A stretch of DNA of 64,000 nt from a virus. Taxonomy: Duplodnaviria; Caudoviricetes. The stretch's first letter is position 1; the number at the start of each line of letters is the position of its first letter. The notes below the pieces were generated by a model. The model made no database searches. It worked only from the letters and a program-made list of their open reading frames with translations, and was not told where the DNA came from. The position numbers were made by a program, and so were the translations under genes. Positions 1 to 64,000 of the stretch are shown in pieces. The stretch is from IMG/VR virus record IMGVR_UViG_3300028591_000184, positions 1 through 64,000 of that record; one strand, given 5' to 3'.

Positions 1-2
1 GC

Positions 3-786
3 GGCAAGGACAGCGACGTCATCCTCGACCTCACGCGGCGCAGCGGCATCCGCTACCGCGCCATCTACCACTCGACCACCATCGACCCGCCAGGCACGGC
101 AGGCCATATCCGCCAGGTGGGGGGGGGTAGAAACGGTGCGCCCCGAAAAGTCGTTCTTCCAGCTGATAGCCGAGATGGGTATGCCCAACCGCTTCCAGCG
201 CCACTGCTGCCGCTATCTGAAGGAGCACAAGACCCTCGACAAGGCCGTGATGGGCATACGCAAGGCCGAATCGACCAAGCGCGACAAGCGTTACGACGAG
301 CCTACGGAGTGCCGCTACTACGGAGCCAAGACGGAGGAAAACCACGTGGAAGCCATCTACCCGATACTGACGTGGACCGACGAGGACGTGCTCAACTACA
401 TCGAGCGCCACTCACTGCAGGTGCATCCGCTCTACTACCGCCGCGACGGCAGTGTGGACGTGAAGCGGCGGCTCGGCTGCATGTGCTGTCCGCTGGCCTA
501 CTACAAGAAGCGCATCCGCCAGTTCGAGCAATACCCGAAGATGGTACGCGCCTACTGCCGTGCGGCACAGACCTTCCGCGAGACACACCCCGACGTGGAG
601 ACCGTCGGCAAGTACCGCGACGTATATCAGTGGTTCTTCCGCGAGGTGTTCTTTGAGCGGCAGAAGAAGTGGGAGCGCTGGCTCGCCAGCAACGACGCCG
701 ACCTCTTCGGCATCCGCGACTACCGCGAGTGGCTCCAGCAGCGCTTCAAGGTCAGCCTGCCCGACTTTTCAGGAAATGAAGAATGA
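3..786 (+). pseudogene. PAPS-reductase-family protein, 5' partial, frameshifted at a G9 tract (119-127)
   Basis: Frame 3 reads GKDSDVILDL...TTIDPPGT (tail of the SGGKDS PP-loop) up to the G run. Frame 1 continues GVETVRPEKSFFQ...HCCRYLKE...GIRKAES...RLGCMCCP to the stop at 786. Confidence 0.8.
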
Positions 787-911
787 GGACTCGCTTTAGC
801 GCTTTTACCGCTCGACCTCTGGTCGCTTGCTACCAACGGGACGCAAGAAAGCGTAGCGACTAAAAGAATTTTTATATAATTTTTGAACATAATTTTTGTA
901 TAATTTCTCGG

Positions 912-1322
912 CGCAAGCCGATACAATGCAAGTGCAAACTATGTCAGCAGCAGTGCCACACGCCATGCTTGGGCACTCCGCAGGACATCTTGAAACTGAT
1001 AAAAGCCGGATATTCCGACCGCCTTTCTTGGACTGATTTGGCAGCTGGCATCATTATGGGATGTACTGACCACGTAGTCGGGATGGTGCAAGCCACAGCC
1101 GAGGGCGATTGGTGTACGTTTTTCCATGACGGACTTTGCGAACTTCACAACAAAGGACTGAAACCGACAGAGGGAAGATTATCTCATCACTCCATGCGGC
1201 TCGATAATTGGACTCCAAAGAAGTCTATAAGTTGGAACGTGGCAAAGGAATGGGAGGACGAGGATAATGCACCCATACTTGAAGAAATTTTAGACGAACT
1301 TAAAAAGCAAAAGGAACTATGA
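912..1322 (+). CDS. Cys-rich hypothetical protein, N-terminus disrupted
   Basis: The frame of ORF 969..1322 extends upstream as RKPIQCKCKLCQQQCHTPCLGTP. The probable original start (ATG 776, MKNEDSL*) is separated from it by a stop and a structured, AT-rich insert. Confidence 0.55.
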   Translation, partial: RKPIQCKCKLCQQQCHTPCLGTPQDILKLIKAGYSDRLSWTDLAAGIIMGCTDHVVGMVQATAEGDWCTFFHDGLCELHNKGLKPTEGRLSHHSMRLDNWTPKKSISWNVAKEWEDEDNAPILEEILDELKKQKEL

Positions 1323-1933
1323 GCTTAGATTTATACATCAGAAGCCATCACCCTGTGAAGCATCGGGGCACTGGCGTATTCATCCGCGACAACGGACAGA
1401 CGAGAGAACTGAAGACCATCGAGGAGGTGAAAGCTCACTTCCCCGATGCCGACACAAGCGACATCTACATCCGCGAGTGGGAGGATGACGAACTCTTCCA
1501 ATGCAACATGACGCACAACCTCACGGAAATGGCAAGCCATGTGCCGATTGATGGGACGGACGGAGCCGTGACCCTGCCACGCGACTTTGAGCGCGACAAG
1601 CCCGACTTCAAGCCCGAACCGCTATCGGCATACAATCTGCTGTGGCATCCAGAAACGAACCCATTGCTAAAGCAGGTACACTTGAAAGGCAAGAACTCTG
1701 ACGGAGAGGACTACGAGGAAGACGTGACCGCCATCGACGCGGAACTGATTCGCCAAGCCTGTGCCGTTCACCTCTACATCAAGGCGCATCGTGAGGAATT
1801 GTCGAAATACAACCCGTCAAACGGATGGGGCAGTTATGACAATCTGCTGAAATGCAGCGGCGATTTCGTGAAGGTGTTGCTCGACATTCCAGCTGAGGAA
1901 TACGACAACTATTTCCTCTATTGTTGGACGTAG
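1319..1933 (+). CDS. hypothetical phage protein
   Basis: 204-aa ORF overlapping the previous stop (ATGA); C-terminal YNPSNGWGSYD motif. Confidence 0.75.
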   Translation: MSLDLYIRSHHPVKHRGTGVFIRDNGQTRELKTIEEVKAHFPDADTSDIYIREWEDDELFQCNMTHNLTEMASHVPIDGTDGAVTLPRDFERDKPDFKPEPLSAYNLLWHPETNPLLKQVHLKGKNSDGEDYEEDVTAIDAELIRQACAVHLYIKAHREELSKYNPSNGWGSYDNLLKCSGDFVKVLLDIPAEEYDNYFLYCWT

Positions 1934-1977
1934 GCTGTAGCAAATTTCATCACGAATTAAACGAATTTAACGAATTT

Positions 1978-2706
1978 ATGGAGATTAAAGGAAAGGTGCA
2001 TTGCTTCTTTGAGCAATCGGGCACGTTTAAGCGAGAGTTCATCAAATTGGGCATACCTGCCGAAGACTACGACATACAGAACAACTTCGGAGAGACCGAC
2101 CATGTGATAGACCTTTTTGCCGAGATAGAGAAAGGCTACGATGACAAGCCAAGCCTGTTGGACAATATCACGCAGGACGATTTAATCATGGCTTTCTTCC
2201 CGTGCATATTCTTCAGTCAGCAGAACACGACATTCTTCGATGCGACAAACATAAATTGGAAGAACGACACGACCAAGCAGAAAGCCGACAAGGTATTGGA
2301 GCGGAGCCGTGAGCGTCAGTTGTTCTACGAAATGGCTTTGAAGATGTTTACAACGGCAGACGTGCGAGGCTTACGGCTGATTGTTGAGAACCCGTGGCCA
2401 TCAGTCCACTATCTCCACAACAATTTCCCATACAAGCCCGACCTCATAGACAAGGATAGGCAAAGACGTGGCGACTACTTCCGCAAGCCTACGCAGTATT
2501 GGTTCATTAATTGCAAGCATACGGATGGGCGGTCGTACCAAAAGCCGACAATGACACGAACGGTCAACGGACTGTCAGGACATCAGGGCAGTCTATGCGA
2601 TGAAGACCGCTCGCTCATTTCGCCAGACTATGCCCGCAACTTCATCTGCGACTTCATCATCGGCAAAGAGCAAGAGCATACCGAACGGACATTGTTCGAC
2701 CTCTAA
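1978..2706 (+). CDS. C5 cytosine DNA methyltransferase-like protein
   Basis: Motif I-like HCFFEQSGTF, catalytic FPC, IVENP and RKPTQYWF; ATG at 1978 follows ACGAATT repeats. Confidence 0.7.
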   Translation: MEIKGKVHCFFEQSGTFKREFIKLGIPAEDYDIQNNFGETDHVIDLFAEIEKGYDDKPSLLDNITQDDLIMAFFPCIFFSQQNTTFFDATNINWKNDTTKQKADKVLERSRERQLFYEMALKMFTTADVRGLRLIVENPWPSVHYLHNNFPYKPDLIDKDRQRRGDYFRKPTQYWFINCKHTDGRSYQKPTMTRTVNGLSGHQGSLCDEDRSLISPDYARNFICDFIIGKEQEHTERTLFDL

Positions 2707-2730
2707 ACAAATAACGAATTTACACGAATT

Positions 2731-3324
2731 ATGGCAAAAGATTGGAAAGGCGGCAGCGCATCGACATTCAAGACCATCGGAGCGAGCAACCACACAGACC
2801 ACGAAAGAGGCGACGCCGACTACTACGCAACCGAACCAGCGGCAACGGACTGGCTCTGCAAGATTGAGCAGTTCAAAAGCCCGATATTGGAGCCGTCATG
2901 CGGTGAAGGGCATATCAGCCGACAACTGATTGCACACGGCTATGAGGTAGTCAGCCGTGACCTTGTGGATAGAGGCTACGGCGAAGTTGCCGACTTCCTG
3001 TTCTTCAACAACGAGCAATGGGAGGGCGACATCATCACCAACCCACCCTATGCAGCAGCGCAGGAGTTCGTGGAGCAAGCACTGAAGATGATACAGCCAG
3101 GGCGCAAGGTTGCCATGTTCCTGAAGCTGACCTTCCTTGAAGGCAAAGCACGACAGACGTTGTTCCGCGACAATCCCCCCATCCGCGTGTGGGTCAGTTG
3201 CTCACGTTTGAAGTGTGCCATGAACGGCGACTTCGACAAATACGAAAGCAGCGCAACGGCTTATGCGTGGTTCATCTGGGAGAAAGGCTTTCAAGGACAC
3301 CCCGAAATTCGGTGGTTCAATTAA
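2731..3324 (+). CDS. adenine-specific DNA methyltransferase
   Basis: DYYAT, ILEPSCGEG (motif I) and IITNPPY (motif IV). Confidence 0.85.
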   Translation: MAKDWKGGSASTFKTIGASNHTDHERGDADYYATEPAATDWLCKIEQFKSPILEPSCGEGHISRQLIAHGYEVVSRDLVDRGYGEVADFLFFNNEQWEGDIITNPPYAAAQEFVEQALKMIQPGRKVAMFLKLTFLEGKARQTLFRDNPPIRVWVSCSRLKCAMNGDFDKYESSATAYAWFIWEKGFQGHPEIRWFN

Positions 3325-3368
3325 GTAACAACGAACACGAATTTATCACGAATTAAATAAAAGGAACT

Positions 3369-3647
3369 ATGTTTTTAGACGACGAATTAGAGTCCATCTG
3401 TCAAGATGAGACCATCTGCAAAGAAAAATCATTTATGTTGTTTCAGGCATGTCTAAAGCGCATACCGAAACCCGAACAAGTTAGACCGCAAGACTTCATG
3501 AATGAGATTCGGAAGATTGAAGGTGGTTGGAAACTATTCTGCAAGCGACATCCTCAGTACAGACCAGAAGGTTTTCGTGACTTGATGATGAAGCAATGCG
3601 GCGACATTCTAAGCAAACCTGTACTCAAATACTTACATTGGGATTGA
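3369..3647 (+). CDS. hypothetical protein
   Basis: 92-aa ORF in an operon, A-rich leader. Confidence 0.65.
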   Translation: MFLDDELESICQDETICKEKSFMLFQACLKRIPKPEQVRPQDFMNEIRKIEGGWKLFCKRHPQYRPEGFRDLMMKQCGDILSKPVLKYLHWD

Positions 3648-3650
3648 CGT

Positions 3651-4202
3651 ATGAACAAAGACGAGAACAAAGTATTTGTCGTTACAAGCGGCGAATACTC
3701 AGACTACCGCATCGACCGCGTTTTCTCAACACGCAAAAAAGCGTTGGAATACCTCGACACGAAAGACGATAAATATACGCTGGAGGTGTTCGACCTCGAC
3801 GAGCCTATTGAACGCAAGACGCAGATATACGAAATCAGCTTTGAACTCGACAAGAAGAAGGTGTTGAACGTCAGAACGACGTGGGACGTCCGCTATAAGG
3901 ACACGATACACATCTGCGGTAGCTACTTCAACAACTGCAAGACGCTCGACATCTATGTGGAGAGCGACAGCCGCAAACGTGCGCTGAAGATAGCATCGGA
4001 ACGCTACGGAGCCGTCATCGCAGGAGAGAAGACTATGTACCCATATCTGCGTGTTGGAGTGCTCAGACATTACTACAGCATGTGTCAAGCCTTTTTTGAC
4101 TTCAAGACGGGCGAAATGGTGCTGTTCGACAGCGAGGAGTTGGCCGTTGAACTACCTACCTTCATCAAGGTAAGGAGAGCCGAACCGTTAAAGAAGCGGT
4201 AG
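3651..4202 (+). CDS. hypothetical phage protein
   Basis: 183 aa; N-terminal VFVVTSGEYSDYRIDRVFST motif common in small phage proteins. Confidence 0.75.
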   Translation: MNKDENKVFVVTSGEYSDYRIDRVFSTRKKALEYLDTKDDKYTLEVFDLDEPIERKTQIYEISFELDKKKVLNVRTTWDVRYKDTIHICGSYFNNCKTLDIYVESDSRKRALKIASERYGAVIAGEKTMYPYLRVGVLRHYYSMCQAFFDFKTGEMVLFDSEELAVELPTFIKVRRAEPLKKR

Positions 4203-4297
4203 CCAATTCCTCCATCTTCTTGAACACGAATAAGGAATTGAATGAATTTTCGCGGGTATCTTCCCGCATAGTATTAACAAATAAAATTAAAGGAACT

Positions 4298-4594
4298 ATG
4301 ATTAAAATTTTGTTCGAGGTCAGCGAAGACTTCATCAGAGAGAGTGCATCACCCGAGACTGCTACTGCTAAGATAGATGCAGGAGACGGCAAACATGCAA
4401 TGAAAGCCTTATTCGACATGTTAGGCTTCAAACAGCTTGAAAATCAGATTGACGAGGGTAAGACCGAGTTCGTTGTAACACCCGACAAGTTGGATGACAA
4501 GTCGAAAGAGTTGTATAACAACGAAATCGGGGAAATCTGCCTACTTGCTGTCTTCTCGGAAATTGACAAGAAGAAGGAAAAATCTGAGGGCTAA
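4298..4594 (+). CDS. hypothetical protein
   Basis: ATG at 4298 after an A-rich leader, within ORF 4220..4594. Confidence 0.65.
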   Translation: MIKILFEVSEDFIRESASPETATAKIDAGDGKHAMKALFDMLGFKQLENQIDEGKTEFVVTPDKLDDKSKELYNNEIGEICLLAVFSEIDKKKEKSEG

Positions 4595-4652
4595 CCGCCA
4601 ATCGCTACCGCTGCATCAATCGTGTGGCGGTAGCAAATTATTCATTAGAGTT

Positions 4653-4805
4653 ATGATAGAACTATCAAAAGACAAGAAATCAGAAACGTATATCATTACG
4701 CGGACAGATAACGAAGGCTTCCATCGTCAGTTGAATATAACGCAAGGTGAGATGGAAGAACTAAGAGATTTAATAACCTTGGTTCAAGAAGCCGAAAGAG
4801 CATAA
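4653..4805 (+). CDS. small hypothetical protein
   Basis: MIELSKDKK..., fills the gap in the operon. Confidence 0.5.
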   Translation: MIELSKDKKSETYIITRTDNEGFHRQLNITQGEMEELRDLITLVQEAERA

Positions 4806-4809
4806 AACT

Positions 4810-5391
4810 ATGAAGTTAGGTAGTCATAATTCTTGGTCATTTGCACCAAAAGAAAAATGGTGGTTTCCTGCGTTCACCGCACGTTGCCAAAGTAAGAACA
4901 TTCAACAGCAATACGAAGCAGGAGTAAGGCTCTTTGACCTACGACTGCAACTCAACCGAGCGGTATGGTATGCAGCTCACGGATATTGTCTGTTCTCTGT
5001 GAACTGGCTGAATGACATCCTGTGGCTCTCACACAGGGAAGATAAAGTCTACGTCCGTGTTTTCCTTGAATACAACAGAAAACCGCAAGGCGAAGAAGTC
5101 ATCATCAATGAGTTCAGCGATATGTGTATGTATCTTGAACACAGGTTTGAGAATATAAGGTTCTTTGGCGGCATACTGAAGTACAACGGCAGGCACGTCC
5201 ATAACTTCAAGAACACCGACGTTCCTCAGATAGAGAGCCGTTTCAGCTCCACGACAACGTGGTTCAAGTCCGGCAACAGATTTCTCGCCATCTTAGATGA
5301 CTGGTGGCCGTGGCTATACGCACGTTTCCATAACAAGGAAGCATACGCAAGCCACGACCATAATAAATACCTATTCTTGGATTTCATATAA
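4810..5391 (+). CDS. PI-PLC X-domain-like phosphodiesterase
   Basis: GSHNS, CQ...I.QQY.AGVRLFDLR, AAHG motifs of PLC-like TIM-barrel phosphodiesterases. Confidence 0.75.
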   Translation: MKLGSHNSWSFAPKEKWWFPAFTARCQSKNIQQQYEAGVRLFDLRLQLNRAVWYAAHGYCLFSVNWLNDILWLSHREDKVYVRVFLEYNRKPQGEEVIINEFSDMCMYLEHRFENIRFFGGILKYNGRHVHNFKNTDVPQIESRFSSTTTWFKSGNRFLAILDDWWPWLYARFHNKEAYASHDHNKYLFLDFI

Positions 5392-5401
5392 AAAAACAAC
5401 T

Positions 5402-5587
5402 ATGGAAAAGAAAAATATCAAAGACCTCGGCTTCGCGAACGGGTGGTCCGAGGACTCAGTAGAGCGAAAGCTTGTAGAAAAGGCAAAGAATGCCGGCTAT
5501 CGCTTCAAAGAAACATTCATCCCACCGCATACGTTCGAGTACGTTTGCGAAGAAGCAGGACTAAAGTATCGCACGAATTGTTCATGA
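5402..5587 (+). CDS. small hypothetical protein
   Basis: ATG at 5402 after an A-rich leader; KDLGFANGW. Confidence 0.55.
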   Translation: MEKKNIKDLGFANGWSEDSVERKLVEKAKNAGYRFKETFIPPHTFEYVCEEAGLKYRTNCS

Positions 5588-5597
5588 CTATCTTATT

Positions 5598-6407
5598 ATG
5601 TGTAATGGATTTATACAAATACCAAGTGACTTTTTTGAGAGCGACTATTGGTGTTGCTCTCGCACATATAGCGAAGTTGAAGCTATCCTCGACATCATAA
5701 CTCAAATCAGAACTGAAGTGGATGGCAAAACCACCACTATCGGAGGGCGTGAAGTTACATGGGGACAGAATGAGTGGCCTGTATCGGTTAGAACCCTTGC
5801 CGAAAGGTGGAAATGGACAGAGCGTAGAACGAGAACTTTCCTCTCATCGCTCAAAAATAATGGAATTATAGATGTTGACAATTCGCAAGGTGTTTCCGTT
5901 ATTCGCCTAATTAAATACATATCAGGTGACACAACAAATGACACAGCAAATGACACAAATAACGGTCTGAATATCAATGAGTTAGTCGAACTTGTGACAC
6001 AACGAGTGACACAACGACTGACACAACAGGGGAATATAATTATTCAAGAGCAACAAAGCAGAGAAGAAACTGAATTATCATTGTTCGATGACGAAGTTAT
6101 GTGTGACGAATTTACATTTGAAAAATTTTGGGAACTATACGACAAAAAGGTTGGTAAAGATGAAGCGGAAAAACTATATTCAAAGATGTCAAGAAAGGAC
6201 CGCAAGGCAATATTTGAATATGTGCCACGCTACAAAAATGCACAGCCTGACAAGAGTAAACGTGTTAACCCAGCCAGATTTTTACGCAGAAGGGTATGGG
6301 AAGATGAGATTATCGACTACCACCAAGCCCGACGAAACCCTATTGGTTTTGACCTTACTGATAACACTAACAAGGATAAATATAAAAATGATATAGACAC
6401 ATGGTAG
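5598..6407 (+). CDS. replication initiator (lambda O/replisome-organizer-like)
   Basis: N-terminal winged-helix-like region (SVRTLAERWKWTERRTRTFL), central iteron-encoded linker, C-terminal FEKFWELYDKK...FL domain; directly upstream of a DnaC-like ATPase. Confidence 0.8.
   Translation: MCNGFIQIPSDFFESDYWCCSRTYSEVEAILDIITQIRTEVDGKTTTIGGREVTWGQNEWPVSVRTLAERWKWTERRTRTFLSSLKNNGIIDVDNSQGVSVIRLIKYISGDTTNDTANDTNNGLNINELVELVTQRVTQRLTQQGNIIIQEQQSREETELSLFDDEVMCDEFTFEKFWELYDKKVGKDEAEKLYSKMSRKDRKAIFEYVPRYKNAQPDKSKRVNPARFLRRRVWEDEIIDYHQARRNPIGFDLTDNTNKDKYKNDIDTW
5927..6025 (+). repeat. iteron array inside the initiator gene (putative origin)
   Basis: TGACACA at 5927, 5939, 5951 and 5995, 6007, 6019 (12-bp period), with an IHF-consensus TATCAATGAGTTA at 5972-5984 between the two triplets. 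Confidence 0.75.
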
Positions 6408-6979
6408 AAATAGGAGAAGTAATAAAACAATATCGCGATAGCGGCTTCAAACCTAATGACAATCGCATCTATATTAATATACCTGATGCGAGAACTGCTC
6501 TGATGAAAGGGTTAGTGCGCTTTTGCGGGGAGCATACACAATGGCTTCCTGAATATGAAAAAGTTGCAGAATGGCTCGGCGATAATAAAGGACGTGGGCT
6601 TCTTTGCTTTGGCAACTGCGGACGTGGAAAAACACTGATAACACAAAGAATAATTCCTGTCTTGATAAACTTCTATCACGGAAAGGTACTAAACACGATA
6701 ACCGCCGCCGACATCGGACGGAAATATGACGAAATCAGCGAGTATAAACTTATTTCAATAGATGACGTTGGTGTCGAGGACGTGTCGAATTTATATGGAG
6801 AAAAACACGACTACTTCCGAGAACTCGTTGATATGGCCGAACGTAAGCAGAAACTTCTTGTCATATCAACAAACCTTACGCTGAAAGAAATCGCGGAACG
6901 ATACGGCGACCGTACCATCGACAGACTGCGGGCCATCACAACGACGGTCTTGTTTGAGGGGGCTTCACTGAGAAGATAA
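6401..6979 (+). CDS. DnaC/IstB-like helicase loader ATPase
   Basis: Walker A GNCGRGKT, Walker B ISIDDVG, STNL...RYGDRTIDRL. Confidence 0.85.
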   Translation: MVEIGEVIKQYRDSGFKPNDNRIYINIPDARTALMKGLVRFCGEHTQWLPEYEKVAEWLGDNKGRGLLCFGNCGRGKTLITQRIIPVLINFYHGKVLNTITAADIGRKYDEISEYKLISIDDVGVEDVSNLYGEKHDYFRELVDMAERKQKLLVISTNLTLKEIAERYGDRTIDRLRAITTTVLFEGASLRR

Positions 6980-7039
6980 AAGGAAGGGTGGTCGTAAAAC
7001 CTTACCCCTCCTCGGAACCAACACGGCTAATGGTGGTTT

Positions 7040-7312
7040 TTATTTCCTGAATATGCGAGAAGCAAGCCATATCAGGCCATCTGTAGTGAAGTTCGCCAGT
7101 ATGTCGCTCCCAAAATCCAACGCGAAACTCTGCTTCTCAACCTTATTGGCAACACGACTGATTAATTCTTGTTGTCGCCGCAAAGCTTCCATCGTCTCGA
7201 TGTGATTTCTGTTAATCATAGAGAGCTGTGCAAACAGAAGCCTGTCCTCGTCAGACATCTTTTCATATATCTGACGAAGCATCTGTCTGCGTATCAGCTC
7301 ACCGTATTCCAT
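7040..7312 (-). CDS. hypothetical protein (operon gene 8)
   Basis: 90 aa, coupled to the upstream gene; C-terminal FALDFGSDILANFTTDGLIWL. Confidence 0.7.
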   Translation of the reverse strand: MEYGELIRRQMLRQIYEKMSDEDRLLFAQLSMINRNHIETMEALRRQQELISRVANKVEKQSFALDFGSDILANFTTDGLIWLASRIFRK

Positions 7313-7812
7313 TACACATTGAAGTACGAACGGATATTATAGATGCCGTCCTTGTCTTTGAGTGTTTTCAGTGCCATCTTGTAGCAGGCGGTGATAATGT
7401 CGCTGTCAGACGGAGAAAGTGGCTTCCCAATCAATTCGGCGATGGTATCTCCGAAGTCGGAATACATCTTGTTCATCTCTACCCACAGGGAGCAAGAGTT
7501 GAAGCAAGGAACTTGCTCTGTCTCAAGACCAAATTGCGACATGGCAGCCTTCCACTGCTCCTTCGGCCAAGGTGCTTTCGGTTCCATGCCGGCGATAATC
7601 TTCTCGGCTTCCTTGGAAGTGAGATAGTTCCTCCATTTGATAGACTCCAGTTTGTCAAGCCATTCTTGGGCGACTTCAGGCTTGTTGGTGATAAACCAGT
7701 CCATCATCTCCTTGTGGACGTTACCGAAAACGTGCATGAAAGCAACGTTCTCCGATGTTGCCATGAGTTGATACAACTCACGGAACTCTTTTTTCATTTC
7801 TTCTTGTGTCAT
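7312..7812 (-). CDS. hypothetical protein (operon gene 7)
   Basis: 166-aa helical protein ending LKDKDG...IRSYF. Confidence 0.75.
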   Translation of the reverse strand: MTQEEMKKEFRELYQLMATSENVAFMHVFGNVHKEMMDWFITNKPEVAQEWLDKLESIKWRNYLTSKEAEKIIAGMEPKAPWPKEQWKAAMSQFGLETEQVPCFNSCSLWVEMNKMYSDFGDTIAELIGKPLSPSDSDIITACYKMALKTLKDKDGIYNIRSYFNV

Positions 7813-7864
7813 AATACTATAGATTTAACTCTTTTTCTTTCCTGTTCTCGTAGTCTTTCTGCAG

Positions 7865-8215
7865 TTAGGGCAGGGTGCTTGCGGAATAATCCTCGTCGGG
7901 GTCTGAGGCAAGCGCGTTGTCTTGGGTTCTGAAAATCTTGTCATACATCTTCAGGTATAATGTGTCGATATATCCTTCAATAAGTTCAAGCCATAAGGCG
8001 CAATAACTTGAAAGGAAAGATATTGCAAGCACGAATGGTAGGTCGGAAAAACCGACAGACCATAATCCGTAGGCAAGGACAGACCACATGGTGACGCACT
8101 TCGGGCAGTTGATGACAGGAAATCTACCGACCAAATCTTCTACCGCTTTGATTAGGCCAAGGTGGTTCATCGTAACACAGACGAAAATGATGCTCGCAAT
8201 ATCAATCCAATTCAT
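7865..8215 (-). CDS. membrane protein with CxxC (operon gene 6)
   Basis: Hydrophobic segments around CPKC. Confidence 0.7.
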   Translation of the reverse strand: MNWIDIASIIFVCVTMNHLGLIKAVEDLVGRFPVINCPKCVTMWSVLAYGLWSVGFSDLPFVLAISFLSSYCALWLELIEGYIDTLYLKMYDKIFRTQDNALASDPDEDYSASTLP

Positions 8216-8676
8216 TACGCTGTTGTCACATTTAGGGTTGTGGTGATAGCAACACAGTTAGTAACATTGTCGCAAGGCTGAACATTTGTTGGAGCCGCAG
8301 CTGACGTTCCTACAGTCAGCGTCGGGCTTGTGGCTGCGGAACAAGGTACGCAGATGGTGCAATAGATGTTGTCCGTAACTGGGCATACTCCGCACTGGCA
8401 CTGATACCCGCACCGATATGGCATGTAGGTACATGTGCCACTGATAAGCACTTCCTGACAATACTGTGTAGTACCGTTGACAGGCAAGGCAACGGGTGCC
8501 CCGATGGGTGTCGCTTTCAGGTCTGCTGTTACAGGAAACGTCTCTTGGGTGCACAGTTTACGATTACCACATGTGTAGTGGTCGAGCTGCAGCAGATAGT
8601 TGGCATTTGCCGCAGTGCCTCCTGGTATCGTAGTGAGCGATACCACAAAGGTCTTTCCATTGTTGTTGCAATTCAT
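8215..8676 (-). CDS. Cys/Thr-rich beta-type hypothetical protein (operon gene 5)
   Basis: 153 aa with many Cys (RCGYQCQCGVCP, CTICVPC). Confidence 0.75.
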   Translation of the reverse strand: MNCNNNGKTFVVSLTTIPGGTAANANYLLQLDHYTCGNRKLCTQETFPVTADLKATPIGAPVALPVNGTTQYCQEVLISGTCTYMPYRCGYQCQCGVCPVTDNIYCTICVPCSAATSPTLTVGTSAAAPTNVQPCDNVTNCVAITTTLNVTTA

Positions 8677-8706
8677 AATACTTTTGTTTTATTTGTTTGG
8701 GGGCAT

Positions 8707-9000
8707 CTATTCTATTACACCGGCCCCTTCTTGTGCTATGGGTAAATTCGGAATTTCCGATTTTTCTTCGTGCGGGTCATACACAAGTGTTTCGTTGTCT
8801 TGCAGGGCTTCTACCTTTTCTTTCAGTTCTGTAATACTGCCTGACATAATTTTTATGTTCTCCTGCATATCCTGTATCATACGGACTGCATTGTAAGCAA
8901 ACTGCGCTGCGCAATACTGCCACTGTGTCCTACGCTCGTTAGGATAGATACGACAATTCAGACAATCGCCCGAACATTGGAATTTCTTTTCTTCTGCCAT
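8707..9000 (-). CDS. Cys-motif coiled-coil protein (operon gene 4)
   Basis: CSGDCLNC...C followed by a heptad-rich segment. Confidence 0.7.
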   Translation of the reverse strand: MAEEKKFQCSGDCLNCRIYPNERRTQWQYCAAQFAYNAVRMIQDMQENIKIMSGSITELKEKVEALQDNETLVYDPHEEKSEIPNLPIAQEGAGVIE

Positions 9001-9065
9001 AGTTTTGATGTTTTTATTTTCGGTCTTTTTCGGTCAACAGAAATAACCGAATTTTTATAGTGCGT

Positions 9066-9287
9066 TTATGCACTATAGTTTTTCTTGAAAAATTTTATTA
9101 TCTGACTCGCTATAAATGGGCTACTTTGTAACTTAGCAACGGCCTCGGCAAGCTTATCACCGCTGACCATTGCTCCATGCTGTCCCATGATATTGATAAA
9201 CTGGATGAGAGCCTTGCGCCCTCTCTCCGCTTCCTCGTCACTACTGGCGTAGATATTGAGGGTGATGGGTTTTGCACCTTTTTCCAT
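9066..9287 (-). CDS. hypothetical protein (operon gene 3)
   Basis: 73-aa ORF in the operon. Confidence 0.65.
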   Translation of the reverse strand: MEKGAKPITLNIYASSDEEAERGRKALIQFINIMGQHGAMVSGDKLAEAVAKLQSSPFIASQIIKFFKKNYSA

Positions 9288-9304
9288 ATTCTGCCGTGTT
9301 TATG

Positions 9305-9673
9305 TTATTCATTTATTGAAGGGAGTGGAACTTCGTCCCCGACTGCCTCAATGGTGGTGGTGAGAGGCGGTAACTTTCCACCCGTGATGCCGCGCAGGAT
9401 TTCATATCCTTGCGCCAAGGTATCTCTGTTGTTTCCAATCCACGAAACGATACCGTTGGCAATATCACCTGTCCTGTCTATCCATGTCGGCTGAACAGGG
9501 TCATAGTCGGGTAGCTCTGGAAGATCCTTCGCGAAATAGTCATAGAGTTTTGCCGCTTCATCTATATCGCCTTTTGTGGCGAATAGACATTGTAGCTTCA
9601 AGGTCGCTCTACTGGTAGGACGGATTGCTTGTATCATCTCTAACTTCTTTTTCTTGTTGTTAAACCATTTCAT
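9305..9673 (-). CDS. hypothetical protein (operon gene 2)
   Basis: Likely start ATG 9673 (MKWFNNKKKK). Confidence 0.7.
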   Translation of the reverse strand: MKWFNNKKKKLEMIQAIRPTSRATLKLQCLFATKGDIDEAAKLYDYFAKDLPELPDYDPVQPTWIDRTGDIANGIVSWIGNNRDTLAQGYEILRGITGGKLPPLTTTIEAVGDEVPLPSINE

Positions 9674-9738
9674 TATGCCGTGTTTTGAAAGTGGATAGCC
9701 CGAAGATATTTGCATCAACGGGCTATCACGTTAACCTT

Positions 9739-10374
9739 TTACAGTCCGCAGCCGCAACCGCTTGCCGGACAGGGGCAGGGCTTTGCATCCTGATAGAGGG
9801 CTACACGCTGAGGGTTCTCAGAGTAGCGACCAGTCATCAAGCCTGTCATCACCTGCTGAGTTGCAACCTGCGAAGCGGCAAGCTCTGCCCGTTGCATAGC
9901 CGTAAGAGTACCCTGCTGAGAACCGGAAACGGTGTCAGTGATGGTCTGGGTGATGGTCTGGTCACCATTGATACGCTCAGAACGCTCAAGGTCGAAACCG
10001 CGAAGAATGCGGTCAACGGTACGCTGGGTGTTGTCATGCTCCGTTTCCAGAAGCTTCAGCGAAGCCTGATAGTTGGCAGCAGCAAGCTCTTTTGCACCCT
10101 GTGCAGCTTCACGGGCACGCTCGGCTTTCGCTGAACCATAGAGGGGACCGAATATCCATGCACCGATACCGGCAACAGCACCGACAACGCCGACAGTCAA
10201 GCCTGCTACGGCAACACCACTTGGACGCTTGGCAGCCATGTGACTCGTTTTCACCTGCTCGTAAGGTGTCATACCACCCCAACCATGATTGTAGCCACCG
10301 CCATAGCCCCAGTTACGGTCGTAGTCTCGGTCGATACCTCGGATAGCCATGAGGTCATTCATTTCTAATGCCAT
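9739..10374 (-). CDS. Gly-rich membrane/coiled-coil protein with Cys-rich tail (operon gene 1)
   Basis: WGYGGGY N-terminus, GxxxG-rich helix (GVAVAGLTVGVVGAVAGIGAW), coiled coil, C-terminal CPCPASGCGCGL. Confidence 0.8.
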   Translation of the reverse strand: MALEMNDLMAIRGIDRDYDRNWGYGGGYNHGWGGMTPYEQVKTSHMAAKRPSGVAVAGLTVGVVGAVAGIGAWIFGPLYGSAKAERAREAAQGAKELAAANYQASLKLLETEHDNTQRTVDRILRGFDLERSERINGDQTITQTITDTVSGSQQGTLTAMQRAELAASQVATQQVMTGLMTGRYSENPQRVALYQDAKPCPCPASGCGCGL

Positions 10375-10435
10375 AATCTTAACGTGTTTAAGTTGTTAAT
10401 AAAAAAAGTTATCCTGTCTTTGCGCATTGACACAG

Positions 10436-10443
10436 CAAAGGTA
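10436..10443 (-). promoter_or_regulatory. Bacteroidetes -7 box for the eight-gene operon, overlapped by an iteron copy
   Basis: CAAAGGTA on + is TACCTTTG on -. TGACACAGCAAA at 10428-10439. Confidence 0.6.
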
Positions 10444-10488
10444 CAAAACAACTCAAACACAAATAAGAAAAGTCGAAAAATACAATTT

Positions 10489-10722
10489 TCACTTTTCGAT
10501 AGTACGCCTAAACCTTCGTAATATCCTGTATATGCTTGCTTCACTAATATCGTATTTACCAGCAAGCACTGCTACCGCATAAGATACCTTACCTCCTTGA
10601 GAAACAATATCCTCATAGTCAGAGTAAAGGTTAATATATTTGAAGTCACCCATCTTTATGTCATAATCTGATAGCAACTTCATCGTTTCTTTGCTAATTT
10701 TTATAAAATCCACGGCTTTCAT
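10489..10722 (-). CDS. Mor-like helix-turn-helix protein
   Basis: C-terminal AVLAGKYDISEASIYRILRRF helix-turn-helix. Confidence 0.75.
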   Translation of the reverse strand: MKAVDFIKISKETMKLLSDYDIKMGDFKYINLYSDYEDIVSQGGKVSYAVAVLAGKYDISEASIYRILRRFRRTIEK

Positions 10723-10756
10723 AGTGCAAATTTGAATTTTTATTATTATCTTTGCA

Positions 10757-10880
10757 CCATCTCACCACATACGAAAAATCCGTAAGTAGAGGAAGGGCAT
10801 ATAATCCCCCGCTCTGCCTACGGGTCGTTTCGTAAATAAAGTGGTGAGATACTAAATTTATGAAAGTCGGGGGATTTTTT
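10757..10880 (+). ncRNA. candidate structured small RNA (long hairpin plus pseudoknot)
   Basis: TATCTTTG at 10747-10754. Nested stems: ATCTCACCAC/GTGGTGAGAT, TACGAAA/TTTCGTA, CCGTA..AGAG/CTCT..TACGG. Loop ATCCCCCG is complementary to CGGGGGAT (10868-10875), followed by a T-run. No ORF. Confidence 0.65.
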
Positions 10881-10896
10881 TCTTTTCCCCTTGTTT

Positions 10897-11415
10897 TTAC
10901 CTTCGTCGTCGTCTAATCCACAAGACGACAAATCCTACCCCCATCAACACGGCACACACCGTGCCGCCCATCATCAGCTTGCCGTAGTCCAGGCACACCC
11001 TCTCCCACTTCGTCAGCTTGCGCTCTACGGGCACAGGAACCTGTATGCTGTCGGTCTTGAAGACGGTGTCGGTGTGTGCTTCCTTCAGCCGCTCTATTTC
11101 CCGTTGCAGGCGGTCGTTCTGTATGAGCCATGCCCGTTCTGCCGCCTTCAGCTGTATGCCGAACTGCGCCATCATTGCCGAGTCCACCTCACGGATGACG
11201 GTCGTCTGGCGGTCGATGACGCTGTTCGTATGGTGCACAGTGTCGGTGACATGTTTGTATTCCGTCTTGACGGTCTCGACGGGGATATACTGCATCTCCT
11301 TGCACCCGCAGAAGGTGACGAGGCAGGCGACGATGACAAGTGTCGCAATGAGGGTGAGCATTCTGGCTACCACCTCCTTGATAATCTTTTTAATCCAGTC
11401 GTTGTCGTGTTCCAT
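10897..11415 (-). CDS. spanin-like lipoprotein (possible unimolecular spanin)
   Basis: Downstream of the endolysin; lipobox-like TFCGC, central coiled coil, C-terminal TM helix followed by RRRRR. Confidence 0.6.
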   Translation of the reverse strand: MEHDNDWIKKIIKEVVARMLTLIATLVIVACLVTFCGCKEMQYIPVETVKTEYKHVTDTVHHTNSVIDRQTTVIREVDSAMMAQFGIQLKAAERAWLIQNDRLQREIERLKEAHTDTVFKTDSIQVPVPVERKLTKWERVCLDYGKLMMGGTVCAVLMGVGFVVLWIRRRRR

Positions 11416-11423
11416 ACCTTTAT

Positions 11424-11831
11424 TTATTTAATGTGAAGCACCTGCCGCCGGTTTCCCTTTTGCGAGAAGCTGACGTGCACCCAGTTGTAGCCGTATTCGT
11501 CGATGAGCTGGTCAAAGGGCAGTCCGAGTTCCTGTATCTTATCGAACAGCTTGCGGTTGTCCGATGGTTTGTCGCTGACGGTGCGGATGTCGGCCGCCTC
11601 GCCTGTGACGTGCTGGCTTTTCCTTGCGCCTCCGACGGCCTTGTTCAGCTTCTCGCTTCGGTAGCCGCTGGTGATGATAATTGGTTGTCCCCACGCCTCA
11701 CGCAGAGGGTCGAGGACATTGGAAACCAATGCCGTCAGGTTTGCCCTCACGACATTATCGGGTGTGTTGCTGATGCCTTTCCTCAGAGCCGTGGCCGATG
11801 CCGTCAGCTCGTGCATGGTGAAATACTTCAT
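11424..11831 (-). CDS. endolysin, peptidase M15 family
   Basis: ITSGYRS, SQHVTGEAADI, WVHVS zinc-peptidase motifs. Confidence 0.88.
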   Translation of the reverse strand: MKYFTMHELTASATALRKGISNTPDNVVRANLTALVSNVLDPLREAWGQPIIITSGYRSEKLNKAVGGARKSQHVTGEAADIRTVSDKPSDNRKLFDKIQELGLPFDQLIDEYGYNWVHVSFSQKGNRRQVLHIK

Positions 11832-11837
11832 AGTCTT

Positions 11838-12290
11838 CTATTCTTTGATGTCGAGATATTCCTTCAGATACGGCACTCTCTCCACGAACTTCAGTGCCAC
11901 GACCCAGTGGAGGAAGTCCACATACTTGCGCAGCGTCGTTCCCTCGCGGAGTATCTTCTGCCAGTTGCTCAGGATGTTGATGGCGTAGAACCATATCGCC
12001 GCCATGTAGATGCACGACACGGCCTGCACCGCCGACGCTTCCATGTGCATATAGTGTCCGATGATGAACACGAAGGCACCGATGGCGACAAGTACGCAGC
12101 ATTCGGTGAACGTCTTCCGTACCTTCGCCCATTTCCATCCGTCGGCGTGCAGGGTGTCTTCTATCCATCCAGATATGAAATTCGTTCCCATGAGGATGAG
12201 GATGGCGGTGATGAAGTCCTCGATGGGCATGAAGAAGCCGGAAAGGGCACTGAGTGCCACTAACAGCAATGCTTTGATTTGTTCTATCAT
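11838..12290 (-). CDS. holin
   Basis: Multi-TM protein directly upstream of the endolysin; likely start ATG 12290 (MIEQIK). Confidence 0.75.
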   Translation of the reverse strand: MIEQIKALLLVALSALSGFFMPIEDFITAILILMGTNFISGWIEDTLHADGWKWAKVRKTFTECCVLVAIGAFVFIIGHYMHMEASAVQAVSCIYMAAIWFYAINILSNWQKILREGTTLRKYVDFLHWVVALKFVERVPYLKEYLDIKE

Positions 12291-12328
12291 TTTTCCTTCT
12301 AAATGTTTGGTTGTTCCAGATATTCTTC

Positions 12329-12410
12329 GTAACTTTGCAACTGTCCCCGCGATAAGGTAAGAGTCAGATGACTTTGTCATCTGTAAACCTATGTGGGGAC
12401 TTTTTTTATT
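12329..12410 (+). ncRNA. candidate antisense small RNA with its own promoter and terminator
   Basis: TTTG 12306, 19 nt, TAACTTTG 12329. Stem GTCCCCGC/GTGGGGAC encloses CAGATGAC-TTT-GTCATCTG, then TTTTTT. Confidence 0.55.
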
Positions 12411-12419
12411 GTACCCTCT

Positions 12420-15400
12420 TTAAATGCGCCGCGTCACTTTACGGCAGCTATTTCCACATTGGTAGTAATATATGTGTTCTGTACTTTCGTAGGGGCGACC
12501 GTTCCTCATCTTCAAGCGGTGTAGTCGAAACACCCTTCTTAGCTGTGAAGGTATTTCCCCATTCTTCTTTGCCATCTTCACATACTTCTTTAGAGTTAAT
12601 GGAATGCCTTTCGTTTTCTTATCCCCTATTATTTCAGACGCATATCCACTTGCTCTGCGATAAGCATTTGTATATATGGAATCCTCACCAGCTATATCCT
12701 TTTTCTTCGTAATTACATCTTGATTATAGATAACCATTCTGCTCGCCATGTAAAACTCCTTTTCCGACATGCTTGTTTTGAAGCTGCGAACAGCTCTGTC
12801 ATCCTTCTCAAGATACGGAGCGATGCACACCGTCCTTCCGTGTCGGATGGTGAAGTTGGGACTTGTTGTTTCTGTCGTCAGATTGTGGGCTTTAGCTATC
12901 TCCAGACAGCCGAGTATGCCGCCTTGCGGAAAGTTGCCTGTGCGCATGGTTTCTAAGATACTCTGCTTCACTGTGACAACGATAGGGCCGCTAACCTCCA
13001 AAACGCTACTCCTTATTGCGACGATGCTGTCGCCGAATAGCGCAGCCACGCCTGCGGACAGCTGCGACGTAGACACTGAGCCGACGTTGCTGACGACACG
13101 CTTCGTCTTGTCCCCATCGGCAATCCATCCAGCCGAGAAGTCATAGTACGTCGTCGTTGCACCCTGCGCCGTCATATAGGTCTGCATCTTGTCGGCATCG
13201 AAGCGCAGGTGTAACATTCCGTCGGGAAAGAAGTAGCGGCTTCCCACCTTTGCGCCGATGGGGATAGCACGGTGAACGATGGGACGGCTGTCGACGGGTG
13301 TCGTGTCGCGGAACCTGCGCCACACATTCCCCTCGCGGTGGCCGTCGTCCCACTTCTTGCCGTCGACGGTGACATTGCGGATGTCCACCGTTCCCCATCC
13401 GTCAGCGGGCTTTATCAGGAGCTTCTGGTTGGCAGCTGAATTGCCTAATACCACTTCCACGTCCCTCAGCCGGATGTCCGTACCGTAGATATAGGGATTG
13501 GCGGAGGTGCATGTAATCGTCGAGTTCTCAATGGTCGTGACGATGCGGCCGCTGAAGGTCGGCGGTGTCTGGTGCACACCGAAGCGCACGGCGGTGAGCA
13601 CGCTGTCACGGATGGTCAGACGCATATCCTGACCATACGTTCCCTGGTTGCCGTAGATGATGGCTTGACGAAGCACCCCTCTGCACTTCTCAATGGTGAT
13701 GTTATACTCGTTGAAATCCGAGTTCTGGAGATAGACGAACGTAGAGTTAGACCTTGGATTGACTATCTCGCATCCCCTGTAGCTGATGTTGGCGGTGCGC
13801 CGCTCTGTTCCTGCCGTGGAGGAAGCCCAGCATTGCATGTATGAGCAGTTGTCGAAGACGCAGTCCTCGAACGCTGTCGTCGGCGTGTTTTCGTTCGCCC
13901 CCGTTCCGCCGGAGAGTATGCCCTGCTGTCCGCCGCTCATCCTGCACCGCTTGACGTAGAGCTTTGCGTCGGTGACACCGCCCGCGTCGAAGGATAGGAA
14001 GCGGATGTTGGCCGAATAGGTCTCGGCAGTGAAGGTGCAATCCTCGACGACACACCTCTCTTCCCCTTTCGTGGACAGTGCCACACCATTCCTCACCGCC
14101 GTCGTTTCGCCCGAGAAGGAGAAGGTGCATTTCCTCACTTCCGCGTAGCCGAAGCTCGTCAGCTTCACCGCCTTCAGTGCCTTGTCGACGGGGGAGTTGA
14201 AGGTGACGTTTTCCACTTGCACCTCGACGTCAGCATTGTTGACATACACTCCATAGTGGCTTGTCGACGTGCCGTCGTAGGCATCGGTGACAGTTAGGTT
14301 TCTCACCGTGCAATGGTGCTTCACCGTCAGCCACGACGCATTCTGCTGTACGATGTGTGCGCCGTTGCCCTCGATGATGGTGTCGTGCTTCGTCTGTAGG
14401 GAAGTTCCTGCGAACGAATACGTCTTCCCTGCCGTCAGGACGATGGTGCTGCCGTTGTCCAGTGCACTCTGGAAAGCCTCCGTCCAGTCGTCACCGCCGT
14501 CATGCCACCATTCGGGCCTTACGAAGCCCGCCTCGCGCACCGCCGCCGCGTCGCTCTGTCCGTTCCACAGCCGTATGGCACCGTCCTTGTAGCAGTATAT
14601 CGGGTGGCTGACATGCAGCTCCACAGCCGTTGTCGCGTAGGCATGGCCGAGGTAGATGTATATCTTCCCGTCCTCTGTCGTCGGCAAATCCTGCGTGATA
14701 GCCGTACCGCTGTCGAGCACCGCCATGCCGTCGGCCTGCGGAACGGCAACGATGAACACATCCTTGTTCGCCGTCACCGACGACACGTTGAACGAACGGC
14801 GGATGTCGAGAGTTATATGATAATACAAGTTGTATGCCGTGATGTCGGCATTCGCTTGTATAGTGGTACCCGAAGAATAATAAAGTATCTGCCCGTAGGG
14901 GTTGAATTTCTCCGTCGTCATCACCTTCGTCGTGGCCGTCGTGTCGGCCGAGCTGACGGGTATCAGCGAAAGACCGTCCTTCGACTGCAAGAGCAGCTTG
15001 TAGCGATACAGGATGGCAGCCGCCTTGTAGTTCCCGTAGTAGTGACGGAGCTGGTAGGTGTTCGTACTGTCGTAGTCGGCAATCTTCCACACACCCTTCA
15101 CCGATGTTTGCGATGCGGAGTTGAGATTGACGGGGGCTGTCTGGTCGGCATCGTAGATGAGGGTGATGAAGCATCCCACGGCGTAACGTGTGCTCACCAT
15201 CGAGTTCACGTTGGCACAGACGGGGTGTTCGCCGAGTCCGTTCACGTTCAGCACCGTGCCGTAGCTGCCGTTGCCGGCAACGGGAACCTTCACCACGACG
15301 ACGAGACCTGTGTATAGCTCGGTGATGTCGGCATGAGTGCCCACCCACCGCGACGCATAGTAGGGTGATGTGGTGACGGCTGCCTGACTCGCGCCCATCG

Positions 15401-15536
15401 TCAGGACGTGCAGCCGCTCGGCCGTCGCCAGCCTGCCGCTGACATACGTCGGAACGAAGGCAGAGATGTACTTGCGCATCTCCGCCAGAAAGTTCCGTTG
15501 CAGGGCAGTGTTGATGATATTCTTGAAATTAATCAT
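12420..15536 (-). CDS. tail spike / receptor-binding protein with parallel beta-helix
   Basis: AFQSALD...IVLTAGKTY followed by repeated V.NCTF/DCVF beta-helix rungs; 1038 aa; last gene before the lysis cassette. Confidence 0.75.
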   Translation of the reverse strand: MINFKNIINTALQRNFLAEMRKYISAFVPTYVSGRLATAERLHVLTMGASQAAVTTSPYYASRWVGTHADITELYTGLVVVVKVPVAGNGSYGTVLNVNGLGEHPVCANVNSMVSTRYAVGCFITLIYDADQTAPVNLNSASQTSVKGVWKIADYDSTNTYQLRHYYGNYKAAAILYRYKLLLQSKDGLSLIPVSSADTTATTKVMTTEKFNPYGQILYYSSGTTIQANADITAYNLYYHITLDIRRSFNVSSVTANKDVFIVAVPQADGMAVLDSGTAITQDLPTTEDGKIYIYLGHAYATTAVELHVSHPIYCYKDGAIRLWNGQSDAAAVREAGFVRPEWWHDGGDDWTEAFQSALDNGSTIVLTAGKTYSFAGTSLQTKHDTIIEGNGAHIVQQNASWLTVKHHCTVRNLTVTDAYDGTSTSHYGVYVNNADVEVQVENVTFNSPVDKALKAVKLTSFGYAEVRKCTFSFSGETTAVRNGVALSTKGEERCVVEDCTFTAETYSANIRFLSFDAGGVTDAKLYVKRCRMSGGQQGILSGGTGANENTPTTAFEDCVFDNCSYMQCWASSTAGTERRTANISYRGCEIVNPRSNSTFVYLQNSDFNEYNITIEKCRGVLRQAIIYGNQGTYGQDMRLTIRDSVLTAVRFGVHQTPPTFSGRIVTTIENSTITCTSANPYIYGTDIRLRDVEVVLGNSAANQKLLIKPADGWGTVDIRNVTVDGKKWDDGHREGNVWRRFRDTTPVDSRPIVHRAIPIGAKVGSRYFFPDGMLHLRFDADKMQTYMTAQGATTTYYDFSAGWIADGDKTKRVVSNVGSVSTSQLSAGVAALFGDSIVAIRSSVLEVSGPIVVTVKQSILETMRTGNFPQGGILGCLEIAKAHNLTTETTSPNFTIRHGRTVCIAPYLEKDDRAVRSFKTSMSEKEFYMASRMVIYNQDVITKKKDIAGEDSIYTNAYRRASGYASEIIGDKKTKGIPLTLKKYVKMAKKNGEIPSQLRRVFRLHRLKMRNGRPYESTEHIYYYQCGNSCRKVTRRI

Positions 15537-15558
15537 AGACTCTTACTGTTTTTTATCC

Positions 15559-17271
15559 TTACGAGGCAGCAGTCTGGACAGGCTGGAGGGCGGGAAGCGC
15601 CGTTCCGGCGATGATGGCGGTGGCATCTGCCGTACCAAGGGTCGTCGGGTTGCCAGCAGTTGCAGTGGCATCGGTATTGAAGAGGTCGCGTATCTCCGTT
15701 GCCGTGGCCAGACCAAACTCATCGGCGTAGGCGAGCTCTCTGACAAAAATCTGACGGCTCGAACTTGATATATCGGCTCTGATAATGTATGTAGATGCCT
15801 GTGCCATGCCAATAAAACTACCGTTGGAAGCCTTCATCATTGGGATGACGGTAGCCATTCCGTGCCTTTCCATAGACACCTGCAATACAGGAAGACGTCC
15901 GGCGTTCCATGCGTTGTTAATCTGCGTGTAGACATTGGTATCTCCCAATGTATAGTAGCCGTTGTTATTCCACTCTGCACTTGTTGCAGAGTAGGTGATT
16001 ACTTCGTAGGCGTTCGGAATATCCACGAAGCCTGCGAGGACATCAAACTTCTTGGTCCACGTCGGAGCCTGCGCCGTGCCACCTTCCTCTACGATAACCA
16101 CTACATTCGTGCCTGCCGGATATTCCTTCCCTGCACCCTCGACAAACAGGCTCGTCGTGGTGAAGGCTGTGGTGACATTGTAGACAAAACCTGCTTCGCT
16201 TTGGTCAAGCAACGATTGCACAAGTCCCGTTCCAGCGACTGACCCCTTCGGCTTATACAGCGTGGACACTTTCTCGTCGATGTCAGCGGTAATGTCGTCA
16301 ATCAAGTCTTGGTAGCCGGCAATCTGTGCGAGGGTGAGGGCAGCCCTCCAATTATTGAGTGCGTTCAGCCCAGTGTTGAGAGAGGAAAGAGCACTATTGA
16401 TGTTGTTATAATCGTTAGCACTCGTCACACCGCTTTGAGTTGACGAAACAGTCGGAATGCGGATGGCAAGGTAGCCTGCTTTATCTACCTTTACAGGTAA
16501 TATAATTCCTCCCGACGTCAGAGTGGCTGGTACGTTATCGGTATCTGCCGTTTCACTTTTCAGTTTCGCTTTGATAGTTCCGCTGCTGGTGATGTCGCCA
16601 CCCGTGAGGCCTGCCCCTGTCGACACCTTCGTCACCGTACCTTTCTTTGCGCCCGTCTCGATGCCAGCGAGCTTGGTGTATTGGGCTGCTGACATTAAGC
16701 CTGACTCTTCACCGCTTGAGTGTTTAAGAGGAACAGCGAGAAAACCGAGCTTGTCGAGATTGACGGCCACCGTCTTTCCTCCGCCGGAGTCTACTTCCTC
16801 ATTGCTGGCACTGGCGGTCAGTTTCGTGTTGCTCTTCAGGCTCAGCTTCAGCCGGGCAAAGAGCTTCAGGTACTTCTCGCTGGTAGAGGTGTCGGTGCCC
16901 GTTCCGGCGCCAGAGGCCTGCTGCACACCGTCGATGGCGGTCATCTCCTGTATCTCGATGCCGTCACCGACATAGACACGCTCCGTCTTTTTGCCAATGG
17001 CGGTTTTGTCTGCTGAGGACATCAGTCCGCTGGCCGAGGTCGATGCGTTGGGGATGTTGACCGAGAAGTCGCCGTTGGCGTCGAGTTCCATGCCAAAGCT
17101 GTTGCCGGAAATCTTCGTCGTGGTGCGCGATGTGATGGTCGACTTGGTAGAGCCGTTCTTCAGCAGCCCATAGAGGAATGTGGTTACGAAAGCCGCCACA
17201 TAGGAGCGTACCTGCCCGAGGAAGTCGCGCTCCCTGTTGAGGTTTACAAGTTTTTTAAATTCGTCTGCCAT
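15559..17271 (-). CDS. tail fibre-like protein
   Basis: Thr/Ser/Gly-rich with repeated SGLMS motifs, coiled coil, YKPKGS...GFVYNV domain. Confidence 0.7.
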   Translation of the reverse strand: MADEFKKLVNLNRERDFLGQVRSYVAAFVTTFLYGLLKNGSTKSTITSRTTTKISGNSFGMELDANGDFSVNIPNASTSASGLMSSADKTAIGKKTERVYVGDGIEIQEMTAIDGVQQASGAGTGTDTSTSEKYLKLFARLKLSLKSNTKLTASASNEEVDSGGGKTVAVNLDKLGFLAVPLKHSSGEESGLMSAAQYTKLAGIETGAKKGTVTKVSTGAGLTGGDITSSGTIKAKLKSETADTDNVPATLTSGGIILPVKVDKAGYLAIRIPTVSSTQSGVTSANDYNNINSALSSLNTGLNALNNWRAALTLAQIAGYQDLIDDITADIDEKVSTLYKPKGSVAGTGLVQSLLDQSEAGFVYNVTTAFTTTSLFVEGAGKEYPAGTNVVVIVEEGGTAQAPTWTKKFDVLAGFVDIPNAYEVITYSATSAEWNNNGYYTLGDTNVYTQINNAWNAGRLPVLQVSMERHGMATVIPMMKASNGSFIGMAQASTYIIRADISSSSRQIFVRELAYADEFGLATATEIRDLFNTDATATAGNPTTLGTADATAIIAGTALPALQPVQTAAS

Positions 17272-17299
17272 AATCTTTTCTGTTTTTTATGTGTTTATA

Positions 17300-17851
17300 C
17301 TAATTGTTGTCTTCCAACAGCAGCAATGGGTCGCTGCATCCGAGTTCCCATCCCTCCTGCGTGGCGAGAGGAATACCCTGATAGGAGCTGAACAGTGCCC
17401 GGATGTCCTCTTCCGTGGCGATGGTGATGGTGTCGATGTCGATGGGGTCGCCACCCGACGACACCACGTCGGGAAGCACGTCCCACAGGTAGCTGACGCT
17501 GCCGTCGTCGTTCTCTTGCATGATGCACGCCACCCATGCCCCCTTGGAGAAGTATACCCCTGCGCCCATCGTGAAGTCGGCGCGTGAGGAGAACGGGCCG
17601 CTGACGGCATACACCCACCCTTCGTATTCGGGTGCGGAGGCAGGGAGCTGCCCGATGGTCGTAGAACCCTTGAACGTCAGCCACCTGCCGTCACGGCCGC
17701 AGCCCTGCTGTTCCATGAGCTGCTCGAAGGCCGCTTCGAGGAACACCTGCTTGCTGTCGATGGCATTGATGGCATCGACAATGGCGTTGAACTCGGTCGC
17801 GGTGAAGAGGTCGCCGACATTCTTATGCGGTATGTTCAGTCGTTTCTCCAT
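17300..17851 (-). CDS. tail-fibre adaptor-like protein
   Basis: Shares the KGS..G.VY.V..F..GAG domain and the AT..(E/D)IR.LF motif with 15559..17271. Confidence 0.6.
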   Translation of the reverse strand: MEKRLNIPHKNVGDLFTATEFNAIVDAINAIDSKQVFLEAAFEQLMEQQGCGRDGRWLTFKGSTTIGQLPASAPEYEGWVYAVSGPFSSRADFTMGAGVYFSKGAWVACIMQENDDGSVSYLWDVLPDVVSSGGDPIDIDTITIATEEDIRALFSSYQGIPLATQEGWELGCSDPLLLLEDNN

Positions 17852-17858
17852 ATCTCTC

Positions 17859-18071
17859 TTAGCTTAATATCAGCGGAAGGCTGTAGGTGAAGCCCCTCCG
17901 CTGCTGTCCTTTCACTTCTTTTCCTGCGGCGAGGGCGTTGATGATAATCTGCCACTCGTTCGTGTCCAAGGGGTCGAGCGTAGACCCGATGCCACGGATG
18001 CGGATGCACCGCAGGCCGCCCGCCTCCGTGACGCTTTTTATCTTGTAGCCTATCTCGTCCATATCTCTCAA
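17859..18071 (-). CDS. small tail-region protein
   Basis: 70 aa, overlaps the stop of the large tail gene; ends FTYSLPLILS. Confidence 0.55.
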   Translation of the reverse strand: MRDMDEIGYKIKSVTEAGGLRCIRIRGIGSTLDPLDTNEWQIIINALAAGKEVKGQQRRGFTYSLPLILS

Positions 18072-21000
18072 TCAATATTAAAGAATACCTTCATGATTTT
18101 CTTTATCACGCCCTCATAGTAGAAGCGTATCTCGCGGTAAAACACAGGCTTAGTCCAGTCGACGTTTTCATATTCGCTGTCGTAGGCTACCCAGCTGCGG
18201 ATGCCGTTGATTACGGACGTGTAGTCGCCCGGCTGTGACGCTCCGAGCCATACTTGGGTAAGAGCCGCGACATAGACGTAATTCTTCAGATAGTTATTGC
18301 CGAGCAGCCAGCTATTATAACCGTCGCTCTCGCGTATGAGCACCTCGCTCATCCACTTGTCGTCGCTGAACTGGCTTGCTTCCGACGAAACGTCGGCATC
18401 GAAGGTCTCCTGCTTCGTACTTTCCTCTCCTGTGTCTATATTCACGGTCTTGAAGCTGTAGGTTCCCGAAGGAATGACAGGGTACAGGCCGACAGTAACA
18501 GGCGTATAGACATGGTAGCAATCTTCACCGGCGGAACTTTTTATGGAGGAATATCTACCAGCCACCGCACGGCATATCCACTCCATCATCGTCATGTCGT
18601 TAGGTTCGCCGGAGAAACCGGGCCCTGCGGGCGGGACTTCAACGAGCCGCTGTATGATGATTTCCGCATCCTGCGACTTGGTGTAGATGACACCCTGCGG
18701 TCCGAGGTCGTAGAGGAAGTGGCCTTCGCGGTCGTAATACCGCATGACTACATTACCATCTACGATGCCGAAGCGTATCTGCTTCTGACTGGTCTCGGGG
18801 TTGAAGACGCTCAGTTCCGTTCCGCTCAAAACGAAACGTGGCGTGTCGGTTTCCCTGTCCGCACCCGATGGGAATGTCCGTATCTCGTTGCCCACCATGT
18901 CGATGTGAGGGTTGTCGGCGTCGGTGTCGTCAAGATGCATTCCAACCTCTTCAAGGTCGCCGCGCTTGACGGAGAGGTTGATTTGGTCTCCAAGATTTTC
19001 AATGGCAGCTTCCACCGCTAATCCATTCCTGTCAAGCATCGCCGCCAGTGCATTGTCGAACGTCTTCCAAACGAACTCCCAACCTGCCGCACCAGCGGGA
19101 ATGGTGTATAGGAAACTCTCAAATGTAAACCTCAGCTCATTATTATACAGAGTCCAACTTTCTCCGATATGCTCGTTCTTTATCTGGTATGGCGGCACCG
19201 ACGTATCATCGGAGTCTACGGCGTTGTTTAGATACATATAGAGTATGTGCCATGCAGCAACGAGTTTCTTATATACCTCCGTACCAGCCATTACCATGCG
19301 CTCTGCAATGCTCATCGCACTCAGATAGTCGGCTTTCGCCTTGTTCCACCTGACGAGCACACCCTGTTTCTCCATGCCGCCCGTGATGATACCATCGGAA
19401 GCAACATTCTGTATCTTCGTAAGGGCAGCGACGGTATAGCGGTCGTCGGCACGCTCCCAAGCAAAGGTGGTGTTGTTGTTCTTCGCCGTGAAACGCCACG
19501 ATGCACCGCCCTCGCTGGCAGGCTCTTCGTCGGTATCGAAGTAGAGGTCGCCGACGTGCGCCTTCTTTACGTCCACCGTTGTCCAATCCACGGCAGGGGC
19601 ATTCTGAAGGGTCGGCTGGCCCGAACCGAACCATATACTGTGCTCCGACATTCCGTCGGACATATTGTTGACAATCTCCTCGTAGTTCTTGCCTGACTTA
19701 CTCCTGAAGTCGCCCGTCATATCGTTGCCGTGCGGTGATATGATACTGACGAGCTTCCCTTCAAGCGTGAAGCTGTCGATACCAGCATACTCAGCGAAGC
19801 ACGGAGCCTTCACATTGTTCCATGTGTCGGGCGTGAAGCCGGAAGCAAGGATGATGGCCGACTGACGGATTGCACGCTCCGTATCTGTCACCACACCGCC
19901 GACGGTGGCATCCCATCCGAGAGCCACCACCTCATCGCCGGCATTGGCTACCATGGCGCCAAGTCCAGAAGCAGCATCCACCTCTATCCAGTGGTAGCTT
20001 CTCGTCGTACCGTCTGCACCAACCACGTCGATGGGCGTTTCCGACGCACCGATGACGAGCTTCCACCAATACTTATTGGCGGCATCCGTACCGCCGGCCT
20101 CCAGCATGTGCGACTGCTGGCAGAGTACCTGGTCGCCGCGGCGGAACTGATTACCCGTCCTGCGGCTGCCATCATCGGCCAGCCACAGCAGACGGACGTG
20201 TCCCTCCATGCCCGACGGATAGACGTGTCCCTCGATGTCGGTCGAAGGCACCCATTCGATAAGGCCTGACGTGCCTTGCTGGTGTATGCCCTCCGTGGGC
20301 AGCATCACCAAGTCCGTCTTCATGCGTGCATGGCTCAGCACCACCGTGCCGCCGACATGGCGTATCTCGTCGATGAGCAGTTCAAAGAACCGTGCCGAAC
20401 CCGTGACCGTCAGGTCGTGCGTCGTCAGCGCACCGCCGATGGTGGCATCCCCCAATATCTCCAGTGCCCTCACCACGAGGTCGCGGAGAGAACCGTCACC
20501 CGTCGCCTCCAGTCCATACGACCCGCCGCTGCCGAGCTTCAGACCCTTCAGGAAGGTGAGCAAGCCCGACGCCGTGTCGTCGTTCAGCTTAGAGAGAAAA
20601 TATGACCCACCGTAGGTGTTGATGAGAGCACGAACTTGCGCCACAGACAATCCACCTCCACCGCTGTTAATAAACGAGTCAATAGAATTGATTTTATTCT
20701 CTATTCGCTGTATCGAACCAACCTGCTTCTCATCACGAAGCGTAACATCGTAGGTAGGTATATTGGCATTTCCATATTCTTTGATGGTCAGCTGGTCTAT
20801 AAAGACAGACCCGTCAATGTGAAGGTCTTCATCGACGAACTGAAGAAGGTCGCCTTCTTTGATACTGTCATGCAAGGAACGAATGACCCCAGCAGATTGT
20901 AAAGCTAAGTCATGCTGACGAGCCATAAAAAGCTCGTCAATACGGGGGATATAGGTGTATCGGGTGTTCTCGTTCTTCTCAAGGAAACGAAGCGAATATG

Positions 21001-23014
21001 CAAGGAGTTTTGTGGCATTTGCTGCAATATAGGTGTCCGTCATTGGTATGCCAGTCAACACGAAGTGGTCATCCTTACGCACCTGATAAGGCTCTGTCGC
21101 CGAAGGTGTCTCACCGTGGCTGGCAGCATAAGAATAAGGGAAGTAGAGTTGAATGAGGTCATCGTAATCACGCTCACAGGTAACCTCCCAACGGCCGCCA
21201 GCCACACGCTTCGCTTCTTTGATAGCAAACGACCTGCCACCGCAATGACCGTCACGCATGGAGATGGTAGGACTACCACCACCTTCCGTGCCCTGAGAGA
21301 TAAGGTCGTCTAATAAGAAGTCGCTACCGAAGTCAGGGAGCGTAAGCTTGATGGTCGGAACATCATCACCATCTTCAAATACGCCGTTATCCTCAACCAT
21401 TTCAGCTTCGTAGATAACATCGAAGCCTGTTCCTTCAATAGTAGGCTTTATCTCATCGGTATCGTCACTGCCGTCAAAAACCTTTGATGCTTCACGAATA
21501 CCAAACTCCTTGTAGTTGACGGATAAGATAAACGGACGATATTGTTCTTTCGAGAAAAAGGCTTCATGCTCATCACCATCACAGTCTGTCCACTTGGCAC
21601 GTCCGATACCATCTGAATTACTCTCGTCTTCAATGGCTGTTCCGCCATGCGCAAGCACCCAATCGTAAAGCGACTGGTTCGGGAAACCAGGAAGCATGAG
21701 GTTCGACACCGCCATGTTGTTCGGAAGATTGCTGGTGGCGTAGTCTTGGTGTTCAGAAGGAAACTTATCTTTACTGACACCGCCAACGAAATAAATGGTG
21801 TCATCAACAGCTATCGCTTCAGTGAAGGCGTTGATGGCTTCTTGGTTCGTTTCGTCACGGTCGTCATCGGCTTGAATGTATTCGCTGTAGAAACGACAGT
21901 TGTCAGAGTTATAGTCCTTTGAAACGTAACCCTTGACAGTAATATTATTGGCTGTAACCCTGACAATATAATTTGGATAATCCTCGGAGCCGGGGTTTGT
22001 TACAGAACGCCTGGTGAAGCAGTCTTTGCGGAATGGCAGATTGAGAATGAGGTCTGCGAAGTGATAGCCTGTTGTTTTTGCATCATTCTTCGACTCGGTG
22101 ACAGTCGCAAAAACCTGTTGGTTGAGTGTCGCATAATACCTGACAGGCATATTCTCCTTCGAGCCATACGCATACAGCTTCGTGAGAACCATCTGCTCTG
22201 TATCGGCAACACGCTCTATCTCGTATAGTCCTTTGTCCTTACCATACTTGAAAAGGTGACCAGTGGGAAGACCCGCCGAACCAATAACGACGGCACGTCC
22301 ACGATTGACGAAGTTCAGACCAAAACCACTCTTAATAAGCGAGAGAGAGTCCCAAATGCTCTGACTGCTGACACTGACACTGACATCATGCTTCTCGTCT
22401 TTACTGTCAAAGATAGGGGTTGTGGGGGAACCGTACTCGCGGATGAATATCTCTCGCGCAACGTCTTCAAGACCGTCGACGGTTCTCGCACGCTGCATGG
22501 TGCGCTCATAATTGGGAGTTACAAACAACCAATAGTCACGACCAGAAAAACCATTCTCTTTACACCATCTGTTTGTATTTGCTTGAAGGCGGTCGCAATA
22601 GTCGTCGATACTGGAAGCGTAAAAAGGAAACTCTGGAAGCGAGGTGTAGTGAAGCTCGTTGTCGTCTAACACATAATCGAGGAAACGTATCTCGGTGAGC
22701 TCGTTGTGAAGGGCATTGAACTTGATGTTGTCGTAAGTGAACCCTTCACCGAAAGTACCCTTGCGAGCCTTCTTGATAACAGACGGATTGTAGTTGATGA
22801 CGAATTTTTCACCACGATAGATGATGTAATCGCCAATCTCAAAGTCTACAGGAACGTGACATTTAACGGATAGGGTAACAAAACATTTATCCATCCATGA
22901 GCCATAATACTCAAGTTCGGGGGCTGTATACTCAGAAACACTTTCGTTGCTTCCGTCAAGCCACTCGACATTGCGCTCATTCCCTTCCTTGTCGTATATC
23001 TTCCACTTACTCAT
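18068..23014 (-). CDS. large tail tip / baseplate hub protein
   Basis: 1648 aa after the Dit-like gene; TKLYAYGS...NMP and LMLPGF motifs of Bacteroidales phage tail proteins. Confidence 0.75.
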   Translation of the reverse strand: MSKWKIYDKEGNERNVEWLDGSNESVSEYTAPELEYYGSWMDKCFVTLSVKCHVPVDFEIGDYIIYRGEKFVINYNPSVIKKARKGTFGEGFTYDNIKFNALHNELTEIRFLDYVLDDNELHYTSLPEFPFYASSIDDYCDRLQANTNRWCKENGFSGRDYWLFVTPNYERTMQRARTVDGLEDVAREIFIREYGSPTTPIFDSKDEKHDVSVSVSSQSIWDSLSLIKSGFGLNFVNRGRAVVIGSAGLPTGHLFKYGKDKGLYEIERVADTEQMVLTKLYAYGSKENMPVRYYATLNQQVFATVTESKNDAKTTGYHFADLILNLPFRKDCFTRRSVTNPGSEDYPNYIVRVTANNITVKGYVSKDYNSDNCRFYSEYIQADDDRDETNQEAINAFTEAIAVDDTIYFVGGVSKDKFPSEHQDYATSNLPNNMAVSNLMLPGFPNQSLYDWVLAHGGTAIEDESNSDGIGRAKWTDCDGDEHEAFFSKEQYRPFILSVNYKEFGIREASKVFDGSDDTDEIKPTIEGTGFDVIYEAEMVEDNGVFEDGDDVPTIKLTLPDFGSDFLLDDLISQGTEGGGSPTISMRDGHCGGRSFAIKEAKRVAGGRWEVTCERDYDDLIQLYFPYSYAASHGETPSATEPYQVRKDDHFVLTGIPMTDTYIAANATKLLAYSLRFLEKNENTRYTYIPRIDELFMARQHDLALQSAGVIRSLHDSIKEGDLLQFVDEDLHIDGSVFIDQLTIKEYGNANIPTYDVTLRDEKQVGSIQRIENKINSIDSFINSGGGGLSVAQVRALINTYGGSYFLSKLNDDTASGLLTFLKGLKLGSGGSYGLEATGDGSLRDLVVRALEILGDATIGGALTTHDLTVTGSARFFELLIDEIRHVGGTVVLSHARMKTDLVMLPTEGIHQQGTSGLIEWVPSTDIEGHVYPSGMEGHVRLLWLADDGSRRTGNQFRRGDQVLCQQSHMLEAGGTDAANKYWWKLVIGASETPIDVVGADGTTRSYHWIEVDAASGLGAMVANAGDEVVALGWDATVGGVVTDTERAIRQSAIILASGFTPDTWNNVKAPCFAEYAGIDSFTLEGKLVSIISPHGNDMTGDFRSKSGKNYEEIVNNMSDGMSEHSIWFGSGQPTLQNAPAVDWTTVDVKKAHVGDLYFDTDEEPASEGGASWRFTAKNNNTTFAWERADDRYTVAALTKIQNVASDGIITGGMEKQGVLVRWNKAKADYLSAMSIAERMVMAGTEVYKKLVAAWHILYMYLNNAVDSDDTSVPPYQIKNEHIGESWTLYNNELRFTFESFLYTIPAGAAGWEFVWKTFDNALAAMLDRNGLAVEAAIENLGDQINLSVKRGDLEEVGMHLDDTDADNPHIDMVGNEIRTFPSGADRETDTPRFVLSGTELSVFNPETSQKQIRFGIVDGNVVMRYYDREGHFLYDLGPQGVIYTKSQDAEIIIQRLVEVPPAGPGFSGEPNDMTMMEWICRAVAGRYSSIKSSAGEDCYHVYTPVTVGLYPVIPSGTYSFKTVNIDTGEESTKQETFDADVSSEASQFSDDKWMSEVLIRESDGYNSWLLGNNYLKNYVYVAALTQVWLGASQPGDYTSVINGIRSWVAYDSEYENVDWTKPVFYREIRFYYEGVIKKIMKVFFNID

Positions 23015-23043
23015 TGTTCACCATTTTTATTGATGTTGTCATA

Positions 23044-23535
23044 TCATGGCAACGTAACATCTGTCACAGGATCATTGACCTTAAACTTGATGGTGAAGAC
23101 AAGAAACTCTTGCCCGTTCTCACTCTTCCATGTACCCTTATCGAAGGACTCAAGACGCACGTTCTGCCTTCCAATGCGAGTGTAAGATGAATATATCTTT
23201 AGCATCCCACTACGGAGATATTGGAGGAAATCACCAACACGCGCCCTTACATCATCAACCTGAGCCTTGCCGATGGCGGAACTCATCTTCTTACAGCCGA
23301 ACTCAATATCAATCTCGTAACTTTCGAGATAAAGTCCACCTTCACCGATGTATTCATCATCACCGTGTTCGTCATTCCAAGTACGCTTCGCAGGAGATTT
23401 AACCTTCGACATTGGAAGAAAGGGAATATCTTTACACCATATCCCCCATGTGCTGACTGACTCCTTCACTGGATATTCGCTGCCATTGCCGTCAGAGCCC
23501 ATGCGCTGCAAGTAAAAGTTCTGCCACTTCTCCAT
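23044..23535 (-). CDS. distal tail protein (Dit-like)
   Basis: 163 aa between the TMP and the tail hub; KSPAKRTWNDEHGDDEY...FKVNDP. Confidence 0.7.
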   Translation of the reverse strand: MEKWQNFYLQRMGSDGNGSEYPVKESVSTWGIWCKDIPFLPMSKVKSPAKRTWNDEHGDDEYIGEGGLYLESYEIDIEFGCKKMSSAIGKAQVDDVRARVGDFLQYLRSGMLKIYSSYTRIGRQNVRLESFDKGTWKSENGQEFLVFTIKFKVNDPVTDVTLP

Positions 23536-23599
23536 CTATGAAAAAAGTTTTTCGTTATCCTGAAATTATGCGTTGTTACACATCTGAAACTTTACCTTG

Positions 23600-23790
23600 C
23601 AAATATACGAATAAAATCCGTATAAAAATACAACATATTGGAATATTTATTCATTTTAATAAAATTTTTAACATATTATTTGCTTTTCAATAATAATGTC
23701 TGTAACTTTGTCGAATAAAAGTCATATTCTGACTTTTAGTTGGTTAAATGATGGGCGGGTGTAGTGATACACACCGCCCATTTCTTTGTT
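23600..23790. promoter_or_regulatory. internal late promoter (-) and divergent small transcript (+)
   Basis: CAAATATA at 23600 (TATATTTG on -). On +: TTTG 23679, 20 nt, TAACTTTG 23703, then hairpins AAAAGTCA/TGACTTTT and GGGCGGGTGT/ACACCGCCC plus a T-rich tail. Confidence 0.55.
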
Positions 23791-23797
23791 AGGGGAA

Positions 23798-26700
23798 CTA
23801 CTTTATCTGGAATGAGTTAGCACCAAGGATGTTCGAGTGCAACACTTCGTATATCCTGTCAGCTGCATCGGCATTCCTACGAGTGTTTTCGGCTACCTGC
23901 TGAAGCTGTTGCAACTGAGCGCGTGCAATAACGGGCATCTCCGTCTGTGTCTGAACGGCGTTCAAAATGCCGACAAGTGTCATTCGATTTTCACTTACAT
24001 CGCCACGAATGGCATTTACATAAGAGAGCAACAACCCTGTTTCTTGTTCAGTAAAACCTCCTTGTATCACTTTGGAAGAGGTCTTGCTTTCACTTCCTTT
24101 CTCAATCACACCCTTACCTTCAAGTTCATTGAGAACACCAGTGATGACATCCGTCGTCACGTCGCCAACCTTTAGAAGGGCTTCGGTCAATCTCGGAATA
24201 AAATCCTCAGACAACTTTCCTTCTGTGTTGAACATTTCTTCACTAATCATCTTGTCGATGCCGAGCGTATCAAAGGCCCTTTCCATGACCTTCTTGGTAA
24301 GAATGTTACTCGTCAGGTCTTTCATCAGTTCCTTCACCTTATCCTTATAGGCTTCGGCTGCATCTTCACCTTTTTCCCATGCACCGACGATAACTTCCGT
24401 CAGCTGCGATGCCCAAGAGTGAAGGTCGATGTCATAGAGAGCCTTCGCCATGTCAAGACCGAAATTCTTGATACTCTCGTCCATCTCCTTCAGCTGCTGC
24501 TCGTAATCTGCCAGCTTGTCCTTGTCGGACTTCTTCTTTGCCGCTTCGTCATCATACTGGCGTTGTATCTCTTCGCGTTGCTTCTGGAGGTTCTCGTACA
24601 TCTCATTGTAACCACCTGTAGCATAGATACCGCCAAGGGCACTCTCTATTGCCGACTGTAGGTTTTGGTAGGCCGTCGTCAGTGACCTGACATTTCTCTC
24701 GCTCTCCTCGATTCTTCTCTGCAGCTTCTTGTCGTGCAACTTGGCGAAGGCTGTGACTGGGGATGTGAATATTCCGACTGTATGGCTAATAGCACCGCCG
24801 ACGTCTCCACTCATCGCGCTCTTCAAAGCATTGGCGCTTTCGCTGACGGGCGCGCCAAGCGCACCGATAGTGTCAGAGATGTCACTCCACTTATTTGCTG
24901 TATGTTCATGGCCGAGAGCGTCGAACATGTCACTCAGTTGCTGAGCGGACTGTTTCATTCCTTCGATGGCGCCTGTCACAAGTTCCATTACCGCAAGAAT
25001 GTCATTTGCCTGCTGAAGCGACTCTTGCGTCCAACCAAGTTTCTTCTGCGCATCCCGAAGTTCTGTCTCGGCAAATTTCTTATTTGCCTGCGCTGAAATA
25101 AGACGCAACTGCGCAGCCTCTTTTTCTTTTTTCGTTGTGGCGTTCTGAATGGCACGGCGTTCCTTGTCGATTTTCTCTTGCTCCTTCTGAATGCGGATGG
25201 CTGCTGCTGCGGCTTTGCTATCGTAGACATTGCTTCTCTTTTCGAGCAACCCCCTCACACCTCCTGTCATCAGTGTCAGTGCGTCGCTCCTCACGCCGCG
25301 CATCTTCTGTAGCTGCTGGTCGATGTTCTTGATGCTCTTCAGGTACTTGTCGGCGTTTATCTTGCCTTCTGCAAGTTGATTGACAAGGTTCTCCTTGATG
25401 CTCATGCCTACGGCTTCCGCTTCGTCTGCCGCCATAGCGAATATAGCAGAATAGAACTTCAGGTAAGGCTCGCTTTGTTCAAAGGCTTCAACCTGCAATT
25501 TGCCGAGGTCGCGTTCCTTTGCAATGACCCGTGGGTCGTTCGCTCCGTAGTTCCGCCTCAAATCGGCAAGTTCATTCTCGGTATTGGCAATCTTCTCCTC
25601 GATGGTCAGCAGCTTCTCGGTGGCAGTAGCGACTTCGTTAAGGCTGTCAGTCCAGTTCTTCCTAATGTCCTTCACTATCTCCAGATAGAGCTTCAAGGCA
25701 GCTGAGTCTTCGCCGAAAGCCTTCTTCGCAGACTCATCACTGGCATCCCAGTCAGTGACAGGCTTACCAACCATCTCCTCCAATCGCTGACGCATACCGC
25801 GTGTCGCATCATCCCAAAGGACACCATCAGAGAAAGCATTCATCGCAAACTCCTTGTTCCCCGTCTTGTCAAGAAGACTCTTATACAGGTTCCACTGTGA
25901 CGTGCGCTCCTGTATCTCCTTTTCTACGGCCTTCAGGTTCTTGTCGAGCTGTTCTTTTACAGTGTCGAGGTCAATGTCGGCCAATAGCTTACTGACACTC
26001 TGCTTATACTTCTTACGCTCAGTCGTATTCCCATTGATGGAGTCGCGGACTTCCTTTAAGACGTTTTGGTAGTCGTTGACAATACGGCTTCCGAGGTGTT
26101 GACCATCCTTACCTTTTAGGTCAGGGAACAAAGCCTCAAGTTTAACCAGGGCTCCCTCTTTTCCGTAAGTCTTCGCATATTTCTTATACTCGCTGTAGAA
26201 AGTCTTTATCTCCTCAAAACGCTCTTTTACTTTCTTGAGCTGTTCGTCGGTCTTATTGCCGCCGTTTCTGTGTTTCTTTTTGTCATCTTCAACTGACAAG
26301 CCTGTGTCTAAATGAGCTTGGTCTATAGCTTCTACTTCACTCTTTGACTTAGTGAAATCACCAAAAACACTATCTATTAAACCTTTGAGTGTTGGGTGGT
26401 CATCAATGAATTTCTTTACAGCTGACAGGTCTGGCTTAATCTTCCAATAGGTCAGGATTGCACCCATACTATCCATCTTCTCCTGTGCTTTCTTGCGAGC
26501 CTCCTGAAGTTTCTTTTCAACGCTCTGCACAGAGTCGTCGGCACTCAGCTTTATGTTGATACCATGCTTGTCGAAATAAGCCTGCATATCAGCTTGCCAT
26601 CCAGTCAGTTTCTCCTCTGCCTCGACGTTTTCTAAAGCTGCCTTTATTTTAACTTGAATATCCTCTGGGAAAGACTCTATGAATTTTTGTTTAAGGTCTT

Positions 26701-29700
26701 CCTTTACCTCTTCTGGAACATTAAGGCTTGATAGCCACTGACGAACACCTTCGGCGTACACCTTGAAGTCATCATCTCCCCATGTACTCATCTTATTCGC
26801 ATCAAGACCGGCAATAAAGGAAGAATAGCTCTCAGCTGCCAATTTGACGTATTCAATATATTTTGGCATATCGCTCATCACTTCCTCGCGCGTAGCCTTT
26901 GTTTTTTCCATCGCCTCGATGTATTTCATAAGGGCCTCTGAAGACTCGTAATACCGATCCTTCTCAATGGACGTTTCTTTGCTGTCCCATATCCAACGGG
27001 TTGGTTTAAGGGTGTTTTGGGCAAAACCGTATTGCTCTGCGGAACTTAATTCTTTAAACAACTCAGACCAGTCCATGTCGCGCATCTTGCTCTCTAACCA
27101 TTTCCCGTCTTCTTTTAACTTCTTCTCAAGCTCTTTTGTATAGATGTCAGAGAATTTACCTGCAGAGTTACGAGCTACTTTCTCGTCAATGACTGCAGCA
27201 CCATACTGCTCAATGTCCTTCTTCATGTTGTCGGAAAGAATACCTCCACCAACTCTGTTGGCGGCCTCTATATAGGCTTCAATAGAGGCTTTCATTTCTT
27301 CATAGCCCTTTGACAATTCTTTAGTCTTCCCATAGAGGATGGCATACTTTTTTTCCAGAGTGTCGGCAGCTTCAACCTCTTTCTGTATGCTTGAATAAGC
27401 ACCAATATCCTTCAGGGCTTCCGTCATCTCTTTGACAGGTACAGCAAGGTCGTCTGGCTTTTTCTTGCTGAGAGAGTCGTATATGGACTTGATGTCACTC
27501 AGTTGGGCTGTCATCGACGAAGCGGTTTCTCCTGCAGCATCCCTTGCGGCATCCTTCTGTTGCGACCAACGGGAAAATATATCTACGACGGCTCCGATAG
27601 CAAGAAACGGTAGGAAAGACTTCATAGCCGCGCCGACGGCACGGAAACCTGAAGCCAACCCCATTAGGCCGACGCGAAGAACAGGGAACATAACACCTTG
27701 TGCCCGTAAGGTTGCCATCAGCCTCAACTGGGCAACCGTGAAGCGGCTGGTTGCCATCGCATTGCCGAGCATCGCCTTCGTTACCGTCCCACTTGAAGCC
27801 GCCTGAAGTAAGGTGGCTTCGCTGACACGCAACGTTGCGCCGGCAAGGCGGGCTTGCTCTACTGAGAGCCGACCTGAAGCTACGGCTCTTAATAGTTGCT
27901 CTCGCGTTATTGCTCCCTCTGTGGCTAACTGTTGAACTTGTGCAGCGGTATAGCTTTTCGTGTTCAACGCCAATACGCCCATCTGACGGGAGAGAGCAAT
28001 CATTCCAGACTGATAGGCAGCGATAGATGCCTTTACAATACCAAAAGCACCCGCAGTAAATAAAATATCCGTTCCAAACCGATGCCACTCTTTTGCACCT
28101 GCCGTCAAAGCTTCGGCGATACCTTTCAATAGGTCACCAACACCACTTTCTGCTATCTCGCCGTACATAATATCGAAGGCGTCGCGAAGGTTCTTGTATT
28201 TCGCATTCAAGGCCTCTGACATCACCTCCTGCGCATTGTAGAACATACCGCCCTCGTCGGTGAGGTCCTGAAGCACCTTCTTGACTTCGTCATAGCCAAT
28301 CTCCTTTTTCTTCGTGCGCTCTCTTACCTCCTTGGTGGTGATGCCGAGATTATCAGCCAGCTTCTGAAGCATCGGGACGTTACCCATCGCAAACTGACGG
28401 AGTGTATAACCGCTCAACGCTCCTTCCGAGCGAACGTGACCCAAAGCTAATGCAAGACGGCTGACTTCCGTTCCAGTGGCGGCTGATATGTCTGCAAGGC
28501 GTTTTGTCCAGTCAAAGAGTTCTTCGTATTCAAAACCATACGCTGTCAGCTGCTTCGACATCGTGTCAAGCTGAACGACACCAAACGGTGACTTTACAGC
28601 AAGGTCTTTAATCTTTCCAAAGACAACTTCCGCCTTGTCCATACTACCGAGGATGGCACCGATACTCAGTCGTTGCTGCTCCAACAGACCACCAGTTTCG
28701 ATGATGTTGTTTAGGAATGACCTCACCCCCCAAAGACTAAGGTATTGGGTAGCCATCATCTGTAAGTCACCTAACAGGGCACCATGACCTCTAAGGGCTG
28801 ACGATGCACTGTTGATACTCTCCATGAACTTTCGCTCACTATCCGTCAAGACGTTCACGGCTCTACTGTCATCAAGGACTTGTTGCCCATAAGCAATCAG
28901 AGGCGAATAGTTCGTTCCGCTTCCGAAAACCAGCAATCCAGAACCATTCCGTCCTGTGAAACTTCCAAGGTTATCCATGACACCCTTGAGCGTAGTTATC
29001 TCACGGACTATATCGCGAAGGGCATTTCGGTATTGCTCCAACTGAGCGTCATCAAACGTACCCTTACCGTTCTTAATAAGACCTTGCAACTGTACGGCCT
29101 GCGTCTTCAACATCTCAAGACGCAAACGTACTACCTCACCAGCCTCCTTGTTAAGGTTACGCTGAGTTTCTGCGGAGGCCTGTGCCTGCTTGTGTGCTGC
29201 TTGCGTAGCACGCTCCTTCTGCGCCGTAGCCTGTGCCTGCGCTGCAGCCTCGTCGTTATATCGTTTGATAATAACTTCCCTCAGTCTCAAGAGCTCCTTT
29301 TCTCTTTCGGCCTGTGCAGCTAATTCTGCGTTTCTTGTATGCCATGCGGCAGAATTGCCCTCTATTTCCGCACGTCTCTGCATGGCCTCGTTGTTCTCTC
29401 GTATCTTTTGTGCCTCCATTTCGAGACGATGCTGCCTCATAGCTATAAGTTCATTGATACGACTCTCTGCCGCAGCCTCTTCGTTGACGGCTGCGGTTAT
29501 ATCTTTGCGGCGCTCTAACTGTGCAGCAAGTGCTTTCTCTGCGTTCCACTGACTATCACTCATTCCGCCAGCGTTAAGCATCCCTGATATCAGGTCTCTA
29601 ATAGCAACACTAACGTTACGCATCAGACCTTTATACCCGCTGCCAAGCACGCCGTCAAGCGCACCCTTCTCGCCAAGAAACTGTCCTTTCAAAGCGTTCA

Positions 29701-30400
29701 GTTTACCAGAAATGCCGTCGAGCATAGACATTAGGAGTCTGGCATGGGTGATTTCCTGTTGACTGCCCTTCTCACTGGCAGCACTGAGGTTGGCACGGGC
29801 CGTAGCTATCCTTGCCAACGCATCCTTCACCCGTTCCTGGTTCTTCGCATTTATTGCTGCAGCCTTGTCTGCATCATTGAAAGCACCCTCTATCTCTTTT
29901 ACGGCTTCTTTCTGAGCCTTTGCACGCTCTCTTATCTGTTTATCAAGGCCCTTGTCCATAGCAGATGTGGAACTCTTTGCCTCTTTCAACGCAATGTCGG
30001 CACTCAAAGACGACAGAATATCTTTGACGGCAGTCTTGGAAAGTTGCGCCTCTACACCGATGTTCATCAATTTGTTGATAATGTCATCAAGTCTTGCAGA
30101 GACTTGCAATATCTTTGACTCATCCATCCCAAGGAAACCATCAGAACGCATCGACGCATTACGGGACAAGGCCTTATCGACATTCTCTTTCGCGGTGAGA
30201 AGTTTATATAAAGCCTTTTCCGCTTCGTTAATGTTTTTTGAAAAGTTCTTCTGTACCTGTTCTGCTGATAGCTTGCTGGTGTCTACCTGTAATTTCTGAA
30301 TGACTTCTCGGAGGTGTTCGCCGTCCTTGGCAGCTGACTTGATTTGCTCTTCAAGCTTACCCCTCATACCCCACTCAAAATACATGCTGTCTTGTGCCAT
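23798..30400 (-). CDS. tape measure protein
   Basis: 2200-aa Ala/Lys/Glu-rich helical protein with a tape-measure N domain (SPFGVVQL...LADISAATG...GHVRSEGAL...GGMFYN). Confidence 0.93.
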   Translation of the reverse strand: MAQDSMYFEWGMRGKLEEQIKSAAKDGEHLREVIQKLQVDTSKLSAEQVQKNFSKNINEAEKALYKLLTAKENVDKALSRNASMRSDGFLGMDESKILQVSARLDDIINKLMNIGVEAQLSKTAVKDILSSLSADIALKEAKSSTSAMDKGLDKQIRERAKAQKEAVKEIEGAFNDADKAAAINAKNQERVKDALARIATARANLSAASEKGSQQEITHARLLMSMLDGISGKLNALKGQFLGEKGALDGVLGSGYKGLMRNVSVAIRDLISGMLNAGGMSDSQWNAEKALAAQLERRKDITAAVNEEAAAESRINELIAMRQHRLEMEAQKIRENNEAMQRRAEIEGNSAAWHTRNAELAAQAEREKELLRLREVIIKRYNDEAAAQAQATAQKERATQAAHKQAQASAETQRNLNKEAGEVVRLRLEMLKTQAVQLQGLIKNGKGTFDDAQLEQYRNALRDIVREITTLKGVMDNLGSFTGRNGSGLLVFGSGTNYSPLIAYGQQVLDDSRAVNVLTDSERKFMESINSASSALRGHGALLGDLQMMATQYLSLWGVRSFLNNIIETGGLLEQQRLSIGAILGSMDKAEVVFGKIKDLAVKSPFGVVQLDTMSKQLTAYGFEYEELFDWTKRLADISAATGTEVSRLALALGHVRSEGALSGYTLRQFAMGNVPMLQKLADNLGITTKEVRERTKKKEIGYDEVKKVLQDLTDEGGMFYNAQEVMSEALNAKYKNLRDAFDIMYGEIAESGVGDLLKGIAEALTAGAKEWHRFGTDILFTAGAFGIVKASIAAYQSGMIALSRQMGVLALNTKSYTAAQVQQLATEGAITREQLLRAVASGRLSVEQARLAGATLRVSEATLLQAASSGTVTKAMLGNAMATSRFTVAQLRLMATLRAQGVMFPVLRVGLMGLASGFRAVGAAMKSFLPFLAIGAVVDIFSRWSQQKDAARDAAGETASSMTAQLSDIKSIYDSLSKKKPDDLAVPVKEMTEALKDIGAYSSIQKEVEAADTLEKKYAILYGKTKELSKGYEEMKASIEAYIEAANRVGGGILSDNMKKDIEQYGAAVIDEKVARNSAGKFSDIYTKELEKKLKEDGKWLESKMRDMDWSELFKELSSAEQYGFAQNTLKPTRWIWDSKETSIEKDRYYESSEALMKYIEAMEKTKATREEVMSDMPKYIEYVKLAAESYSSFIAGLDANKMSTWGDDDFKVYAEGVRQWLSSLNVPEEVKEDLKQKFIESFPEDIQVKIKAALENVEAEEKLTGWQADMQAYFDKHGINIKLSADDSVQSVEKKLQEARKKAQEKMDSMGAILTYWKIKPDLSAVKKFIDDHPTLKGLIDSVFGDFTKSKSEVEAIDQAHLDTGLSVEDDKKKHRNGGNKTDEQLKKVKERFEEIKTFYSEYKKYAKTYGKEGALVKLEALFPDLKGKDGQHLGSRIVNDYQNVLKEVRDSINGNTTERKKYKQSVSKLLADIDLDTVKEQLDKNLKAVEKEIQERTSQWNLYKSLLDKTGNKEFAMNAFSDGVLWDDATRGMRQRLEEMVGKPVTDWDASDESAKKAFGEDSAALKLYLEIVKDIRKNWTDSLNEVATATEKLLTIEEKIANTENELADLRRNYGANDPRVIAKERDLGKLQVEAFEQSEPYLKFYSAIFAMAADEAEAVGMSIKENLVNQLAEGKINADKYLKSIKNIDQQLQKMRGVRSDALTLMTGGVRGLLEKRSNVYDSKAAAAAIRIQKEQEKIDKERRAIQNATTKKEKEAAQLRLISAQANKKFAETELRDAQKKLGWTQESLQQANDILAVMELVTGAIEGMKQSAQQLSDMFDALGHEHTANKWSDISDTIGALGAPVSESANALKSAMSGDVGGAISHTVGIFTSPVTAFAKLHDKKLQRRIEESERNVRSLTTAYQNLQSAIESALGGIYATGGYNEMYENLQKQREEIQRQYDDEAAKKKSDKDKLADYEQQLKEMDESIKNFGLDMAKALYDIDLHSWASQLTEVIVGAWEKGEDAAEAYKDKVKELMKDLTSNILTKKVMERAFDTLGIDKMISEEMFNTEGKLSEDFIPRLTEALLKVGDVTTDVITGVLNELEGKGVIEKGSESKTSSKVIQGGFTEQETGLLLSYVNAIRGDVSENRMTLVGILNAVQTQTEMPVIARAQLQQLQQVAENTRRNADAADRIYEVLHSNILGANSFQIK

Positions 30401-30470
30401 ATATGTTTAACTTTGTTAAATTATTAAACTATTTGTGTGCTATTAAAATTTGTATCTCTATCTTTGCAGT

Positions 30471-30950
30471 ATGAAACAGATAAATATGCTTAAACTGCTT
30501 GCAGTATTATTCGTTTTTTCTTCATGTACGAGCTCTCTTGAAAAGAAAGCCCTCAAACGCTGTACGATAGTCCCGACGGAAGCCATCGGTTACAAATGTG
30601 TATCTCTAAACTTCTCCGACAAGAAGGTGTTGTTTTCCGATGACTCTATTTGTGTGGTGCAATACACTGTCAATACTGAGAATTATAGCGGAGATAGAGA
30701 AAGTATGCGAATGGAGTACTTTATTTTAAAGACGCGAGGTACAGACGAGAAACCATCGAAACTATTAGAAGCAACGTATGTTTTGGACGGGAAAACGGCT
30801 TCCCTACTTGATAATGAAGCTTCGCAATACGAATTTTTCAAAAAATATAGTAACAAACAATGGCCCAGTAGCGACTCTGAAAGAAGTAGCTTCCTAAGAA
30901 TGTTGGCGGTATTAATAAACTCCAAACACATTCAAGTCGTCGACGAGTAA
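30471..30950 (+). CDS. leaderless lipoprotein moron
   Basis: TATCTTTG at 30459-30466 then ATG 30471; lipobox VFSSC; AT-rich; antisense to the tail operon. Confidence 0.7.
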   Translation: MKQINMLKLLAVLFVFSSCTSSLEKKALKRCTIVPTEAIGYKCVSLNFSDKKVLFSDDSICVVQYTVNTENYSGDRESMRMEYFILKTRGTDEKPSKLLEATYVLDGKTASLLDNEASQYEFFKKYSNKQWPSSDSERSSFLRMLAVLINSKHIQVVDE

Positions 30951-30954
30951 TCCT

Positions 30955-31227
30955 CTATACCTTACCATTCACAAAGTCCCCTAAGTTAACCGTCTTGCCA
31001 GCCATACTGCCTTCGTCGGCATTACGCTTGGCCCACGCATCCGCTAATGCGTCCATCTCACTGACATCGGCACGCCCATTACCCATGCCTTTCTTTTCCT
31101 TGCCATAGTCTATGACAGGCTGGTCCATCACCATCAGCTCTATCTGTGCCGTCGTATATCCCCACCAGTAATCGAAGGCCCTTATACCAAACCTGCGCTC
31201 AAAAAGAAAACCAAACTTCTCACTCAA
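30955..31227 (-). CDS. tail assembly chaperone, downstream (T-like) part
   Basis: Lies between the chaperone and the TMP, in the -1 frame relative to 31224..31694. Confidence 0.7.
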   Translation of the reverse strand: MSEKFGFLFERRFGIRAFDYWWGYTTAQIELMVMDQPVIDYGKEKKGMGNGRADVSEMDALADAWAKRNADEGSMAGKTVNLGDFVNGKV

Positions 31228-31694
31228 GGAGTAGGCGGAGCCCCATCGCGTTCTACTCGGCCAAGTTCGCGTCGTGTCATCGTCATCATCGTGTCCATCA
31301 CCCCTGTCGCTAATATGGTAGCCACTGCTAACGGCTCCGATTGAATTTTTTTTTTGGAGGCATTGAGTACCCCCATCACGTCCACTTGGTCTATATCAAC
31401 CACATAGTACAACCAACGCCAATATATCCAATACCACAGATGCTCCAATAACCATGTGACAAGTCCGTACCGATGGTTCAGCAATATGCAAGCGACAATC
31501 TTTACATTGCGCTTCCAAGGGTCTTCCTCTTTCAGCATGATATGGGAGAACTTTCTCGTCACTCCGTTATGAAGCCAACCAATACAACGCTTCTTACCAT
31601 TGACAACAACGGTCTCTGGCTCTGCCTCCATGAGGCCGTCTATGAGCTGCTGTAACTCAAACGACGGCTGTTCTATCTTCTTTTCTTCTGCCAT
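31224..31694 (-). CDS. tail assembly chaperone (G-like)
   Basis: Follows the major tail protein; contains an A10 slippery run. Confidence 0.72.
   Translation of the reverse strand: MAEEKKIEQPSFELQQLIDGLMEAEPETVVVNGKKRCIGWLHNGVTRKFSHIMLKEEDPWKRNVKIVACILLNHRYGLVTWLLEHLWYWIYWRWLYYVVDIDQVDVMGVLNASKKKIQSEPLAVATILATGVMDTMMTMTRRELGRVERDGAPPTP
31346..31355 (-). other. putative -1 programmed ribosomal frameshift site
   Basis: TCC AAA AAA AAA ATT; the -1 frame is open from here into ORF 30955..31227. Confidence 0.65.
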
Positions 31695-31761
31695 GTTGTA
31701 AATTTAAAGGGGCAGCAGGGGACACCCCTACCGCCCCTCGGCTATCTGGGTTAAGGAGCGA

Positions 31762-32325
31762 TTAAGCTGCCTTCGTGAGGAACAGGATGTCGGGGTTCGT
31801 GCCGTCGGTCTCGATACTTCCATTGAAGTCGAGGGCGAACACACCCTTGGCATCTTGGTCGATGACGGGTTTTGCCCACAGAGAGGTGTTGTTCACAACG
31901 AGGATGTTCTTCTTGTCTTCGCTGACAAACACAAACGTTCCGTCCACCTTGGTCTGCTGTAGCACAAGGCCCGTGCCGGAATAGGTAGCACCATTCACGG
32001 TCGCACCGGTGATAGCCTTTACAGCATCCTCGCCGTAAGCCATCTTCAGTACGTCGGTGTGCTTCGTGGGTACGCGGAAGCTAAGGTCGATGTCACCGGC
32101 CTCGGCACTTGTAACCCAGTCACCGGGAAGACCAATGACCTTGTAGTGCTCGATAGAGGGGTCACCCTGCTCAAGATTGATGGTGTCAACCTTCACGGGA
32201 AGGTCGAAGTCGGGAGTGATGGCCAGGGCAGACAGGTCACTCATATCAAGCTCTGTCTTCTGATACCAAACGCTTGCGATACCGCTGAAAACATCCTTCA
32301 GCTCTTTCTTTGTCTTCATTGCCAT
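31762..32325 (-). CDS. major tail protein
   Basis: 187 aa after the tail terminator and before the chaperones; beta-rich. Confidence 0.75.
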   Translation of the reverse strand: MAMKTKKELKDVFSGIASVWYQKTELDMSDLSALAITPDFDLPVKVDTINLEQGDPSIEHYKVIGLPGDWVTSAEAGDIDLSFRVPTKHTDVLKMAYGEDAVKAITGATVNGATYSGTGLVLQQTKVDGTFVFVSEDKKNILVVNNTSLWAKPVIDQDAKGVFALDFNGSIETDGTNPDILFLTKAA

Positions 32326-32395
32326 AATTGTTATCCTTTCTTTTTTGATTGTTAATAATCGTATAGTATGTTGCGTTGTCAGCGCAACCCGAGAG

Positions 32396-32812
32396 TTATA
32401 CCATTGTAGTCATTTTTGCCTGTATGCGAGTGTAGTGATACCCGTTGCCGTCACTGCCTGCGTTGACAACCGTCCTCGGCCTCGTTATCTTGATGCCGAG
32501 TGTTGTGTCGACGATAGGAAATAAAGCGCGCAGACCACTTCTGAGTGTCTTCATCGGCTTCATATCGAACTCTTTAGGATTGGAGGCGGTCTTCTTGTCG
32601 GCGACGTAGATGTCAAACACGACAGTCATGTCGAGCCACCAATCATCATCTTCACCGAGCATCTTGTTTGAAACGGAGTATGGGAGCGAAACGACGATGA
32701 ACTGTGTCAGCTTGTCAGTCGAGGCATTGGGCCTGTCATGCGGATAGACCTTCGCACAAACCTTCTTGGCTTCCACGCCCATCACTTTCAGTATGTCTTC
32801 AGGTTCTATCAT
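32396..32812 (-). CDS. tail terminator / completion protein
   Basis: Synteny; KVYPHDRP...FIVVSLP. Confidence 0.6.
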   Translation of the reverse strand: MIEPEDILKVMGVEAKKVCAKVYPHDRPNASTDKLTQFIVVSLPYSVSNKMLGEDDDWWLDMTVVFDIYVADKKTASNPKEFDMKPMKTLRSGLRALFPIVDTTLGIKITRPRTVVNAGSDGNGYHYTRIQAKMTTMV

Positions 32813-32816
32813 AGCG

Positions 32817-33374
32817 TCAACCTAATTTAAATTGCCAGATATTTCCTCCTTTGCTCTCAATCACATTCGATAGCTGCAACAAAACGCGACGGGCGGTGTC
32901 CTTCTGATACTCAGCAACACTGACAACTCTGAGCGAAAACCCTTTTTGACGAGTCGACGTCCTTCGCAGCCAGTCCATCACCTCTTCATCGTAGAACACC
33001 TGTTCGGCAGTACCTTTGTATTTTTCACCGTCAATGTCGAAGGTGCGGCGTTGATAGGTCTTGTCGTAGCGTTGTGTTCCGCGCTTAAATTGGTCGCCCT
33101 CAATGAGAGTGACACGGATAGGCGACTCGACACCAGCTGTCGGCATGTTGGCAACAGCAACAGCTTTACCGTCGCGATAAAGACAGACACCGAAGGAGTT
33201 TATCCAGTTACCAGTCATGTTACCAAAGGCACTGTGTTGGTAATTCAAGGCATACTCCTTTGCCATTTCCATAATGGCAGGAAGTTGTTCTCTCAGTCGC
33301 AACTGAGCGGTGCTGTAGCAACGCTTTTGCACATTCTTGAAAAAGTGACGTATATTTACGGTCTGTCTTACCAT
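32817..33374 (-). CDS. neck protein (HK97 gp10-like position)
   Basis: Synteny; NMTGNWINSFG motif. Confidence 0.55.
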   Translation of the reverse strand: MVRQTVNIRHFFKNVQKRCYSTAQLRLREQLPAIMEMAKEYALNYQHSAFGNMTGNWINSFGVCLYRDGKAVAVANMPTAGVESPIRVTLIEGDQFKRGTQRYDKTYQRRTFDIDGEKYKGTAEQVFYDEEVMDWLRRTSTRQKGFSLRVVSVAEYQKDTARRVLLQLSNVIESKGGNIWQFKLG

Positions 33375-33376
33375 AC

Positions 33377-33739
33377 CTACTCTCCTACGTTCAGATTTCT
33401 GTTGTGCTGTCCATAGACCACCGAACGGTCGTTGTCAGGCTCAAAATCCTTTACCTCCCATTCTTCAGATATACTTCCCTTCGTGACATGCACGATGTCA
33501 CCACTCATAGGGATAAGGTTATTCCAATGGTCAAAACGGATAGGGATAGAACACTTGCGCTTGTTACTGTCAACCTTCTTGTCACCTGTCGTCGTTGTGT
33601 CGGTGTAGGAACGTCCAGGGCCAGCATATACCACAAAATCCTGCGTGCTCTCCTCATCGGAAAGCCATTCACCCACTTCCCTGCGGATGATACGGATGTA
33701 GTGTGGGTATCGCGGGTTCTGAATGACGTTCTTTCTCAT
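33377..33739 (-). CDS. head closure / stopper protein
   Basis: Synteny; NPRYPH..., GD.V.VTKG. Confidence 0.6.
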   Translation of the reverse strand: MRKNVIQNPRYPHYIRIIRREVGEWLSDEESTQDFVVYAGPGRSYTDTTTTGDKKVDSNKRKCSIPIRFDHWNNLIPMSGDIVHVTKGSISEEWEVKDFEPDNDRSVVYGQHNRNLNVGE

Positions 33740-34170
33740 CTGATTTTTCGCGGTAATGGTACTCCGTCGAGGTCTCGCATGGCTGGCATGATGCCCCTTG
33801 AATGTACCCTAATCTTCTTCTTACCAAAGACACTCTCTGGCTCCAGTTCCTCATAGATGGCATTGGCCTCATCCATCAGCAGCTTCTTATCGTCCTTGCT
33901 GAGGGTGTAACCACCTTCCGAGTGGCTCCAACCGTTGTCGGAGTCGGACGTGTTGTTAACCTTGCCGGCTCCAAGAACAATCCATTTCAGAAGGTCGGCT
34001 TTCATCAAACGAAGTGTATCGCGACCCACAACCGACTTTTCCATGTCAAGTGGTATGTCGCGCTCTGAAGCTATATGAGCCACCGTCTCTTGAGAAACGG
34101 CAAAGTTCACACAGCCGAAGATATAATCCTCGACCGTGCGAACTGACTGGGTATCATTCTCTGCGCTCAT
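33736..34170 (-). CDS. head-tail adaptor
   Basis: Synteny; helical, ADLLKW...SDSDNGWSHSEGG. Confidence 0.6.
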   Translation of the reverse strand: MSAENDTQSVRTVEDYIFGCVNFAVSQETVAHIASERDIPLDMEKSVVGRDTLRLMKADLLKWIVLGAGKVNNTSDSDNGWSHSEGGYTLSKDDKKLLMDEANAIYEELEPESVFGKKKIRVHSRGIMPAMRDLDGVPLPRKIR

Positions 34171-34189
34171 GGCTTATGACATTCATGGA

Positions 34190-34633
34190 TTAACCTTCAC
34201 CGCCACCCTGTTCGCCATCGGTATCGTCAGCACTTGCAGGGGCGTAGGCAAAAGGTAGTTTCACGTTAACCTTCAAACCTGTGCTCACTTCTCCCGCAGC
34301 ATCGACAAGCGTGATGTTCGTCGGAACATCAAACACGGTCAATTTCTTACCGTCGGGATAGGTGGCATCGGCAACATCAGCACGAACCTCCAGAGACAGC
34401 ACGCCGGGCAACAGTCCGTGATTGTCAAAGACAATACGGATGTCGCCGTCAGCGTCCGTAACACCTCGTTTGACTCCGTCTACCTGACCACCTTCGTACT
34501 TCTTGTTACCATTGGTACGGAAGGTCAGAAGGAAGTCGAAGTCGGGAAAACCGACAGTATTACCTTCGCTGTCTTCGACATGCAGAAGCACATCGAAATC
34601 CGATTTGTAATTTACCTGTCTTGTAAAATCCAT
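34190..34633 (-). CDS. beta-sandwich (BppU/Ig-like) structural protein
   Basis: NYKSDF...GFPDFDF...VFDNHGL...YPDG; in frame with the MCP, 3 nt after its stop. Confidence 0.6.
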   Translation of the reverse strand: MDFTRQVNYKSDFDVLLHVEDSEGNTVGFPDFDFLLTFRTNGNKKYEGGQVDGVKRGVTDADGDIRIVFDNHGLLPGVLSLEVRADVADATYPDGKKLTVFDVPTNITLVDAAGEVSTGLKVNVKLPFAYAPASADDTDGEQGGGEG

Positions 34634-34636
34634 ACG

Positions 34637-35824
34637 TTAGGCTGTTACAGTGGAGATATACATGTTGCGGATGAGGTTGGGAACACAGAGCTGAGCCATC
34701 TCACCGTTCACGTTGATGGAGTGTGTGCGAGGAACGTCCTCCTGCTCAATCAACAGACGGTTGCCAAGGGCGTAGGCAATCTTCTCGGGGTCGTAGCCCA
34801 TTGACAGGGGCTGAACACCCTGAATCTTGCCAAGCAGACCAGTCGGGATGAACGCAACATTCTTCGGGTCGAAGTTGTCAATGCGCTCAGTGATAAGGTC
34901 GGGCTCGCCGTCGGCGTTAACACCAGGCTTGGCGACATAGGCGTAAGTCTCGCGGATGACGATTTCGTCAACCTTGATAATCTTACGGATGGCTTCCTTG
35001 TAGGCATCCTCGTCGAGGTCTTTGATGGCGTTCAGACGAACGGTGTCGTTCTCGATGGTACGATACAGGTAGGAAGCAAGTCGCGTAAGCACCTTGCTGT
35101 GAGTCAGCATGTCGTCCCACAGGTCCTGCGAGATTTCCATCTTCAAAGGACCGTTGTAGTGCAAGGTCTTTCGGATGGCCTTCACGCGAGTCTTCAGGTA
35201 CTCAATGGGGTCTGAAGCAGAACCTTCTGTGGTGTGGTCGGCGTTCGTCCACCAACGGGCGTTTGTCGGCAGTACGTCCTTGTTGGCAGCAGGCATATTG
35301 AAGCCGATAGTGACTCCCTTGTAACCGCGAGGGTTGTTGGTGGCGTTGATGGTGAACTCACCCTTCGACACTACCTGATGACGCTGATGGTTCAGGGCGT
35401 TGACGAATGCCTGAATAAGACCATCCATACCTTCGTCCAACAGACCGAACATCACACTTGCCATCTCGTCGTCGAGAGCGGCTTCACCGAAACGCTGGGC
35501 AAGCTGCATCTGCTCACGCACAATAACGCGGTTCACAGAGTAGTACAGCTTCTGTGTCGGGATGTTACCCGTCTTGCCCTCGACAGCACCGAGCGGCATT
35601 TCATAGCCCTCACTTTCGGGGTCTACATAGGTAGGCAGCACAGTGGCACCAACCTTTGAAAGCATCTGCGCAAACGAGTAGTTCAGACTCGTGGGTGCAA
35701 AGTCGAAACCGTCGATGCTAACAGCATTGAATTTTTCTTCGTAGTGGTCTACGAAGGTCTGCATGTTCTCACCGTACAGGCCGAGCTGCACCATGTCGCG
35801 CAAAGAAACTGGAATTGTTCTCAT
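34637..35824 (-). CDS. major capsid protein
   Basis: 395 aa after scaffold and decoration genes; HK97/lambda-E-like layout. Confidence 0.85.
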   Translation of the reverse strand: MRTIPVSLRDMVQLGLYGENMQTFVDHYEEKFNAVSIDGFDFAPTSLNYSFAQMLSKVGATVLPTYVDPESEGYEMPLGAVEGKTGNIPTQKLYYSVNRVIVREQMQLAQRFGEAALDDEMASVMFGLLDEGMDGLIQAFVNALNHQRHQVVSKGEFTINATNNPRGYKGVTIGFNMPAANKDVLPTNARWWTNADHTTEGSASDPIEYLKTRVKAIRKTLHYNGPLKMEISQDLWDDMLTHSKVLTRLASYLYRTIENDTVRLNAIKDLDEDAYKEAIRKIIKVDEIVIRETYAYVAKPGVNADGEPDLITERIDNFDPKNVAFIPTGLLGKIQGVQPLSMGYDPEKIAYALGNRLLIEQEDVPRTHSINVNGEMAQLCVPNLIRNMYISTVTA

Positions 35825-35859
35825 ATCCTATTTCCTTTCTTAATTAGTTACACACTGGC

Positions 35860-36330
35860 TTAGTCTATCACGCGGATGCTCAAGCCGTTCTTCTGCGTCA
35901 TGCCCTTGACGGCGGCCGCAATAGCTGCGGCATCTTCGGGGGTGTCACCGAGCATGTAGCCGTAAATCTCACCTTTGACAATCACATTGCCCGTGGCAAC
36001 AGTGCTTGCGCTCGTCACAGGAACATCCTCCTGCAAGAAGCCGATGATAGCGAGAGAGTCGATGCCAGCAGGGCTGTCGCCTGTAATGGCGGTCTTGATG
36101 GTAGCCCAAGGAAGAACTTTGATGTCTTTCTCGTCGGCACCAGTGGCGGTGTCCTTGACGATAGCCATGCCTGAGCGGACAAGACCTGCTGTCACGAAGT
36201 CCGAAATGTTCTTAATCAGGAAGCCGCCAGGAAGCTGCTCCTCAATGCGCCGCCAAACTTTGCGGGCATGGCCGACACCGAATGACTGGGAGTCAAACGT
36301 GTTGCCGGTCTGAAAAACTGCATTTTTCAT
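35860..36330 (-). CDS. head decoration protein
   Basis: Between scaffold and MCP; G.L..DV.V...ATG.V...G motif. Confidence 0.65.
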   Translation of the reverse strand: MKNAVFQTGNTFDSQSFGVGHARKVWRRIEEQLPGGFLIKNISDFVTAGLVRSGMAIVKDTATGADEKDIKVLPWATIKTAITGDSPAGIDSLAIIGFLQEDVPVTSASTVATGNVIVKGEIYGYMLGDTPEDAAAIAAAVKGMTQKNGLSIRVID

Positions 36331-36415
36331 CTTTCTTCGTTTTTGAAATTAAACAATCTTTTTACCTTAAAGCTTCTTCTTTGTAGGCAGTGGCATCACC
36401 AAAGATATTTTGTGG

Positions 36416-37108
36416 TCAGTCCTTCTTACCCCATCCTTCCTTGGCTTTCTTCTTCTCGAACATCGCGTCGAGTTGACTTTTGCCCTTGCCTCCATAGAAA
36501 TTGCTTCTGTGCGACCGACCGGTGTCTTTCTTGTCAAGACCTGCTTCTTTCAGGTTCTTGTAGTAGTCCTTTTCGGTCTTCTTGACGAGGTCATCGACAT
36601 CCACCTGCTTTCCGTCTTCCACGTCAGGAACCTCCAAATCGCGGAGCGTCTGCTTCAAAATGTAGTCGTTGGCTTCGATGTTGGCTTCCTTGAATTTAGC
36701 CAACAGACCCTTCTTCACATCGGCGACGGTCGCGTCCTTCGCTGCTTTCGTCGCACGCTGCCTCTGGGCTTCTTCCATCGCCTCGACTCGCTTTAAAAGT
36801 TTAGCGTAGTCGTCATCTTCACCTGTTTTGTCGTCCTTCGGCTTAGGGGTGGGATTGGGCTTCGGGTGAGCGTTCTTGTAGGCGGTCACTTCTTTTGACA
36901 CATTACTGTGCAGGTTGCCGTCCATACGGAGCAGGCGTTTTGCCAGCTTGCTGACTATAGCCTTGTTAGCTTCCTCATCGTCGCCGATGTCTTCCAAAGC
37001 TTCGTCAAGCTCACCGTTGATGGTTTCTTCACTGAGAGTGGATGACAGCTTCTTTCCGTCACTTTCAAGGCTCTCGTTCACTTGCTGTAAGAGTTCTTCT
37101 CTTTCCAT
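36416..37108 (-). CDS. capsid scaffolding protein
   Basis: Charged helical protein with a PKPNPTPKP linker, first gene of the head operon. Confidence 0.7.
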   Translation of the reverse strand: MEREELLQQVNESLESDGKKLSSTLSEETINGELDEALEDIGDDEEANKAIVSKLAKRLLRMDGNLHSNVSKEVTAYKNAHPKPNPTPKPKDDKTGEDDDYAKLLKRVEAMEEAQRQRATKAAKDATVADVKKGLLAKFKEANIEANDYILKQTLRDLEVPDVEDGKQVDVDDLVKKTEKDYYKNLKEAGLDKKDTGRSHRSNFYGGKGKSQLDAMFEKKKAKEGWGKKD

Positions 37109-37330
37109 AATGTTTTTGAATTTTTGTTATCCTGAAAACAGTCCTTCTGTTTCATTGTTGCGGAAGTGGTGCTCGAAACCCACTTCGAGGATATGAACCT
37201 CGTATGCGACCATCACATTGCTTCCGCGATGTGCCCCACGCTTGGGGCTGAAACACTCTTTCGTTGCATTAATGATTGTATAAACAAGCCTTACATGCGC
37301 CAAAAAATTAATAAATATGCTAATTCACTG

Positions 37331-37380
37331 CAAAAATATGCAGAAAATTTGCAAAAACCAAATTTTTTTCTGTATTTTTG
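37331..37380. promoter_or_regulatory. overlapping back-to-back Bacteroidetes promoters
   Basis: + strand: TTTG 37348, 21 nt, TATTTTTG 37373. - strand: CAAAAATA 37331, 20 nt, CAAA 37359. Confidence 0.75.
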
Positions 37381-37448
37381 CACAAAATATTGAATATTTA
37401 TACATTTTAGTCGAAAATGCCACACTTTTAGGAGGAGATAAGGGTGTA

Positions 37449-39092
37449 ATGAGAAAGTTTTCTGGATTATTTTCAAAGGACGGAGAGCCTATCTTGACGC
37501 AAGAATACGCTCAGTCGTTGAGAGATGGCGATGATAGATACAATATCCTCGCTCAGACTGGAGGACAGGAAGATTGTCTTGCATGTCCGGCTCAGTTTAT
37601 TCTATACGGCGGGAAAAGAGGGGCTGGAAAAACGTATATCTTGCTTGATGCCGCCATAGAAGATATTCAGAACAAAAACTACAGGGCATGTATACTCCGT
37701 AACGAAAAACCCGACCTGACCGACATGATTGAAGTGTCGTATGAGTTATATGGCCAGTATGGTGACTACAACCGCTCGCAGAACGATATGACATGGAATT
37801 TCAATAGCGGGGCAAAGCTGAAATTCAACTACTACGAAGGTGACTTCGAATCCTTCAAAAAGAGGTTTCAGGGAAAACAGTACGCTTATATAGGTCTCGA
37901 CGAAATAACGCATTGTCCATACAAAAAATTCAAATACCTCCTTACCGACAACCGTAATGCATACGGCATACGGACTCACTTCATAGGAACCTGCAACCCT
38001 GACCCTGACTCATGGGTGGCCACATTTCTGTTTAATGGTGGATGGCTCGATGAGGAAACGGGCTTCCCAATACCAGAGATGAACGGTGTTATCAGATACT
38101 GTTACATGCCGGGTAACGACGTGAACGAAATTGTCTGGGGGGACACACGCGAAGATGTGTTCGAGGCTTGCAAAGAGGATATTATGAAGCACTGGCGGTC
38201 AGAGTTCGCACAGTACGGCTCACCGCAAGACTTGTTCATATTCTCCGCCGCTTTCGTGGAAGGTAAACTTGAAGACAACAAGAAACTGATGAAGTCTGAC
38301 CCGACGTATCTTGCACGACTGGCCAACCAAGACGAGGAACAACAGAGTAGAGACCTCGATGGTAACTGGAAATTCCGCTCGGCGGGCGACGACCTCATAA
38401 AAATGGATGATATGCTTGCTTTCTACGCTAACGCATACCAAAACAGCGGGATAACGCAAGAAACTGACACCACACTATACGCTACAGCGGACGTTGCACT
38501 GCAAGGAGGCGATAATTTCGTCATGTGGCTGTGGCAGGGATGGCACATCAAAGATGTATACGTCGGAAGGTTCGACTCTAAAACACTTGTCGATGTCGTT
38601 AAGGCAAAGCTCGTTGAGTGGGGTGTGGAGGAGGAAAACTTCGCATACGACTTTCAGGGTATCGGACAGATACTCGAAGGACACTTCCCTGATGCCGTCA
38701 AATTCATCAACCAGGCAGCACCGATAGCAGAAGACAGAAAACAGGAGGATGGAATAAAGAAATTATATAAAGACCTAAAAAGCCAGTGCGCCGTGCTGAC
38801 ATACAAAATGTTCCGCGACCAAGAGTTGTCTATCGACAAACACATACTCGACCGTACGTTTGACGGACATGGCTACGGTAAGACAAAACTGAGGGACATC
38901 CTTATGAAGGAGCGCAAGTGCATACGTCGCACGAAAGAATCAGAAGGAAAGGCGTTTCAGATTATATCAAAGTCTGACATGAAGAAGATAATTGGACACT
39001 CGCCTGACTTCTTTGAGTCCATCATATTCAGACAGATATTCAGACTGAGAAGAAAAAAACATAAGAGAGCAACCGGCACATGGTGTATCTAA
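37449..39092 (+). CDS. terL: terminase large subunit
   Basis: Walker A GGKRGAGKT, Walker B IGLDE, GTCNP, nuclease ADVALQGGD...SPDFFES; likely start ATG 37449. Confidence 0.93.
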   Translation: MRKFSGLFSKDGEPILTQEYAQSLRDGDDRYNILAQTGGQEDCLACPAQFILYGGKRGAGKTYILLDAAIEDIQNKNYRACILRNEKPDLTDMIEVSYELYGQYGDYNRSQNDMTWNFNSGAKLKFNYYEGDFESFKKRFQGKQYAYIGLDEITHCPYKKFKYLLTDNRNAYGIRTHFIGTCNPDPDSWVATFLFNGGWLDEETGFPIPEMNGVIRYCYMPGNDVNEIVWGDTREDVFEACKEDIMKHWRSEFAQYGSPQDLFIFSAAFVEGKLEDNKKLMKSDPTYLARLANQDEEQQSRDLDGNWKFRSAGDDLIKMDDMLAFYANAYQNSGITQETDTTLYATADVALQGGDNFVMWLWQGWHIKDVYVGRFDSKTLVDVVKAKLVEWGVEEENFAYDFQGIGQILEGHFPDAVKFINQAAPIAEDRKQEDGIKKLYKDLKSQCAVLTYKMFRDQELSIDKHILDRTFDGHGYGKTKLRDILMKERKCIRRTKESEGKAFQIISKSDMKKIIGHSPDFFESIIFRQIFRLRRKKHKRATGTWCI

Positions 39093-39107
39093 TAAAAAAC
39101 AGCATAT

Positions 39108-40790
39108 ATGGATAACAACATTCTCAACTACAAAGAAATTCTCGTTCGTGAGCCTTTTTATGAAATACTCCCAAGTGGATATAAGGCACACCGTACCGTC
39201 AGAAGGGGGCAAAAGGTGTTAGAACCTAACGACAAACCTACTATGAGAATACTGACACAGGCGGATTTCCTGCGCATGTACTATCCGACGGGTCACGCCA
39301 TCAATGACCCTACACTCTATCCTGACATAGTAAAGTATGACAAGGAAACGAAGAAATATTACGTCCAGCCTATCATGCGCACAGCATTTGCTTTTCAGAA
39401 AATCATAGCTACAAAGCAAATCGTGCACATCGTTGGTAATGACGTTCAGTTTGAGCTATCAGGAAAAGTCGAAAGTGAACTCAAAGAGAAGCAAAAGCAA
39501 CTCGACCTCATCACATTCAGACAGGGATGGCTCGACATGGACATGGAGTACCATTTCTACGAAGCAGTACGCTCTATCAAAATCGTTGGCGATACCGCTG
39601 TGGTGGGATATTTCGACGAGAACGGAATGGCGCGTGCGCGTACATTGTCTTATCTCAACGGAGATACACTGTACCCGCACTATAAGGTTGACTCCGACGA
39701 AATGGAGCTTTTCGCTCGTAAATACTACGACATCGACGAAAACGGAAAGTACACCACAGAATATGTCGAGGTGTGGGACAACAAGTACCTTTATCGTGCA
39801 AGAAAAGGGATGAAGGTCAACGCAGCCACAAAGATTATTCAGCGCATCAAAGAGGTGTTCGGTATCTCTGGCTACGAAATATATGAAATAAAAGAGCACG
39901 GCTTCGACTTCTGTCCCGTCGCATACTACAGAGACGAAGAAGGTGCGTGTTTCTTGCCTTCTCAGGCCACCATCGAGACTTACGAAGAAGCGTTCTCATA
40001 CTTCTGTGAAAACAACAGAGCTTACGCATTCCCAATCATGTGGTCTAAAGGTGACGGCGTTCACTTTAATGCGGATGAACTGACGGGAGCCGTAAAGTAT
40101 ATAGAGATTGAAGATCCAGACGGAGAAGCTGGGTTTATGAATAAACCAGACGTATCGGTAGCCTTCAACACACAGCTGAAAATCCTGTATGACATGATTT
40201 ACGAGCAGTCATTCGGTGTGAAGCCGCCTGAACTGAAGTCGGGTGACCTGCCCGGTGTAGCTGTAAAACTGCTGTTCTCACCGGCCATCGAACTGGCTAT
40301 ACATGACTCTCAGAAGCTTCAACCATTCCTCAACCAGCTCATACATATCGTCAAGTATGCCTATGGCTTCCAAGAGAATTGTCAGGCATCTCTACTGACA
40401 CTCAATATCAACGCATGGATAGAGCCATACATACATCAGAACCTCTCGGAACTCATGCAAAACCTCGCCGTCGGGGTTCAGAACGAATTTATCAGTAAAC
40501 AGACTGCTTCTGAACGTGCATCCGTATATGCCAAAAATGATGAGATTGAACGTATACTGAAAGAAGACCTCGACAAACGTAAGCTCGACTCGGAATTTGA
40601 ACTCGCACAAATGCGGCAGCAGACAGAGAATGAAATCAAGAAAATCAAAGCTCAGGCCGGTCTTAGCGGAAACGACATCAATACAGGCTACGGGACAAAA
40701 AGAGGCAGACCAAACAGAACTGGTGAACAGTGGGATGAGTCTGGAAACTACCCTGGACGCAACGGATGGCGAAAGGGAGAAGAACATTAA
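39108..40790 (+). CDS. portal protein
   Basis: 560 aa directly after terL; SPP1-like layout. Confidence 0.85.
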   Translation: MDNNILNYKEILVREPFYEILPSGYKAHRTVRRGQKVLEPNDKPTMRILTQADFLRMYYPTGHAINDPTLYPDIVKYDKETKKYYVQPIMRTAFAFQKIIATKQIVHIVGNDVQFELSGKVESELKEKQKQLDLITFRQGWLDMDMEYHFYEAVRSIKIVGDTAVVGYFDENGMARARTLSYLNGDTLYPHYKVDSDEMELFARKYYDIDENGKYTTEYVEVWDNKYLYRARKGMKVNAATKIIQRIKEVFGISGYEIYEIKEHGFDFCPVAYYRDEEGACFLPSQATIETYEEAFSYFCENNRAYAFPIMWSKGDGVHFNADELTGAVKYIEIEDPDGEAGFMNKPDVSVAFNTQLKILYDMIYEQSFGVKPPELKSGDLPGVAVKLLFSPAIELAIHDSQKLQPFLNQLIHIVKYAYGFQENCQASLLTLNINAWIEPYIHQNLSELMQNLAVGVQNEFISKQTASERASVYAKNDEIERILKEDLDKRKLDSEFELAQMRQQTENEIKKIKAQAGLSGNDINTGYGTKRGRPNRTGEQWDESGNYPGRNGWRKGEEH

Positions 40791-40799
40791 AGCATTACT

Positions 40800-41354
40800 A
40801 TGGATATAACAGTATCACCAAAGACAAGTAAGCTTGCACGGCAATACAGGTTAAAACCCCAGTGCCTCGCTTTTGCTGACCTCGTGGCCGTAGGGTGGGA
40901 ACCGGAAGATGCTTGGGCCGCCGCTGTGCGAGAGGGCGTAACATGGACAAAGACAGCACGAAACAAAGCTATCTCTGACCTCGTAAATTCAGAATATGTG
41001 CAGGACAGGATAAATGATGTTAGAGCGGTTCTGAGGAAAAATCAGGTAGAAGCCGTAAGGAATGCTACGAATAAAGAGAAAAAGGACATCGTCAGCGAGG
41101 CTATGTCGAAAGAAAATATGCTCTATGACCTACAGACAGCCTTGACGAATATGTCTATCGGCTCAAAAGAATGGCTCGATACGAAGAAGATGATTATCGA
41201 CGTGACACGGATGAAGCAGGACGAAGTGAAGGATGATGCAAAAACTATCCACCACTTTCTTCCGATACACTATCCAACGGGATGCCAAGACTGTCTGTTC
41301 TGTAAATGCGATACTTGTAAGTATAAAAAGTCATACAAAGAGAGCGAGGACTAA
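40800..41354 (+). CDS. probable terminase small subunit
   Basis: AFADLVA.G....DAW...A helix-turn-helix-like N-terminus, helical oligomer region, Cys-rich tail; unusual position after the portal. Confidence 0.5.
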   Translation: MDITVSPKTSKLARQYRLKPQCLAFADLVAVGWEPEDAWAAAVREGVTWTKTARNKAISDLVNSEYVQDRINDVRAVLRKNQVEAVRNATNKEKKDIVSEAMSKENMLYDLQTALTNMSIGSKEWLDTKKMIIDVTRMKQDEVKDDAKTIHHFLPIHYPTGCQDCLFCKCDTCKYKKSYKESED

Positions 41355-41584
41355 TCCCCGCTCTTTTCTTTGAAATGCTTCTTGCACGCAAGCTGGCTTA
41401 GCAAAACACTACGGCTCTGTGTCCAATACGGACACCTGCCAAGCGTAGGCTTCCTGCCGTGCACTGTCAGCGTAGGAAAGTCCGTTACCTCGATGACATT
41501 CGCACAATCTCGACAGTGGAACACTACTGCCGGAGTAGATACAATCCTACCGACAAATTTCCTGCTTCCTGCCATATTGAGCAA
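41351..41584 (-). CDS. small Zn-finger-like protein
   Basis: CRDC...CPY...C. Confidence 0.55.
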   Translation of the reverse strand: MLNMAGSRKFVGRIVSTPAVVFHCRDCANVIEVTDFPTLTVHGRKPTLGRCPYWTQSRSVLLSQLACKKHFKEKSGD

Positions 41585-42038
41585 TCAACAAAGAGTCACA
41601 GGTCTGCAGGGTGACTCTCTTTCCTAACGATGAGAACAGACGCTGCGCGACGGCTTTCAGTTTGTTTTTATGCTCTCGCTTCTCTGCAGCACTCGACTTG
41701 GTGATACTCGACGAGCCTACACCATATACTTTCTGCCATTTCTGTGGTGTCACATACTCCGTGGGTATCTCAAAGGCAAGAAGACACATTTCAAGCCATC
41801 CGCAGCCCTTGCCGAAATTGAAGGCGGAAGAGGCACCTTGACCAGGAATGCCACCAACTTTCTCTATGTAGCAAACGAGTCTGTCGTCAGGGTTGACAAC
41901 ATAGTTCTTAAACTCACGAATGGTTAGAAGAACATCCATTGCCGTCTCTGGCATGTTGACAACACTAATTGGGCCTTTTTCGCTGATGACAGCCATACCG
42001 CCCTTCTTTCCGGGGTCTATACCAAGAATATATTTCAT
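41547..42038 (-). CDS. RuvC-like Holliday junction resolvase
   Basis: ILGIDPG, IEKV, SAFNFG, VTPQKWQK, DSLLIA. Confidence 0.85.
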   Translation of the reverse strand: MKYILGIDPGKKGGMAVISEKGPISVVNMPETAMDVLLTIREFKNYVVNPDDRLVCYIEKVGGIPGQGASSAFNFGKGCGWLEMCLLAFEIPTEYVTPQKWQKVYGVGSSSITKSSAAEKREHKNKLKAVAQRLFSSLGKRVTLQTCDSLLIAQYGRKQEICR

Positions 42039-42235
42039 GTTCCTTGCCCTCTTAATTTGTTAATGGCTTCTGCTATCTTACTAAGGTGGTCCGTTATCAG
42101 TGTGTCATTGAGAACAGGGACAAAGTTCGGCAAGTCACTACCGTTTTCCAAGGCACACGCAAGAGAGTCTATGAAATGCGTGATATTCGCATAATCCTCG
42201 ATAATATCGAGAAATCTATTGCCTGCATCCATCAC
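42035..42235 (-). CDS. hypothetical protein
   Basis: 66 aa, coupled overlaps. Confidence 0.55.
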   Translation of the reverse strand: MMDAGNRFLDIIEDYANITHFIDSLACALENGSDLPNFVPVLNDTLITDHLSKIAEAINKLRGQGT

Positions 42236-42651
42236 TCACCTCCCTTCTTTTCACTCAAACCCTTACGCTCCATGAGCGCACGCAAGGCTTCACTCTTGGC
42301 TTTCCAATATTCATTGTCACCCATGACGGTGGTGTCGGTATACATCATCGTGAACATGTTACGGAGGGCATTTGCCCCTACCTCACCTCTACTCCACTCA
42401 GCCTCGATAAAAGCATACATCGTACTGCCGATGACGAAACTAAGACTCCATCCACCGCCGACAGTGTTGACTACCATATATGGCAGGACACCACGACTGA
42501 GGTGTTTGTGCACGTCAAACGGGACATCCGTCATGTTGCGAATGGTGTTCATTTCTTTCTTGCTAAGACTCTTGGCAATCTTGTAGTACTCAAAATTTCC
42601 TACTTTCTCCTTCTTTCCGAAGGGCATCTCTCTTCTCTCTTCCATAGTCAT
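42232..42651 (-). CDS. hypothetical protein
   Basis: 139 aa, coupled overlaps. Confidence 0.7.
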   Translation of the reverse strand: MTMEERREMPFGKKEKVGNFEYYKIAKSLSKKEMNTIRNMTDVPFDVHKHLSRGVLPYMVVNTVGGGWSLSFVIGSTMYAFIEAEWSRGEVGANALRNMFTMMYTDTTVMGDNEYWKAKSEALRALMERKGLSEKKGGE

Positions 42652-43109
42652 TGTTTTTGATGTTTATATAACTTAATTGTACTCCATTCGTCGTAATTCG
42701 CAATACCACGACTCTTGTCGTAATAGCTGACAAAGACACGGGCACCATCCTCAGCCGCAATATCCACATTGCTTCTGTGGCGCATATAGACCGTTGCGGC
42801 AACAAATCCACTGAAGACGATAAGACCACTGCAGTCACCAAGAAAAACGTAATAGCCGTTCTTGCCTTTGATGTCTACTTTCTCGTCAAGGTAAATATTA
42901 TGCCGGTGCAGGTCTTCCTTGCGAATATTCTTACGGATAAAATCAAGCGTAGGCCAGTCTTTATCAACAGAAAAGTCAAAACCTTTGATGAAACGCTCTA
43001 TACACATATCAATGGTGTCGTCATCAGACCAAGCGTTATACCATTCGTCGCAGAGACCGACACTGCGGGCCATCTCGCGTAGCGCGATATTCAATTCCTT
43101 ATCTGTCAT
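42648..43109 (-). CDS. hypothetical phage protein
   Basis: 153 aa; GLCDEW...F.KG.DF motif. Confidence 0.75.
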   Translation of the reverse strand: MTDKELNIALREMARSVGLCDEWYNAWSDDDTIDMCIERFIKGFDFSVDKDWPTLDFIRKNIRKEDLHRHNIYLDEKVDIKGKNGYYVFLGDCSGLIVFSGFVAATVYMRHRSNVDIAAEDGARVFVSYYDKSRGIANYDEWSTIKLYKHQKQ

Positions 43110-43121
43110 ATTTTGAACTTA

Positions 43122-43415
43122 TTATATCTTCCTACTTAATTTCATATTTATATTCACAACAATCCTAAATTCCACAAGTCTTCCGTTCACGGATGTTTTG
43201 AACACGCCCTCGACAAGATAGCCGTCTTTATCAAGAAACGATTGAACAAAACACTTTCTGAAAGCACTCATACAAGGACTCGGCTCAACCATTACCAAAG
43301 AGTTAGGATGGTCATTCACAAACTTAGCAAGACCAGCCTCTGTTAATGGTGATAAATCCTCTATAACTGTTTCCGAGCCTTCCCAAAACCTTGAAGTAAC
43401 ATAAAACGTAATCAT
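43122..43415 (-). CDS. hypothetical protein, AT-rich
   Basis: 97-aa ORF with composition distinct from its neighbours. Confidence 0.5.
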   Translation of the reverse strand: MITFYVTSRFWEGSETVIEDLSPLTEAGLAKFVNDHPNSLVMVEPSPCMSAFRKCFVQSFLDKDGYLVEGVFKTSVNGRLVEFRIVVNINMKLSRKI

Positions 43416-43488
43416 ATTCTTACTGTATTTAATATTGCAAGTACTTCGCCAAAAATATATACATACTCTGCACCATCAGGGTATTGTT

Positions 43489-45021
43489 TTAATCGTCTTC
43501 CATTATAAACGTATCTCTCTCGGTGGCATCCTCCACAGGCAAGTCGGCATCAGCAATAATAAACGGACGCTTCAAAGCCTCGGCGACACAGCCATATACC
43601 TGATAGTAGATACCATCTATCCTTCGCTCCTTATAGAAGCCATGACCGTTCGCACGGCCAAGAGTCTGACCTATCTTCTGTATCGTCGGAAGGTCGGCGT
43701 TGTTGTCACGGCAGAAATTCTCGATGCTCTCCACCATGTCGCTGAACTTTATCCATGTGCATATCTCGTTGCGCTGGCGGGCCTCCCAACGAAGACCATA
43801 GGAGTTAATCCATGCCACAACAGGGTTGATACCAAGCTGTGAGAGCAAAATCTGACGGCGGTTGCCTTCTGAGTCGGGGAAGATAAACTTACGACGCTTC
43901 AGTTCCTTCGCACCTCGAACTATCCAGTTGAAGATGCCAGGGTACTCAGAGACAAGCTCTCGTGACAGATTTGGGTTCTGCTTCTCCTTCGGGATGACAT
44001 ACTCAAAACTGATAAACTGAAGGCGACGGATGAAACCAAGGCTCTGGTCGTCGGAATACGGAAGCTCATTGAGGTTGAAGATGAGAAATGGAATATTATA
44101 GTTCTCCTTCACGTTCTCACCAAGCTTGCGGACGGTAACACTCTCACCGCTGACGATACGCTTGAAGACACCAGTACGCTTGCGACCAAACGAACGCTGG
44201 TCAGAGTCAGAAGACCAGTTGAAAAGGGCATCACGCAACAGAAGGCGTGCACGCATACCTTCGTCACCGGACGCCGTGAGGTCGTCATAGTCAAGGCCGC
44301 TGATGCGCTCTTTACCGAAGATGCCAACGGCGGTATCATAAATGGTACTCTTGCCATTGGCACCACTGCCGATGAGTATCAGACATAGTTCTATCTTCGC
44401 TGCTGCCTTTCCTTCATAGGCGTTATACACAGAACCACGCTCCATAAGGCCAAGACCGAGAAACATTTGTAGTATGAGGCGTGAGTTGCGGTCAGGGAGT
44501 ACCTCGTGAAGGAAGTTCTTCCACTTGTTACACTTCGCAGTCTCGTTATACTCATACGGATGATAATAGGTGACATGCCACTCGGGGCTGAACGGGTAGA
44601 AGCGGTAGTCTTTGAGGTCAAGAACGCCATTGAGGAAGGCGACAAGGTCTGGACGTGGGTTCAACAGATTGAAGTAACGGATGATGTTCACAAAATACTT
44701 CATACAGATAGAACGGTTGCCAATCATCGGGACTATACGCAGATGCTCAAGCAAAAGGTCGTATGCCATCACTATCAACTCTTCCTTAACAATGACATAT
44801 ATCCTGCCGTCAAACATATAAAAGTCGTTGTTGTAATACTTCACAGGGACAAGTTTCGCCATGCGGCGTATCGTCTCAATGAAGCCAAGAAAGTTGTTCT
44901 GATACTTCGCACCAAGCTTCGGCCCCCAGCCACCACGGTAGTCCTCAAAATTGATGTCTGATGTCGAACAGATACTCAGCATCTCCGCATATAACTTATC
45001 TATAACGGTACTATCTCTCAT
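43489..45021 (-). CDS. D5/P4-type SF3 helicase (primase-helicase C-terminal part)
   Basis: D5_N-like AFLNGVLDL, Walker A GSGANGKST, FNLNELP, RRL; no obvious primase domain. Confidence 0.85.
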   Translation of the reverse strand: MRDSTVIDKLYAEMLSICSTSDINFEDYRGGWGPKLGAKYQNNFLGFIETIRRMAKLVPVKYYNNDFYMFDGRIYVIVKEELIVMAYDLLLEHLRIVPMIGNRSICMKYFVNIIRYFNLLNPRPDLVAFLNGVLDLKDYRFYPFSPEWHVTYYHPYEYNETAKCNKWKNFLHEVLPDRNSRLILQMFLGLGLMERGSVYNAYEGKAAAKIELCLILIGSGANGKSTIYDTAVGIFGKERISGLDYDDLTASGDEGMRARLLLRDALFNWSSDSDQRSFGRKRTGVFKRIVSGESVTVRKLGENVKENYNIPFLIFNLNELPYSDDQSLGFIRRLQFISFEYVIPKEKQNPNLSRELVSEYPGIFNWIVRGAKELKRRKFIFPDSEGNRRQILLSQLGINPVVAWINSYGLRWEARQRNEICTWIKFSDMVESIENFCRDNNADLPTIQKIGQTLGRANGHGFYKERRIDGIYYQVYGCVAEALKRPFIIADADLPVEDATERDTFIMEDD

Positions 45022-45560
45022 TTCGCTGTCTTGAATTGTTTAAAATCATCGTATGTTACATTGAATAAGCCGACCTCACTCGGCATACCAAGAAGAAACT
45101 CAAGGAAGATATTCGTCTTCCTCGGATTATCACCAATACGGTCGTCAACCAACAAGCAGAGGTGATACCACCAGTCTGAGTCCGCACACGCATCCTCGGC
45201 CTCGTCTTTCAACTCGTAGATGGGAAGAGCAGACTTCGCCGCCCACTTCTTCGCCGCAACGATATGACTCATCATCTGTTTGAAGTTATACTTGTCAGTC
45301 TGACCGAAAGACACACCGAAAGGACGTAACTCCGACTCGGCATCCATCAACAGAGAGTTCGCAACATCGGCGAAGACAAATGCCATGTTATTGAGAACCA
45401 TACTACGCTGAACACGCCGACGAAGACGCTCTCGCGACTGACCACACTTCTCTACCATGTGATAACGGTCTATCATCTGGTCGATGTCCGCATCACGCTT
45501 CGCTATAATCTCTTCCTTCGTCATATCACTTCGCTCCTGTGTGACCATAACCGCCACCAC
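45018..45560 (-). CDS. hypothetical protein
   Basis: 180-aa ORF coupled to the helicase gene. Confidence 0.7.
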   Translation of the reverse strand: MVAVMVTQERSDMTKEEIIAKRDADIDQMIDRYHMVEKCGQSRERLRRRVQRSMVLNNMAFVFADVANSLLMDAESELRPFGVSFGQTDKYNFKQMMSHIVAAKKWAAKSALPIYELKDEAEDACADSDWWYHLCLLVDDRIGDNPRKTNIFLEFLLGMPSEVGLFNVTYDDFKQFKTAK

Positions 45561-46017
45561 GGTCTTTCGTCATATCCAACTCATCTACACATACCATCTC
45601 TACGTCAGGGACGTCAACAATCTGCATCTGTGCAATACGAGTACCTTTCTCAATGTAACAGTGTGCAACAGGGTTCATCTTGTGAACCTTGAGAATGACA
45701 CCGACACTATCACGATAGTCTTCGTCAACAAGGCCGCGAATGACATCAGCATCGAGAAGTGTACGGCTCTCATAGTCACCAATCCTATAGATGGCGTCTA
45801 TGCCACGACAAGAGAAACCACTGCGAGGCTGTATCGTCGCAGCCTTGCCATGAGGAAGCTCCAACTGGAACTTCATGTCGATAACCTGACGACCTACATG
45901 AAGCTCCACATCTTCCGGCACATACAAATCATACGCCGCAGCATACTCAGAACCCTTCGTGGGTATGATGCCACCATTCAACTTAATCTTTACCTGTTCC
46001 ATGTTATATATTTCCAA
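45526..46017 (-). CDS. dut: dUTPase (trimeric)
   Basis: AAAYDL, PRSG, GLVDEDYRD, RIAQM, RGGGYGHTG. Confidence 0.92.
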   Translation of the reverse strand: MEIYNMEQVKIKLNGGIIPTKGSEYAAAYDLYVPEDVELHVGRQVIDMKFQLELPHGKAATIQPRSGFSCRGIDAIYRIGDYESRTLLDADVIRGLVDEDYRDSVGVILKVHKMNPVAHCYIEKGTRIAQMQIVDVPDVEMVCVDELDMTKDRGGGYGHTGAK

Positions 46018-46312
46018 AAATCTTCATGTGAGAATACGCAAAGTCTATAGCCTCGCCCAGCTCCTTCGGGTTCGGCATCCTGTATATCGCAGGCACATTC
46101 CTATCCCTTCTGTACCTGTTCGCCTGCAACAAGACCGCCATGTGGTGACGCTTCTCTTCCTTAGACACATATTCATCGGTGGTACACAAATCAGAGCAGT
46201 GCATACAACCGCCAATAGGTTTGTCCTGATGCGGACAGATACCCCACCCGTCGGTGTCCTCATACCCGAACCAACAGCAACAACCACAGCATTTCTCTTT
46301 ATCTTGTTTCAT
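46004..46312 (-). CDS. Cys-rich hypothetical protein
   Basis: CCGCCCWFGYED...C...C; start ATG 46312. Confidence 0.65.
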   Translation of the reverse strand: MKQDKEKCCGCCCWFGYEDTDGWGICPHQDKPIGGCMHCSDLCTTDEYVSKEEKRHHMAVLLQANRYRRDRNVPAIYRMPNPKELGEAIDFAYSHMKIFGNI

Positions 46313-46722
46313 ACGTCGAAAACTTTTGGGATGACCTTGACAGGGAAAGTGTTGTCTTGCACACAATCTGGAGCCCAGTTGAAGTCAAGAACATTGCTTT
46401 TCCCTTGGAATTTCTCGTCTTGGCTGTGGAGTTCGGGCGCAATCAGTTTCATGATGCCCTTGTAGTAGCCAAGGCTGTCGGCTTCGTCGCAGTTCTCATC
46501 GAAACGCTCCATACAGATAGAGAACACGCTGCCCCATCCTGTTGGGTCGTTGACTATGACGGTTATCACGTTCTTTGCATCACTGATGAATGGCGAGACG
46601 CCTGTGTAAAACTTCTTCTTGTAGTGGCTGTAGCCCCACGGGAACAGGATGCTCAGGATTTCTTTCAGTCGCTCCTCTGGTATGAGGTCGATTTGCTCTT
46701 GTTTCTCTTCTTCTTTTGCCAT
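46309..46722 (-). CDS. hypothetical protein
   Basis: Start ATG 46722 (MAKEEEK). Confidence 0.65.
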   Translation of the reverse strand: MAKEEEKQEQIDLIPEERLKEILSILFPWGYSHYKKKFYTGVSPFISDAKNVITVIVNDPTGWGSVFSICMERFDENCDEADSLGYYKGIMKLIAPELHSQDEKFQGKSNVLDFNWAPDCVQDNTFPVKVIPKVFDV

Positions 46723-46761
46723 ATTTCTTTCAATTTTCACACGATACACTATTAATAATAA

Positions 46762-47013
46762 TTATCTTATAGGAACAACATTCGGAGAAAAATCCTCCAA
46801 CGCCGCAATAAAACTCTCCTTCGTCTTATATACCTTCTTGTCTATACGCCAATGCCTGTAACTCCTGCCACTACTGCCATCACTACGCAACTTGACATGG
46901 TCACAAAAACCTAAACGACCACCACAAGAAGCATATGACGTCATATGCTCGTCACGCAAAGACAAGTGACCAATCAGACGAAACTCTAAACTGTTGAACT
47001 CACTAAATGTCAT
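46762..47013 (-). CDS. hypothetical protein
   Basis: 83 aa. Confidence 0.6.
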   Translation of the reverse strand: MTFSEFNSLEFRLIGHLSLRDEHMTSYASCGGRLGFCDHVKLRSDGSSGRSYRHWRIDKKVYKTKESFIAALEDFSPNVVPIR

Positions 47014-47300
47014 ACCTCACCATGATAACCTAATAACCAAACACGAAAATCCATCACCTTACCAGACTTAAAACACCAGTCACGCCAAGACTTATACTCA
47101 GCGTAACTCACACTATGCTCAACACAGTAAATCAAATCTGACATCCCTAAGATTACTATACCAAAGTAATCCCATGTACCACCTACCTCGTCTATCCAAC
47201 TACCAAGAGATTTATCCAAATCCCATAAACTACACAATAAACCTACCCACTCATCACAAACTTTGTCATAACGAATGCGTAAATCCTCCGAAGATGACAT
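47010..47300 (-). CDS. hypothetical Trp-rich protein
   Basis: W..EVGG...F...IL.M.D...CVE motif; first gene of the leftward operon. Confidence 0.6.
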   Translation of the reverse strand: MSSSEDLRIRYDKVCDEWVGLLCSLWDLDKSLGSWIDEVGGTWDYFGIVILGMSDLIYCVEHSVSYAEYKSWRDWCFKSGKVMDFRVWLLGYHGEV

Positions 47301-47331
47301 AATTAACAAATTATGCGAAAATAATGTGCAA

Positions 47332-47621
47332 ATGAAGGACTATGAAGAACCTATGAAGGATTTTATGAAGGATTTTTTTGCGATAAAACACTGAAAATCA
47401 ATGAAATAAACAACGCACAACACAAAATGTACGCTCAAAACCCCACCTAAAGATTTTCAACTAACCCCGGTACACATTATTTATCTGTCAGAACCCAATG
47501 CAAATTTACAAAAAAATCATGTAAATCGTTCATAAAACAACCAAAAATCCTTTATTTATTATACTTTTTTAATAACTGAACCTTCATAAAAATATTTTTA
47601 AACATTCATAAACATGAAGGA
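47332..47621. repeat. ATGAAG(G/A)A direct and inverted repeats
   Basis: ATGAAGGA/ATGAAGAA at 47332, 47342, 47353, 47365 and 47614; inverted TTCAT copies near 47529, 47583 and 47605. Confidence 0.65.
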
Positions 47622-48154
47622 TAACGACGTTTCTGAAAAGTGTTAGCAAATGTTAAATTGACAGCTGAGAAAAGCGTGAAACAAAAAAAATTGGGAGAAA
47701 AAATTTTTGAGAGGTGACCATCGCCTTTTTGACCCTCTTGGCACCCGTGGGGTGGGGGTGTAAAGATTTTTGATTGTTACTTACACTTCGCCATATAGAA
47801 GTGCTATTTACTTTCAGATTGTTACTTTTTGCCGTTTCATACTACATTATGTTATATAATATAGCGATTTTTTGCTTACAATTAACAAATTTTGGTAAAA
47901 AACCTTGACAAAAACCGCCCTGCGCTTCCCTCACGCTTTCACTTCATGTGAAAAACTTTTGACAAATTAACGATTTATTACAATTTATGTGTCATTTGTA
48001 AAGATTTTTGTCAAAAGTTTAACATTTGGCACTGAATATTTAACTTTAGCCTTATTTGTTTACACTCGTTAACATTTAACTAATTGATTTTCAATTAGTT
48101 ACGCACTTTCAGTTGGTGTAAAAATAGGGTATTGTATGTTTCGATTTATTGTCG

Positions 48155-48162
48155 TACCTTTG
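48155..48162 (+). promoter_or_regulatory. Bacteroidetes promoter for the early rightward region
   Basis: TTG 48132, 20 nt, TACCTTTG 48155. Confidence 0.75.
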
Positions 48163-48253
48163 CAGTACAAAATTAAAGAATATGTTTAACCAAAAGGAGC
48201 GGAACGGCAGCAGGCTCGCTGGCAATGTCAGAATTTAGGCTGTCACAAATATT

Positions 48254-48760
48254 ATGGGTAAAACTAAAGAAACGAAAGTCATGAATGTAGAAAGTGTAAA
48301 AACAGCTATCGAAAACGGTGAGGAGTTAACGTTATCACAGACGATAAACGCTTATCTGGCAATTCACGCAGTGGAACATTACTGCGCTGCCGTTGGTGCA
48401 AATGTGGAAGCAGTGCAGAAGTGTTTAAATTTGTGCCAAAAGGAGGAGGGAGTTTGGTGGCTCTATACCTGTCCTGCCATTGACGGCACGAACTCCGACG
48501 GCACGCAGCAACCGACAAAACAGGAGTGGAAAGAAAAGAACCCTGCTGCCGTAGAAGTGGGAAACATAAACGGGAAGTGCTGGTTTAAGCGTCCGTTTGT
48601 CATTGGTGACGCTCGAGGTGTGCGCAGTGTTGTTGCTGCCTTAGACAATTACACCGAAGCAAAGCGGACTGCAAAAGAGCGTGAAACGGCAAAGATAGCA
48701 GCCGCAGCCGCAGTGCTTGGGGTTGACGTTGAAACGTTGTTAGCTCTGAAAAAGAAGTAA
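48254..48760 (+). CDS. first early gene, hypothetical
   Basis: 168 aa with its own promoter and terminator. Confidence 0.8.
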   Translation: MGKTKETKVMNVESVKTAIENGEELTLSQTINAYLAIHAVEHYCAAVGANVEAVQKCLNLCQKEEGVWWLYTCPAIDGTNSDGTQQPTKQEWKEKNPAAVEVGNINGKCWFKRPFVIGDARGVRSVVAALDNYTEAKRTAKERETAKIAAAAAVLGVDVETLLALKKK

Positions 48761-48787
48761 GAAACGACACGACACGCACGAAAGCAG

Positions 48788-48820
48788 GGAGCACTTAAAA
48801 AAGTGCTCCTTCTTTTCTTT
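48788..48820 (+). terminator. Rho-independent terminator
   Basis: GGAGCACTT-AAAA-AAGTGCTCC followed by TTCTTTTCTTT. Confidence 0.8.
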
Positions 48821-48915
48821 CGCACTTTGTCAAATGTAGCTTGAATTTATTTCAAACGGTTGCAAGCCCGAACAAATACAGAGCAGACAAGTAATAACAA
48901 TTTAAACGAACGAAC

Positions 48916-49227
48916 ATGAACAGAACAGAGAAAATGATGGCTGAGCGTATGAAATGGCGCATCGGTCGTGGCGCAGGCTCGGTAGAGTTACAGCGCAGTG
49001 AATGGCTGAGGAAAACGAGAGCCGAGAGAAAACAGGACAATTCTTCCGTCATCCTCGTTGTTAACGGATGGCTTGAGTATCACCCGCAGACGATACGTCA
49101 GGCAAAAATCGAGGGACTGAGCATTATCAATCAGTTACGAGCCATGCCACACCATAAGCGTGACATCCTGACGGCTGAGGTTTATGACAAGAACACAATG
49201 ATAAAGTTATGGGAGGCAGAGCGATGA
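48916..49227 (+). CDS. hypothetical protein
   Basis: 103 aa after an A-rich leader. Confidence 0.65.
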   Translation: MNRTEKMMAERMKWRIGRGAGSVELQRSEWLRKTRAERKQDNSSVILVVNGWLEYHPQTIRQAKIEGLSIINQLRAMPHHKRDILTAEVYDKNTMIKLWEAER

Positions 49228-49397
49228 ACGAAGAATATTTCCTGTATTTCGGCAGCGGTGGTGGAACATGGCTGCCTTGCGAGAGTATTTTTGATGCTGT
49301 CAGACAGCGTGACGCATACGCAGGGCGTTGCGGTCATTCTGTCAAGGACTGGCACATCATTCAGAGGTTTAACGGATATTGGTTCGATATAGTATGA
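49224..49397 (+). CDS. small hypothetical protein
   Basis: ATGA overlap with the previous stop. Confidence 0.5.
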   Translation: MNEEYFLYFGSGGGTWLPCESIFDAVRQRDAYAGRCGHSVKDWHIIQRFNGYWFDIV

Positions 49398-49431
49398 AAA
49401 AGATATATGAATTTTTTAAGCAAATAAGATT

Positions 49432-49647
49432 ATGTTACATATAGTTGCTGAGCGGTTCCTGAGAATTGCAAACCGCCATTTGAATGAGTCAAAGATTTGG
49501 TCGGAAATATCGAGCAGACAGGAAGATTTTTTCGGCAAACGATACGCGAACAGGAAAGCGAGTGAGCATTTACAGATGGTTAAATACTGGTACATGGCAA
49601 TCGACAATCTACACTACAAGAAAGGAACGTGGGCGTACACGTTCTGA
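49432..49647 (+). CDS. small hypothetical protein
   Basis: 71 aa. Confidence 0.5.
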   Translation: MLHIVAERFLRIANRHLNESKIWSEISSRQEDFFGKRYANRKASEHLQMVKYWYMAIDNLHYKKGTWAYTF

Positions 49648-49659
49648 ACAACACAGAGC

Positions 49660-49910
49660 ACACTCAGTACGATAACTGAGTGTAATGTGGCTACCGATTT
49701 ATCGGTACTGGTTGCAAGCCCAGACAGACAACATTCAAGCGGTTAGAGCGTATGCCGAGGGGCGCAAGTCATAGCGGCAGCCGTTACGCAGGTGAAACCG
49801 ATAGCGAACGAAGACACATGGTGTCGGGCGTCGTGAAAGGGGAGTAGCCGAGAGGACAGCAGCCTGACGGCTGAAATGGTGAGCGACATGTCTACGTCCC
49901 GGTTCCTCTT
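49660..49910 (+). ncRNA. candidate GNRA-rich structured RNA
   Basis: ORF-free; hairpins capped by GCAA, GAAA and GAGA; begins ACACTCAG-TACGATAA-CTGAGTGT. Confidence 0.4.
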
Positions 49911-50639
49911 AAAAAATCATATTCTTTTAGATTATTATCTCATCTCGTGATGAGAGTACGATAATAGCCGGATGGCTACTTTCCGAGAGCGACTGCGTTA
50001 GCGCAGTACGATAAATCAGCGGATTTGTCGTGGTGGTTCCCGCCAAAAGTACGATAATTCATTTAATCACTTTAGCAGATTATCGGGTCGTGTGCTTTTT
50101 GAGCAGTACGATAATTGCCTCGTTTCAGTCTGATTTGATGTCGGGCTGGGCGTTGGTTGAGAGTTGTGTTGTTCGGGTACGATTACGGCTGCGTTGAAAG
50201 ATATTACGGGTGTAAGACCCACAGCATAAAGAATGGTTGGCAGAGGATTCAAAAACTGCCATTATCCCACGGTTGCGAGTGAAGATGCCGAAAGGGTCTC
50301 GCAGGAGAGAATGAAAACGATAATAAAAACGAAGTGGGAGAGACTACGAGAGCAGTACGATAATTCCGTATTGCTCTTGCCACAACCCAACTAAAAGTTA
50401 TGAAAAGAGTACTTTTGCATTTGCAGGCATTGGCATTATTTCTTCCGTGCCTGCTCGTTTTGAGCGATGGGCATTTCCTTGTGAATGTCCTCGGAGTTGT
50501 TTATGTGGCGGTTTTGTACCGCCTGAGTAGTACGAGAAAGGGAAAGAAATTCTTTCTCAGATACTACCATGAAATTCTCCGTTTGGAGAACATGATGTAG
50601 TCTTTCGCTGTGCATACCTGTCGGTGTGCGCAGTACGAT
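49667..50639 (+). repeat. hairpin+GTACGAT(AA) array
   Basis: GTACGAT at 49667, 49956, 50006, 50049, 50106, 50177, 50355 and 50633, all on +, mostly at the 3' base of a variable hairpin. Confidence 0.8.
50400..50600 (+). CDS. small two-TM membrane protein (cassette)
   Basis: Two hydrophobic helices; stop TAG overlaps AGTCT. Confidence 0.65.
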   Translation: MKRVLLHLQALALFLPCLLVLSDGHFLVNVLGVVYVAVLYRLSSTRKGKKFFLRYYHEILRLENMM

Positions 50640-50825
50640 ATTTTTCGGGTATAGATTTTTGAAGGCGAAGTCCTCTTGAGCCGTCCCGCCTGTGTTGTGA
50701 GCAGGGAAAACGACTGAAAATCGGACGCACGGAAGGAAAACCGTAAGACAATAAAACCTGAGCGAGTCTCGTAGGGGAGTGCGATAATACTCTCCTCTAT
50801 TTTATAAACCAACTAAAATAGAGTT

Positions 50826-51056
50826 ATGACAAATTATCGTTGCATCGTGACCATGAAGAATGGTTCACACAAAATCGTGCGCATGGCAAAGAATGTCATG
50901 GCACATGTAGTTTATGAGTTCAGAAAATATCAGCAGAGCATATTCAGCGACATTGTGTTGCTGGAGTTGCCGGCTGACGTATGGTTGTTGCTGAACGAGG
51001 TAAAGAACCTCGTTTTTATCAACGAGTACACGGGAGAGAAGCTTGAGATTGCGTAG
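50826..51056 (+). CDS. hypothetical (cassette)
   Basis: 76 aa bounded by junction motifs. Confidence 0.65.
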   Translation: MTNYRCIVTMKNGSHKIVRMAKNVMAHVVYEFRKYQQSIFSDIVLLELPADVWLLLNEVKNLVFINEYTGEKLEIA

Positions 51057-51104
51057 TCTTTCGGGAGTCTTGCATGGCTCCCACAGTTTAACCAATTAAA
51101 AGTT

Positions 51105-51290
51105 ATGAAAATTTACAAGATTGTGCACGACCCTGGCGGTTGGTGTGTAGCCTATTTCGCAGGCTTGCACGAGAATGGCGAAAGCCGTTGGCACAGAATT
51201 TCCAACCTCTACATGTACAGAGGTTGGGCTCAGGCGTTTGCTCGTAGGATGAAGATAAAAGTCATCAACTACGAGAGTTATTTCAAGTAG
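51105..51290 (+). CDS. hypothetical (cassette)
   Basis: 61 aa bounded by junction motifs. Confidence 0.65.
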   Translation: MKIYKIVHDPGGWCVAYFAGLHENGESRWHRISNLYMYRGWAQAFARRMKIKVINYESYFK

Positions 51291-51366
51291 TCTTTTCGGC
51301 ATGGGTGGGTTTTATTCGTTCGTTTGCCCGCCTGTGCTGACTATGTTTAACCAAAGAAAAGATGAT

Positions 51367-51573
51367 ATGAAGTATTTCAGAGTAAAAAAAGAGTACGATA
51401 ATGTTCGCAGGAACGATGTCGACATATTGGTACAGAATGAGTTGTATACAGAACGAGAGGTAGACAGGTTCAAAATACCTAAGAAGTATCTCGCCGTTGT
51501 CAACGTACGGAAGAACGACACATATTGGTTTTTCGGAGCACGTTTCTCGTCTGATGTTCCATATTCATCCTAA
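51367..51573 (+). CDS. hypothetical phage protein (cassette)
   Basis: MKYFRVKKEYDN...ELYT...YWFFGARF. Confidence 0.7.
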   Translation: MKYFRVKKEYDNVRRNDVDILVQNELYTEREVDRFKIPKKYLAVVNVRKNDTYWFFGARFSSDVPYSS

Positions 51574-51631
51574 AGTCTCAGCAGCCATAAAACGGCTGCG
51601 CTATTGTTTAACCAACTAAAAGTAAAAGAGT

Positions 51632-53323
51632 ATGTTATTTTTTAAAAATGCGTTTAAGAACTACGAGGAGTTCAAGGAACTCTTCGGAGTACAGGAACAC
51701 GGCAACGGAGAGAAGTCTCGTAGAAACAAAATCCTTCTGTCCTTGTATAAAAGCAAGGACATCTTGCACATGATGGCAAATCAGAAGGAGGTCTTCGAGA
51801 AAGGCGACTTTCGTTGGCTCTGCCGAAAGGAGTACCCGATGGGTGTAAGTTTCTACGACATAACGAGCATGACCTCGTTAGGTTTTGAAATTATGCACCT
51901 CCTCAAGAATGAGAGTTCTATGAGAGGTGTCTACTACCTTGACATCCCGCTTCTCGGGTCTGTAAAAAGTAGTCTGTTTGAGTCAGACGACTTTCACGGA
52001 TTGTGCGAGGATGGCGATGTCCGTTCCATCCGCTACGTCAACGTAGAGCGCCAGCGTGTCTTCAAGATGCGCGCAGGAAAATTCATGCGTAAGCTGATTG
52101 AGGAAAACGTGCGTCTCGACCAAATTCTTCCCGAGCAGGTGAAGATATGGTTCTGTGAGGATTTTGCCGAACGTTGGAAGGCGTATGCCTCCAACGAAAT
52201 CAACGACGACAGATATACGCTGTTTGTCAACGACAACTTCGAGGACATCTACGACAGCGGACGCTGCCGAGGAGATTTCGGCTCCTGCATGGTCAATGAT
52301 GGCTACTGGACTTTCTACCGAGATAGCGTGAAGGCGAAAGCCGCCTATCTGGAGGATAAAAACGGTGACATCGTCGCCCGTTGCATCATCTACACCGAGG
52401 TGCACGATGGTCTTGGAAATATCCTCCGCCTTGCTGAGCGTCAGTATTCGTCAGATGGTGACGAGACGCTGAAACGTTTGCTTGTCATGCGCCTCATCGG
52501 GGGTGGTCACATCGACGGCTACAAGCGTGTTGGTGCTGACTGTCATTCGCCGAAGGCGTTTGTCGATACCGACGGCAATGCGCTGAAGAATTGTGACCTT
52601 TGGATAGATTGTAATCTGAGAGACTACGATACCGTATCTTATCAAGACTCGTTCAAGGATTACGAACCTGACGAGTGTGTTGCAAGAAATTGTGACTCGA
52701 TTGATAACCTATCCATCACGGATGGGGTTTTCAATAGAGGCGAGTGGTCTGAGTACCACGATGAGTATATCTCCGAAAACGACGCATATTACGTCGAAAC
52801 AAGAGATGACTATTTCTATTATAACGAGGTAGTCAGTGCCAGCGTAATGCGGAATGGTAGGTATTATTCCGAGTACTGTTTCGAGGAAGACTGCGTCGAA
52901 ATCGGCAATAATTATTACTACGCCGGTCACAATGCAGAGGACTACGAGGACTATGGCATCGGACGATGCCCTGAATGTGGTAACTACTTCCTTGAAGACT
53001 GCGGGCATTATTCAGATGTCACAGACGAAACATACTGTGACTATTACTGTCTTCAAAAGGCAGAACAACGTTACAAGGAAGATAACTGGTTCTACTCAGA
53101 GTACGACGATGACTATTACGAGGACGGTGATGAAGTTGTGACGGCATGGAAGTGGGATTTTCTGCTCCACCGCTATGTGGAAACATCCATCCATTGCGAC
53201 TCTCTCAAAGAACTCTTTGAGGTCAATGAGGCTTCCTATTTTGAAGGGAGGTATTACCTCGACAAAGTCGGCTTCGACGGTGAACCTGCGCACATTGCCG
53301 CCGCCCAGCTCCATGTCGCTTAA
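51632..53323 (+). CDS. large hypothetical protein with SCM motif and acidic Cys/Tyr-rich C-terminus (cassette)
   Basis: GDFGSCM...AAYL...IVARCIIY...ERQYS core; CPEC and CDYYC repeats. Confidence 0.8.
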   Translation: MLFFKNAFKNYEEFKELFGVQEHGNGEKSRRNKILLSLYKSKDILHMMANQKEVFEKGDFRWLCRKEYPMGVSFYDITSMTSLGFEIMHLLKNESSMRGVYYLDIPLLGSVKSSLFESDDFHGLCEDGDVRSIRYVNVERQRVFKMRAGKFMRKLIEENVRLDQILPEQVKIWFCEDFAERWKAYASNEINDDRYTLFVNDNFEDIYDSGRCRGDFGSCMVNDGYWTFYRDSVKAKAAYLEDKNGDIVARCIIYTEVHDGLGNILRLAERQYSSDGDETLKRLLVMRLIGGGHIDGYKRVGADCHSPKAFVDTDGNALKNCDLWIDCNLRDYDTVSYQDSFKDYEPDECVARNCDSIDNLSITDGVFNRGEWSEYHDEYISENDAYYVETRDDYFYYNEVVSASVMRNGRYYSEYCFEEDCVEIGNNYYYAGHNAEDYEDYGIGRCPECGNYFLEDCGHYSDVTDETYCDYYCLQKAEQRYKEDNWFYSEYDDDYYEDGDEVVTAWKWDFLLHRYVETSIHCDSLKELFEVNEASYFEGRYYLDKVGFDGEPAHIAAAQLHVA

Positions 53324-53392
53324 TTAAGTCTCTAAGGGTGTGTCTTGCATGACACATCCGCTATATATAAACCAACTAAAATTTTATAGAAT

Positions 53393-54403
53393 ATGAACAA
53401 AGAATTATTATTCAATTTGTATGCCATCCACTCTCCGAGTGGTGGTGAGAAGAAGATGCGCAAGTTTATCAAAAGGTACATCGCACAGAACTGCGGTGAG
53501 GTAGAGGTCGTACAGGATGCTCTCGGCAATCTGTTATGCACGAAGGGGGTCTCTGACACCTATCCATGCCTTGCGTCGCACATCGACCAAGTACAGCATA
53601 AGCATTCTCGTGATTTCGTTTGTATCGAGTCACAAGGAGTGGTATTCGGTTTTTCTCCGAAATGCCGCGAGCAGCAGGGGCTTGGCGCAGACGACAAGAA
53701 CGGAATTTACATCTGTCTTGAATGTCTGAAAAAATACGATGTCTTGAAAGTTGCCTTCTTTGTAGGTGAGGAGGTTGGATGCGTCGGCTCTTCCGATGTA
53801 GACCTTACGTTCTTCAAGGACTGCAGGTTTATCGTTGAGCCTGACCGCAAAGGTCACGCAGACCTCATTACATCCATGTTTTGCGGTGAGGTATGCTCCC
53901 CTGAGTTTATAGCAGCTATCGGGGGTGACAAGTTCGGCTATCGCGAGGAGCATGGTTCCATCACCGATGTCGGCGAACTTGTCGAGCGTGGTGTTGGAAT
54001 ATCCTGTCTGAACCTGTCTTGCGGCTACTACGAGGCTCACACAGACCAAGAGTTCACGGTTCTGTCAGAACTTGAAAACTGTCATCATTTCGTTGAGACC
54101 ATCATTGAGACCTGTTCTGACGTTTTCCCGTTTGAGTATGTAGATAGATGGGGATATTATAATGGCTACGGTGGCTATTTTGGTGGCTTTCATCACTATG
54201 ATGAAGAATATTGGAACGGAGGGTATTACGATGAGGATTTCGACATGATGACAGAAATCCTCCACTCACGGCCAGGGATGACGTTTGAGGAGGTTTCAAC
54301 CGACTATGGTATCAATTTCTACACGCATAGGATGAGCGAATTGGAAGAAATCTACAATGATGTCAAAGCCCTGATGCGAGATGAAAAGAAGAAAGTCTCT
54401 TGA
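53393..54403 (+). CDS. M20/M28-family zinc peptidase (cassette)
   Basis: SHIDQV, GADDKNG, GEEVG, EPD, GYYEAHT. Confidence 0.85.
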   Translation: MNKELLFNLYAIHSPSGGEKKMRKFIKRYIAQNCGEVEVVQDALGNLLCTKGVSDTYPCLASHIDQVQHKHSRDFVCIESQGVVFGFSPKCREQQGLGADDKNGIYICLECLKKYDVLKVAFFVGEEVGCVGSSDVDLTFFKDCRFIVEPDRKGHADLITSMFCGEVCSPEFIAAIGGDKFGYREEHGSITDVGELVERGVGISCLNLSCGYYEAHTDQEFTVLSELENCHHFVETIIETCSDVFPFEYVDRWGYYNGYGGYFGGFHHYDEEYWNGGYYDEDFDMMTEILHSRPGMTFEEVSTDYGINFYTHRMSELEEIYNDVKALMRDEKKKVS

Positions 54404-54459
54404 GGTGTGTGTGGCGGGAAACCGCCATACACTAACAATATAAACCAAAATATATAATT

Positions 54460-54807
54460 ATGAACGAAGTGTATATCATCGAATTTGAAGCCTACCACCA
54501 TTATAGTGGTACGGATATGGAAAACAGAACCGAAAGGGCTGTCTTTGGTGTCTTCGACACAGGGCGAAGAGCCATCTGCTATCTGCGTCGGTTTCTTGAC
54601 GAGAAAGATAAATACTTAGAGTATTTTGACCACTATCTGAAAACGGAGGAAGATAAAGCTGGCTATATGTCGGCAGAGGCTCGCCGCAGGTATCGGAGTG
54701 AGTGTGAAAGCTACAAAGAACTCGTGACGGAAAGGTTGACGATGCGACGTATGCGTATAAACGAGCTCAGAGCTCCGAGTGAAGAGATAGTCGACCTGTA
54801 TTGTTAG
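54460..54807 (+). CDS. hypothetical (cassette)
   Basis: 115 aa. Confidence 0.65.
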   Translation: MNEVYIIEFEAYHHYSGTDMENRTERAVFGVFDTGRRAICYLRRFLDEKDKYLEYFDHYLKTEEDKAGYMSAEARRRYRSECESYKELVTERLTMRRMRINELRAPSEEIVDLYC

Positions 54808-54850
54808 TCTCTCATGTGACCTGTATGGTCACAGCCAAAAAATAACCAAT

Positions 54851-55174
54851 ATGCAAATCAGATTACAATTCATCAATGGTGTCTTCATGCCGACGGATGC
54901 CGTCAGTATACAGCGTCTTTCCGATACAATCAGGAGAGAGTACATACCGGAAAGCTTGTTTGACAGATATTCGCCAGTTCTCGTAAGAAATGGTTACTCA
55001 CTTTCCGTCGCTGGCTACAATCCAGAACCTACTACTGTGCCTCTTCGTACAACGACGGGATTGTGTGACAATACAAAGCCCGTCTCTAACCCATGTACGA
55101 AATGCCATCTGCGTGAAGTTTGCGACAGCGACGACTGCGGTCGTAAACTGTTCAGTCTCTTTAGCCGTAGATAA
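54851..55174 (+). CDS. hypothetical with C-terminal Cys cluster (cassette)
   Basis: CTKCHLREVCDSDDC. Confidence 0.65.
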   Translation: MQIRLQFINGVFMPTDAVSIQRLSDTIRREYIPESLFDRYSPVLVRNGYSLSVAGYNPEPTTVPLRTTTGLCDNTKPVSNPCTKCHLREVCDSDDCGRKLFSLFSRR

Positions 55175-55212
55175 AATACGGCACGAAACATAACCAATTA
55201 AAACGAAGTGAT

Positions 55213-55494
55213 ATGAATAACAACGCATGGAATTATTACAAGAGAGAAATCAGCCCCGCCGTTTGCAAGCTAAAGGAAAAGGTGTGGCCTAAGCCGTTTT
55301 GGTATGAGGTGTGGATTGACCTCGACGAACGTTTCGATGACGAGGTATGGCCTGCCATCAAAGGCCTGCCCGTTGAAGCAGCTGCAAAGTATGTGCTCGA
55401 CTGGCTTATTAACCAAGAACGTTTCTATTCTTCTCCGAGATACTATCAGATGCTTGACAGATTAGTTGCCGCTGCTGATTTTCAGCCGGCGTAG
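55213..55494 (+). CDS. hypothetical (cassette)
   Basis: 93 aa. Confidence 0.65.
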   Translation: MNNNAWNYYKREISPAVCKLKEKVWPKPFWYEVWIDLDERFDDEVWPAIKGLPVEAAAKYVLDWLINQERFYSSPRYYQMLDRLVAAADFQPA

Positions 55495-55548
55495 TCTTTT
55501 ATCTCCCCTTGCATGGGGAGAGCCATTAACCATAAAAACGAAACGAAT

Positions 55549-55806
55549 ATGAAGAAATTTATCCTGACGTATGTCGGTCTCAGCGATTCCGACTACGAGG
55601 CCAACGGCTACTCAGAAGCATTCCTCTTCGACACCATTGAAGATGCGAGACAACATTTGAAGGTGCTTGCCGAGAGTGAACGTTTCAACTGCGACGACGA
55701 AGGCTCTGAATACGAAATTCTCAAAGACACCGAGGACGAGTATCGTATGTCGTGGAGCGGGCACGGAGAGCAGATACGCCTTCAGATCCACGAGGTAAAT
55801 CTTTAG
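55549..55806 (+). CDS. acidic hypothetical (cassette)
   Basis: 85 aa, 20 D/E versus 8 K/R. Confidence 0.65.
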   Translation: MKKFILTYVGLSDSDYEANGYSEAFLFDTIEDARQHLKVLAESERFNCDDEGSEYEILKDTEDEYRMSWSGHGEQIRLQIHEVNL

Positions 55807-55873
55807 TTTTAGTTGGTTGGGGCGAGGAGGAGAGATACCTCCCGCCCTTTCTATTAACCAAAATTCAAAAAGT

Positions 55874-56098
55874 ATGGCTTACGCAATTTCACTTCAACAA
55901 AAAGGCCAGATTGTCGGGTATTTCTGGCTGACGAAAAAGTCTGCAAAAGTTACCCGCAATCCACACAAAAGACATGGCACTTTCTCTACGCTCTATGAAG
56001 CATTCAGCACTTTAGTATTTGATGCGAGACTACAACAAGTTTACGAAGGTGAATTTTCAAGACTATGCGGTTACAAAAAGAAAATTGTAGAAGTTTAG
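55874..56098 (+). CDS. basic hypothetical (cassette)
   Basis: ATG 55874 after a junction. Confidence 0.55.
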   Translation: MAYAISLQQKGQIVGYFWLTKKSAKVTRNPHKRHGTFSTLYEAFSTLVFDARLQQVYEGEFSRLCGYKKKIVEV

Positions 56099-56156
56099 TG
56101 TGTTCAGGTGCGGCTATGCTAATACATGACTGCACCTACTATCTAACCAAAATGTA

Positions 56157-56507
56157 ATGAATATGACACGAAAACAGATTTCGGCAGCAGAACAGACTCT
56201 GCCACCGTACAGAGAGCGTAGTGCAGAACAAGTGACGTTGGCAAAAGAACTGCGTTGTCGCAACATGATTAACTCTCTCATGATTTACGGCAACATCAAC
56301 AGCCCGTATAACGAACAGACAAAAGAATTTAATTTCTATTTGCATGATTATGTTTCAGGCGATGAGTTTTCTTTTCTTGGAACCAAACGTGTTCTTGAAT
56401 TAGTTCGCGAGCAGCAGGAGGATTTTAAGAAAGCCAAAGTGAATAACAGTGTCTATGTGGATTGTGAGGGTTGTTCTTATAACTCATGCACATGGGCTGA
56501 TGATTAG
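56157..56507 (+). CDS. hypothetical phage protein (cassette)
   Basis: CRNMINSLMIYG...DCEGCSYNS. Confidence 0.7.
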   Translation: MNMTRKQISAAEQTLPPYRERSAEQVTLAKELRCRNMINSLMIYGNINSPYNEQTKEFNFYLHDYVSGDEFSFLGTKRVLELVREQQEDFKKAKVNNSVYVDCEGCSYNSCTWADD

Positions 56508-56563
56508 TCTCGTATGTGGTGATGTCATCACCACAACCACGTCTAACCAAAAACTTTGAAAAT

Positions 56564-56833
56564 ATGATTAAGCAGTATGTAGTATTCGGAGATTATGCGG
56601 CAAACGCCGCATCCGAAGGTAATTTCACGAGAGTGAAAAGAATTTGCGAGGACTCACCGAACTCCATCGGCTACCGCACATTCAAGAGTGAAGAAGAACG
56701 TCAGGCGTACCTTTGCGGACTTGAAGATGCTACGGGATGGATGGAAAGCTATCCGCTTAGCACCGACGAAGTAAAAAAGCTATCCAAACGGATACGTCTG
56801 TCGGGCATTGAAGACCTTGCTGACAAATGGTAG
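56564..56833 (+). CDS. hypothetical (cassette)
   Basis: F.SE.ER.AY..GLED..GW motif. Confidence 0.65.
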   Translation: MIKQYVVFGDYAANAASEGNFTRVKRICEDSPNSIGYRTFKSEEERQAYLCGLEDATGWMESYPLSTDEVKKLSKRIRLSGIEDLADKW

Positions 56834-56884
56834 TCTTACACCCTCTATGTGAGGGTACGATTGTCTAACCCAAAACAAACGGAT

Positions 56885-57109
56885 ATGAGTCAAGAGAAAC
56901 GTCACATTTGGCTTCGCTGCGGCATGACCATCGAAGCCACTCCCGAGGAGGCCGAACGTATCATGCAAGGCGACTCCATCACTTTCGACAATGTTCTTAC
57001 CGAGGGCCGCTACAAGTTTGTCGGCGACAGTTACATTCCCGCCTGCGAGGTCGATGATTACAACGAGACATACGGAACGACTCACCTGAGCCGAAACGTA
57101 GAGTTGTAG
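56885..57109 (+). CDS. hypothetical (cassette)
   Basis: IWLRCGMT...DSYIPA. Confidence 0.65.
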   Translation: MSQEKRHIWLRCGMTIEATPEEAERIMQGDSITFDNVLTEGRYKFVGDSYIPACEVDDYNETYGTTHLSRNVEL

Positions 57110-57154
57110 AGTGTCTTTCGCGCCTACGGGCGCACTATTATTAACCAAAACCTT

Positions 57155-57550
57155 ATGATTATGAGATTACAAGAGAATTTCCAGAATGTGCTCTCCTATG
57201 CCGCAGGCATGGAGGCATGGGTAAACGACAATCTCCCACTCGGTCCGCTGAAGATGACGTTCGCATCAGACTTCGCCATAGCTGATTGGTACGGAGCGAA
57301 AGAGGTAAAGGAAACCTACGAGCGTGTCAAGGCCGAATGGCTCAGCAACTACAAGGCATTTACTGAGGTTGTCATTGCACTGAACATGCTGTCATGGGCG
57401 CACAACACGCTCATGAGGCAAGGTATCGACGGACGTGAGCCGTTCATCAACCTCTATGCCGAGTTATATTATCAATCGAAAGACGACTTCTATGCCAAGT
57501 ACGAAGGCAACGAGGAAGCCTGCGACTACTTCTTCGAGATGACCGATTAG
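57155..57550 (+). CDS. conserved phage hypothetical (cassette)
   Basis: TFASDFAIADWYG...EW...TE....LN..SW helical family. Confidence 0.75.
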   Translation: MIMRLQENFQNVLSYAAGMEAWVNDNLPLGPLKMTFASDFAIADWYGAKEVKETYERVKAEWLSNYKAFTEVVIALNMLSWAHNTLMRQGIDGREPFINLYAELYYQSKDDFYAKYEGNEEACDYFFEMTD

Positions 57551-57604
57551 TCTTTAACCCTCTATTATAGAGGGTACGATGTTTAACCCCTAAAATTAAG
57601 GAAT

Positions 57605-57922
57605 ATGCCAGAAACAGTTAAGACCGATGCAAAGCGCATCAACGAAATCACAGGCCGTCCGATGGCCGAGTGTGAGAACCAGGCAATGCAGATTGCCATG
57701 TGTGTGAAAGCCATGAAAACTCGCATCGTCGAGTTTTACTTCATCAAAAAGGACGGAACGACGCGACAGGCTTTCGGAACCCTTCAGGATGACATCATCC
57801 TGCCTCTCATTAACAGCGATAGTAACCGCCCTGCCAATCCTGACCTCGTCACTTATTTCGATACGGTGGCACAGAACTTCCGCAGTTTTCGCAAGGAGAA
57901 TTTTAAGTCTTACATAGCATGA
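57605..57922 (+). CDS. WYL_2/DUF2693-like SH3-barrel protein (cassette)
   Basis: VEFYFIKKDGTTRQAFGTL...YFD....FRSFR. Confidence 0.75.
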   Translation: MPETVKTDAKRINEITGRPMAECENQAMQIAMCVKAMKTRIVEFYFIKKDGTTRQAFGTLQDDIILPLINSDSNRPANPDLVTYFDTVAQNFRSFRKENFKSYIA

Positions 57923-58122
57923 TGCGCGACAGGGAAGGAAAAATCATTCGTGTTGGAGATTGTGTGCTTTGGCACGACCCAGACGAAGAAACGCGGGATT
58001 TAACTCGCATTTGGGCCATAGATAAAATCTGTGGAGATAACGAAGACTCCATCATCATTATCTCTGATGAGTATGGGAGTGAAGCGGATGTTTTCGGTCA
58101 CGAACTTGAACTTTATTGTTAG
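57919..58122 (+). CDS. small SH3-like protein
   Basis: DREGKIIRVGDCVLW; coupled to the previous gene. Confidence 0.6.
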   Translation: MMRDREGKIIRVGDCVLWHDPDEETRDLTRIWAIDKICGDNEDSIIIISDEYGSEADVFGHELELYC

Positions 58123-58179
58123 CCTCTCTGCCCACGTTTGCAGGCGTGGGCGCATTATTTAACCAAATTTTTCACGAAT

Positions 58180-58560
58180 ATGAGAACCTACACATTTAAG
58201 ACTACCGCAGAGCAGAAAGTGCTCATCAAGAAACTTGTCGAAGCCATCGAAGCCTGCCGCAAGGCCGACATCCAGTTTTTCACAACCGACGGAGCCAACG
58301 AGCTGTTGTGCTACAACTCCACCGACTTCGACCAAGGGCCAGACACCGGTGACAATCTCTCAGGAGAATGGCAGGAAGGAACCGACCACCTCGGCTATCC
58401 GTGCAAGAGGTGGGTACTCACTGACAAGGCAGAACTTGCCGGATGGATGGAAATCCCCATCGCCGACTGCGACATCATCGACGGCGAAGCTATCGGCGTA
58501 GACTTCGTGTCGTGGGGTTGCTGCAATGACGGCTTCTTCGCCCACAAGAAGCAAGTTTAG
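58180..58560 (+). CDS. acidic hypothetical (cassette)
   Basis: ATG 58180 after a junction. Confidence 0.65.
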   Translation: MRTYTFKTTAEQKVLIKKLVEAIEACRKADIQFFTTDGANELLCYNSTDFDQGPDTGDNLSGEWQEGTDHLGYPCKRWVLTDKAELAGWMEIPIADCDIIDGEAIGVDFVSWGCCNDGFFAHKKQV

Positions 58561-58619
58561 TCTCTCAGCCGTACTTGCATGTACGGCGCAATGTTTAACC
58601 AAATAAATATTATGAAACT

Positions 58620-58892
58620 ATGTTACCAAATCAATTAGAAAAGTACACCAATTACAACAGCTATCTTATCGGCTACAGGAAAGGACAGCATGAAGTCAAC
58701 GAGCAAAGGCTGATGAAATTCATCGGAGTTCTGATAAAGAAGTATAAGAACCCCTACATCAGGTTCATGTGGGTGTCAAATGCAGACAAGCCGATGTGCG
58801 TAATTTATTCTGACGTCAAGAAGATGGAACGTGCAACAAAACTCATCCCTTTCGATGAAGCGGAAAATAACATCACGGAGGAGGGTGTATGA
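58620..58892 (+). CDS. hypothetical (cassette)
   Basis: 90 aa. Confidence 0.6.
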   Translation: MLPNQLEKYTNYNSYLIGYRKGQHEVNEQRLMKFIGVLIKKYKNPYIRFMWVSNADKPMCVIYSDVKKMERATKLIPFDEAENNITEEGV

Positions 58893-59185
58893 CGGAATAC
58901 AAACAGCTCATCTATAAGGTTGAGGACACGTTTATCCTCGGTAAAACATTACCTGTGGTGGCTATGCGACAGCTGCCGAAGTTGGCGGAACAGTTTGCGG
59001 CCCTTCCAGACAGTCCGCTGTATATCAACGGAACACAGAAAGCAATCGCGTCTGGTATTATGACGTTCTATAACACCAATAAACGCTTCATGGATGACGA
59101 ACAAGAACTGTTTGAAGCCTTCAACGTGGCGTGCAAGATGCACCATCACAGCAGATACACGCTCAGACTTTTTGAAGCGCGTTAG
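58889..59185 (+). CDS. hypothetical
   Basis: 98 aa coupled to the previous gene. Confidence 0.6.
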   Translation: MTEYKQLIYKVEDTFILGKTLPVVAMRQLPKLAEQFAALPDSPLYINGTQKAIASGIMTFYNTNKRFMDDEQELFEAFNVACKMHHHSRYTLRLFEAR

Positions 59186-59242
59186 CCTCTCGGAAACCTG
59201 CCACAAAAGACAGGTTTCACCATAAACCAAAACCAAAGAAAT

Positions 59243-59929
59243 ATGAATGAACTTGTAAAAAACATTGAGTCTTTTGCATATAAGTATGGCAAAGAAAACA
59301 AGCAGGTTATGCGTGATTTGTTAAAGTATATTATCGGATATTTTAACCCTGAGCGAACGCCTGACACAACATGGAAATATAGCAAAGAACAGAATGCTGA
59401 GTTCCATCGGATGATGCAGCAATACTTCATCCTCATGGGTGAACAACTCAAGAAGAAAGAGTGGTATGACGCATGGGGTGACATCTTCATGTGGTTCACA
59501 CCAAAGGGAGGCGCAAGAGGGCAATTCTTTACGCCTGACAATATCTGCGACCTCATGGCGCAATGCAACATCAATACAGACACAGAACCGACCATCTTGT
59601 GTGGCGCATTCGGAAAGAGAGTGACAATCAGCGACCCAGCCGCAGGCTCCGCACGAAACCTCCTCGCATCACACGCACGCTTCATTCGTGATAATAAGCG
59701 AAAGCCTTATCTTGTGGCCGAAGACATCGACCTCGACTGCTGCCGCATGTCAGCAGTCAATATGATGGCTCATGGATGCTTCGGTGAGGTGATATGCCAC
59801 AATACACTCGCTGACCCGAAAGGACTTGTAGTTGGATATATCATCAATGAAGGCCTATACCCAATGCAACCAGGCATCCCTACCATCAGAGTCAAACACG
59901 AACCACAATGGTTCGTATCACTACGCTGA
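59243..59929 (+). CDS. HsdM-like N-6 methylase fragment lacking catalytic NPP(F/Y) (cassette)
   Basis: GQFFTP, SDPAAGSA, EDID...NM, HNTL are present; no motif IV before the stop. Confidence 0.75.
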   Translation: MNELVKNIESFAYKYGKENKQVMRDLLKYIIGYFNPERTPDTTWKYSKEQNAEFHRMMQQYFILMGEQLKKKEWYDAWGDIFMWFTPKGGARGQFFTPDNICDLMAQCNINTDTEPTILCGAFGKRVTISDPAAGSARNLLASHARFIRDNKRKPYLVAEDIDLDCCRMSAVNMMAHGCFGEVICHNTLADPKGLVVGYIINEGLYPMQPGIPTIRVKHEPQWFVSLR

Positions 59930-59999
59930 GTCTCTATCATCTTATTGGCAGCAATAAGATGGTCAAATAACCAATTAACAATTATTACGACTCAACCTG

Positions 60000-60254
60000 C
60001 GACACAACAAGTGACACAATTAACACATTGTGTTACAAAGGGTTACGATTAATGGTGACACAAGCAGTGACACAGCAAGTGACACAGCAAAACACCAAAA
60101 CCCCTTAAAACCGCACTTAAAAGTCTGAATTTTTGTAAAATTCCTTTTATATACTTTAATTGCCGTATGAAAGTGACACAGCAAATGACACAACTAAGTT
60201 ATTATATATCAACTTGTTATGTAAAGTGGTGACACAGCAAATGACACAACTAAG
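60000..60254 (+). repeat. second iteron cluster
   Basis: TGACACA at 60012, 60056, 60068, 60080, 60174, 60186, 60230, 60242 (12-bp period within groups). Exact 26-bp repeat at 60173 and 60229. IHF-consensus TATCAACTTGTTA at 60207-60219. Confidence 0.8.
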
Positions 60255-60357
60255 AAAGAAAAAAAAGAAAAAAGAAAAATAGAAAAAAAGAAAAATCCCC
60301 CCACACCCCCTTATAAAGAAAAAATAGAAAAAAGAAAAAATAAAAAAAATAAAGAAA
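60254..60357 (+). other. strand-biased A-rich tract with CCCCCCACACCCCC core (unwinding-element-like)
   Basis: Seen directly, next to the iterons. Confidence 0.5.
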
Positions 60358-60463
60358 CTCTTTGGTCAAAAAACCGTTTTTTTTGCTTTTTTCATAAACG
60401 GAAACCAATCTATCCCACAAAACGTAATCGTATTATAAAAATATTATTAACTTTGCAAACGAT

Positions 60464-61549
60464 ATGGACATCATTATCAAAGGACTCGACTACGAGCAGA
60501 TGCGAAAGTTTCGCAACGCTATATCATACGGATATTTCAACGCCTACGAGCTAAACCCGCGTGAATGGCGGCATACTTTCGTCGGCGCGTTTATCTGGAA
60601 ATACCCAGGGCGCGTGAAACTGATGAACACAATTCGTCAGATTGTCGGACATGTACCAACATGGGAAGACATGGATGAAACGACACTAAAAGACCTCGTA
60701 GAAGAACTCAAAGAGCAGGGTCTTGCACCATCAAGTATCTACACGATGTGCTCTGAACTGAAAGCTGTCCTCAACAGCAACTACAAACGCATACCATGCA
60801 GCAGAGAAGATTTAACGCAAATACTATCGGTCAAGAAAAACGCATCACAGGCTATTTATCTGACACGAGAAGAAATGCAGCTAATCGTTGACTATAAGCC
60901 AGTCGGCGAACTTCAGCATTATGTGCAAAGAAATTTCGTCGTTGAAATGCTGACTGGCGCACGAAGGGTAGATGCTGAAAGACTCACACTCAACAACTGC
61001 GACCCGAACTCTGGCATATTGTCTTATATCCCACAAAAAACACCAAACATCATCGTTCGTGTACCCATCGACGAAAGAATGGGTCTGAGAAGGTTCCTCG
61101 TTAACACAACAAGACGGGAAACGTGTGCAGACGTGTTCAACGAAACACTACGCATCATCTGCAGAAACTGCGGAATAAACGACATGACAACGGTGACAAG
61201 GGCCAACAAGACGATTACCACGGAAAAGTGGAAACTTATATCGTCACACACAGGAAGACGCTCGTTCGCAACAAACCTGTTCCTTGCTGGCGTGTCATTG
61301 GAAGACATCGCCATGATGATGGGACACGGAAAGAACATCGAGACAACGAAACGTTATATCTGTGCAGAACGTGCAGCAACGCCCGCCGTAATAGCTTATT
61401 TCCAGCAAGTAGACGCTGATAAGCAGTCCGAGCAGTACAAAAAAGCATACAACGATGCCATCGACGATGTCTTTGAGATACTTGACACTACGGCAATGCT
61501 CGACAAGGACGGAATTATATATCGAGAGATACATGCACTCAAAAAATAA
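60464..61549 (+). CDS. tyrosine recombinase
   Basis: TGARR, K, SHTGRRSFATNL, MGHG, RY catalytic set; TAACTTTG promoter box at 60448. Confidence 0.9.
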   Translation: MDIIIKGLDYEQMRKFRNAISYGYFNAYELNPREWRHTFVGAFIWKYPGRVKLMNTIRQIVGHVPTWEDMDETTLKDLVEELKEQGLAPSSIYTMCSELKAVLNSNYKRIPCSREDLTQILSVKKNASQAIYLTREEMQLIVDYKPVGELQHYVQRNFVVEMLTGARRVDAERLTLNNCDPNSGILSYIPQKTPNIIVRVPIDERMGLRRFLVNTTRRETCADVFNETLRIICRNCGINDMTTVTRANKTITTEKWKLISSHTGRRSFATNLFLAGVSLEDIAMMMGHGKNIETTKRYICAERAATPAVIAYFQQVDADKQSEQYKKAYNDAIDDVFEILDTTAMLDKDGIIYREIHALKK

Positions 61550-61553
61550 CACT

Positions 61554-61853
61554 ATGGAAGAATACAAAAACCGGCACCGCCCACAGGATGATATACCCTA
61601 TGAGCGCAGAATGTTCTACATCATTCAAGACTACCGAAAGATACTGGAGCAGAACGAACAACTTGCGGCTTATTGTAAAAAACTTGAGAAAGAAATCGAA
61701 AAACTCCGACAGAAAAGTACGGAGCAAGGTCTGACAAACAAAAATTTAGCTGAGATATGCACAAAGCGAAGCAGAGAAATCAAGCGGCTGAAAGCACGCA
61801 TAGATTGGCTCGAAGAACAACTCAGACAATACGGACAGCCTCAAGGCAGCTGA
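61554..61853 (+). CDS. coiled-coil hypothetical protein
   Basis: ATG 61554, heptad-rich. Confidence 0.65.
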   Translation: MEEYKNRHRPQDDIPYERRMFYIIQDYRKILEQNEQLAAYCKKLEKEIEKLRQKSTEQGLTNKNLAEICTKRSREIKRLKARIDWLEEQLRQYGQPQGS

Positions 61854-62013
61854 TGGCGGTATTAACCGCCACCTGCCACATATTCAACCACACGATTAAC
61901 GGCCATGTCAATCTTACGCGCGTTACGCCAACTCTTCGAGCAAAATCCGCCTGCGACAGGTTTAATGCTTTCATTAACTCATCAATTCTGTCTTTAACTA
62001 AAAGCTCATTCAT
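61822..62013 (-). CDS. short Cro/CI-type HTH protein (candidate repressor, possibly truncated)
   Basis: RIDELMKALNLSQADFARRVGVTR; divergent from the cro-like gene. Confidence 0.6.
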   Translation of the reverse strand: MNELLVKDRIDELMKALNLSQADFARRVGVTRVRLTWPLIVWLNMWQVAVNTAISCLEAVRIV

Positions 62014-62065
62014 ACAGCAGCATATTTATTGGTTTATATGGTGTGCTAAATAACGTTAAAATAAT

Positions 62066-62194
62066 ACACAAAATGTGTGCTTTTTCAAACGAAATGTGTA
62101 TCTTTGCAAAGTCGTTCTATCACAAAACAACAAATACATACAAAAAGTGTGTGCGGATAAACCGCTTGAGTGTTTCAAATACGATGCAAAGATA
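62066..62194. promoter_or_regulatory. face-to-face promoters and operator-like palindromes
   Basis: TATCTTTG 62099 (+); CAAAGATA 62187 (-); ACACA-AAA-TGTGT at 62066-62078 plus related copies near 62093 and 62137. Confidence 0.65.
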
Positions 62195-62245
62195 AGGAAA
62201 ATTATTAAAAACGCCAAAGAATTTATTTAAAAATATACAATAGAA

Positions 62246-62467
62246 ATGAAAATTACAGTAAACGACATTAGGGCAATAAAGCCAAACAAGCCTTTAATAT
62301 CGGCTTTATCGAGCAGATTGGAGTGTAACACAACCCGCAATCTCGTATCTTACGTTAACTTGTCATATCCAATAGAAGGATATAAATACAAGTGCCACGT
62401 CACAAGTGAAAACGTAGTACAGATTTCTCTCGTACCTATCGAAAGTGTAGATAATACAAGAGAATAG
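62246..62467 (+). CDS. Cro/Xis-like small DNA-binding protein
   Basis: First gene of the rightward operon; MKITVNDIRAIK. Confidence 0.55.
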   Translation: MKITVNDIRAIKPNKPLISALSSRLECNTTRNLVSYVNLSYPIEGYKYKCHVTSENVVQISLVPIESVDNTRE

Positions 62468-62515
62468 AAATATTAATCGCATCATTAGATGCTGCCAAAA
62501 AAATATAATGCTAAT

Positions 62516-62617
62516 ATGAAACAATTATTCTTCACGCTCATTCCGATTGTAATGAATATTTATTGCTGGATAGTTATCTATCGGGATGCTAAAGATTTGA
62601 CAAGCCTATGGAAGTAA
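62516..62617 (+). CDS. 33-aa membrane peptide
   Basis: MKQLFFTLIPIVMNIYCWIVIYRD; overlaps the start of the next gene. Confidence 0.4.
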   Translation: MKQLFFTLIPIVMNIYCWIVIYRDAKDLTSLWK

Positions 62618-62835
62618 AGACAGTTAAAATCGACACGAAAAAATTGTGGATGTCTCAGAAAGAGACCATGAGGTATCTTGGGGTGAGCAATGACTGGCTG
62701 AAAGAAAAAAGGCTCAGTGGAACACTACATTACTCTAAGGTTGGAACGACCGTCTTTTACATTAAGACGGAAGTTGATAATCTCATTAAGAGAAATGCCA
62801 TAACAGGTATTCCTAATTTCAGAGAAATCGTATAA
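62608..62835 (+). CDS. excisionase-like MerR/HTH_17 protein
   Basis: WMSQKETMRYLGVS...YSKVG...FY...VD. Confidence 0.75.
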   Translation: MEVKTVKIDTKKLWMSQKETMRYLGVSNDWLKEKRLSGTLHYSKVGTTVFYIKTEVDNLIKRNAITGIPNFREIV

Positions 62836-63103
62836 ACTCTTGATAAGCTCATATAAATTACAATCGAGTTCTTTCGCAGTGATGCGCGAGAACTCACCAC
62901 GGATGTCATCTAAACCAGAGATGCAGCTTGCTGCGAGGTCCGATACCTCGGCATCCACAAAAAAGAGTTCTTTGACTTGTTGACACAAAAAGGAAAAGAA
63001 TTAACTAACGTGAGTTCTAATACTCACAAGTGATGAACATTCATAAACGTCTGAAAAGGCAGACGTGGGGTGAAAGTCCCCTGCGAATCAGAACCCAAAG
63101 GGC

Positions 63104-63194
63104 GGGAGTGAAAATTGTGGTTTGATGTAGAAAGACCATAGGAGCAACAGGTTGGTAACGACCATGAGCGCGGGTTCGAGTCCCGCCACTCCCA
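63104..63194 (+). ncRNA. tRNA-like / tmRNA-TLD-like RNA (atypical)
   Basis: Acceptor GGGAGTG/CACTCCC-A; T arm GCGGG-TTCGAGT-CCCGC; GGTTG-GTAA-CGACC arm; no canonical D or anticodon arm; CCA not encoded. Confidence 0.55.
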
Positions 63195-63210
63195 CTATAA
63201 AAACGAAAAA

Positions 63211-63900
63211 ATGAAAAGCGAAGTATATAACACAGATTGTATTAGCTATATGCGCACATTACCAGACAAGTGCTTCGATATAGCTTTGGTCGACCCTCCT
63301 TACGGCATTGGTGAGGATGGGTTGTCTAATCATAGCAGAGGTAAGTGTGCGAAAGCAACGAAATACACCGCGAAATCTTGGGATAAAAAACCAATGCCGA
63401 AAGAATTTTTCAACGAACTATTCCGAGTTAGCAAAGACCAGATTATCTTCGGTGCAAACCACTTCATCAGTCGTATGCCTTACGACTCTTCTTGTTGGAT
63501 TGTGTGGGATAAAGATAATACGGGGGATTTTGCAGATTGCGAACTTGCATGGACATCATTCAAAACAGCTGTCCGTAAGTTCAGATACAGGTGGAACGGA
63601 ATGCTTCAAGAAGATATGAAGAATAAAGAGATACGAACGCATCCAACTCAAAAGCCGGTTGCATTGTACGCATGGCTGCTGAAGAACTATGCCAAGGAAG
63701 GCGACCGTATCTTCGACCCTTGCATGGGCAGTCAGTCGAGCCGCATAGCAGCCTATAAGATGGGCTTCGACTATGTTGGATGCGAACTGGATGCTGAATA
63801 TTTCACAAAGGGCTGTGAGCGTTTCGACCGCGAGTGCAAACATGAATATAAAACTGAGGACGGACACACAATCAAGCAAATGACTTTATTTGGCTTATGA
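63211..63900 (+). CDS. N6/N4 DNA methyltransferase (beta class)
   Basis: VDPPY, WIVWDK, HPTQKPVALY, DPCMGS. Confidence 0.92.
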   Translation: MKSEVYNTDCISYMRTLPDKCFDIALVDPPYGIGEDGLSNHSRGKCAKATKYTAKSWDKKPMPKEFFNELFRVSKDQIIFGANHFISRMPYDSSCWIVWDKDNTGDFADCELAWTSFKTAVRKFRYRWNGMLQEDMKNKEIRTHPTQKPVALYAWLLKNYAKEGDRIFDPCMGSQSSRIAAYKMGFDYVGCELDAEYFTKGCERFDRECKHEYKTEDGHTIKQMTLFGL

Positions 63901-64000
63901 GTTATATCGAACAAAAGAAGGAGTGGCTTGACGAACACCCGAAAGCCACACTTGCCGAGGCTTGGGAAGCCGGCTACCTTCAATCAACGGATAATTGGTG
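63897..64000 (+). CDS. hypothetical protein, 3' partial
   Basis: ATGA overlap; MSYIEQKKEWLDEHP... runs off the window. Confidence 0.55.
   Translation, partial: MSYIEQKKEWLDEHPKATLAEAWEAGYLQSTDNW

Follow-up and report, generated by a model that had tools for sequence, protein, structure and literature searches.

A conserved, cysteine-rich operon of Bacteroidales phages that probably encodes a stapled complex on the host inner membrane

The window analyzed here is a stretch of 64,000 nucleotides of viral DNA (IMG/VR record IMGVR_UViG_3300028591_000184), whose minus strand carries at positions 7040-10374 eight compact open reading frames, g1 to g8, confirmed at the coordinates first given (Table 1). 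The alignment places the true start of g2 at 9673 (MKWFN...) and not at 9718. The genes are co-oriented and tightly packed, as described in the initial annotation, with intergenic spacing of -1 to 65 nt and one-base overlaps at g5/g6 and g7/g8. Their placement after lysis genes and convergent with replication genes was also borne out: immediately upstream are genes for an endolysin (phrog_894, E 7e-39), a holin-like protein and a spanin-like protein, and from the downstream side the genes for a DnaC-like loader and a DnaD-like initiator run toward the cluster.

Table 1. Genes and regulatory features of the operon and its upstream flank in the window
Feature	Coordinates	Strand	Description
Spanin-like gene	10897-11415		Unimolecular-spanin-like; upstream of the operon, separate from g1-g8
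g0	10489-10722	-	77-aa regulator, C-terminal helix-turn-helix; directly upstream of g1-g8
-7 promoter box	10436-10443	-	Bacteroidetes-type, TACCTTTG; read from the sequence
Palindrome	10415-10432	-	18 bp, TGTCAATGCGCAAAGACA; 3 nt past the -7 box
g1	9739-10374	-	211-aa membrane "stalk"
g2	9305-9673	-	122-aa soluble protein; 9305-9718 in the ORF list
g3	9066-9287	-	73-aa soluble protein
g4	8707-9000	-	97 aa; Cys4 knuckle, coiled coil, acidic tail
g5	8215-8676	-	153-aa Cys-rich beta sandwich
g6	7865-8215	-	116-aa three-helix membrane protein
g7	7312-7812	-	166-aa all-helical DUF7841 protein
g8	7040-7312	-	90 aa; hydrophobic or amphipathic C-terminus; optional eighth gene
Terminator-like element	6972-7013	-	Hairpin 6980-7013, then U-run 6972-6979; 3' of g8

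The cluster had been regarded as a self-contained unit with its own -7 box, and the promoter, a candidate operator, a terminator and a dedicated helix-turn-helix gene were all located. The g0 product is similar to phrog_17790 (E 3.7e-20) and, in Pfam and PHROGs, weakly resembles Mor and late-activator proteins; of the 13 IMG/VR loci, 10 have its gene ahead of g1, as does the Prevotella prophage L016. In 12 of 14 loci, the region ahead of g1 has a TAnnTTTG box corresponding to TACCTTTG at the equivalent position. The palindrome that follows it is the sole close match of the TGTCAATGCGCAAAGACA type in the window (1-2 mismatches), two further matches having 3, and the same or a different dyad follows the -7 box in most loci. 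It is a probable operator to which the g0 protein would bind; its reading as a 5' hairpin of the RNA was dropped in favor of a DNA site because the RNA folding energies are weak. At the other end, the terminator hairpin abuts the stop codon of the convergent DnaC-like gene, and the 71-nt stretch 6972-7042, which includes two hairpins, folds with -24.1 kcal/mol (z -2.8). Together, and as a rule with g0, g1-g7 constitute a single transcription unit that has a promoter of host type, its own palindrome and a terminator.

Conservation of this gene neighborhood across phages, proposed earlier as a check, was found throughout: in a profile search the order g1-g7 was identical in 19 of 19 other loci (13 from IMG/VR and 6 further), among them a prophage of a Prevotella isolate (L016) and the cultured Bacteroides phage BS162P1. 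The carriers include Prevotella sp. tc2-28, Bacteroidales metagenome-assembled genomes and a Bacteroides salyersiae phage, and every source is a sample from the anaerobic gut or rumen. All genes are under purifying selection (pN/pS 0.30-0.54) at saturated synonymous sites (pS 0.69-0.83) and, being conserved across loci as well, are therefore more than chance open reading frames. The most conserved product is g5, with identity of 73-85% in 12 of 13 viral loci and 56% in L001, compared with 27-80% for the other products; in most carriers, also among phages without a capsid gene in common, it stays at roughly 75-89%. Of 12 distinct IMG/VR loci, 7 have the eighth gene, as do L016 and L017. It is absent from L001, L009, L010, L013, L014 and L015; a distant variant, L030, has no g6 and retains g5. 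No homologs were found outside phage contexts. Among 50,697 phage records, blastn with the DNA and tblastn with g5 and g1 gave no match, and tblastn with g7 gave one, BS162P1.

The GxxxG membrane-helix protein with a cysteine tail, noticed in the initial annotation, is g1, whose only hydrophobic helix, of Gly-zipper type, spans residues 54-76 and whose C-terminus reads CPCPASGCGCGL. It further comprises a conserved SPYEQ motif at the N-terminus, an extensive helical stretch and, at the C-terminus, a CxCP..GCGC tail; Y38, E39 and C202 are invariant in the alignment, and C207 and C209 nearly so. The charge distribution leaves the topology ambiguous (K+R 34 vs 31), and in L030 the bias favors a cytoplasmic stalk. 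Longer, fused forms of g1 were searched for, and none was found. The g2 protein has a conserved C-terminal PLPPINE motif and no family match in Pfam, PHROGs or a profile search of PDB sequences; g3, found in all loci, is characterized by the motif FNIYA..E..A and likewise has no family match. The CxxxCxxC coiled-coil protein corresponds to g4, in which the three N-terminal cysteines (C9, C13, C16) and a fourth (C30) are all invariant and are also retained in the distant copies in L015, L030 and BS162P1. Its coil weakly resembles trimeric coiled coils in the profile search of PDB sequences.

The very Cys-rich beta protein is g5, which contains 14 cysteines and has an all-beta AlphaFold model (pLDDT 80) in which the Cys loop is a low-confidence region. 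The family comprises 408 clusters at 90% identity and 51 representatives at 50% identity, all of them of 176 aa or less and none fused; no signal peptide was found in its members. Its family-wide cysteine core consists of Cx5C, a CxC..CP cluster and CC. Translation of g6 is coupled to that of g5, and this coupling is conserved: in all but one of 13 distinct loci, the distance between the g5 stop codon and the g6 start codon is within -4 to +10 nt. The CxxC membrane protein, g6, has three hydrophobic helices and invariant H18, C37-x2-C40 (CPKC) and E77. Over 17 sequences, its K+R residues are distributed as 1 in the N-tail, 49 in loop 1, 1 in loop 2 and 32 in the C-tail; the protein is therefore predicted to be N-out/C-in, an orientation that brings H18, the CxxC and E77 to the cytoplasmic side of the membrane. 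A DsbB/VKOR-type membrane thiol oxidoreductase would have redox cysteines facing the periplasm, which is not the predicted side of this CxxC, and g6 has no Pfam or NCBIfam match.

Small helical proteins had also been described, and g7 has an all-helical model (pLDDT 91). It is a member of DUF7841 (PF25223), scoring 42.4 bits where the Pfam gathering threshold is 25.2 and covering positions 1-113 of the 114 in the model; in distant operon copies, too, this domain comes after g5 and g6. Every match to g7 in a Foldseek search of BFVD was a DUF7841 protein from a crAss-like or another uncultured phage, and the PDB gave no match to the model; the top Foldseek row, Erv2p (E 1.5), was rejected as noise, g7 having no conserved CxxC. 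Scans of all products against Pfam, PHROGs, PADLOC and NCBIfam assigned DUF7841 as the sole family. Neither a lysis-category PHROG nor a Pfam holin family matched g1-g8 at E <= 0.1, and neither a signal peptide or lipobox in the products nor a gene for an outer-membrane lipoprotein in the operon was detected. Profiles of six products found nothing below E 0.006 among PDB sequences, and what they did retrieve was coiled-coil noise. For the models of g5 and g7, no Foldseek or VIA-align match exceeded Z 5.2 or reached an E-value under 0.1. These searches agree with the earlier statement that no virion, lysis or replication family is recognizable among the products. The literature on DUF7841, BS162P1 and crAss annotation terms yielded no functional study.

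The cysteine motifs of g4 and g5 bring to mind an auxiliary redox or metal module, in which these two proteins would hold Fe-S or Zn-thiolate sites and, with g1 and g6, would feed into host electron transfer or the handling of metals or oxidative stress, to the benefit of the lysogen or infected anaerobe. The Cx3Cx2C...C pattern of g4 with its match to HiPIP (PF01355; 18.9 bits, below the Pfam gathering cut-off of 22), the ferredoxin-like CxxCxxC and C-P motifs of g5, the low confidence of its Cys loop, as expected of an empty metal site, its very strong conservation, as cofactor-binding proteins tend to show, and the exclusively anaerobic gut or rumen sources are consistent with this role. 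However, the wider g5 family keeps only the core given above and not the CxxCxxC of the window, the fold searches with g5 retrieved from the PDB only generic CS/HSP20 beta sandwiches (best Z 5.1, no match), no similarity to redox families was found in Pfam or NCBIfam, and homologs are confined to phage contexts, so we consider such a module improbable. Very improbable is a toxin with its immunity protein deployed at lysis, where g5 would be a stable Cys-rich effector and the coupled g6 would protect sister lysogens in the manner of colicins. In size and helix number g6 is comparable to the immunity proteins of pore-forming colicins, the two genes are translationally coupled, g5 has no export signal and the operon adjoins the lysis genes, but five other co-conserved genes would be left without explanation, L030 keeps g5 without g6, carriers that have no integrase have no lysogen for g6 to protect, and Pfam and NCBIfam revealed no similarity to toxin families.

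The genomic context varies among the carriers. In five near-complete phages with the operon, the major capsid protein of the window is absent from all five and its large terminase from four; the operon is therefore accessory, a module that phages exchange and no core component of the virion. Three of five phages have an integrase, which neither a complete 100-kb phage nor the cultured BS162P1 possesses. The operon most often stands directly after lysis genes, and the 5 kb upstream contain, across loci, many unrelated endolysin PHROGs; in L015 it lies between a terminase-sized gene and the portal gene, and in L014 beside replication genes. The proximity to lysis genes may reflect only a common insertion slot for accessory genes.

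In crAss-like phages, cr116_1 carries a related stalk and g5-like insert directly after its endolysin gene, and crAss001, of the same subfamily, has neither the insert, nor DUF7841, nor a homolog of the cr116_1 stalk or cap, an observation that speaks for dispensability. One weak g5-like match (E 1e-4) was found in crAss-like cassettes. Comparison of g1 with the "viral fiber" of cr4_1 by hhalign aligned the GCGCN tail only (probability 1.8%), and g5 showed no relation to the 128-aa protein of cr4_1; since these comparisons were negative, the crAss-like cassettes are, beyond DUF7841 and the E 1e-4 match, no more than distantly related or analogous. Stalk-like proteins of crAss-like phages were labeled "spike protein" or "viral fiber" by their depositors, which is in line with an accessory role in the virion: the g1 stalk and g5 cap would then be a capsid or tail fiber, a decoration or an ejected membrane-penetrating protein, and the remaining products assembly factors. 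The location of the operon at the far end of the window's late structural-lysis operon, the conservation of g5, which resembles that of a structural protein, and the hydrophobic Gly-rich segments that g1 would share with tape-measure and ejection proteins agree with such a role. Nevertheless, carriers with unrelated capsid and terminase genes, a host-type promoter and candidate operator belonging to the operon itself, the polytopic membrane protein g6, the tblastn results for g5 and g1 (no match) and g7 (BS162P1 only) and the lack of the module in crAss001, whose virion structure has been solved, make it unlikely. The coat suggested in the initial annotation is likewise unlikely as a part of the virion, because the operon is common to phages with unrelated capsid and terminase genes, and the likeness to spore-coat clusters of gut Firmicutes phages found no support. 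Apart from a loose resemblance of g5 in size and Cys content to the Cys-rich exosporium proteins ExsY and CotY, nothing favors a conversion cassette of spore-coat or exosporium type: no spore-coat, exosporium or BclA family of Pfam matched at E <= 0.1 and the hosts (Prevotella, Bacteroides and other Bacteroidales) are non-sporulating, so that this explanation is close to refuted.

What stands of the earlier proposal is a multi-protein membrane or metal-binding assembly, which fits the invariant Cys/His sets of four products, the two membrane proteins and the conserved coupling. The operon probably encodes a complex on the host inner membrane that is stapled by cysteines or metal. Our leading reading, put forward tentatively, is that this membrane-anchored, metal- or disulfide-stapled complex acts on the envelope during the lytic cycle and controls lysis or superinfection. 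The products would assemble in fixed amounts into a putative complex on the cytoplasmic membrane, where g6, with its His/Cys/Cys/Glu site at the cytoplasmic face, would dock the co-translated beta sandwich g5. The single-span stalk g1 with its Cys-rich tip and the Cys4 coiled coil of g4 would be joined through putative metal-thiolate sites (Zn or Fe-S) or, alternatively, through disulfides after exposure to oxygen, and g2, g3, g7 and g8 would be soluble, putatively helical subunits. The complex, which would not be part of the virion, might adjust when lysis occurs or make the membrane impassable to superinfecting phages; its action on the envelope of the infected cell in the lytic cycle is the weakest step of the proposal.

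Synteny, selection, own regulation, mobility and the link to lysis genes argue for this membrane-complex reading, as do the two membrane proteins, the predicted cytoplasmic-face site of g6, the lack of a signal peptide in the g5 family, the charge bias of the L030 stalk, the g5/g6 coupling, the dispensability seen in crAss001 and the invariant cysteine sets in g1, g4, g5 and g6. The absence of g6 from L030 argues against it, a g1 stalk in the periplasm could not meet a cytoplasmic g5, and no lysis role is needed, as the lysis genes of the phage already look like a full set. Searches of PHROGs and PADLOC revealed no similarity to known lysis regulators, exclusion or defense proteins. A defense or counter-defense system, i.e., a membrane-anchored sensor-effector that aborts or excludes competitors or neutralizes a membrane-linked defense of the host, would match the moron-like layout with own regulator, promoter and terminator, the exchange between unrelated phages, the membrane proteins and the occurrence in prophages. 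It is nonetheless quite unlikely, given that PADLOC produced one match at chance level only (E 0.017), that seven small non-enzymatic proteins are atypical of known systems, that g5 is far more conserved than usual arms-race proteins and that phages without an integrase also carry the operon. Also unlikely is that the membrane complex is a new type of machine in phages of anaerobes, namely a metalloprotein assembly whose Zn-thiolate or Fe-S centers would serve as a redox or oxygen switch and link lysis, exclusion or release to conditions in the cell or its environment.

Bacteroidales phages of the gut and rumen are among the most abundant animal-associated viruses, and most of their genes are unexplained. 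Strong conservation within an exchangeable module points to an important, unrecognized step of infection in anaerobes, and the presence of the operon in the cultured BS162P1 and in the prophage of Prevotella sp. tc2-28 makes direct testing feasible.

Several known systems resemble the operon in part. The DUF7841 family has g7 as a member and occurs in distant operon copies and in crAss-like phages, but it covers one gene of seven and is a family without known function or paper. The head fiber proteins gp21 and gp29 of crAss001 show no sequence similarity to g5 and g1 (tblastn, 50,697 phage records). The exosporium ExsY/CotY proteins with the BclA nap share small size, Cys richness and possible self-assembly with products of the operon, but differ in having no sequence match, no listed fold match and sporulating hosts. 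Spanins (Rz/Rz1 and the T1 gp11 type) likewise combine a membrane anchor, a coiled-coil stalk and terminal cysteines linking subunits, whereas the operon has no outer-membrane lipoprotein partner and the window has a separate unimolecular-spanin-like gene. Lysis control of the T4 type (T, RI, RIII) also involves small membrane and soluble proteins beside lysis genes, and the T4 holin T, a protein of ~210 aa that crosses the membrane once, between a short N-terminal and a large, cysteine-bearing C-terminal part, is similar to g1 in all these respects; it differs in the lack of sequence similarity, in the separate holin-like gene of the window, in having three genes vs seven and in the ambiguous topology of g1. 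Although lambda RexAB is not homologous and the operon has many more subunits and is also found in phages without an integrase, both are accessory systems with their own regulation that combine a membrane protein with soluble partners and are exchanged between phages.

The window was taken from an IMG/VR virus record of 73 kb. Its minus strand bears a long late operon that spans roughly 37.1 kb to 7.0 kb; among the products are a tape measure protein (PF20155) and large tail proteins. The tail genes are followed by genes for a holin-like membrane protein, an endolysin and a spanin-like protein, then by the small HTH gene g0, and then by g1-g8. Genes for a DnaD-like initiator and a DnaC-like loader converge from the plus strand on the end of the cluster, which agrees with the initial annotation in placing it downstream of lysis genes and opposite replication genes. 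All gene products described there were found in the sequence, the sole correction being the start of g2, which is at 9673 and not at 9718. The spanin-like product looks like a unimolecular spanin in its layout and would round out a holin-endolysin-spanin set.

Features of the lysis region and of the g1-g8 operon
Feature	Position	Strand	Remarks
Holin-like membrane protein	11838-12380	-	After the tail genes
Endolysin, M15-type	11424-11831	-	phrog_894, E 7e-39
Unimolecular-spanin-like protein, 172 aa	10897-11415	-	N-terminal hydrophobic segment ending FCGC (lipobox-like); C-terminal helix, then RRRRR
g0, 77-aa HTH protein	10489-10722	-	phrog_17790, E 4e-20; weak Mor-like matches
-7 box, Bacteroidetes type, TACCTTTG	10436-10443	-	Sequence reading
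18-bp palindrome TGTCAATGCGCAAAGACA	10415-10432	-	3 bases downstream of the -7 box; no other close match within the window
g1	9739-10374	-	
g2	9305-9673	-	
g3	9066-9287	-	
g4	8707-9000	-	
g5	8215-8676	-	
g6	7865-8215	-	
g7	7312-7812	-	
g8	7040-7312	-	

Relatives of the operon were sought by tblastn and profile searches. The gene order g1-g7 is the same at 13 IMG/VR loci and on two Logan contigs bearing distant g5 relatives; it also recurs in the cultured Bacteroides phage BS162P1, a genome of Prevotella sp. tc2-28 and two MAGs of Bacteroidales. Of the eight genes in the initial annotation, g8 proved to be optional. Saturation was seen at synonymous sites, and pN/pS ranges from 0.30 to 0.54, with the lowest value for g5. 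By these comparisons the genes are genuine and form a unit. For g5, protein identity is 73-85% at all viral loci but one (12 of 13; L001 has 56%), and its neighbours at these loci are 27-80% identical. Clustering of the g5 family gives 408 groups at 90% identity; at 50% identity there are 51 representatives, each about 150 aa long and none fused to another domain. In 12 of 13 distinct loci, the g6 start falls between -4 and +10 nt from the g5 stop.

The cluster has its own -7 box, as had been noticed initially, and in 12 of 14 loci the region ahead of g1 carries such a box, then a dyad and then a CA-rich leader of the form TATTAACAAC..CAAACAC. At the equivalent site of related phages the sequence of the dyad differs in some loci. 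Folded as RNA hairpins, the dyads are weak, and they are therefore read as operators; the palindrome in the window is a likely operator, bound in the simplest case by g0, the HTH protein encoded next to it, a binding that we infer. A terminator-like hairpin with a U-run is located 3' of g8, and the operon forms a transcription unit of its own.

The distribution of the operon among phages was analyzed by a search for capsid and terminase homologues in five near-complete operon-bearing phages. No homologue of the window phage's major capsid protein was detectable in any of the five, and its large terminase has a homologue in one (44% identity). At two distant loci the insertion site is different. 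In L015 (5230-9605), a terminase-sized gene and the portal gene flank the operon, and a DnaA_C-like HTH gene takes the position of g0 ahead of it. In L014, the operon closes the replication module, and a gene for an HNH/NUMOD homing endonuclease (6373-7158) is inserted between g1 and g2. Many different endolysin families are encoded in the 5 kb upstream of the operon across loci, and the slot right after the lysis genes is therefore the usual one. A tyrosine recombinase is present in three of the five carriers, and none was found in a complete 100-kb phage with terminal repeats or in BS162P1. By these genome comparisons, the operon is exchangeable and independent of virion type. In three of the upstream 5-kb flanks (L001-L018) we also observed a reverse transcriptase (phrog_1423, E 1.5e-88), which is probably part of diversity-generating retroelements beside tail fibre genes.

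A module with a weak tie to the operon, probably a more distant relative in the usual post-endolysin slot, was found in the crAss-like phage cr116_1 (NC_055882). Its seven-gene insert (2725-5992), bounded by the endolysin gene and a homologue of crAss001 gp31, contains an HTH gene and genes for two small HExxH-like proteins, a Cys-tailed stalk, in which a Trp/Gly-rich helix is combined with a CNCGNSYNGCNC tail, and a g5-like protein whose match to the BS162P1 copy has an E-value of 1e-4. In crAss001, from the same subfamily, no homologues of the module genes were found, and the same junction holds only a short gap (18866-19102); the module is therefore dispensable for that virion type. In another crAss-like phage, cr4_1, an in-frame TAG (5879-5881) inside a CDS annotated as "outer capsid protein/viral fiber" is consistent with stop-codon recoding in its late genes.

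In g1, a conserved SPYEQ motif in the N-terminal part precedes a Gly-zipper helix; a long helical region follows, and the protein has a CxCP..GCGC tail. The flanking charges of g1 (34 vs 31 K+R) leave the orientation undecided. In L030, a distant operon variant, the positional equivalent of g1 has a short acidic N-tail of only about 12 residues before the membrane helix and lysines after that helix, which favours a cytoplasmic stalk. The g4 protein carries four invariant cysteines in every variant (Cx3Cx2C and one more), followed by a coiled coil. The g5 model (pLDDT 80) is an eight-strand beta sandwich with a poorly defined Cys loop (residues 91-96), and the cysteines conserved in the wider family form a Cx5C, a CxC..CP cluster and a CC pair. 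For g6, the K+R counts (1, 49, 1, 32) clearly point to an N-out/C-in topology, which groups the invariant His18, Cys37, Cys40 and Glu77 on the cytoplasmic face. The g7 protein, of the DUF7841 family (Pfam PF25223), is all-helical in a confident model (pLDDT 91), and in L030 (477-2791) the DUF7841 gene directly follows g5, without g6. Solved-structure matches were found neither for the operon models nor for the profiles.

The fixed gene order and conserved translational coupling, the presence of two membrane proteins, the lack of a detected export signal on any operon product and the invariant Cys/His sets in four of them lead us to propose a multi-subunit complex that would assemble on the cytoplasmic side of the inner membrane and be held together by metal-thiolate sites. 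The operon carries its own control elements, passes between unrelated phages, is found in carriers lacking an integrase and neighbours lysis genes, and we therefore favour a role of this complex at the cell envelope during the lytic cycle, either in lysis timing or in exclusion of superinfecting phages. This reading as a whole, in which the role is the weakest step, is offered tentatively. A virion fibre, a defence or counter-defence module and a redox or metal auxiliary module are, in that order, less likely alternatives with low probability; a toxin-immunity pair is very improbable, and the spore-coat-like cassette evoked in the initial annotation is hardly credible.

The sole catalogued element in the operon is DUF7841, a family without assigned function for which no paper was found in the literature. 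The Bacteroidales cassette and its link to DUF7841 are confirmed, and the tie between the Bacteroidales operon and the crAss-like variants is only weak. Neither phrog_16490 nor BclA-like domains gave a match for this subgroup. The operon fits no described system.

What the first reader, a model, noticed from the sequence alone, without database searches (positions are those of the whole stretch)
49667..50639. Array of variable hairpins each tagged with GTACGATA(A)
Sequence: eight same-strand copies in ~1 kb of non-coding DNA. Four are spaced 43-57 nt apart (49956, 50006, 50049, 50106), and most sit at the 3' foot of a different hairpin (TCTCATC/GATGAGA, ACTGCG/CGCAGT, TGGTGG/CCGCCA, TGCT/AGCA). 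The same hairpin+GTACGAT recurs in two gene junctions (56855, 57574), tying it to the cassette motif. Only the tag is constant, unlike a CRISPR. Inference: (a) a processed multi-unit RNA acting as a protein sponge or antitoxin/crRNA decoy (CsrB-, pseudo-ToxI- or Racr-like logic); (b) stacked gene-less cassettes; or (c) oriented DNA loading sites.
Basis: partly seen in the sequence, partly recalled or inferred. Interest (0 to 1): 0.75.

Follow-up and report, generated by a model that had tools for sequence, protein, structure and literature searches.

The report
Repeated tag in phage leader RNA
A family of phages of the gut bacterium Segatella (Prevotella) copri repeats the short sequence AGTACGATAAT, always on the transcribed strand, about five to nine times in a folded, ribozyme-bounded leader at the start of its early genes; it is a real, conserved and undescribed control signal whose reader is unknown.

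Summary
GTACGATA occurs 10 times in the window against 1.4 expected, always on the + strand. Seven copies plus a GTACGAT variant lie in 49667-50640.

The window is most of a 73-kb temperate siphophage genome; relatives sit in Segatella copri.

The tag is conserved without ascertainment bias. Of 80 relatives fetched only by their SF3 helicase, 66 carry at least two exact copies on the early-gene strand, and one has a copy on the other strand.

The stretch is not plain non-coding DNA. It is a structured + strand RNA leader bounded 5' by a twister-P5 ribozyme, with a conserved 66-aa two-helix membrane ORF at its 3' end. In six aligned relatives 95% of predicted pairs hold and 28 pairs show compensatory changes.

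Tags sit at the 3' foot of covarying hairpins, in loops, or 16-48 nt before start codons.

Best reading (about 0.45): an RNA recognition tag displayed many times for an unidentified factor that controls early transcripts. DNA operator and promoter readings remain open.

Mimicry of a CRISPR repeat or ToxI, a host boxA, pairing with rRNA and a UG27 reverse-transcriptase array all failed direct tests.

Other windows of this scan described the hairpin gene-junction cassettes of related phages; none of the notes returned covers this tag outside this genome.

The parts
48155..48162 (+). Host-type (Bacteroidota) -7 promoter box TACCTTTG of the rightward early operon
   Evidence: TANNTTTG scan. Orthologous boxes sit at the same place in five relatives.
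48786..48811 (+). Canonical terminator-like hairpin with a U-rich tail after the first early gene
   Evidence: Terminator scan. It shows that true terminators here carry U tails, which most tag hairpins lack (the one at 50607-50634 is the exception).
48828..48889 (+). Twister ribozyme, P1-type
   Evidence: Rfam RF03160: 47.2 bits, E 8e-9, below the curated cut-off of 67.2. Orthologues in L265 and L266 score 53 bits.
49652..49723 (+). Twister-P5 ribozyme; its P1 loop (49668-49675) carries the first tag copy
   Evidence: RF02684: 39.7 bits against a cut-off of 37.6. Conserved in six relatives with a covarying P1. Relatives score 43 bits.
49914..49926 (+). Conserved box AAATCATATTCTT at the 5' edge of the tagged leader (candidate promoter or 5' end)
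   Evidence: Conserved in the five relatives whose aligned sequence covers it (L275's aligned stretch starts further downstream). TCATATTCT lies upstream of the first tag on the same strand in 63 of 66 tag-bearing relatives.
49938..49964 (+). Unit 1: hairpin TCTCATC/GATGAGA followed by the tag at 49956-49964
   Evidence: Helix 1 of A2 has 3 pairs with compensatory change; the tag is unchanged in 4 of the 5 sequences that cover it, L265 lacks its last A.
49992..50031 (+). Unit 2: hairpin ACTGCG/CGCAGT, whose last bases are the AGT of the tag (50006-50014). ACGATAAATC then pairs with GATTTGTCGT.
   Evidence: Helices 3 and 4 of A2 have 3 and 4 pairs with compensatory change.
50032..50085 (+). Unit 3: hairpin GGTGG/CCGCC and the tag at 50049-50057. 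CGATAA pairs with TTATCG around the conserved loop CATTTAATCACTTTAG.
   Evidence: Helix 6 and invariant columns of A2.
50093..50114 (+). Unit 4: hairpin TGCT/AGCA and the tag at 50106-50114, inside an insertion/deletion block
   Evidence: Present in the window, reduced to GTACGATA in L265, decayed in L266, and absent in L268, L275 and L276.
50177..50183 (+). Unit 5: variant tag GTACGAT-TA (GTACGATGAA in relatives)
50185..50345 (+). Conserved 3' structured domain with a tag-like ACGATAAT (50317-50324) in an internal loop
   Evidence: Helices 9-13 of A2; helix 11 has 5 of 6 pairs with compensatory change. L268 and L276 have the full GTACGATAA in this loop. No Rfam match.
50349..50377 (+). Junction hairpin AGAGCA/TGCTCT with the tag 50355-50363 in its loop, 36 nt before the ORF start
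   Evidence: Helix 14 of A2; enclosing stem of 8 bp.
50400..50600 (+). Conserved small two-helix membrane ORF (66 aa) with the degenerate tag GTACGAGAA at 50530-50538
   Evidence: Family found in 73 of 100 tag-selected loci; profile hit E 2e-19. In relatives the tag sits in frame three times as S-T-I-I.
50607..50640 (+). 12-bp hairpin after the ORF, followed by the tag GTACGATA (50633-50640) and a U run
50779..50788 (+). Variant GTGCGATAAT in the loop of the next gene-junction hairpin
   Evidence: Sequence; hairpin 50773-50796.
51393..51401 (+). Outlying exact copy about 0.8 kb downstream
   Evidence: Relatives likewise keep one copy 1-2 kb beyond the cluster.
56855..56861 (+). GTACGAT at the 3' foot of a gene-junction hairpin
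57574..57580 (+). GTACGAT at the 3' foot of a gene-junction hairpin

Best explanation
The tag (A)GUACGAUAA(U) is a recognition sequence that acts in the + strand RNA. It is displayed many times, at helix ends, in loops and in 5' leaders, within a folded leader that opens the main run of small early genes. A trans-acting reader binds several copies at once. Binding would set the fate of the early transcripts: processing, stability, read-through or translation of the first early genes, including a small membrane protein. Shown: the motif, its strand bias, its conservation, the RNA structure around it and the ribozyme boundary. Inferred: that recognition happens on RNA, that a multivalent reader exists, and what the outcome is.
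For: 1. The tag is enriched and strand-pure. In every relative genome checked it is confined to one stretch of about 0.2-2 kb on one strand.
2. It is conserved in 66 of 80 relatives chosen only by helicase homology of 51-72%. AGTACGAT is among the commonest 8-mers (top six) of 20-kb loci in five of the nine close relatives checked; in a sixth, L265, the overlapping GAGTACGA ranks first.
3. The surrounding 470 nt is a structured RNA. 95.3% of cells are paired against 38-44% in slid controls; 28 pairs carry double-sided changes against 2-9; 0 of 500 shuffles reach this. The + strand folds at -151 kcal/mol (z -4.3) against -122 for the - strand.
4. Non-Watson-Crick pairs inside stems that abut the tag are G.U-type 27 times and A.C-type 5 times, which points to + strand RNA.
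5. Tags appear in the loops of covariation-supported helices: the twister P1 loop in 3 of 6 relatives, an internal loop of the 3' domain in 5 of 6, and the junction hairpin loop. Stems change while the tag stays fixed.
6. Spacing ranges from 15 to about 80 nt, and distant relatives have dense runs without hairpins (L117, L054, L084). This suits a flexible RNA platform better than phased DNA sites or tandem promoters.
7. The tag lies 16-48 nt before the starts of unrelated early genes.
8. The host genome shows no enrichment outside its prophage.
Against: No reader was identified. The only non-structural protein shared by all tag-bearing genomes is the SF3 helicase. In the consensus fold, tags 2, 3 and 4 are partly base-paired rather than exposed. 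Loops and linkers are also the only places where a DNA-level motif could sit without damaging the RNA folds or the coding sequence, so proximity to hairpins does not prove reading on RNA. There are no transcript data. Only 42% of copies have a stem of 6 bp or more next to them.
Confidence: 0.45

Rival explanations
1. The tags are asymmetric DNA binding sites for a transcription factor. Either they are repressor roadblocks, like the stoperators of cluster A mycobacteriophages, or they are sites for a host LytTR-type regulator or the phage SF3 helicase-initiator. A protein bound to duplex DNA would block or tune transcription, or load replication proteins, at the start of the early operon.
For: The sites are direct repeats, asymmetric and co-oriented with transcription, and the phage is temperate, with an integrase. 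The tag matches 8 of 9 positions of the LytTR box, and GTACGATAA itself occurs in two natural PlnC/PlnD sites (PMC2714321). A degenerate inverted TACGA(A/C)A overlaps the -7 box of the early promoter in 5 of 6 relatives. The SF3 helicase is the only conserved non-structural protein, and its gene is usually 2.6-4.6 kb away on the other strand.
Against: Spacings of 15, 18, 19, 30, 38, 43, 50 and 57 nt show no helical phasing and none of the 21-22 bp expected for LytTR dimers. The phage has no LytTR domain. The sites are clustered rather than dispersed like stoperators. In G008 the array lies 20 kb from the helicase gene. The match inside the early promoter is weak and inverted.
Confidence: 0.25
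2. The tag is a phage-specific promoter: a single -10-like element, TACGATAAT, read by host RNA polymerase after modification by a phage factor. The upstream hairpin would insulate it, as in the promoter-early stem-loop cassettes of T4-type phages. The gene-less units would be emptied cassettes.
For: The tag lies 16-48 nt upstream of the starts of many unrelated early genes, which leaves room for a 5' leader of 10-35 nt. It sits between the junction hairpin and the TAACCA leader box. The array varies by insertions and deletions bounded by tags.
Against: The tag does not match the host TTTG/TAnnTTTG promoter consensus that the phage uses elsewhere. No sigma factor or RNA polymerase was found among the proteins scanned. 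Copies 15-19 nt apart, copies inside a ribozyme loop and three copies inside one 77-aa ORF make poor promoters. The tag is confined to one locus rather than spread over a gene class.
Confidence: 0.12
3. The tags are targets of RNA-RNA pairing within or between leader transcripts, with anti-tag segments such as UUGUCGUG and UUAUCG. This would form a switch or an immunity circuit, like the CI RNA of phage P4 or the c4 RNA of phage P1.
For: Tag 2 pairs with GATTTGTCGT and tag 3 with TTATCG, both with compensatory changes. Tag 4 pairs with an upstream GTCGTGT. The commonest relatives have TTGTCGTG right after a tag.
Against: The pairing registers differ between units, and the pairings look like ordinary local hairpins. 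Tags far outnumber anti-tags. No separate anti-tag RNA gene was seen: the phage has no exact reverse-complement copy, and the one at the early promoter is not conserved.
Confidence: 0.08
4. The array is a decoy RNA that soaks up a host defence nuclease or Cas protein (pseudo-ToxI, or an RNA anti-CRISPR).
For: The stem ends CUGC...GCAG followed by an 8-nt tail resemble a type I-F CRISPR repeat hairpin plus its handle. The tag is multi-copy in an early transcript.
Against: A search for a three-tag array in 401 Prevotellaceae genomes gave one hit, a coding-like repeat. The S. copri host has the tag only in its prophage or at chance level. The units are not near-identical and their period varies. 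No PADLOC family matched the six neighbouring proteins scanned.
Confidence: 0.05
5. The tag has no function of its own. It is a relic of duplications of the small membrane gene segment (S-T-I-I) and of recombination between cassettes.
For: Tags occur in frame three times in the small ORF, with a 57-nt (19-codon) spacing. The number of units varies.
Against: The exact nucleotides, synonymous positions included, are kept in non-coding copies, in ribozyme and hairpin loops, and in phages that lack the ORF (G007, G008). Orthologous tags stay essentially unchanged while the flanks diverge to 70-80% identity.
Confidence: 0.05

Closest known systems
CsrB/RsmZ-type multi-site regulatory RNAs (from general knowledge)
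   Same: One short motif is repeated many times in hairpin loops and in linkers between hairpins of a structured RNA. Spacing is variable and would suit a dimeric or multimeric binder.
   Different: The motif is a 9-11-nt AGUACGAUAAU, not GGA. No CsrA-like reader is known or was found. The array lies in a phage mRNA leader that also carries an ORF and a ribozyme.
Lambda nut sites and rrn antitermination leaders (boxB hairpin plus linear boxA; from general knowledge)
   Same: A hairpin of variable sequence sits next to a short constant linear element, early in a long operon that contains many downstream hairpins.
   Different: The host rrn boxA (GTTCTTTGAAAG) is unrelated to the tag. There are 5-9 copies rather than one per operon. 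The tags lie downstream of the first terminator.
PeSL (promoter-early stem-loop) cassettes of T4-type phages
   Same: Stem-loops plus a short conserved element punctuate arrays of small early genes. Gene content varies at these modules.
   Different: The tag is not a host-type promoter. It marks only the first part of the operon and also occurs in gene-free tandem units, in loops and inside an ORF.
Stoperators of cluster A mycobacteriophages and the asymmetric C1 operators of phage P1 (from general knowledge)
   Same: The sites are asymmetric, multi-copy and co-oriented with transcription, in a temperate phage.
   Different: Here they are clustered within 2 kb or less rather than spread over the genome. 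No repressor was identified. The surrounding RNA structure and G.U bias point to RNA.
LytTR-regulator boxes (TACGTTAAT; PMC2714321)
   Same: 8 of 9 positions match. GTACGATAA occurs in the natural sites of the plnM and plnJ promoters. The sites are direct repeats.
   Different: There is no 12-13-bp spacer rule. The phage has no LytTR protein. The sites lie inside transcribed and folded sequence, not upstream of a core promoter.
Twister ribozymes (Rfam RF02684, RF03160)
   Same: The first tag copy lies in the P1 loop of a genuine twister-P5. A second twister lies 0.8 kb upstream.
   Different: The other units are not ribozymes: Rfam finds nothing there at E up to 10. More distant tag-bearing relatives have no twister.

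Membership tests
Twister ribozyme (element 49652-49723 only) | Match to the curated covariance model at or above the gathering score, with the conserved core nucleotides | tested here: met
   RF02684: 39.7 bits against 37.6. CAGAG, UAAUG.GGC and GGU..CAAGCCC all align. Relatives score 43 bits.
Twister ribozyme (element 49652-49723 only) | Helices maintained by covariation in relatives | tested here: met
   P1 differs in all six relatives and stays paired.
Twister ribozyme (element 49652-49723 only) | Self-cleavage | not testable with these tools
   Needs an in-vitro transcription and cleavage assay.
Type III toxin-antitoxin antitoxin RNA (ToxI) or phage pseudo-ToxI | Tandem, near-identical repeats of fixed length (about 34-45 nt) | tested here: not met
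   Only 9-11 nt stay constant. The period runs 43, 50, 57, 71 nt and beyond.
Type III toxin-antitoxin antitoxin RNA (ToxI) or phage pseudo-ToxI | A matching repeat array next to a toxin gene in the host lineage | tested here: not met
   One unrelated hit in 401 Prevotellaceae genomes. This is a sample, not the whole lineage.
CRISPR repeat mimic (RNA anti-CRISPR) | The sequence matches a CRISPR repeat of the host | tested here: not met
   No periodic array with the tag in the 401 host-family genomes searched. CRISPR repeats that contain the reverse complement belong to Geobacillus and Acetivibrio.
boxA/boxB antitermination site | The linear element equals the host rrn boxA | tested here: not met
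   The host rrn leader and spacer carry GTTCTTTGAAAG and GATCTTTGACA.
boxA/boxB antitermination site | A hairpin next to a conserved linear element near the start of the operon | tested here: met
PeSL-type promoter/stem-loop cassette | A host-consensus early promoter following the stem-loop | tested here: not met
   The tag does not fit TTTG-N19-21-TAnnTTTG. A true host-type box exists at 48155.
Stoperator-type asymmetric operators | Sites co-oriented with transcription | tested here: met
   All copies are on the early-gene strand.
Stoperator-type asymmetric operators | Sites dispersed across the genome, including the early promoter operator | tested here: not met
   Copies are confined to one region of 2 kb or less in ten genomes. 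The promoter has only a weak inverted partial match.
LytTR regulator binding sites | A 9-bp box of the TACGTTAAT type | tested here: met
   8 of 9 positions match, and the tag is identical to two natural PlnC/PlnD half-sites.
LytTR regulator binding sites | Paired direct repeats about 21-22 bp apart upstream of a core promoter | tested here: not met
   No such spacing was observed. Only about 30 nt separate the last tag from the start codon.
UG27 reverse-transcriptase ncRNA array | An adjacent reverse transcriptase gene | tested here: not met
   No RVT_1 match in six frames of the phage at E up to 1. The 563-aa neighbour has no Pfam, PHROGs or PADLOC match.

The most novel reading that the evidence does not exclude
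The tagged-hairpin leader is a new kind of multivalent phage RNA. It would be a scaffold, bounded by a self-cleaving ribozyme, that displays about eight copies of an 11-nt tag to capture a sequence-specific RNA-binding protein or nuclease. That partner could be a phage early regulator or a host factor the phage needs to disable. The RNA would act as the master switch of early gene expression across a very large family of Segatella copri phages.
Probability: 0.3. Interest if true: 0.75.

Novelty: new variant of a known kind. Interest (0 to 1): 0.55.

Why it matters
Segatella (Prevotella) copri is one of the most abundant human gut bacteria, and little is known about how its phages control their genes. 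This tag is an exact signal kept over deep divergence: portal and helicase proteins fall to about 30% identity while the tag stays the same. It occurs in hundreds of gut virome contigs. That makes it a concrete handle for finding the regulator of the early programme by pull-down with tag RNA or DNA. It also gives a marker for annotating the early leader in this phage family, and a natural case in which twister ribozymes sit inside a defined regulatory RNA.

Tried and rejected
- Literature: GTACGATAA and GUACGAUAA return no phage or Bacteroidota context. Searches on S. copri and P. copri phages gave nothing on this signal.
- Annotated phage collection: no DNA match.
- Rfam: only the two twisters match. 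The other units and the 3' domain match nothing. The whole-window run at gathering thresholds missed even the twister-P5, so that mode under-reports. Nine more distant relatives have no ribozyme.
- Pairing of the tag with the host 16S/23S operon is no better than for shuffled tags.
- Host boxA is a different sequence.
- Host-wide signal: the 11-mer occurs 8 times in 4 Mb, 4 of them in the prophage; three of the other four lie in long open reading frames and none is near an rRNA operon.
- The anti-tag inside the early promoter is not conserved.
- No LytTR domain or reverse transcriptase in the phage. No PADLOC, Pfam or PHROGs families for the small neighbouring ORFs.
- A search for a protein that co-occurs with the tag found only the small membrane ORF (absent from G007 and G008) and the SF3 helicase. 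Genes downstream of tags are unrelated to one another.
- False positives among the pattern hits: coding tandem repeats (L077, L110, L022), a 15-nt repeat phage (G010), 18-kb contigs with another repeat, CRISPR arrays of Firmicutes, and a 42-nt repeat in Hoylesella.
- A single-protein locus search with the helicase found nothing; the alignment-based search worked.
- The 2026 preprint on UG27 ncRNA could not be opened.

Full report
**What the window is.**
The window is the first 64 kb of a 73,045-bp contig whose ends overlap by about 176 bp, so it is a complete or nearly complete circularly permuted phage genome. It encodes a tape-measure protein, large terminase, portal, an SF3 (D5_N/DUF5906) helicase, dUTPase, two DNA methylases and a tyrosine integrase. 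It is therefore a temperate siphophage-like virus.

Gene starts lack Shine-Dalgarno sequences and sit behind A-rich leaders. A canonical Bacteroidota promoter box (TACCTTTG, 48155) heads the rightward operon. Related arrays lie in a prophage of the Segatella copri HDD04 chromosome and in an S. copri MAG. The host is therefore Segatella/Prevotella.

**The observation.**
GTACGATA occurs 10 times against 1.38 expected, always on the + strand. Seven copies plus one GTACGAT variant fall in 49667-50640. The full genome has seven GTACGATAA on + and none on -. Over 359 unique contexts the extended consensus is A-GTACGATAA-T-T.

**Conservation.**
A few hits are chance coding repeats or unrelated repeat families.

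To remove ascertainment bias I aligned five helicase homologues (A1) and fetched 80 relatives by that protein alone.
- 66 carry at least two exact tags on the strand opposite the helicase gene.
- Only one has any copy on the helicase strand.
- Of the 11 with no copy at all, at least six are truncated upstream of the helicase; L263 and L270 are not.

In ten whole or partial relative genomes the tag is confined to one stretch of 0.2-2 kb. Tag-bearing genomes share terminase, portal and helicase at only 25-50% identity. The signal has therefore been kept exact over deep divergence.

In the S. copri chromosome the 11-mer occurs 8 times, 4 of them in the prophage; three of the other four lie in long open reading frames and none is near an rRNA operon. 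A three-tag array was sought in 401 genomes of the host family, and the only hit was a coding-like repeat. The tag is a phage signal, not a host-wide one.

**What the stretch really is.**
Five relatives share 70-80% nucleotide identity with 49650-50400. The alignment shows, in order:
- A twister-P5 ribozyme (RF02684, 39.7 bits against a cut-off of 37.6), conserved in all six with a covarying P1. Relatives score 43 bits. The first tag copy is the P1 loop in the window, L266 and L265. In L268 a tag directly abuts the ribozyme's 5' end.
- A variable segment.
- A conserved box, AAATCATATTCTT (49914-49926). Its core lies upstream of the first tag in 63 of 66 tag-bearing relatives.
- Units 1-3, which are orthologous. 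Their stems change by compensatory substitution (TCTCATC/GATGAGA, TCCC/GGGA, TCGC/GCGA; ACTGCG/CGCAGT, ACTTGA/TCAAGT, ACTGTA/TGCAGT). Tags 1 and 3 stay nearly unchanged; in tag 2 only the AGTACG core is kept.
- An insertion/deletion block holding unit 4, followed by unit 5.
- A 3' domain of about 160 nt with strongly covarying helices and a tag-like ACGATAAT in an internal loop. L268 and L276 have the full tag there.
- The junction hairpin, with a tag in its loop in the window.
- A small ORF.

RNAalifold predicts 83 pairs, 28 with compensatory changes. On that structure 95.3% of cells are paired against 38-44% when partners are slid. Double-sided changes number 28 against 2-9, and no shuffle out of 500 reaches the observed values. 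The + strand RNA folds at -151.3 kcal/mol (z -4.3) against -121.7 for the complement. Inside stems that abut tags, non-Watson-Crick pairs are G.U-type 27 times and A.C-type 5 times. The array is thus part of a structured + strand RNA. No Rfam family other than twister matches it.

**The small ORF.**
The ORF at 50400-50600 belongs to a genuine family of two-helix membrane proteins of about 77 aa. The family is present in 73 of 100 tag-selected loci. In relatives the tag lies in it three times in frame (S-T-I-I). Each copy is still preceded by, or folded into, a short hairpin: CAAGUAC-GAUAAUU-GUGCUUG explains the second recurrent word, GCTTGG.

Distant relatives G007 and G008 lack this ORF but keep dense tag runs in front of other genes. 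Genes that follow tags are unrelated to one another, and the tag ends 16-48 nt before their start codons.

**How it most likely works.**
The following features point to recognition on RNA by a factor that engages several copies:
- strand purity;
- co-orientation with local transcription in every arrangement seen, including G008, where the array lies far from the helicase gene and on its strand;
- display at helix ends and in the loops of covariation-supported helices;
- irregular spacing, from 15 to about 80 nt;
- position in 5' leaders.

The logic resembles CsrB or nut sites. The outcome would be control of processing, stability, read-through or translation of the first early genes.

This is an inference. 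No reader was found, and tags 2-4 are partly paired in the consensus fold. Hairpin proximity could simply reflect that loops and linkers are the only free positions in a densely folded region. I give this reading about 0.45.

**Rivals.**
- A DNA operator or transcription-factor site, about 0.25. The phage is temperate. The tag matches the LytTR box at 8 of 9 positions and equals two natural PlnC/PlnD half-sites. A weak inverted TACGA overlaps the early promoter's -7 box in five of six relatives. Against it: the spacing is unphased, the phage has no LytTR domain, and the sites are clustered rather than dispersed.
- A phage-specific promoter, about 0.12. It fits the distance to start codons. It does not fit copies 15-19 nt apart, copies inside a ribozyme loop or copies inside an ORF, and no sigma factor or polymerase was found among the proteins scanned.
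- Tag/anti-tag RNA pairing of the P4 CI type, about 0.08.
- A defence decoy, about 0.05. Host-side searches do not support it, and no PADLOC family matched the six neighbouring proteins scanned.
- A relic of duplication, about 0.05.

**Tests that came out negative.**
- A host boxA: the rrn leader has GTTCTTTGAAAG.
- Pairing with rRNA.
- A UG27 reverse-transcriptase array, a lead from earlier notes of this scan: there is no reverse transcriptase.

**Novelty.**
No paper in the searchable library mentions the motif in this context. Earlier notes of this scan describe the hairpin/TAACCA gene-junction cassettes and a large leader RNA in related Segatella phages; none of the notes returned covers this tag outside this genome. 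I class it as a new variant of a known kind: a multi-site regulatory leader RNA, or an operator array.

Noticed in passing
window 48828-48889 and 49652-49723: Two twister ribozymes flank three small ORFs (48916-49647). Cleavage at both would release an RNA of about 830 nt with 5'-OH and 2',3'-cyclic phosphate ends, a possible substrate for RtcB-type ligation or circularisation. Both ribozymes are conserved in close relatives.
   Followed up: partly
window 49914-49926; L277-L341: The box AAATCAT(AAT)TCATATTCTA is conserved upstream of the first tag in 63 of 66 relatives, and the sequence diverges right after it. It is a candidate phage promoter or processed 5' end of the leader, and it does not fit the host TAnnTTTG consensus.
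   Followed up: partly
window 50185-50345: A conserved structured RNA domain of about 160 nt has strong covariation (helix 11: 5 of 6 pairs compensatory) and no Rfam match. Its segment TTGAAAGATATTAC (50201-50214) resembles TTTGAAAGATTTTAC in the host rrn leader next to boxA.
   Followed up: partly
window 50400-50600: A family of small two-helix membrane proteins (about 66-80 aa, C-terminal ...SST+.G+.FF....LRLE) is the most widely shared gene next to tag arrays, present in 73 of 100 loci. Its function is unknown.
   Followed up: partly
window 51632-53323: A 563-aa protein with an acidic, Cys/Tyr-rich C-terminal half has no Pfam, PHROGs or PADLOC match. It is conserved with the adjacent peptidase in the closest relative (L088/G002, 46% identity).
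   Followed up: no
window 49724-49910: The purine-rich, GC-rich segment between the twister and the box is poorly conserved in sequence among the six relatives and varies in length.
   Followed up: no
L189 6879-7124 (Hoylesella saccharolytica chromosome): A 42-nt tandem repeat of 5.9 copies, each containing CGTACGATAAA, lies upstream of a 167-aa gene whose C-terminus looks AraC-like by eye (not scanned), between kbl- and tdh-like genes. It is probably unrelated to the phage tag.
   Followed up: partly
L270 (helicase relative, 61% identity): This phage lacks the tag. Its intergenic regions instead carry 2-3 direct CTCCCAGT repeats before a CCCCTCGGGGAGG hairpin, a different repeated intergenic signal in a helicase-related phage.
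   Followed up: no
L265 17208-17280 and L266 17204-17276: Close relatives carry a tRNA gene about 5.7 kb downstream of the helicase gene, on the helicase strand.
   Followed up: no

Follow-up and report, generated by a model that had tools for sequence, protein, structure and literature searches.

The window, meaning the whole 64,000-nt stretch of DNA analysed, belongs to the 73-kb (73,045-bp) genome of a siphovirus from a temperate phage clade, and carries an array of co-oriented open reading frames (ORFs) in which almost every gene is separated from the next by a small composite element (Table 1). Family searches left 18 of the 21 array products without any match. A 2200-aa ORF matches TMP_3, with no PDB match, and is a tape measure protein; the phage is therefore not crAss-like. 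The same assignment led us to set aside N4-type or other phage RNA polymerase promoters, which need a phage-encoded polymerase to read them; no PF00940 match was found, although control genomes gave none either.

Table 1. Features of the junction array and its flanks (positions in the window).
Feature	Position	Strand	Remarks
-7 box TACCTTTG	48155..48162	+	Bacteroidota-type; putative, from consensus
Terminator	48786..48811	+	Canonical hairpin and T-run, after first early gene (48254-48760)
Twister-P1-type ribozyme	48828..48889	+	Predicted cleavage 48832/48833
Twister-P5-type ribozyme	49652..49723	+	Predicted cleavage 49683/49684
Conserved ORF-poor region	49724..50399	+	7 GTACGAT(A/T) copies, mostly 3' of a hairpin
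Array ORFs	50400..59929	+	21 co-oriented, 61-563 aa
Junction 0	50598..50642	+	TAGTCTT, hairpin, GTACGATATT replacing TAACC
Junction 1	50765..50810	+	AGTCTC, hairpin, AAACC
Junction 2	51055..51093	+	TTGCAT loop
Junction 3	51289..51352	+	Long 14-bp hairpin, many G-U pairs; orthologues in four relatives with UG to CG or UA
Junction 4	51574..51613	+	
Junction 5	53327..53373	+	TTGCAT loop
M20/M42-like peptidase	53393-54403	+	Family match
Junction 6	54394..54446	+	Box within ORF end; stop TGA after box
Junction 7	54806..54847	+	TAACC-to-ATG distance just 3 nt
Junction 8	55154..55195	+	ORF stop within hairpin
Junction 9	55493..55531	+	TTGCAT loop
Junction 10	55805..55859	+	Degenerate box AGTTTT; hairpin shared with 3' sides of family F4 genes in L007, L011
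Junction 11	56097..56148	+	Degenerate box AGTGTG
Junction 12	56506..56548	+	
Junction 13	56832..56870	+	Near-duplicate of junction 15; GTACGAT 3' of hairpin
Junction 14	57110..57146	+	Degenerate box AGTGTC
Junction 15	57549..57588	+	Near-duplicate of junction 13; TAACCCCTAAAA leader ahead of WYL_2 gene
WYL_2/SH3-like protein	57605-57922	+	Family match
Junction 16	58121..58164	+	Box AGCCTC; same hairpin after a different ORF in L045
Junction 17	58559..58600	+	TTGCAT loop
Junction 18	59184..59228	+	Box AGCCTC
N6_Mtase-like protein	59243-59929	+	Family match
Junction 19	59929..59972	+	Terminal; no following ORF
TGACACA iterons, then long A-rich tract	59990..60400	+	Origin- or incompatibility-like
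-7 box TAACTTTG and generic tyrosine recombinase	60448 (box), 60464-61549 (gene)	+	

The first-pass annotation of this DNA had described one conserved junction element between about 20 genes, and that element is real. Nineteen complete junctions and one lacking TAACC, all on the + strand between 50598 and 59972, follow the order stop codon, AGYCTY, 1-4 nt, a hairpin of 6-14 bp, 4-9 nt, WAACC(A/C)(A/C)nTAAAA, an A-rich leader and ATG. Across the entire 73,045-bp genome this pattern (searched as AG[TC]CT[CT], 12-60 nt, [TA]AACC) occurs 22 times on the + strand vs 2 times on the - strand, and 18 of the 22 + strand matches lie within 50765-59972, or 13% of the genome. The incomplete junction (50598) has box and hairpin, with GTACGAT where TAACC is expected. 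AGCCTY accounts for 12% of 5' boxes and three further junctions in the window (55805, 56097, 57110) have degenerate ones, so any recognition of the box must be tolerant. Two gene pairs, at 57919 and 58889, overlap by ATGA and have no junction between them.

The stems differ in sequence yet stay paired, as had been claimed: each of the 19 complete junction segments gives a more stable fold than dinucleotide-shuffled versions of itself (z -1.7 to -5.1, mean -3.05). Among 62 junctions pooled from five phages, the box-to-stem gap is 1-4 nt in 58 and the stem-to-WAACC gap 4-9 nt in 57, while 13 share the loop C-TTGCAT-G; the recurring TTGCA(T) loop was found where the earlier reading had placed it. 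Also borne out were the near-duplicate pair (56832 and 57549) and the last junction (59929), which has no downstream ORF and adjoins the iterons and the tyrosine recombinase. Rfam searches matched no family to any junction, either at gathering score in the entire window or, with E values of up to 1 accepted, in 47300-51400, a range that takes in just the junctions at 50598, 50765, 51055 and 51289.

Stop codon usage is skewed within the array, where 14/21 genes end in TAG vs 12/71 other ORFs. Fourteen TAG stops had been said to overlap the motif; the number of TAG-ending genes stands, and the overlap is seen in 13 of them. At 53327, 54394 and 55154 the placement of the box is independent of the position and frame of the stop codon, and the box is thus more than mere stop context.

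The hairpins are probably selected as RNA, given the strong strand bias of their wobble pairs: 59 G-U pairs form on the sense strand vs 20 on the antisense strand (p = 1.3e-5). In the long orthologous hairpin of junction 3, compared across five phages, three G-U pairs are invariant, and the UG changes favour the sense strand since the other strand would carry A-C mismatches. G-T wobble is also tolerated in single-stranded DNA, which leaves some room for a top-strand DNA hairpin.

Transcription of the array likely starts upstream, at the TAnnTTTG promoter at 48155, which would head a + strand operon that includes the array. Exact TAnnTTTG boxes are present at 48155, 60448 and 62099, and intergenic parts of the array have none, in agreement with the first-pass annotation. 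A TAACCAA box lies at 48187, 3' of the promoter. As the terminator at 48786 stands between promoter and array, either read-through or a second, unrecognised promoter must be assumed. Downstream of it are two elements that are twister ribozymes by their conserved core and pseudoknots, and are predicted to self-cleave. Covariance models gave 47.2 bits (E 6.6e-9) for the Twister-P1 match, below the Rfam cut-off of 67, and 39.7 bits for the Twister-P5 match, above the cut-off of 37.6. Both have a co-varying pseudoknot with GCA/UGC replacing GGG/CCC and are conserved in relatives, with orthologues at L007:504-565 (P1) and at L007:871-936 and L135:4735-4803 (P5). Since both predicted ribozymes lie upstream in the same + strand unit, the array transcript appears already built for cutting. 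Between the second twister and the array is a conserved ORF-poor region (Table 1); an eighth GTACGAT copy sits in a twister loop at 49667, and the block GGAGAGACTACG (50337-50348), invariant in four phages, is the reverse complement of the junction 5' box.

It had been stated that no named system has such an element, but T4-type phages offer a close named analogue, to our mind the closest, in their promoter-early stem-loop (PeSL) terminator/promoter cassettes (Arbiol et al., 2010, PMC2839356; Comeau et al., 2014, PMC4122927). PeSLs are a precedent for hyperplastic regions of phages in which a stem-loop is joined to expression signals (Comeau et al., 2014, PMC4122927). In both systems a small composite element is repeated among small, mainly ORFan genes of a hyperplastic region. 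The order is likewise stem-loop, conserved signals and start codon, with the stem-loop immediately 5' of the next gene's expression signals. Insertions, deletions, replacements and displacements between relatives cluster at the elements, and duplicate copies flank inserted genes. On the other hand, PeSLs combine a Shine-Dalgarno sequence with a recognisable -35/-10 promoter of the host sigma70 type, and stems within one phage are alike (Arbiol et al., 2010, PMC2839356; Comeau et al., 2014, PMC4122927), whereas the junctions have no host-type promoter or Shine-Dalgarno sequence, have unrelated stems and add an invariant 5' box at the stop. Moreover, the phage here is temperate with a Bacteroidota host, and the conserved junction words, at 6-13 nt, are shorter than ordinary homologous recombination requires.

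Taken strictly, the PeSL model would make each array gene its own transcription unit: the hairpin would terminate weakly, and host RNA polymerase, perhaps aided by a specificity factor from the phage, would start at a phage-specific promoter formed by the linker and the TAACC region. We consider this rather unlikely. Its order of stem-loop, conserved box, leader and ATG does match, and the leader of the presumed primary transcript (48155-48195) also carries GTTTAACCAA. The terminal junction at 59929 has a TAACC box yet no gene, and could on this model fire into the iterons; in an unrelated AT-rich phage contig (L084), cassettes of a true terminator and a -33/-7 promoter end in the same word, AACCAATTAAAAC. 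However, the junctions show no -33/-7 consensus: conservation upstream of WAACC is at most 53% per position, and the -33 stretch coincides with the variable stem. A search of the junctions for a host primary-sigma promoter found no TAnnTTTG or TTTG boxes, and neither a sigma factor nor an RNA polymerase was detected in the phage. At 54806, TAACC is just 3 nt from the ATG. Furthermore, the sequences after the stems (CACTAT...) are not U-runs, unlike the T-run of the true terminator at 48786; the earlier statement that the hairpins lack U-tails holds to that extent, though some tails are moderately T-rich and four hairpins pass a loose terminator scan. The sense-strand G-U bias suggests folded RNA, although a terminator hairpin would give an equal bias.

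All five related arrays carry the element, among them that of an integrated prophage of Prevotella sp. E2-28. In this host genome 10 of the 14 pattern matches fall inside the prophage array, and the leader word occurs six times in the prophage array region and six times in the remaining 3.5 Mb of the same contig. The element is hence not common upstream of host genes, whereas frequent occurrence there would have counted against the first-pass interpretation. Nor is gene order fixed, the other outcome that would have done so: between relatives many genes are gained or lost and there are several reorderings, the breakpoints lying at junctions. A break at one nucleotide had been anticipated; the breaks do fall at junctions, no more than about 10 nt from the hairpin edges, but on either side of the hairpin. 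The WYL_2 gene keeps its leader (TAACCCCTAAAA in the phage of the window, L001, L002 and L011; TAACCCTTAAAC in L007) behind five different hairpins. Conversely, the F3 and F15 hairpins travel with their upstream genes while the downstream genes differ, and in L007 the F3 hairpin is fused to the F7 leader. In the phage of the window and in L002, segments of one or two genes are bracketed by near-duplicate junctions. Contigs with 99.7-100% nucleotide identity share the same array, as do two other assemblies of this phage; differences appear only at a recombinase identity of about 58%.

The first-pass annotation had proposed, as one of two alternatives, an integron-like system, in which the folded junctions would be sites at which the adjacent tyrosine recombinase excises and inserts cassettes. 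Integrons combine variable attC hairpins with short conserved ends, promoterless co-oriented cassettes and a tyrosine recombinase, IntI. The junctions resemble them in placing a variable hairpin with short conserved flanking words after each co-oriented, promoterless gene. In 5/5 relatives the array end keeps a tyrosine recombinase, and the 3' box GTYTAAC happens to match RYYYAAC. The variable gene content and order, with breaks near hairpin edges, and the bracketing near-duplicate junctions also fit. We nevertheless regard this alternative as very unlikely, as it fails the tests run. The recombinase is generic XerC/D-like, scoring 21 bits against TIGR02249 (cut-off 265) with only 55 residues aligned; it is co-oriented with the array rather than divergent, sits 3' of it with a separate -7 box, and there is no attI/cassette-promoter arrangement. 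AGTCTY and WAACC are non-complementary (at most 3-4 bp of UUAG/YUAA pairing at a minority of junctions), and their order is opposite to that of the attC boxes. Cassette variability among close carriers is absent, since near-identical genomes have identical arrays. Another element has a recombinase module 94.6% identical to this one but neither array nor iterons, and a LoVEphage homologue follows ParA, again without such an array. Breakpoints on both sides of the hairpin and a sense-strand bias that points to RNA add to these difficulties.

Several other systems place short signals or hairpins between genes. The stoperators of mycobacteriophage L5 and other cluster A phages are asymmetric, lie between genes in the direction of transcription and often overlap stop codons; they are single 13-bp duplex sites, found genome-wide and hairpin-free. 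By analogy, the junction boxes could bind a prophage repressor, block elongating polymerase and silence the array in lysogens. The temperate lifestyle of the clade fits, as do the asymmetry, orientation, intergenic placement and frequent stop-codon overlap of the words. We consider such a role most improbable, however: the conserved words span only 6-8 bp with a spacer of varying length between them, the sites sit in one array rather than genome-wide, no repressor is linked to them, and a selected, strand-biased hairpin has no part in the model. In phage T7, RNase III sites in the early host-polymerase transcript yield monocistronic mRNAs with a 3' hairpin. These resemble the junctions as intercistronic hairpins in one long transcript, but in T7 host RNase III cuts long, irregular duplexes. 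Junction stems, where cleavage is putative, have 6-14 bp and are too short for that enzyme, so recognition would have to use the two single-stranded boxes. REP/BIME elements are a host-genome family with sequence-conserved stems, in which hairpins after a short word stabilise the upstream mRNA; the junctions share the intercistronic hairpin after a short conserved word, but have unique stems and are phage-specific. A nut-like site (boxA plus boxB) was also considered and rejected: the junction box matches the host rrn leader boxA, GAGTTCTTTGAAAG, at about 6 of 10 positions.

Our preferred reading, held with middling confidence, is that the junction is an RNA-level intercistronic punctuation cassette, acting mainly on the sense strand in a long early/accessory operon of a temperate Prevotella siphovirus. 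On the transcript it would comprise a single-stranded 5' box, (U)AGUCUY(U), on or beside the stop codon; 1-4 nt further on, a hairpin of 6-14 bp with gene-specific sequence; a linker of 4-9 nt, frequently CACUAU-like; and the 3' box WAACC(A/C)(A/C)nUAAAA, opening an unstructured A-rich leader without Shine-Dalgarno sequence that ends in RAWU-AUG. RNA started at 48155 would be cut upstream of the array by the two twisters, and the junctions would then delimit the cistrons. The hairpin may serve the upstream message as a 3' structure (exonuclease barrier, weak attenuator or processing mark), and the 3' box and leader may give each downstream gene a uniform translation-initiation context. Short invariant boxes at a fixed distance from an arbitrary stem suggest a factor that reads a single-stranded word, any hairpin and a second single-stranded word, hypothetically a phage or host endoribonuclease or RNA-binding protein. 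Family searches yielded no candidate for an RNase or RNA-binding protein, most array and early proteins being without a family. The first-pass annotation had offered a polycistron cut by a sequence-specific RNase as its other explanation; the RNA level indeed fits better, given the G-U bias, the lack of own promoters and the twisters, while cutting by an RNase stays conjectural. As a by-product, junctions are the sites where one- or two-gene cassettes are gained, lost or moved between relatives, as with PeSLs.

A more elaborate version, which we deem unlikely, gives a role to the conserved ORF-poor region. The second twister would release the 5' end of a conserved non-coding RNA of about 680 nt, with seven hairpin-GUACGAU repeats and GGAGAGACUACG, the exact antisense of the 5' box (G)UAGUCUCUC. 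This RNA could guide, or act as a decoy for, an endonuclease or RNA-binding protein cutting the polycistron at box-hairpin-box sites into hairpin-capped monocistrons, and the same sites would be cassette boundaries in evolution. We know of no described counterpart in which operon processing would combine ribozymes with an RNA guide or decoy and with repeated target sites; if true, this would be a dedicated phage-encoded mRNA-punctuation system. The iterons and A-rich tract (59990-60400) are outside the junction system.

Between the genes of the array lies a conserved element of two boxes and a hairpin, and the first-pass annotation, which had proposed it by eye, is borne out by pattern enrichment, folding and spacing. 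A composite regular expression matched the whole genome 22 times on the + strand, 18 of these within 50765-59972, and twice on the - strand, and 19 of 19 complete junctions fold better than their own dinucleotide shuffles (mean z -3.05). For spacing, stems, loops and G-U counts, 62 junctions from five phages were pooled: in 58 of them the stem begins 1-4 nt past the 5' box, in 57 WAACC follows 4-9 nt past the stem, and most stems comprise 6-14 pairs. The 21 array genes share 20 junctions if three with degenerate 5' boxes and one without TAACC are counted; two gene pairs have none and overlap as ATGA instead. The consensus is (T/G)T-AGTCT(C/T)-T for the 5' box and WAACC(A/C)(A/C)n(T/A)AAA for the 3' box, which is followed by an A/T-rich leader and RAWT-ATG. 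The TTGCA(T) loop pointed out earlier recurs as C-TTGCAT-G, 13 times on unrelated stems of the pooled set; stems fell out of register in a MAFFT alignment of 45 junctions, so per-junction folding and orthologous hairpins were used instead of a covariance model. The earlier count of fourteen array genes ending in TAG was reproduced (14/21, vs 12/71 other ORFs). Because the 5' box is present at varied stop positions (stop 5 nt upstream at 53327, downstream of the box at 54394, inside the hairpin at 55154), the preference for TAG follows from the box and not vice versa.

The same element occurs in homologous arrays of the related contigs L001, L002, L007 (identical to L008-L010), L011 and L026/L045, whose recombinases are only 55-59% identical to that of the window; it is absent from LoVEphage and Dulem virus 40 (recombinases 30-36% identical), and megablast of the phage collection gave no match. 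Of 14 pattern matches in the 3.56-Mb chromosome of Prevotella sp. E2-28, 10 fall inside the array of the prophage (CP091788.1, about 2.196-2.215 Mb) and the reversed-pattern control gave 0, which makes the junction a phage element and not a host signal; it is not common upstream of ordinary host genes. The leader word TAACCMMYTAAAA was found six times in the prophage array region and six times elsewhere in E2-28 (control 4). The junction is a compact, portable "gene separator" with a clear sequence-plus-structure grammar, conserved across a Prevotella prophage clade, and E2-28, as a cultured lysogen, makes its function directly testable. One genuine-looking match outside the prophage (G001:C1:1051521-1051577, - strand; TAGTCTC, hairpin, TAACCAATTAA) lies 3' of an unidentified gene and 5' of small ORFs, and may belong to another mobile element. 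In the early genes of LoVEphage (MW660583.1, 7163-9053) a different word, CACCCTTTAAATTTTG..TT-ATG, precedes the start codon, sometimes after a hairpin, and intercistronic signals may have other "dialects" in related phages.

The window is the first 64 kb of one 73,045-bp virus record, classed "linear" by IMG/VR and 88% complete by CheckV, that encodes terminase, portal protein, major head protein and primase. Pfam TMP_3 identifies its 2200-aa ORF as a tape measure protein, which indicates a long-tailed phage and rules out a crAss-like phage using virion RNA-polymerase promoters. The phi14:2 paper does not report an early motif. Homologues of the recombinase (60464-61549) are many, in 70-77 kb contigs and also in a Bacteroidaceae MAG and the complete E2-28 genome. 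Downstream of their array and recombinase, these relatives carry a second integrase (Phage_int_SAM_5), tRNA genes and host genes. It follows that the clade is temperate, with Prevotella or a near relative as host. In L007 two tRNA genes adjoin this integrase, where the near-identical contigs L007-L010 diverge (about 12,870-13,030). The present genome has no gene of this type after its recombinase, and for that reason the phage may be a non-integrating or plasmid-like derivative.

In the folded inner segments of the 62 junctions, G-U pairs number 59 on the sense strand vs 20 on the antisense (binomial p = 1.3e-5), and among 69 regex segments of the unfiltered set the sense strand is more stable in 48 and the antisense in 18. 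A long hairpin 3' of the family F3 gene, orthologous across five phages, has three pairs that are G-U in 5/5 sequences and further pairs that wobble in most, two of the latter becoming CG or UA in some phages; read on the opposite strand, all of these G-U pairs would be A-C mismatches. The bias and the wobble pattern argue that structure is selected on the sense strand, and it most simply acts there as RNA. Junctions read instead as DNA operators would have an analogue in the stoperators of L5, and beside this strand bias we consider that highly improbable. We prefer to read the junctions as RNA-level punctuation within a polycistronic accessory operon and see the chances of this as evenly balanced, with the boxes probably read by a putative factor. 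If the junctions are processed, RNase III sites of T7 are a functional analogue; should processing or binding take place at the boxes, they would represent a new RNA-recognition activity and a ready insulator part for Bacteroidota engineering.

Several other identities were tried for the element and discarded. A nut-like boxA plus boxB site was ruled out since the boxA of host rrn differs; the TTGCA loop fails by eye as a sigma54 -24/-12 element, having no GG at the required spacing; and mimicry of a tRNA-Ala anticodon arm was dismissed since the loop of the host spacer tRNA-Ala differs. The GUC of the 5' box and UAA of the 3' box recall hammerhead, hairpin, pistol or twister classes or substrates, but their flanks misfit the cores and Rfam gives no support.

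The first-pass annotation had also raised an integron-analogous capture system with the junctions as recombination sites, and the arrays speak against it. The neighbouring recombinase is generic (42 bits to the XerD model against a cut-off of 330, 21 against 265 for the integron-integrase model) and is co-oriented with the array, downstream of it, with its own promoter. There is no pairing of the boxes with one another beyond an attC-like 3-4 bp in a minority of junctions. An identical L007 recombinase was read in nineteen contigs, and the four of these compared over the array are 99.7-100% identical throughout it; the gene list is also unchanged in two other assemblies of the present phage. 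Contig L005 carries the recombinase module, 94.6% DNA-identical from window position 60322 on, with array and iterons absent upstream. Integron-like sites are accordingly very unlikely in our view. A recombinase homologue follows ParA in LoVEphage and, with the iterons of the window, this points to a role in plasmid-like maintenance or resolution. The shared module of L005 comprises promoter, recombinase and next small gene (90-95% nucleotide identity) in an otherwise unrelated context, the homology beginning inside an A-rich tract.

Gene order in the array is not fixed across relatives. Protein clustering of five phages gives the backbone F5-F6-F3-F7-F8-F9-F4-F1...F12-recombinase, with many lineage-specific genes and families F1 and F11 transposed, and in L026/L045 a G17-like gene lies upstream of the G16 homologue and a G20-like gene downstream of the recombinase. 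The WYL_2 gene (F1) keeps its leader TAACCCCTAAAA (TAACCCTTAAAC in L007) after each of five unrelated hairpins, and the F3 hairpin is always 3' of F3 regardless of the next gene. Likewise, the F15 hairpin is kept after F15 when the next gene is F9 (L001) or F18 (L002), the two sequences parting between ...CATTAT and TAACC, and in L007, which is without gene 4 of the window phage, the F3 hairpin is joined to an F7-type leader inside CTAT-TGTTTAACC (at the hyphen). Nor is the box-hairpin module bound to the gene before it: F9 of L011 has an orphan F15-type hairpin in front of it, and in L045 the ORF preceding the 58121 hairpin is a different one. These breakpoints fit a bipartite expression signal, a 3' element plus a 5' leader, whose short linker is the sole recombination-tolerant place, and do not require a dedicated recombinase.

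The junctions double as cassette boundaries. They delimit exchangeable cassettes, mostly ORFans, in an accessory region beside the attachment site, and such exact limits make the turnover of accessory genes tractable. A cassette can hold two genes, as the F1 plus F15 pair (L001, L002) has a different place in the gene order from that in L007 and L011. The near-duplicate junctions noticed earlier in the window array (56832-56870 and 57549-57588, the same stem bar a few changes) and a like pair in L002 (3212-3257 and 4154-4198) bracket a one- or two-gene segment just upstream of F1; by analogy, such pairs look like the footprint expected of Campbell-type insertion at a junction, as proposed for mini-circles of the promoter-early stem-loop (PeSL) cassettes of T4-type phages (PMC4122927). 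F1, a WYL_2/SH3-like gene, is the most conserved of the array, and in 5/5 phages its end is shared, as ATGA, with the start of a small ORF of ~45-67 aa downstream. A family-less 563-aa protein and an M20/M42-like peptidase form an adjacent, conserved pair in four arrays.

Coordinates of features in the window and of their counterparts in related contigs (L135 is the E2-28 prophage stretch)
Feature	Window position	Strand	Counterparts	Remarks
Canonical terminator	48786	+		downstream of the 48155 box and first early gene
Twister-P1-like ribozyme, candidate	48828-48889	+	L007:504-565	predicted cut 48832/33
Twister-P5 ribozyme, candidate	49652-49723	+	L007:871-936, L135:4735-4803	above Rfam cut-off; predicted cut 49683/84
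Conserved ORF-poor region, ~680 nt	49724-50399	+	L007:~940-1830, L002:1-600, L135:~4800-5450	
Block GGAGAGACTACG	50337-50348		L002:463, L007:1522, L135:5370	invariant in four phages
563-aa protein and peptidase pair	51632-54403		L007:2919-5910, L011:1104-4225, L026:25-2744	
WYL_2 gene and overlapping ORF	57605-58122		L001:3845-4314, L002:4216-4679, L007:7679-8157, L011:8486-~8950	
Recombinase module	60322-61919		L005:2495-4430	
Second integrase, Phage_int_SAM_5		opposite	L007:11398-13030, L011:11253-12494, L005:4373-5338	

Translation in Bacteroidota does not use Shine-Dalgarno pairing and, to our knowledge, the expression of long accessory-gene operons in their phages is poorly known. Near the array, the + strand has exact intergenic copies of the -7 box TAnnTTTG at three positions only, 48155, 60448 (recombinase) and 62099; within the array there is none, in agreement with the earlier remark that junctions lack host-promoter boxes, and neither a sigma factor nor a single-subunit polymerase was found in the phage. 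The nearest known counterpart is PeSL, which has its parts in the same order, likewise occupies a hyperplastic region rich in ORFans, and is likewise associated with indels, replacements and displacements (PMC4122927). Five features set the present element apart: it has no host-type promoter or SD, its stems are unrelated to one another, it has an additional invariant box at the stop codon, it lies in a temperate Bacteroidota phage, and it is on the same transcript as predicted ribozymes. That the junctions act as terminator/promoter cassettes we regard as unlikely. Three near-identical classical cassettes do occur on the - strand of an unrelated AT-rich phage contig (IMGVR_UViG_3300031612_000080; also in L068), with a T-run terminator hairpin, TTTG, a -7-like box TACTTTAT and the same word AACCAATTAAAAC before ATG, a match that may be a pattern-search coincidence or may mean that the leader word is wider among Bacteroidota phages.

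From the 48155 box onward the order is first gene, terminator, P1-like twister, three small genes (48916-49647, flanked by both twister candidates), Twister-P5, the ORF-poor region and the array. L007 has orthologues of both twister types, and the E2-28 prophage one of the P5 type; in both types, the consensus GGG/CCC pseudoknot is swapped for a compensating GCA/UGC. On these models the RNA of the array operon is predicted to be designed for cutting, which makes it more credible beforehand that the junctions act at the RNA level and is not proof of it. An ESM Atlas lookup with the first early protein gave no lead.

The ORF-poor region between Twister-P5 and the first array gene holds long invariant blocks and seven GTACGAT(A/T) repeats, most of which sit at the 3' foot of differing hairpins, and has no Rfam match. 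Possibly it is a large non-coding RNA that serves, for instance, as decoy or platform to a binder of "hairpin + AC(G/U)AU", a pattern to be compared with the junction linkers, which read CACUAU or, in two junctions, ACGAU; the block GGAGAGACUAC figures in the candidate guide or decoy idea. The invariant GGAGAGACTACG, when reverse-complemented, gives the 5' box consensus (G)TAGTCTCTC. Immediately 3' of it comes a hairpin with covariation between phages, and after this hairpin, before the first array gene, the window, L007 and L135 have a box of (A)ACC type and a leader (unclear in L002), so the block forms a "junction" whose 5' box is inverted. Its candidate meanings are trans pairing, long-range cis pairing and an inverted DNA repeat, and that the junctions are tied to this conserved RNA through its exact antisense of their 5' box is a doubtful, tentative proposal. 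The predicted twister cuts would free an 851-nt RNA with 5'-OH and 2',3'-cyclic-phosphate ends. RtcB ligase joins such ends in the engineered "Tornado" circular-RNA system, and because the predicted ends match that chemistry it is conceivable, by analogy, that the fragment is a natural circular mRNA.
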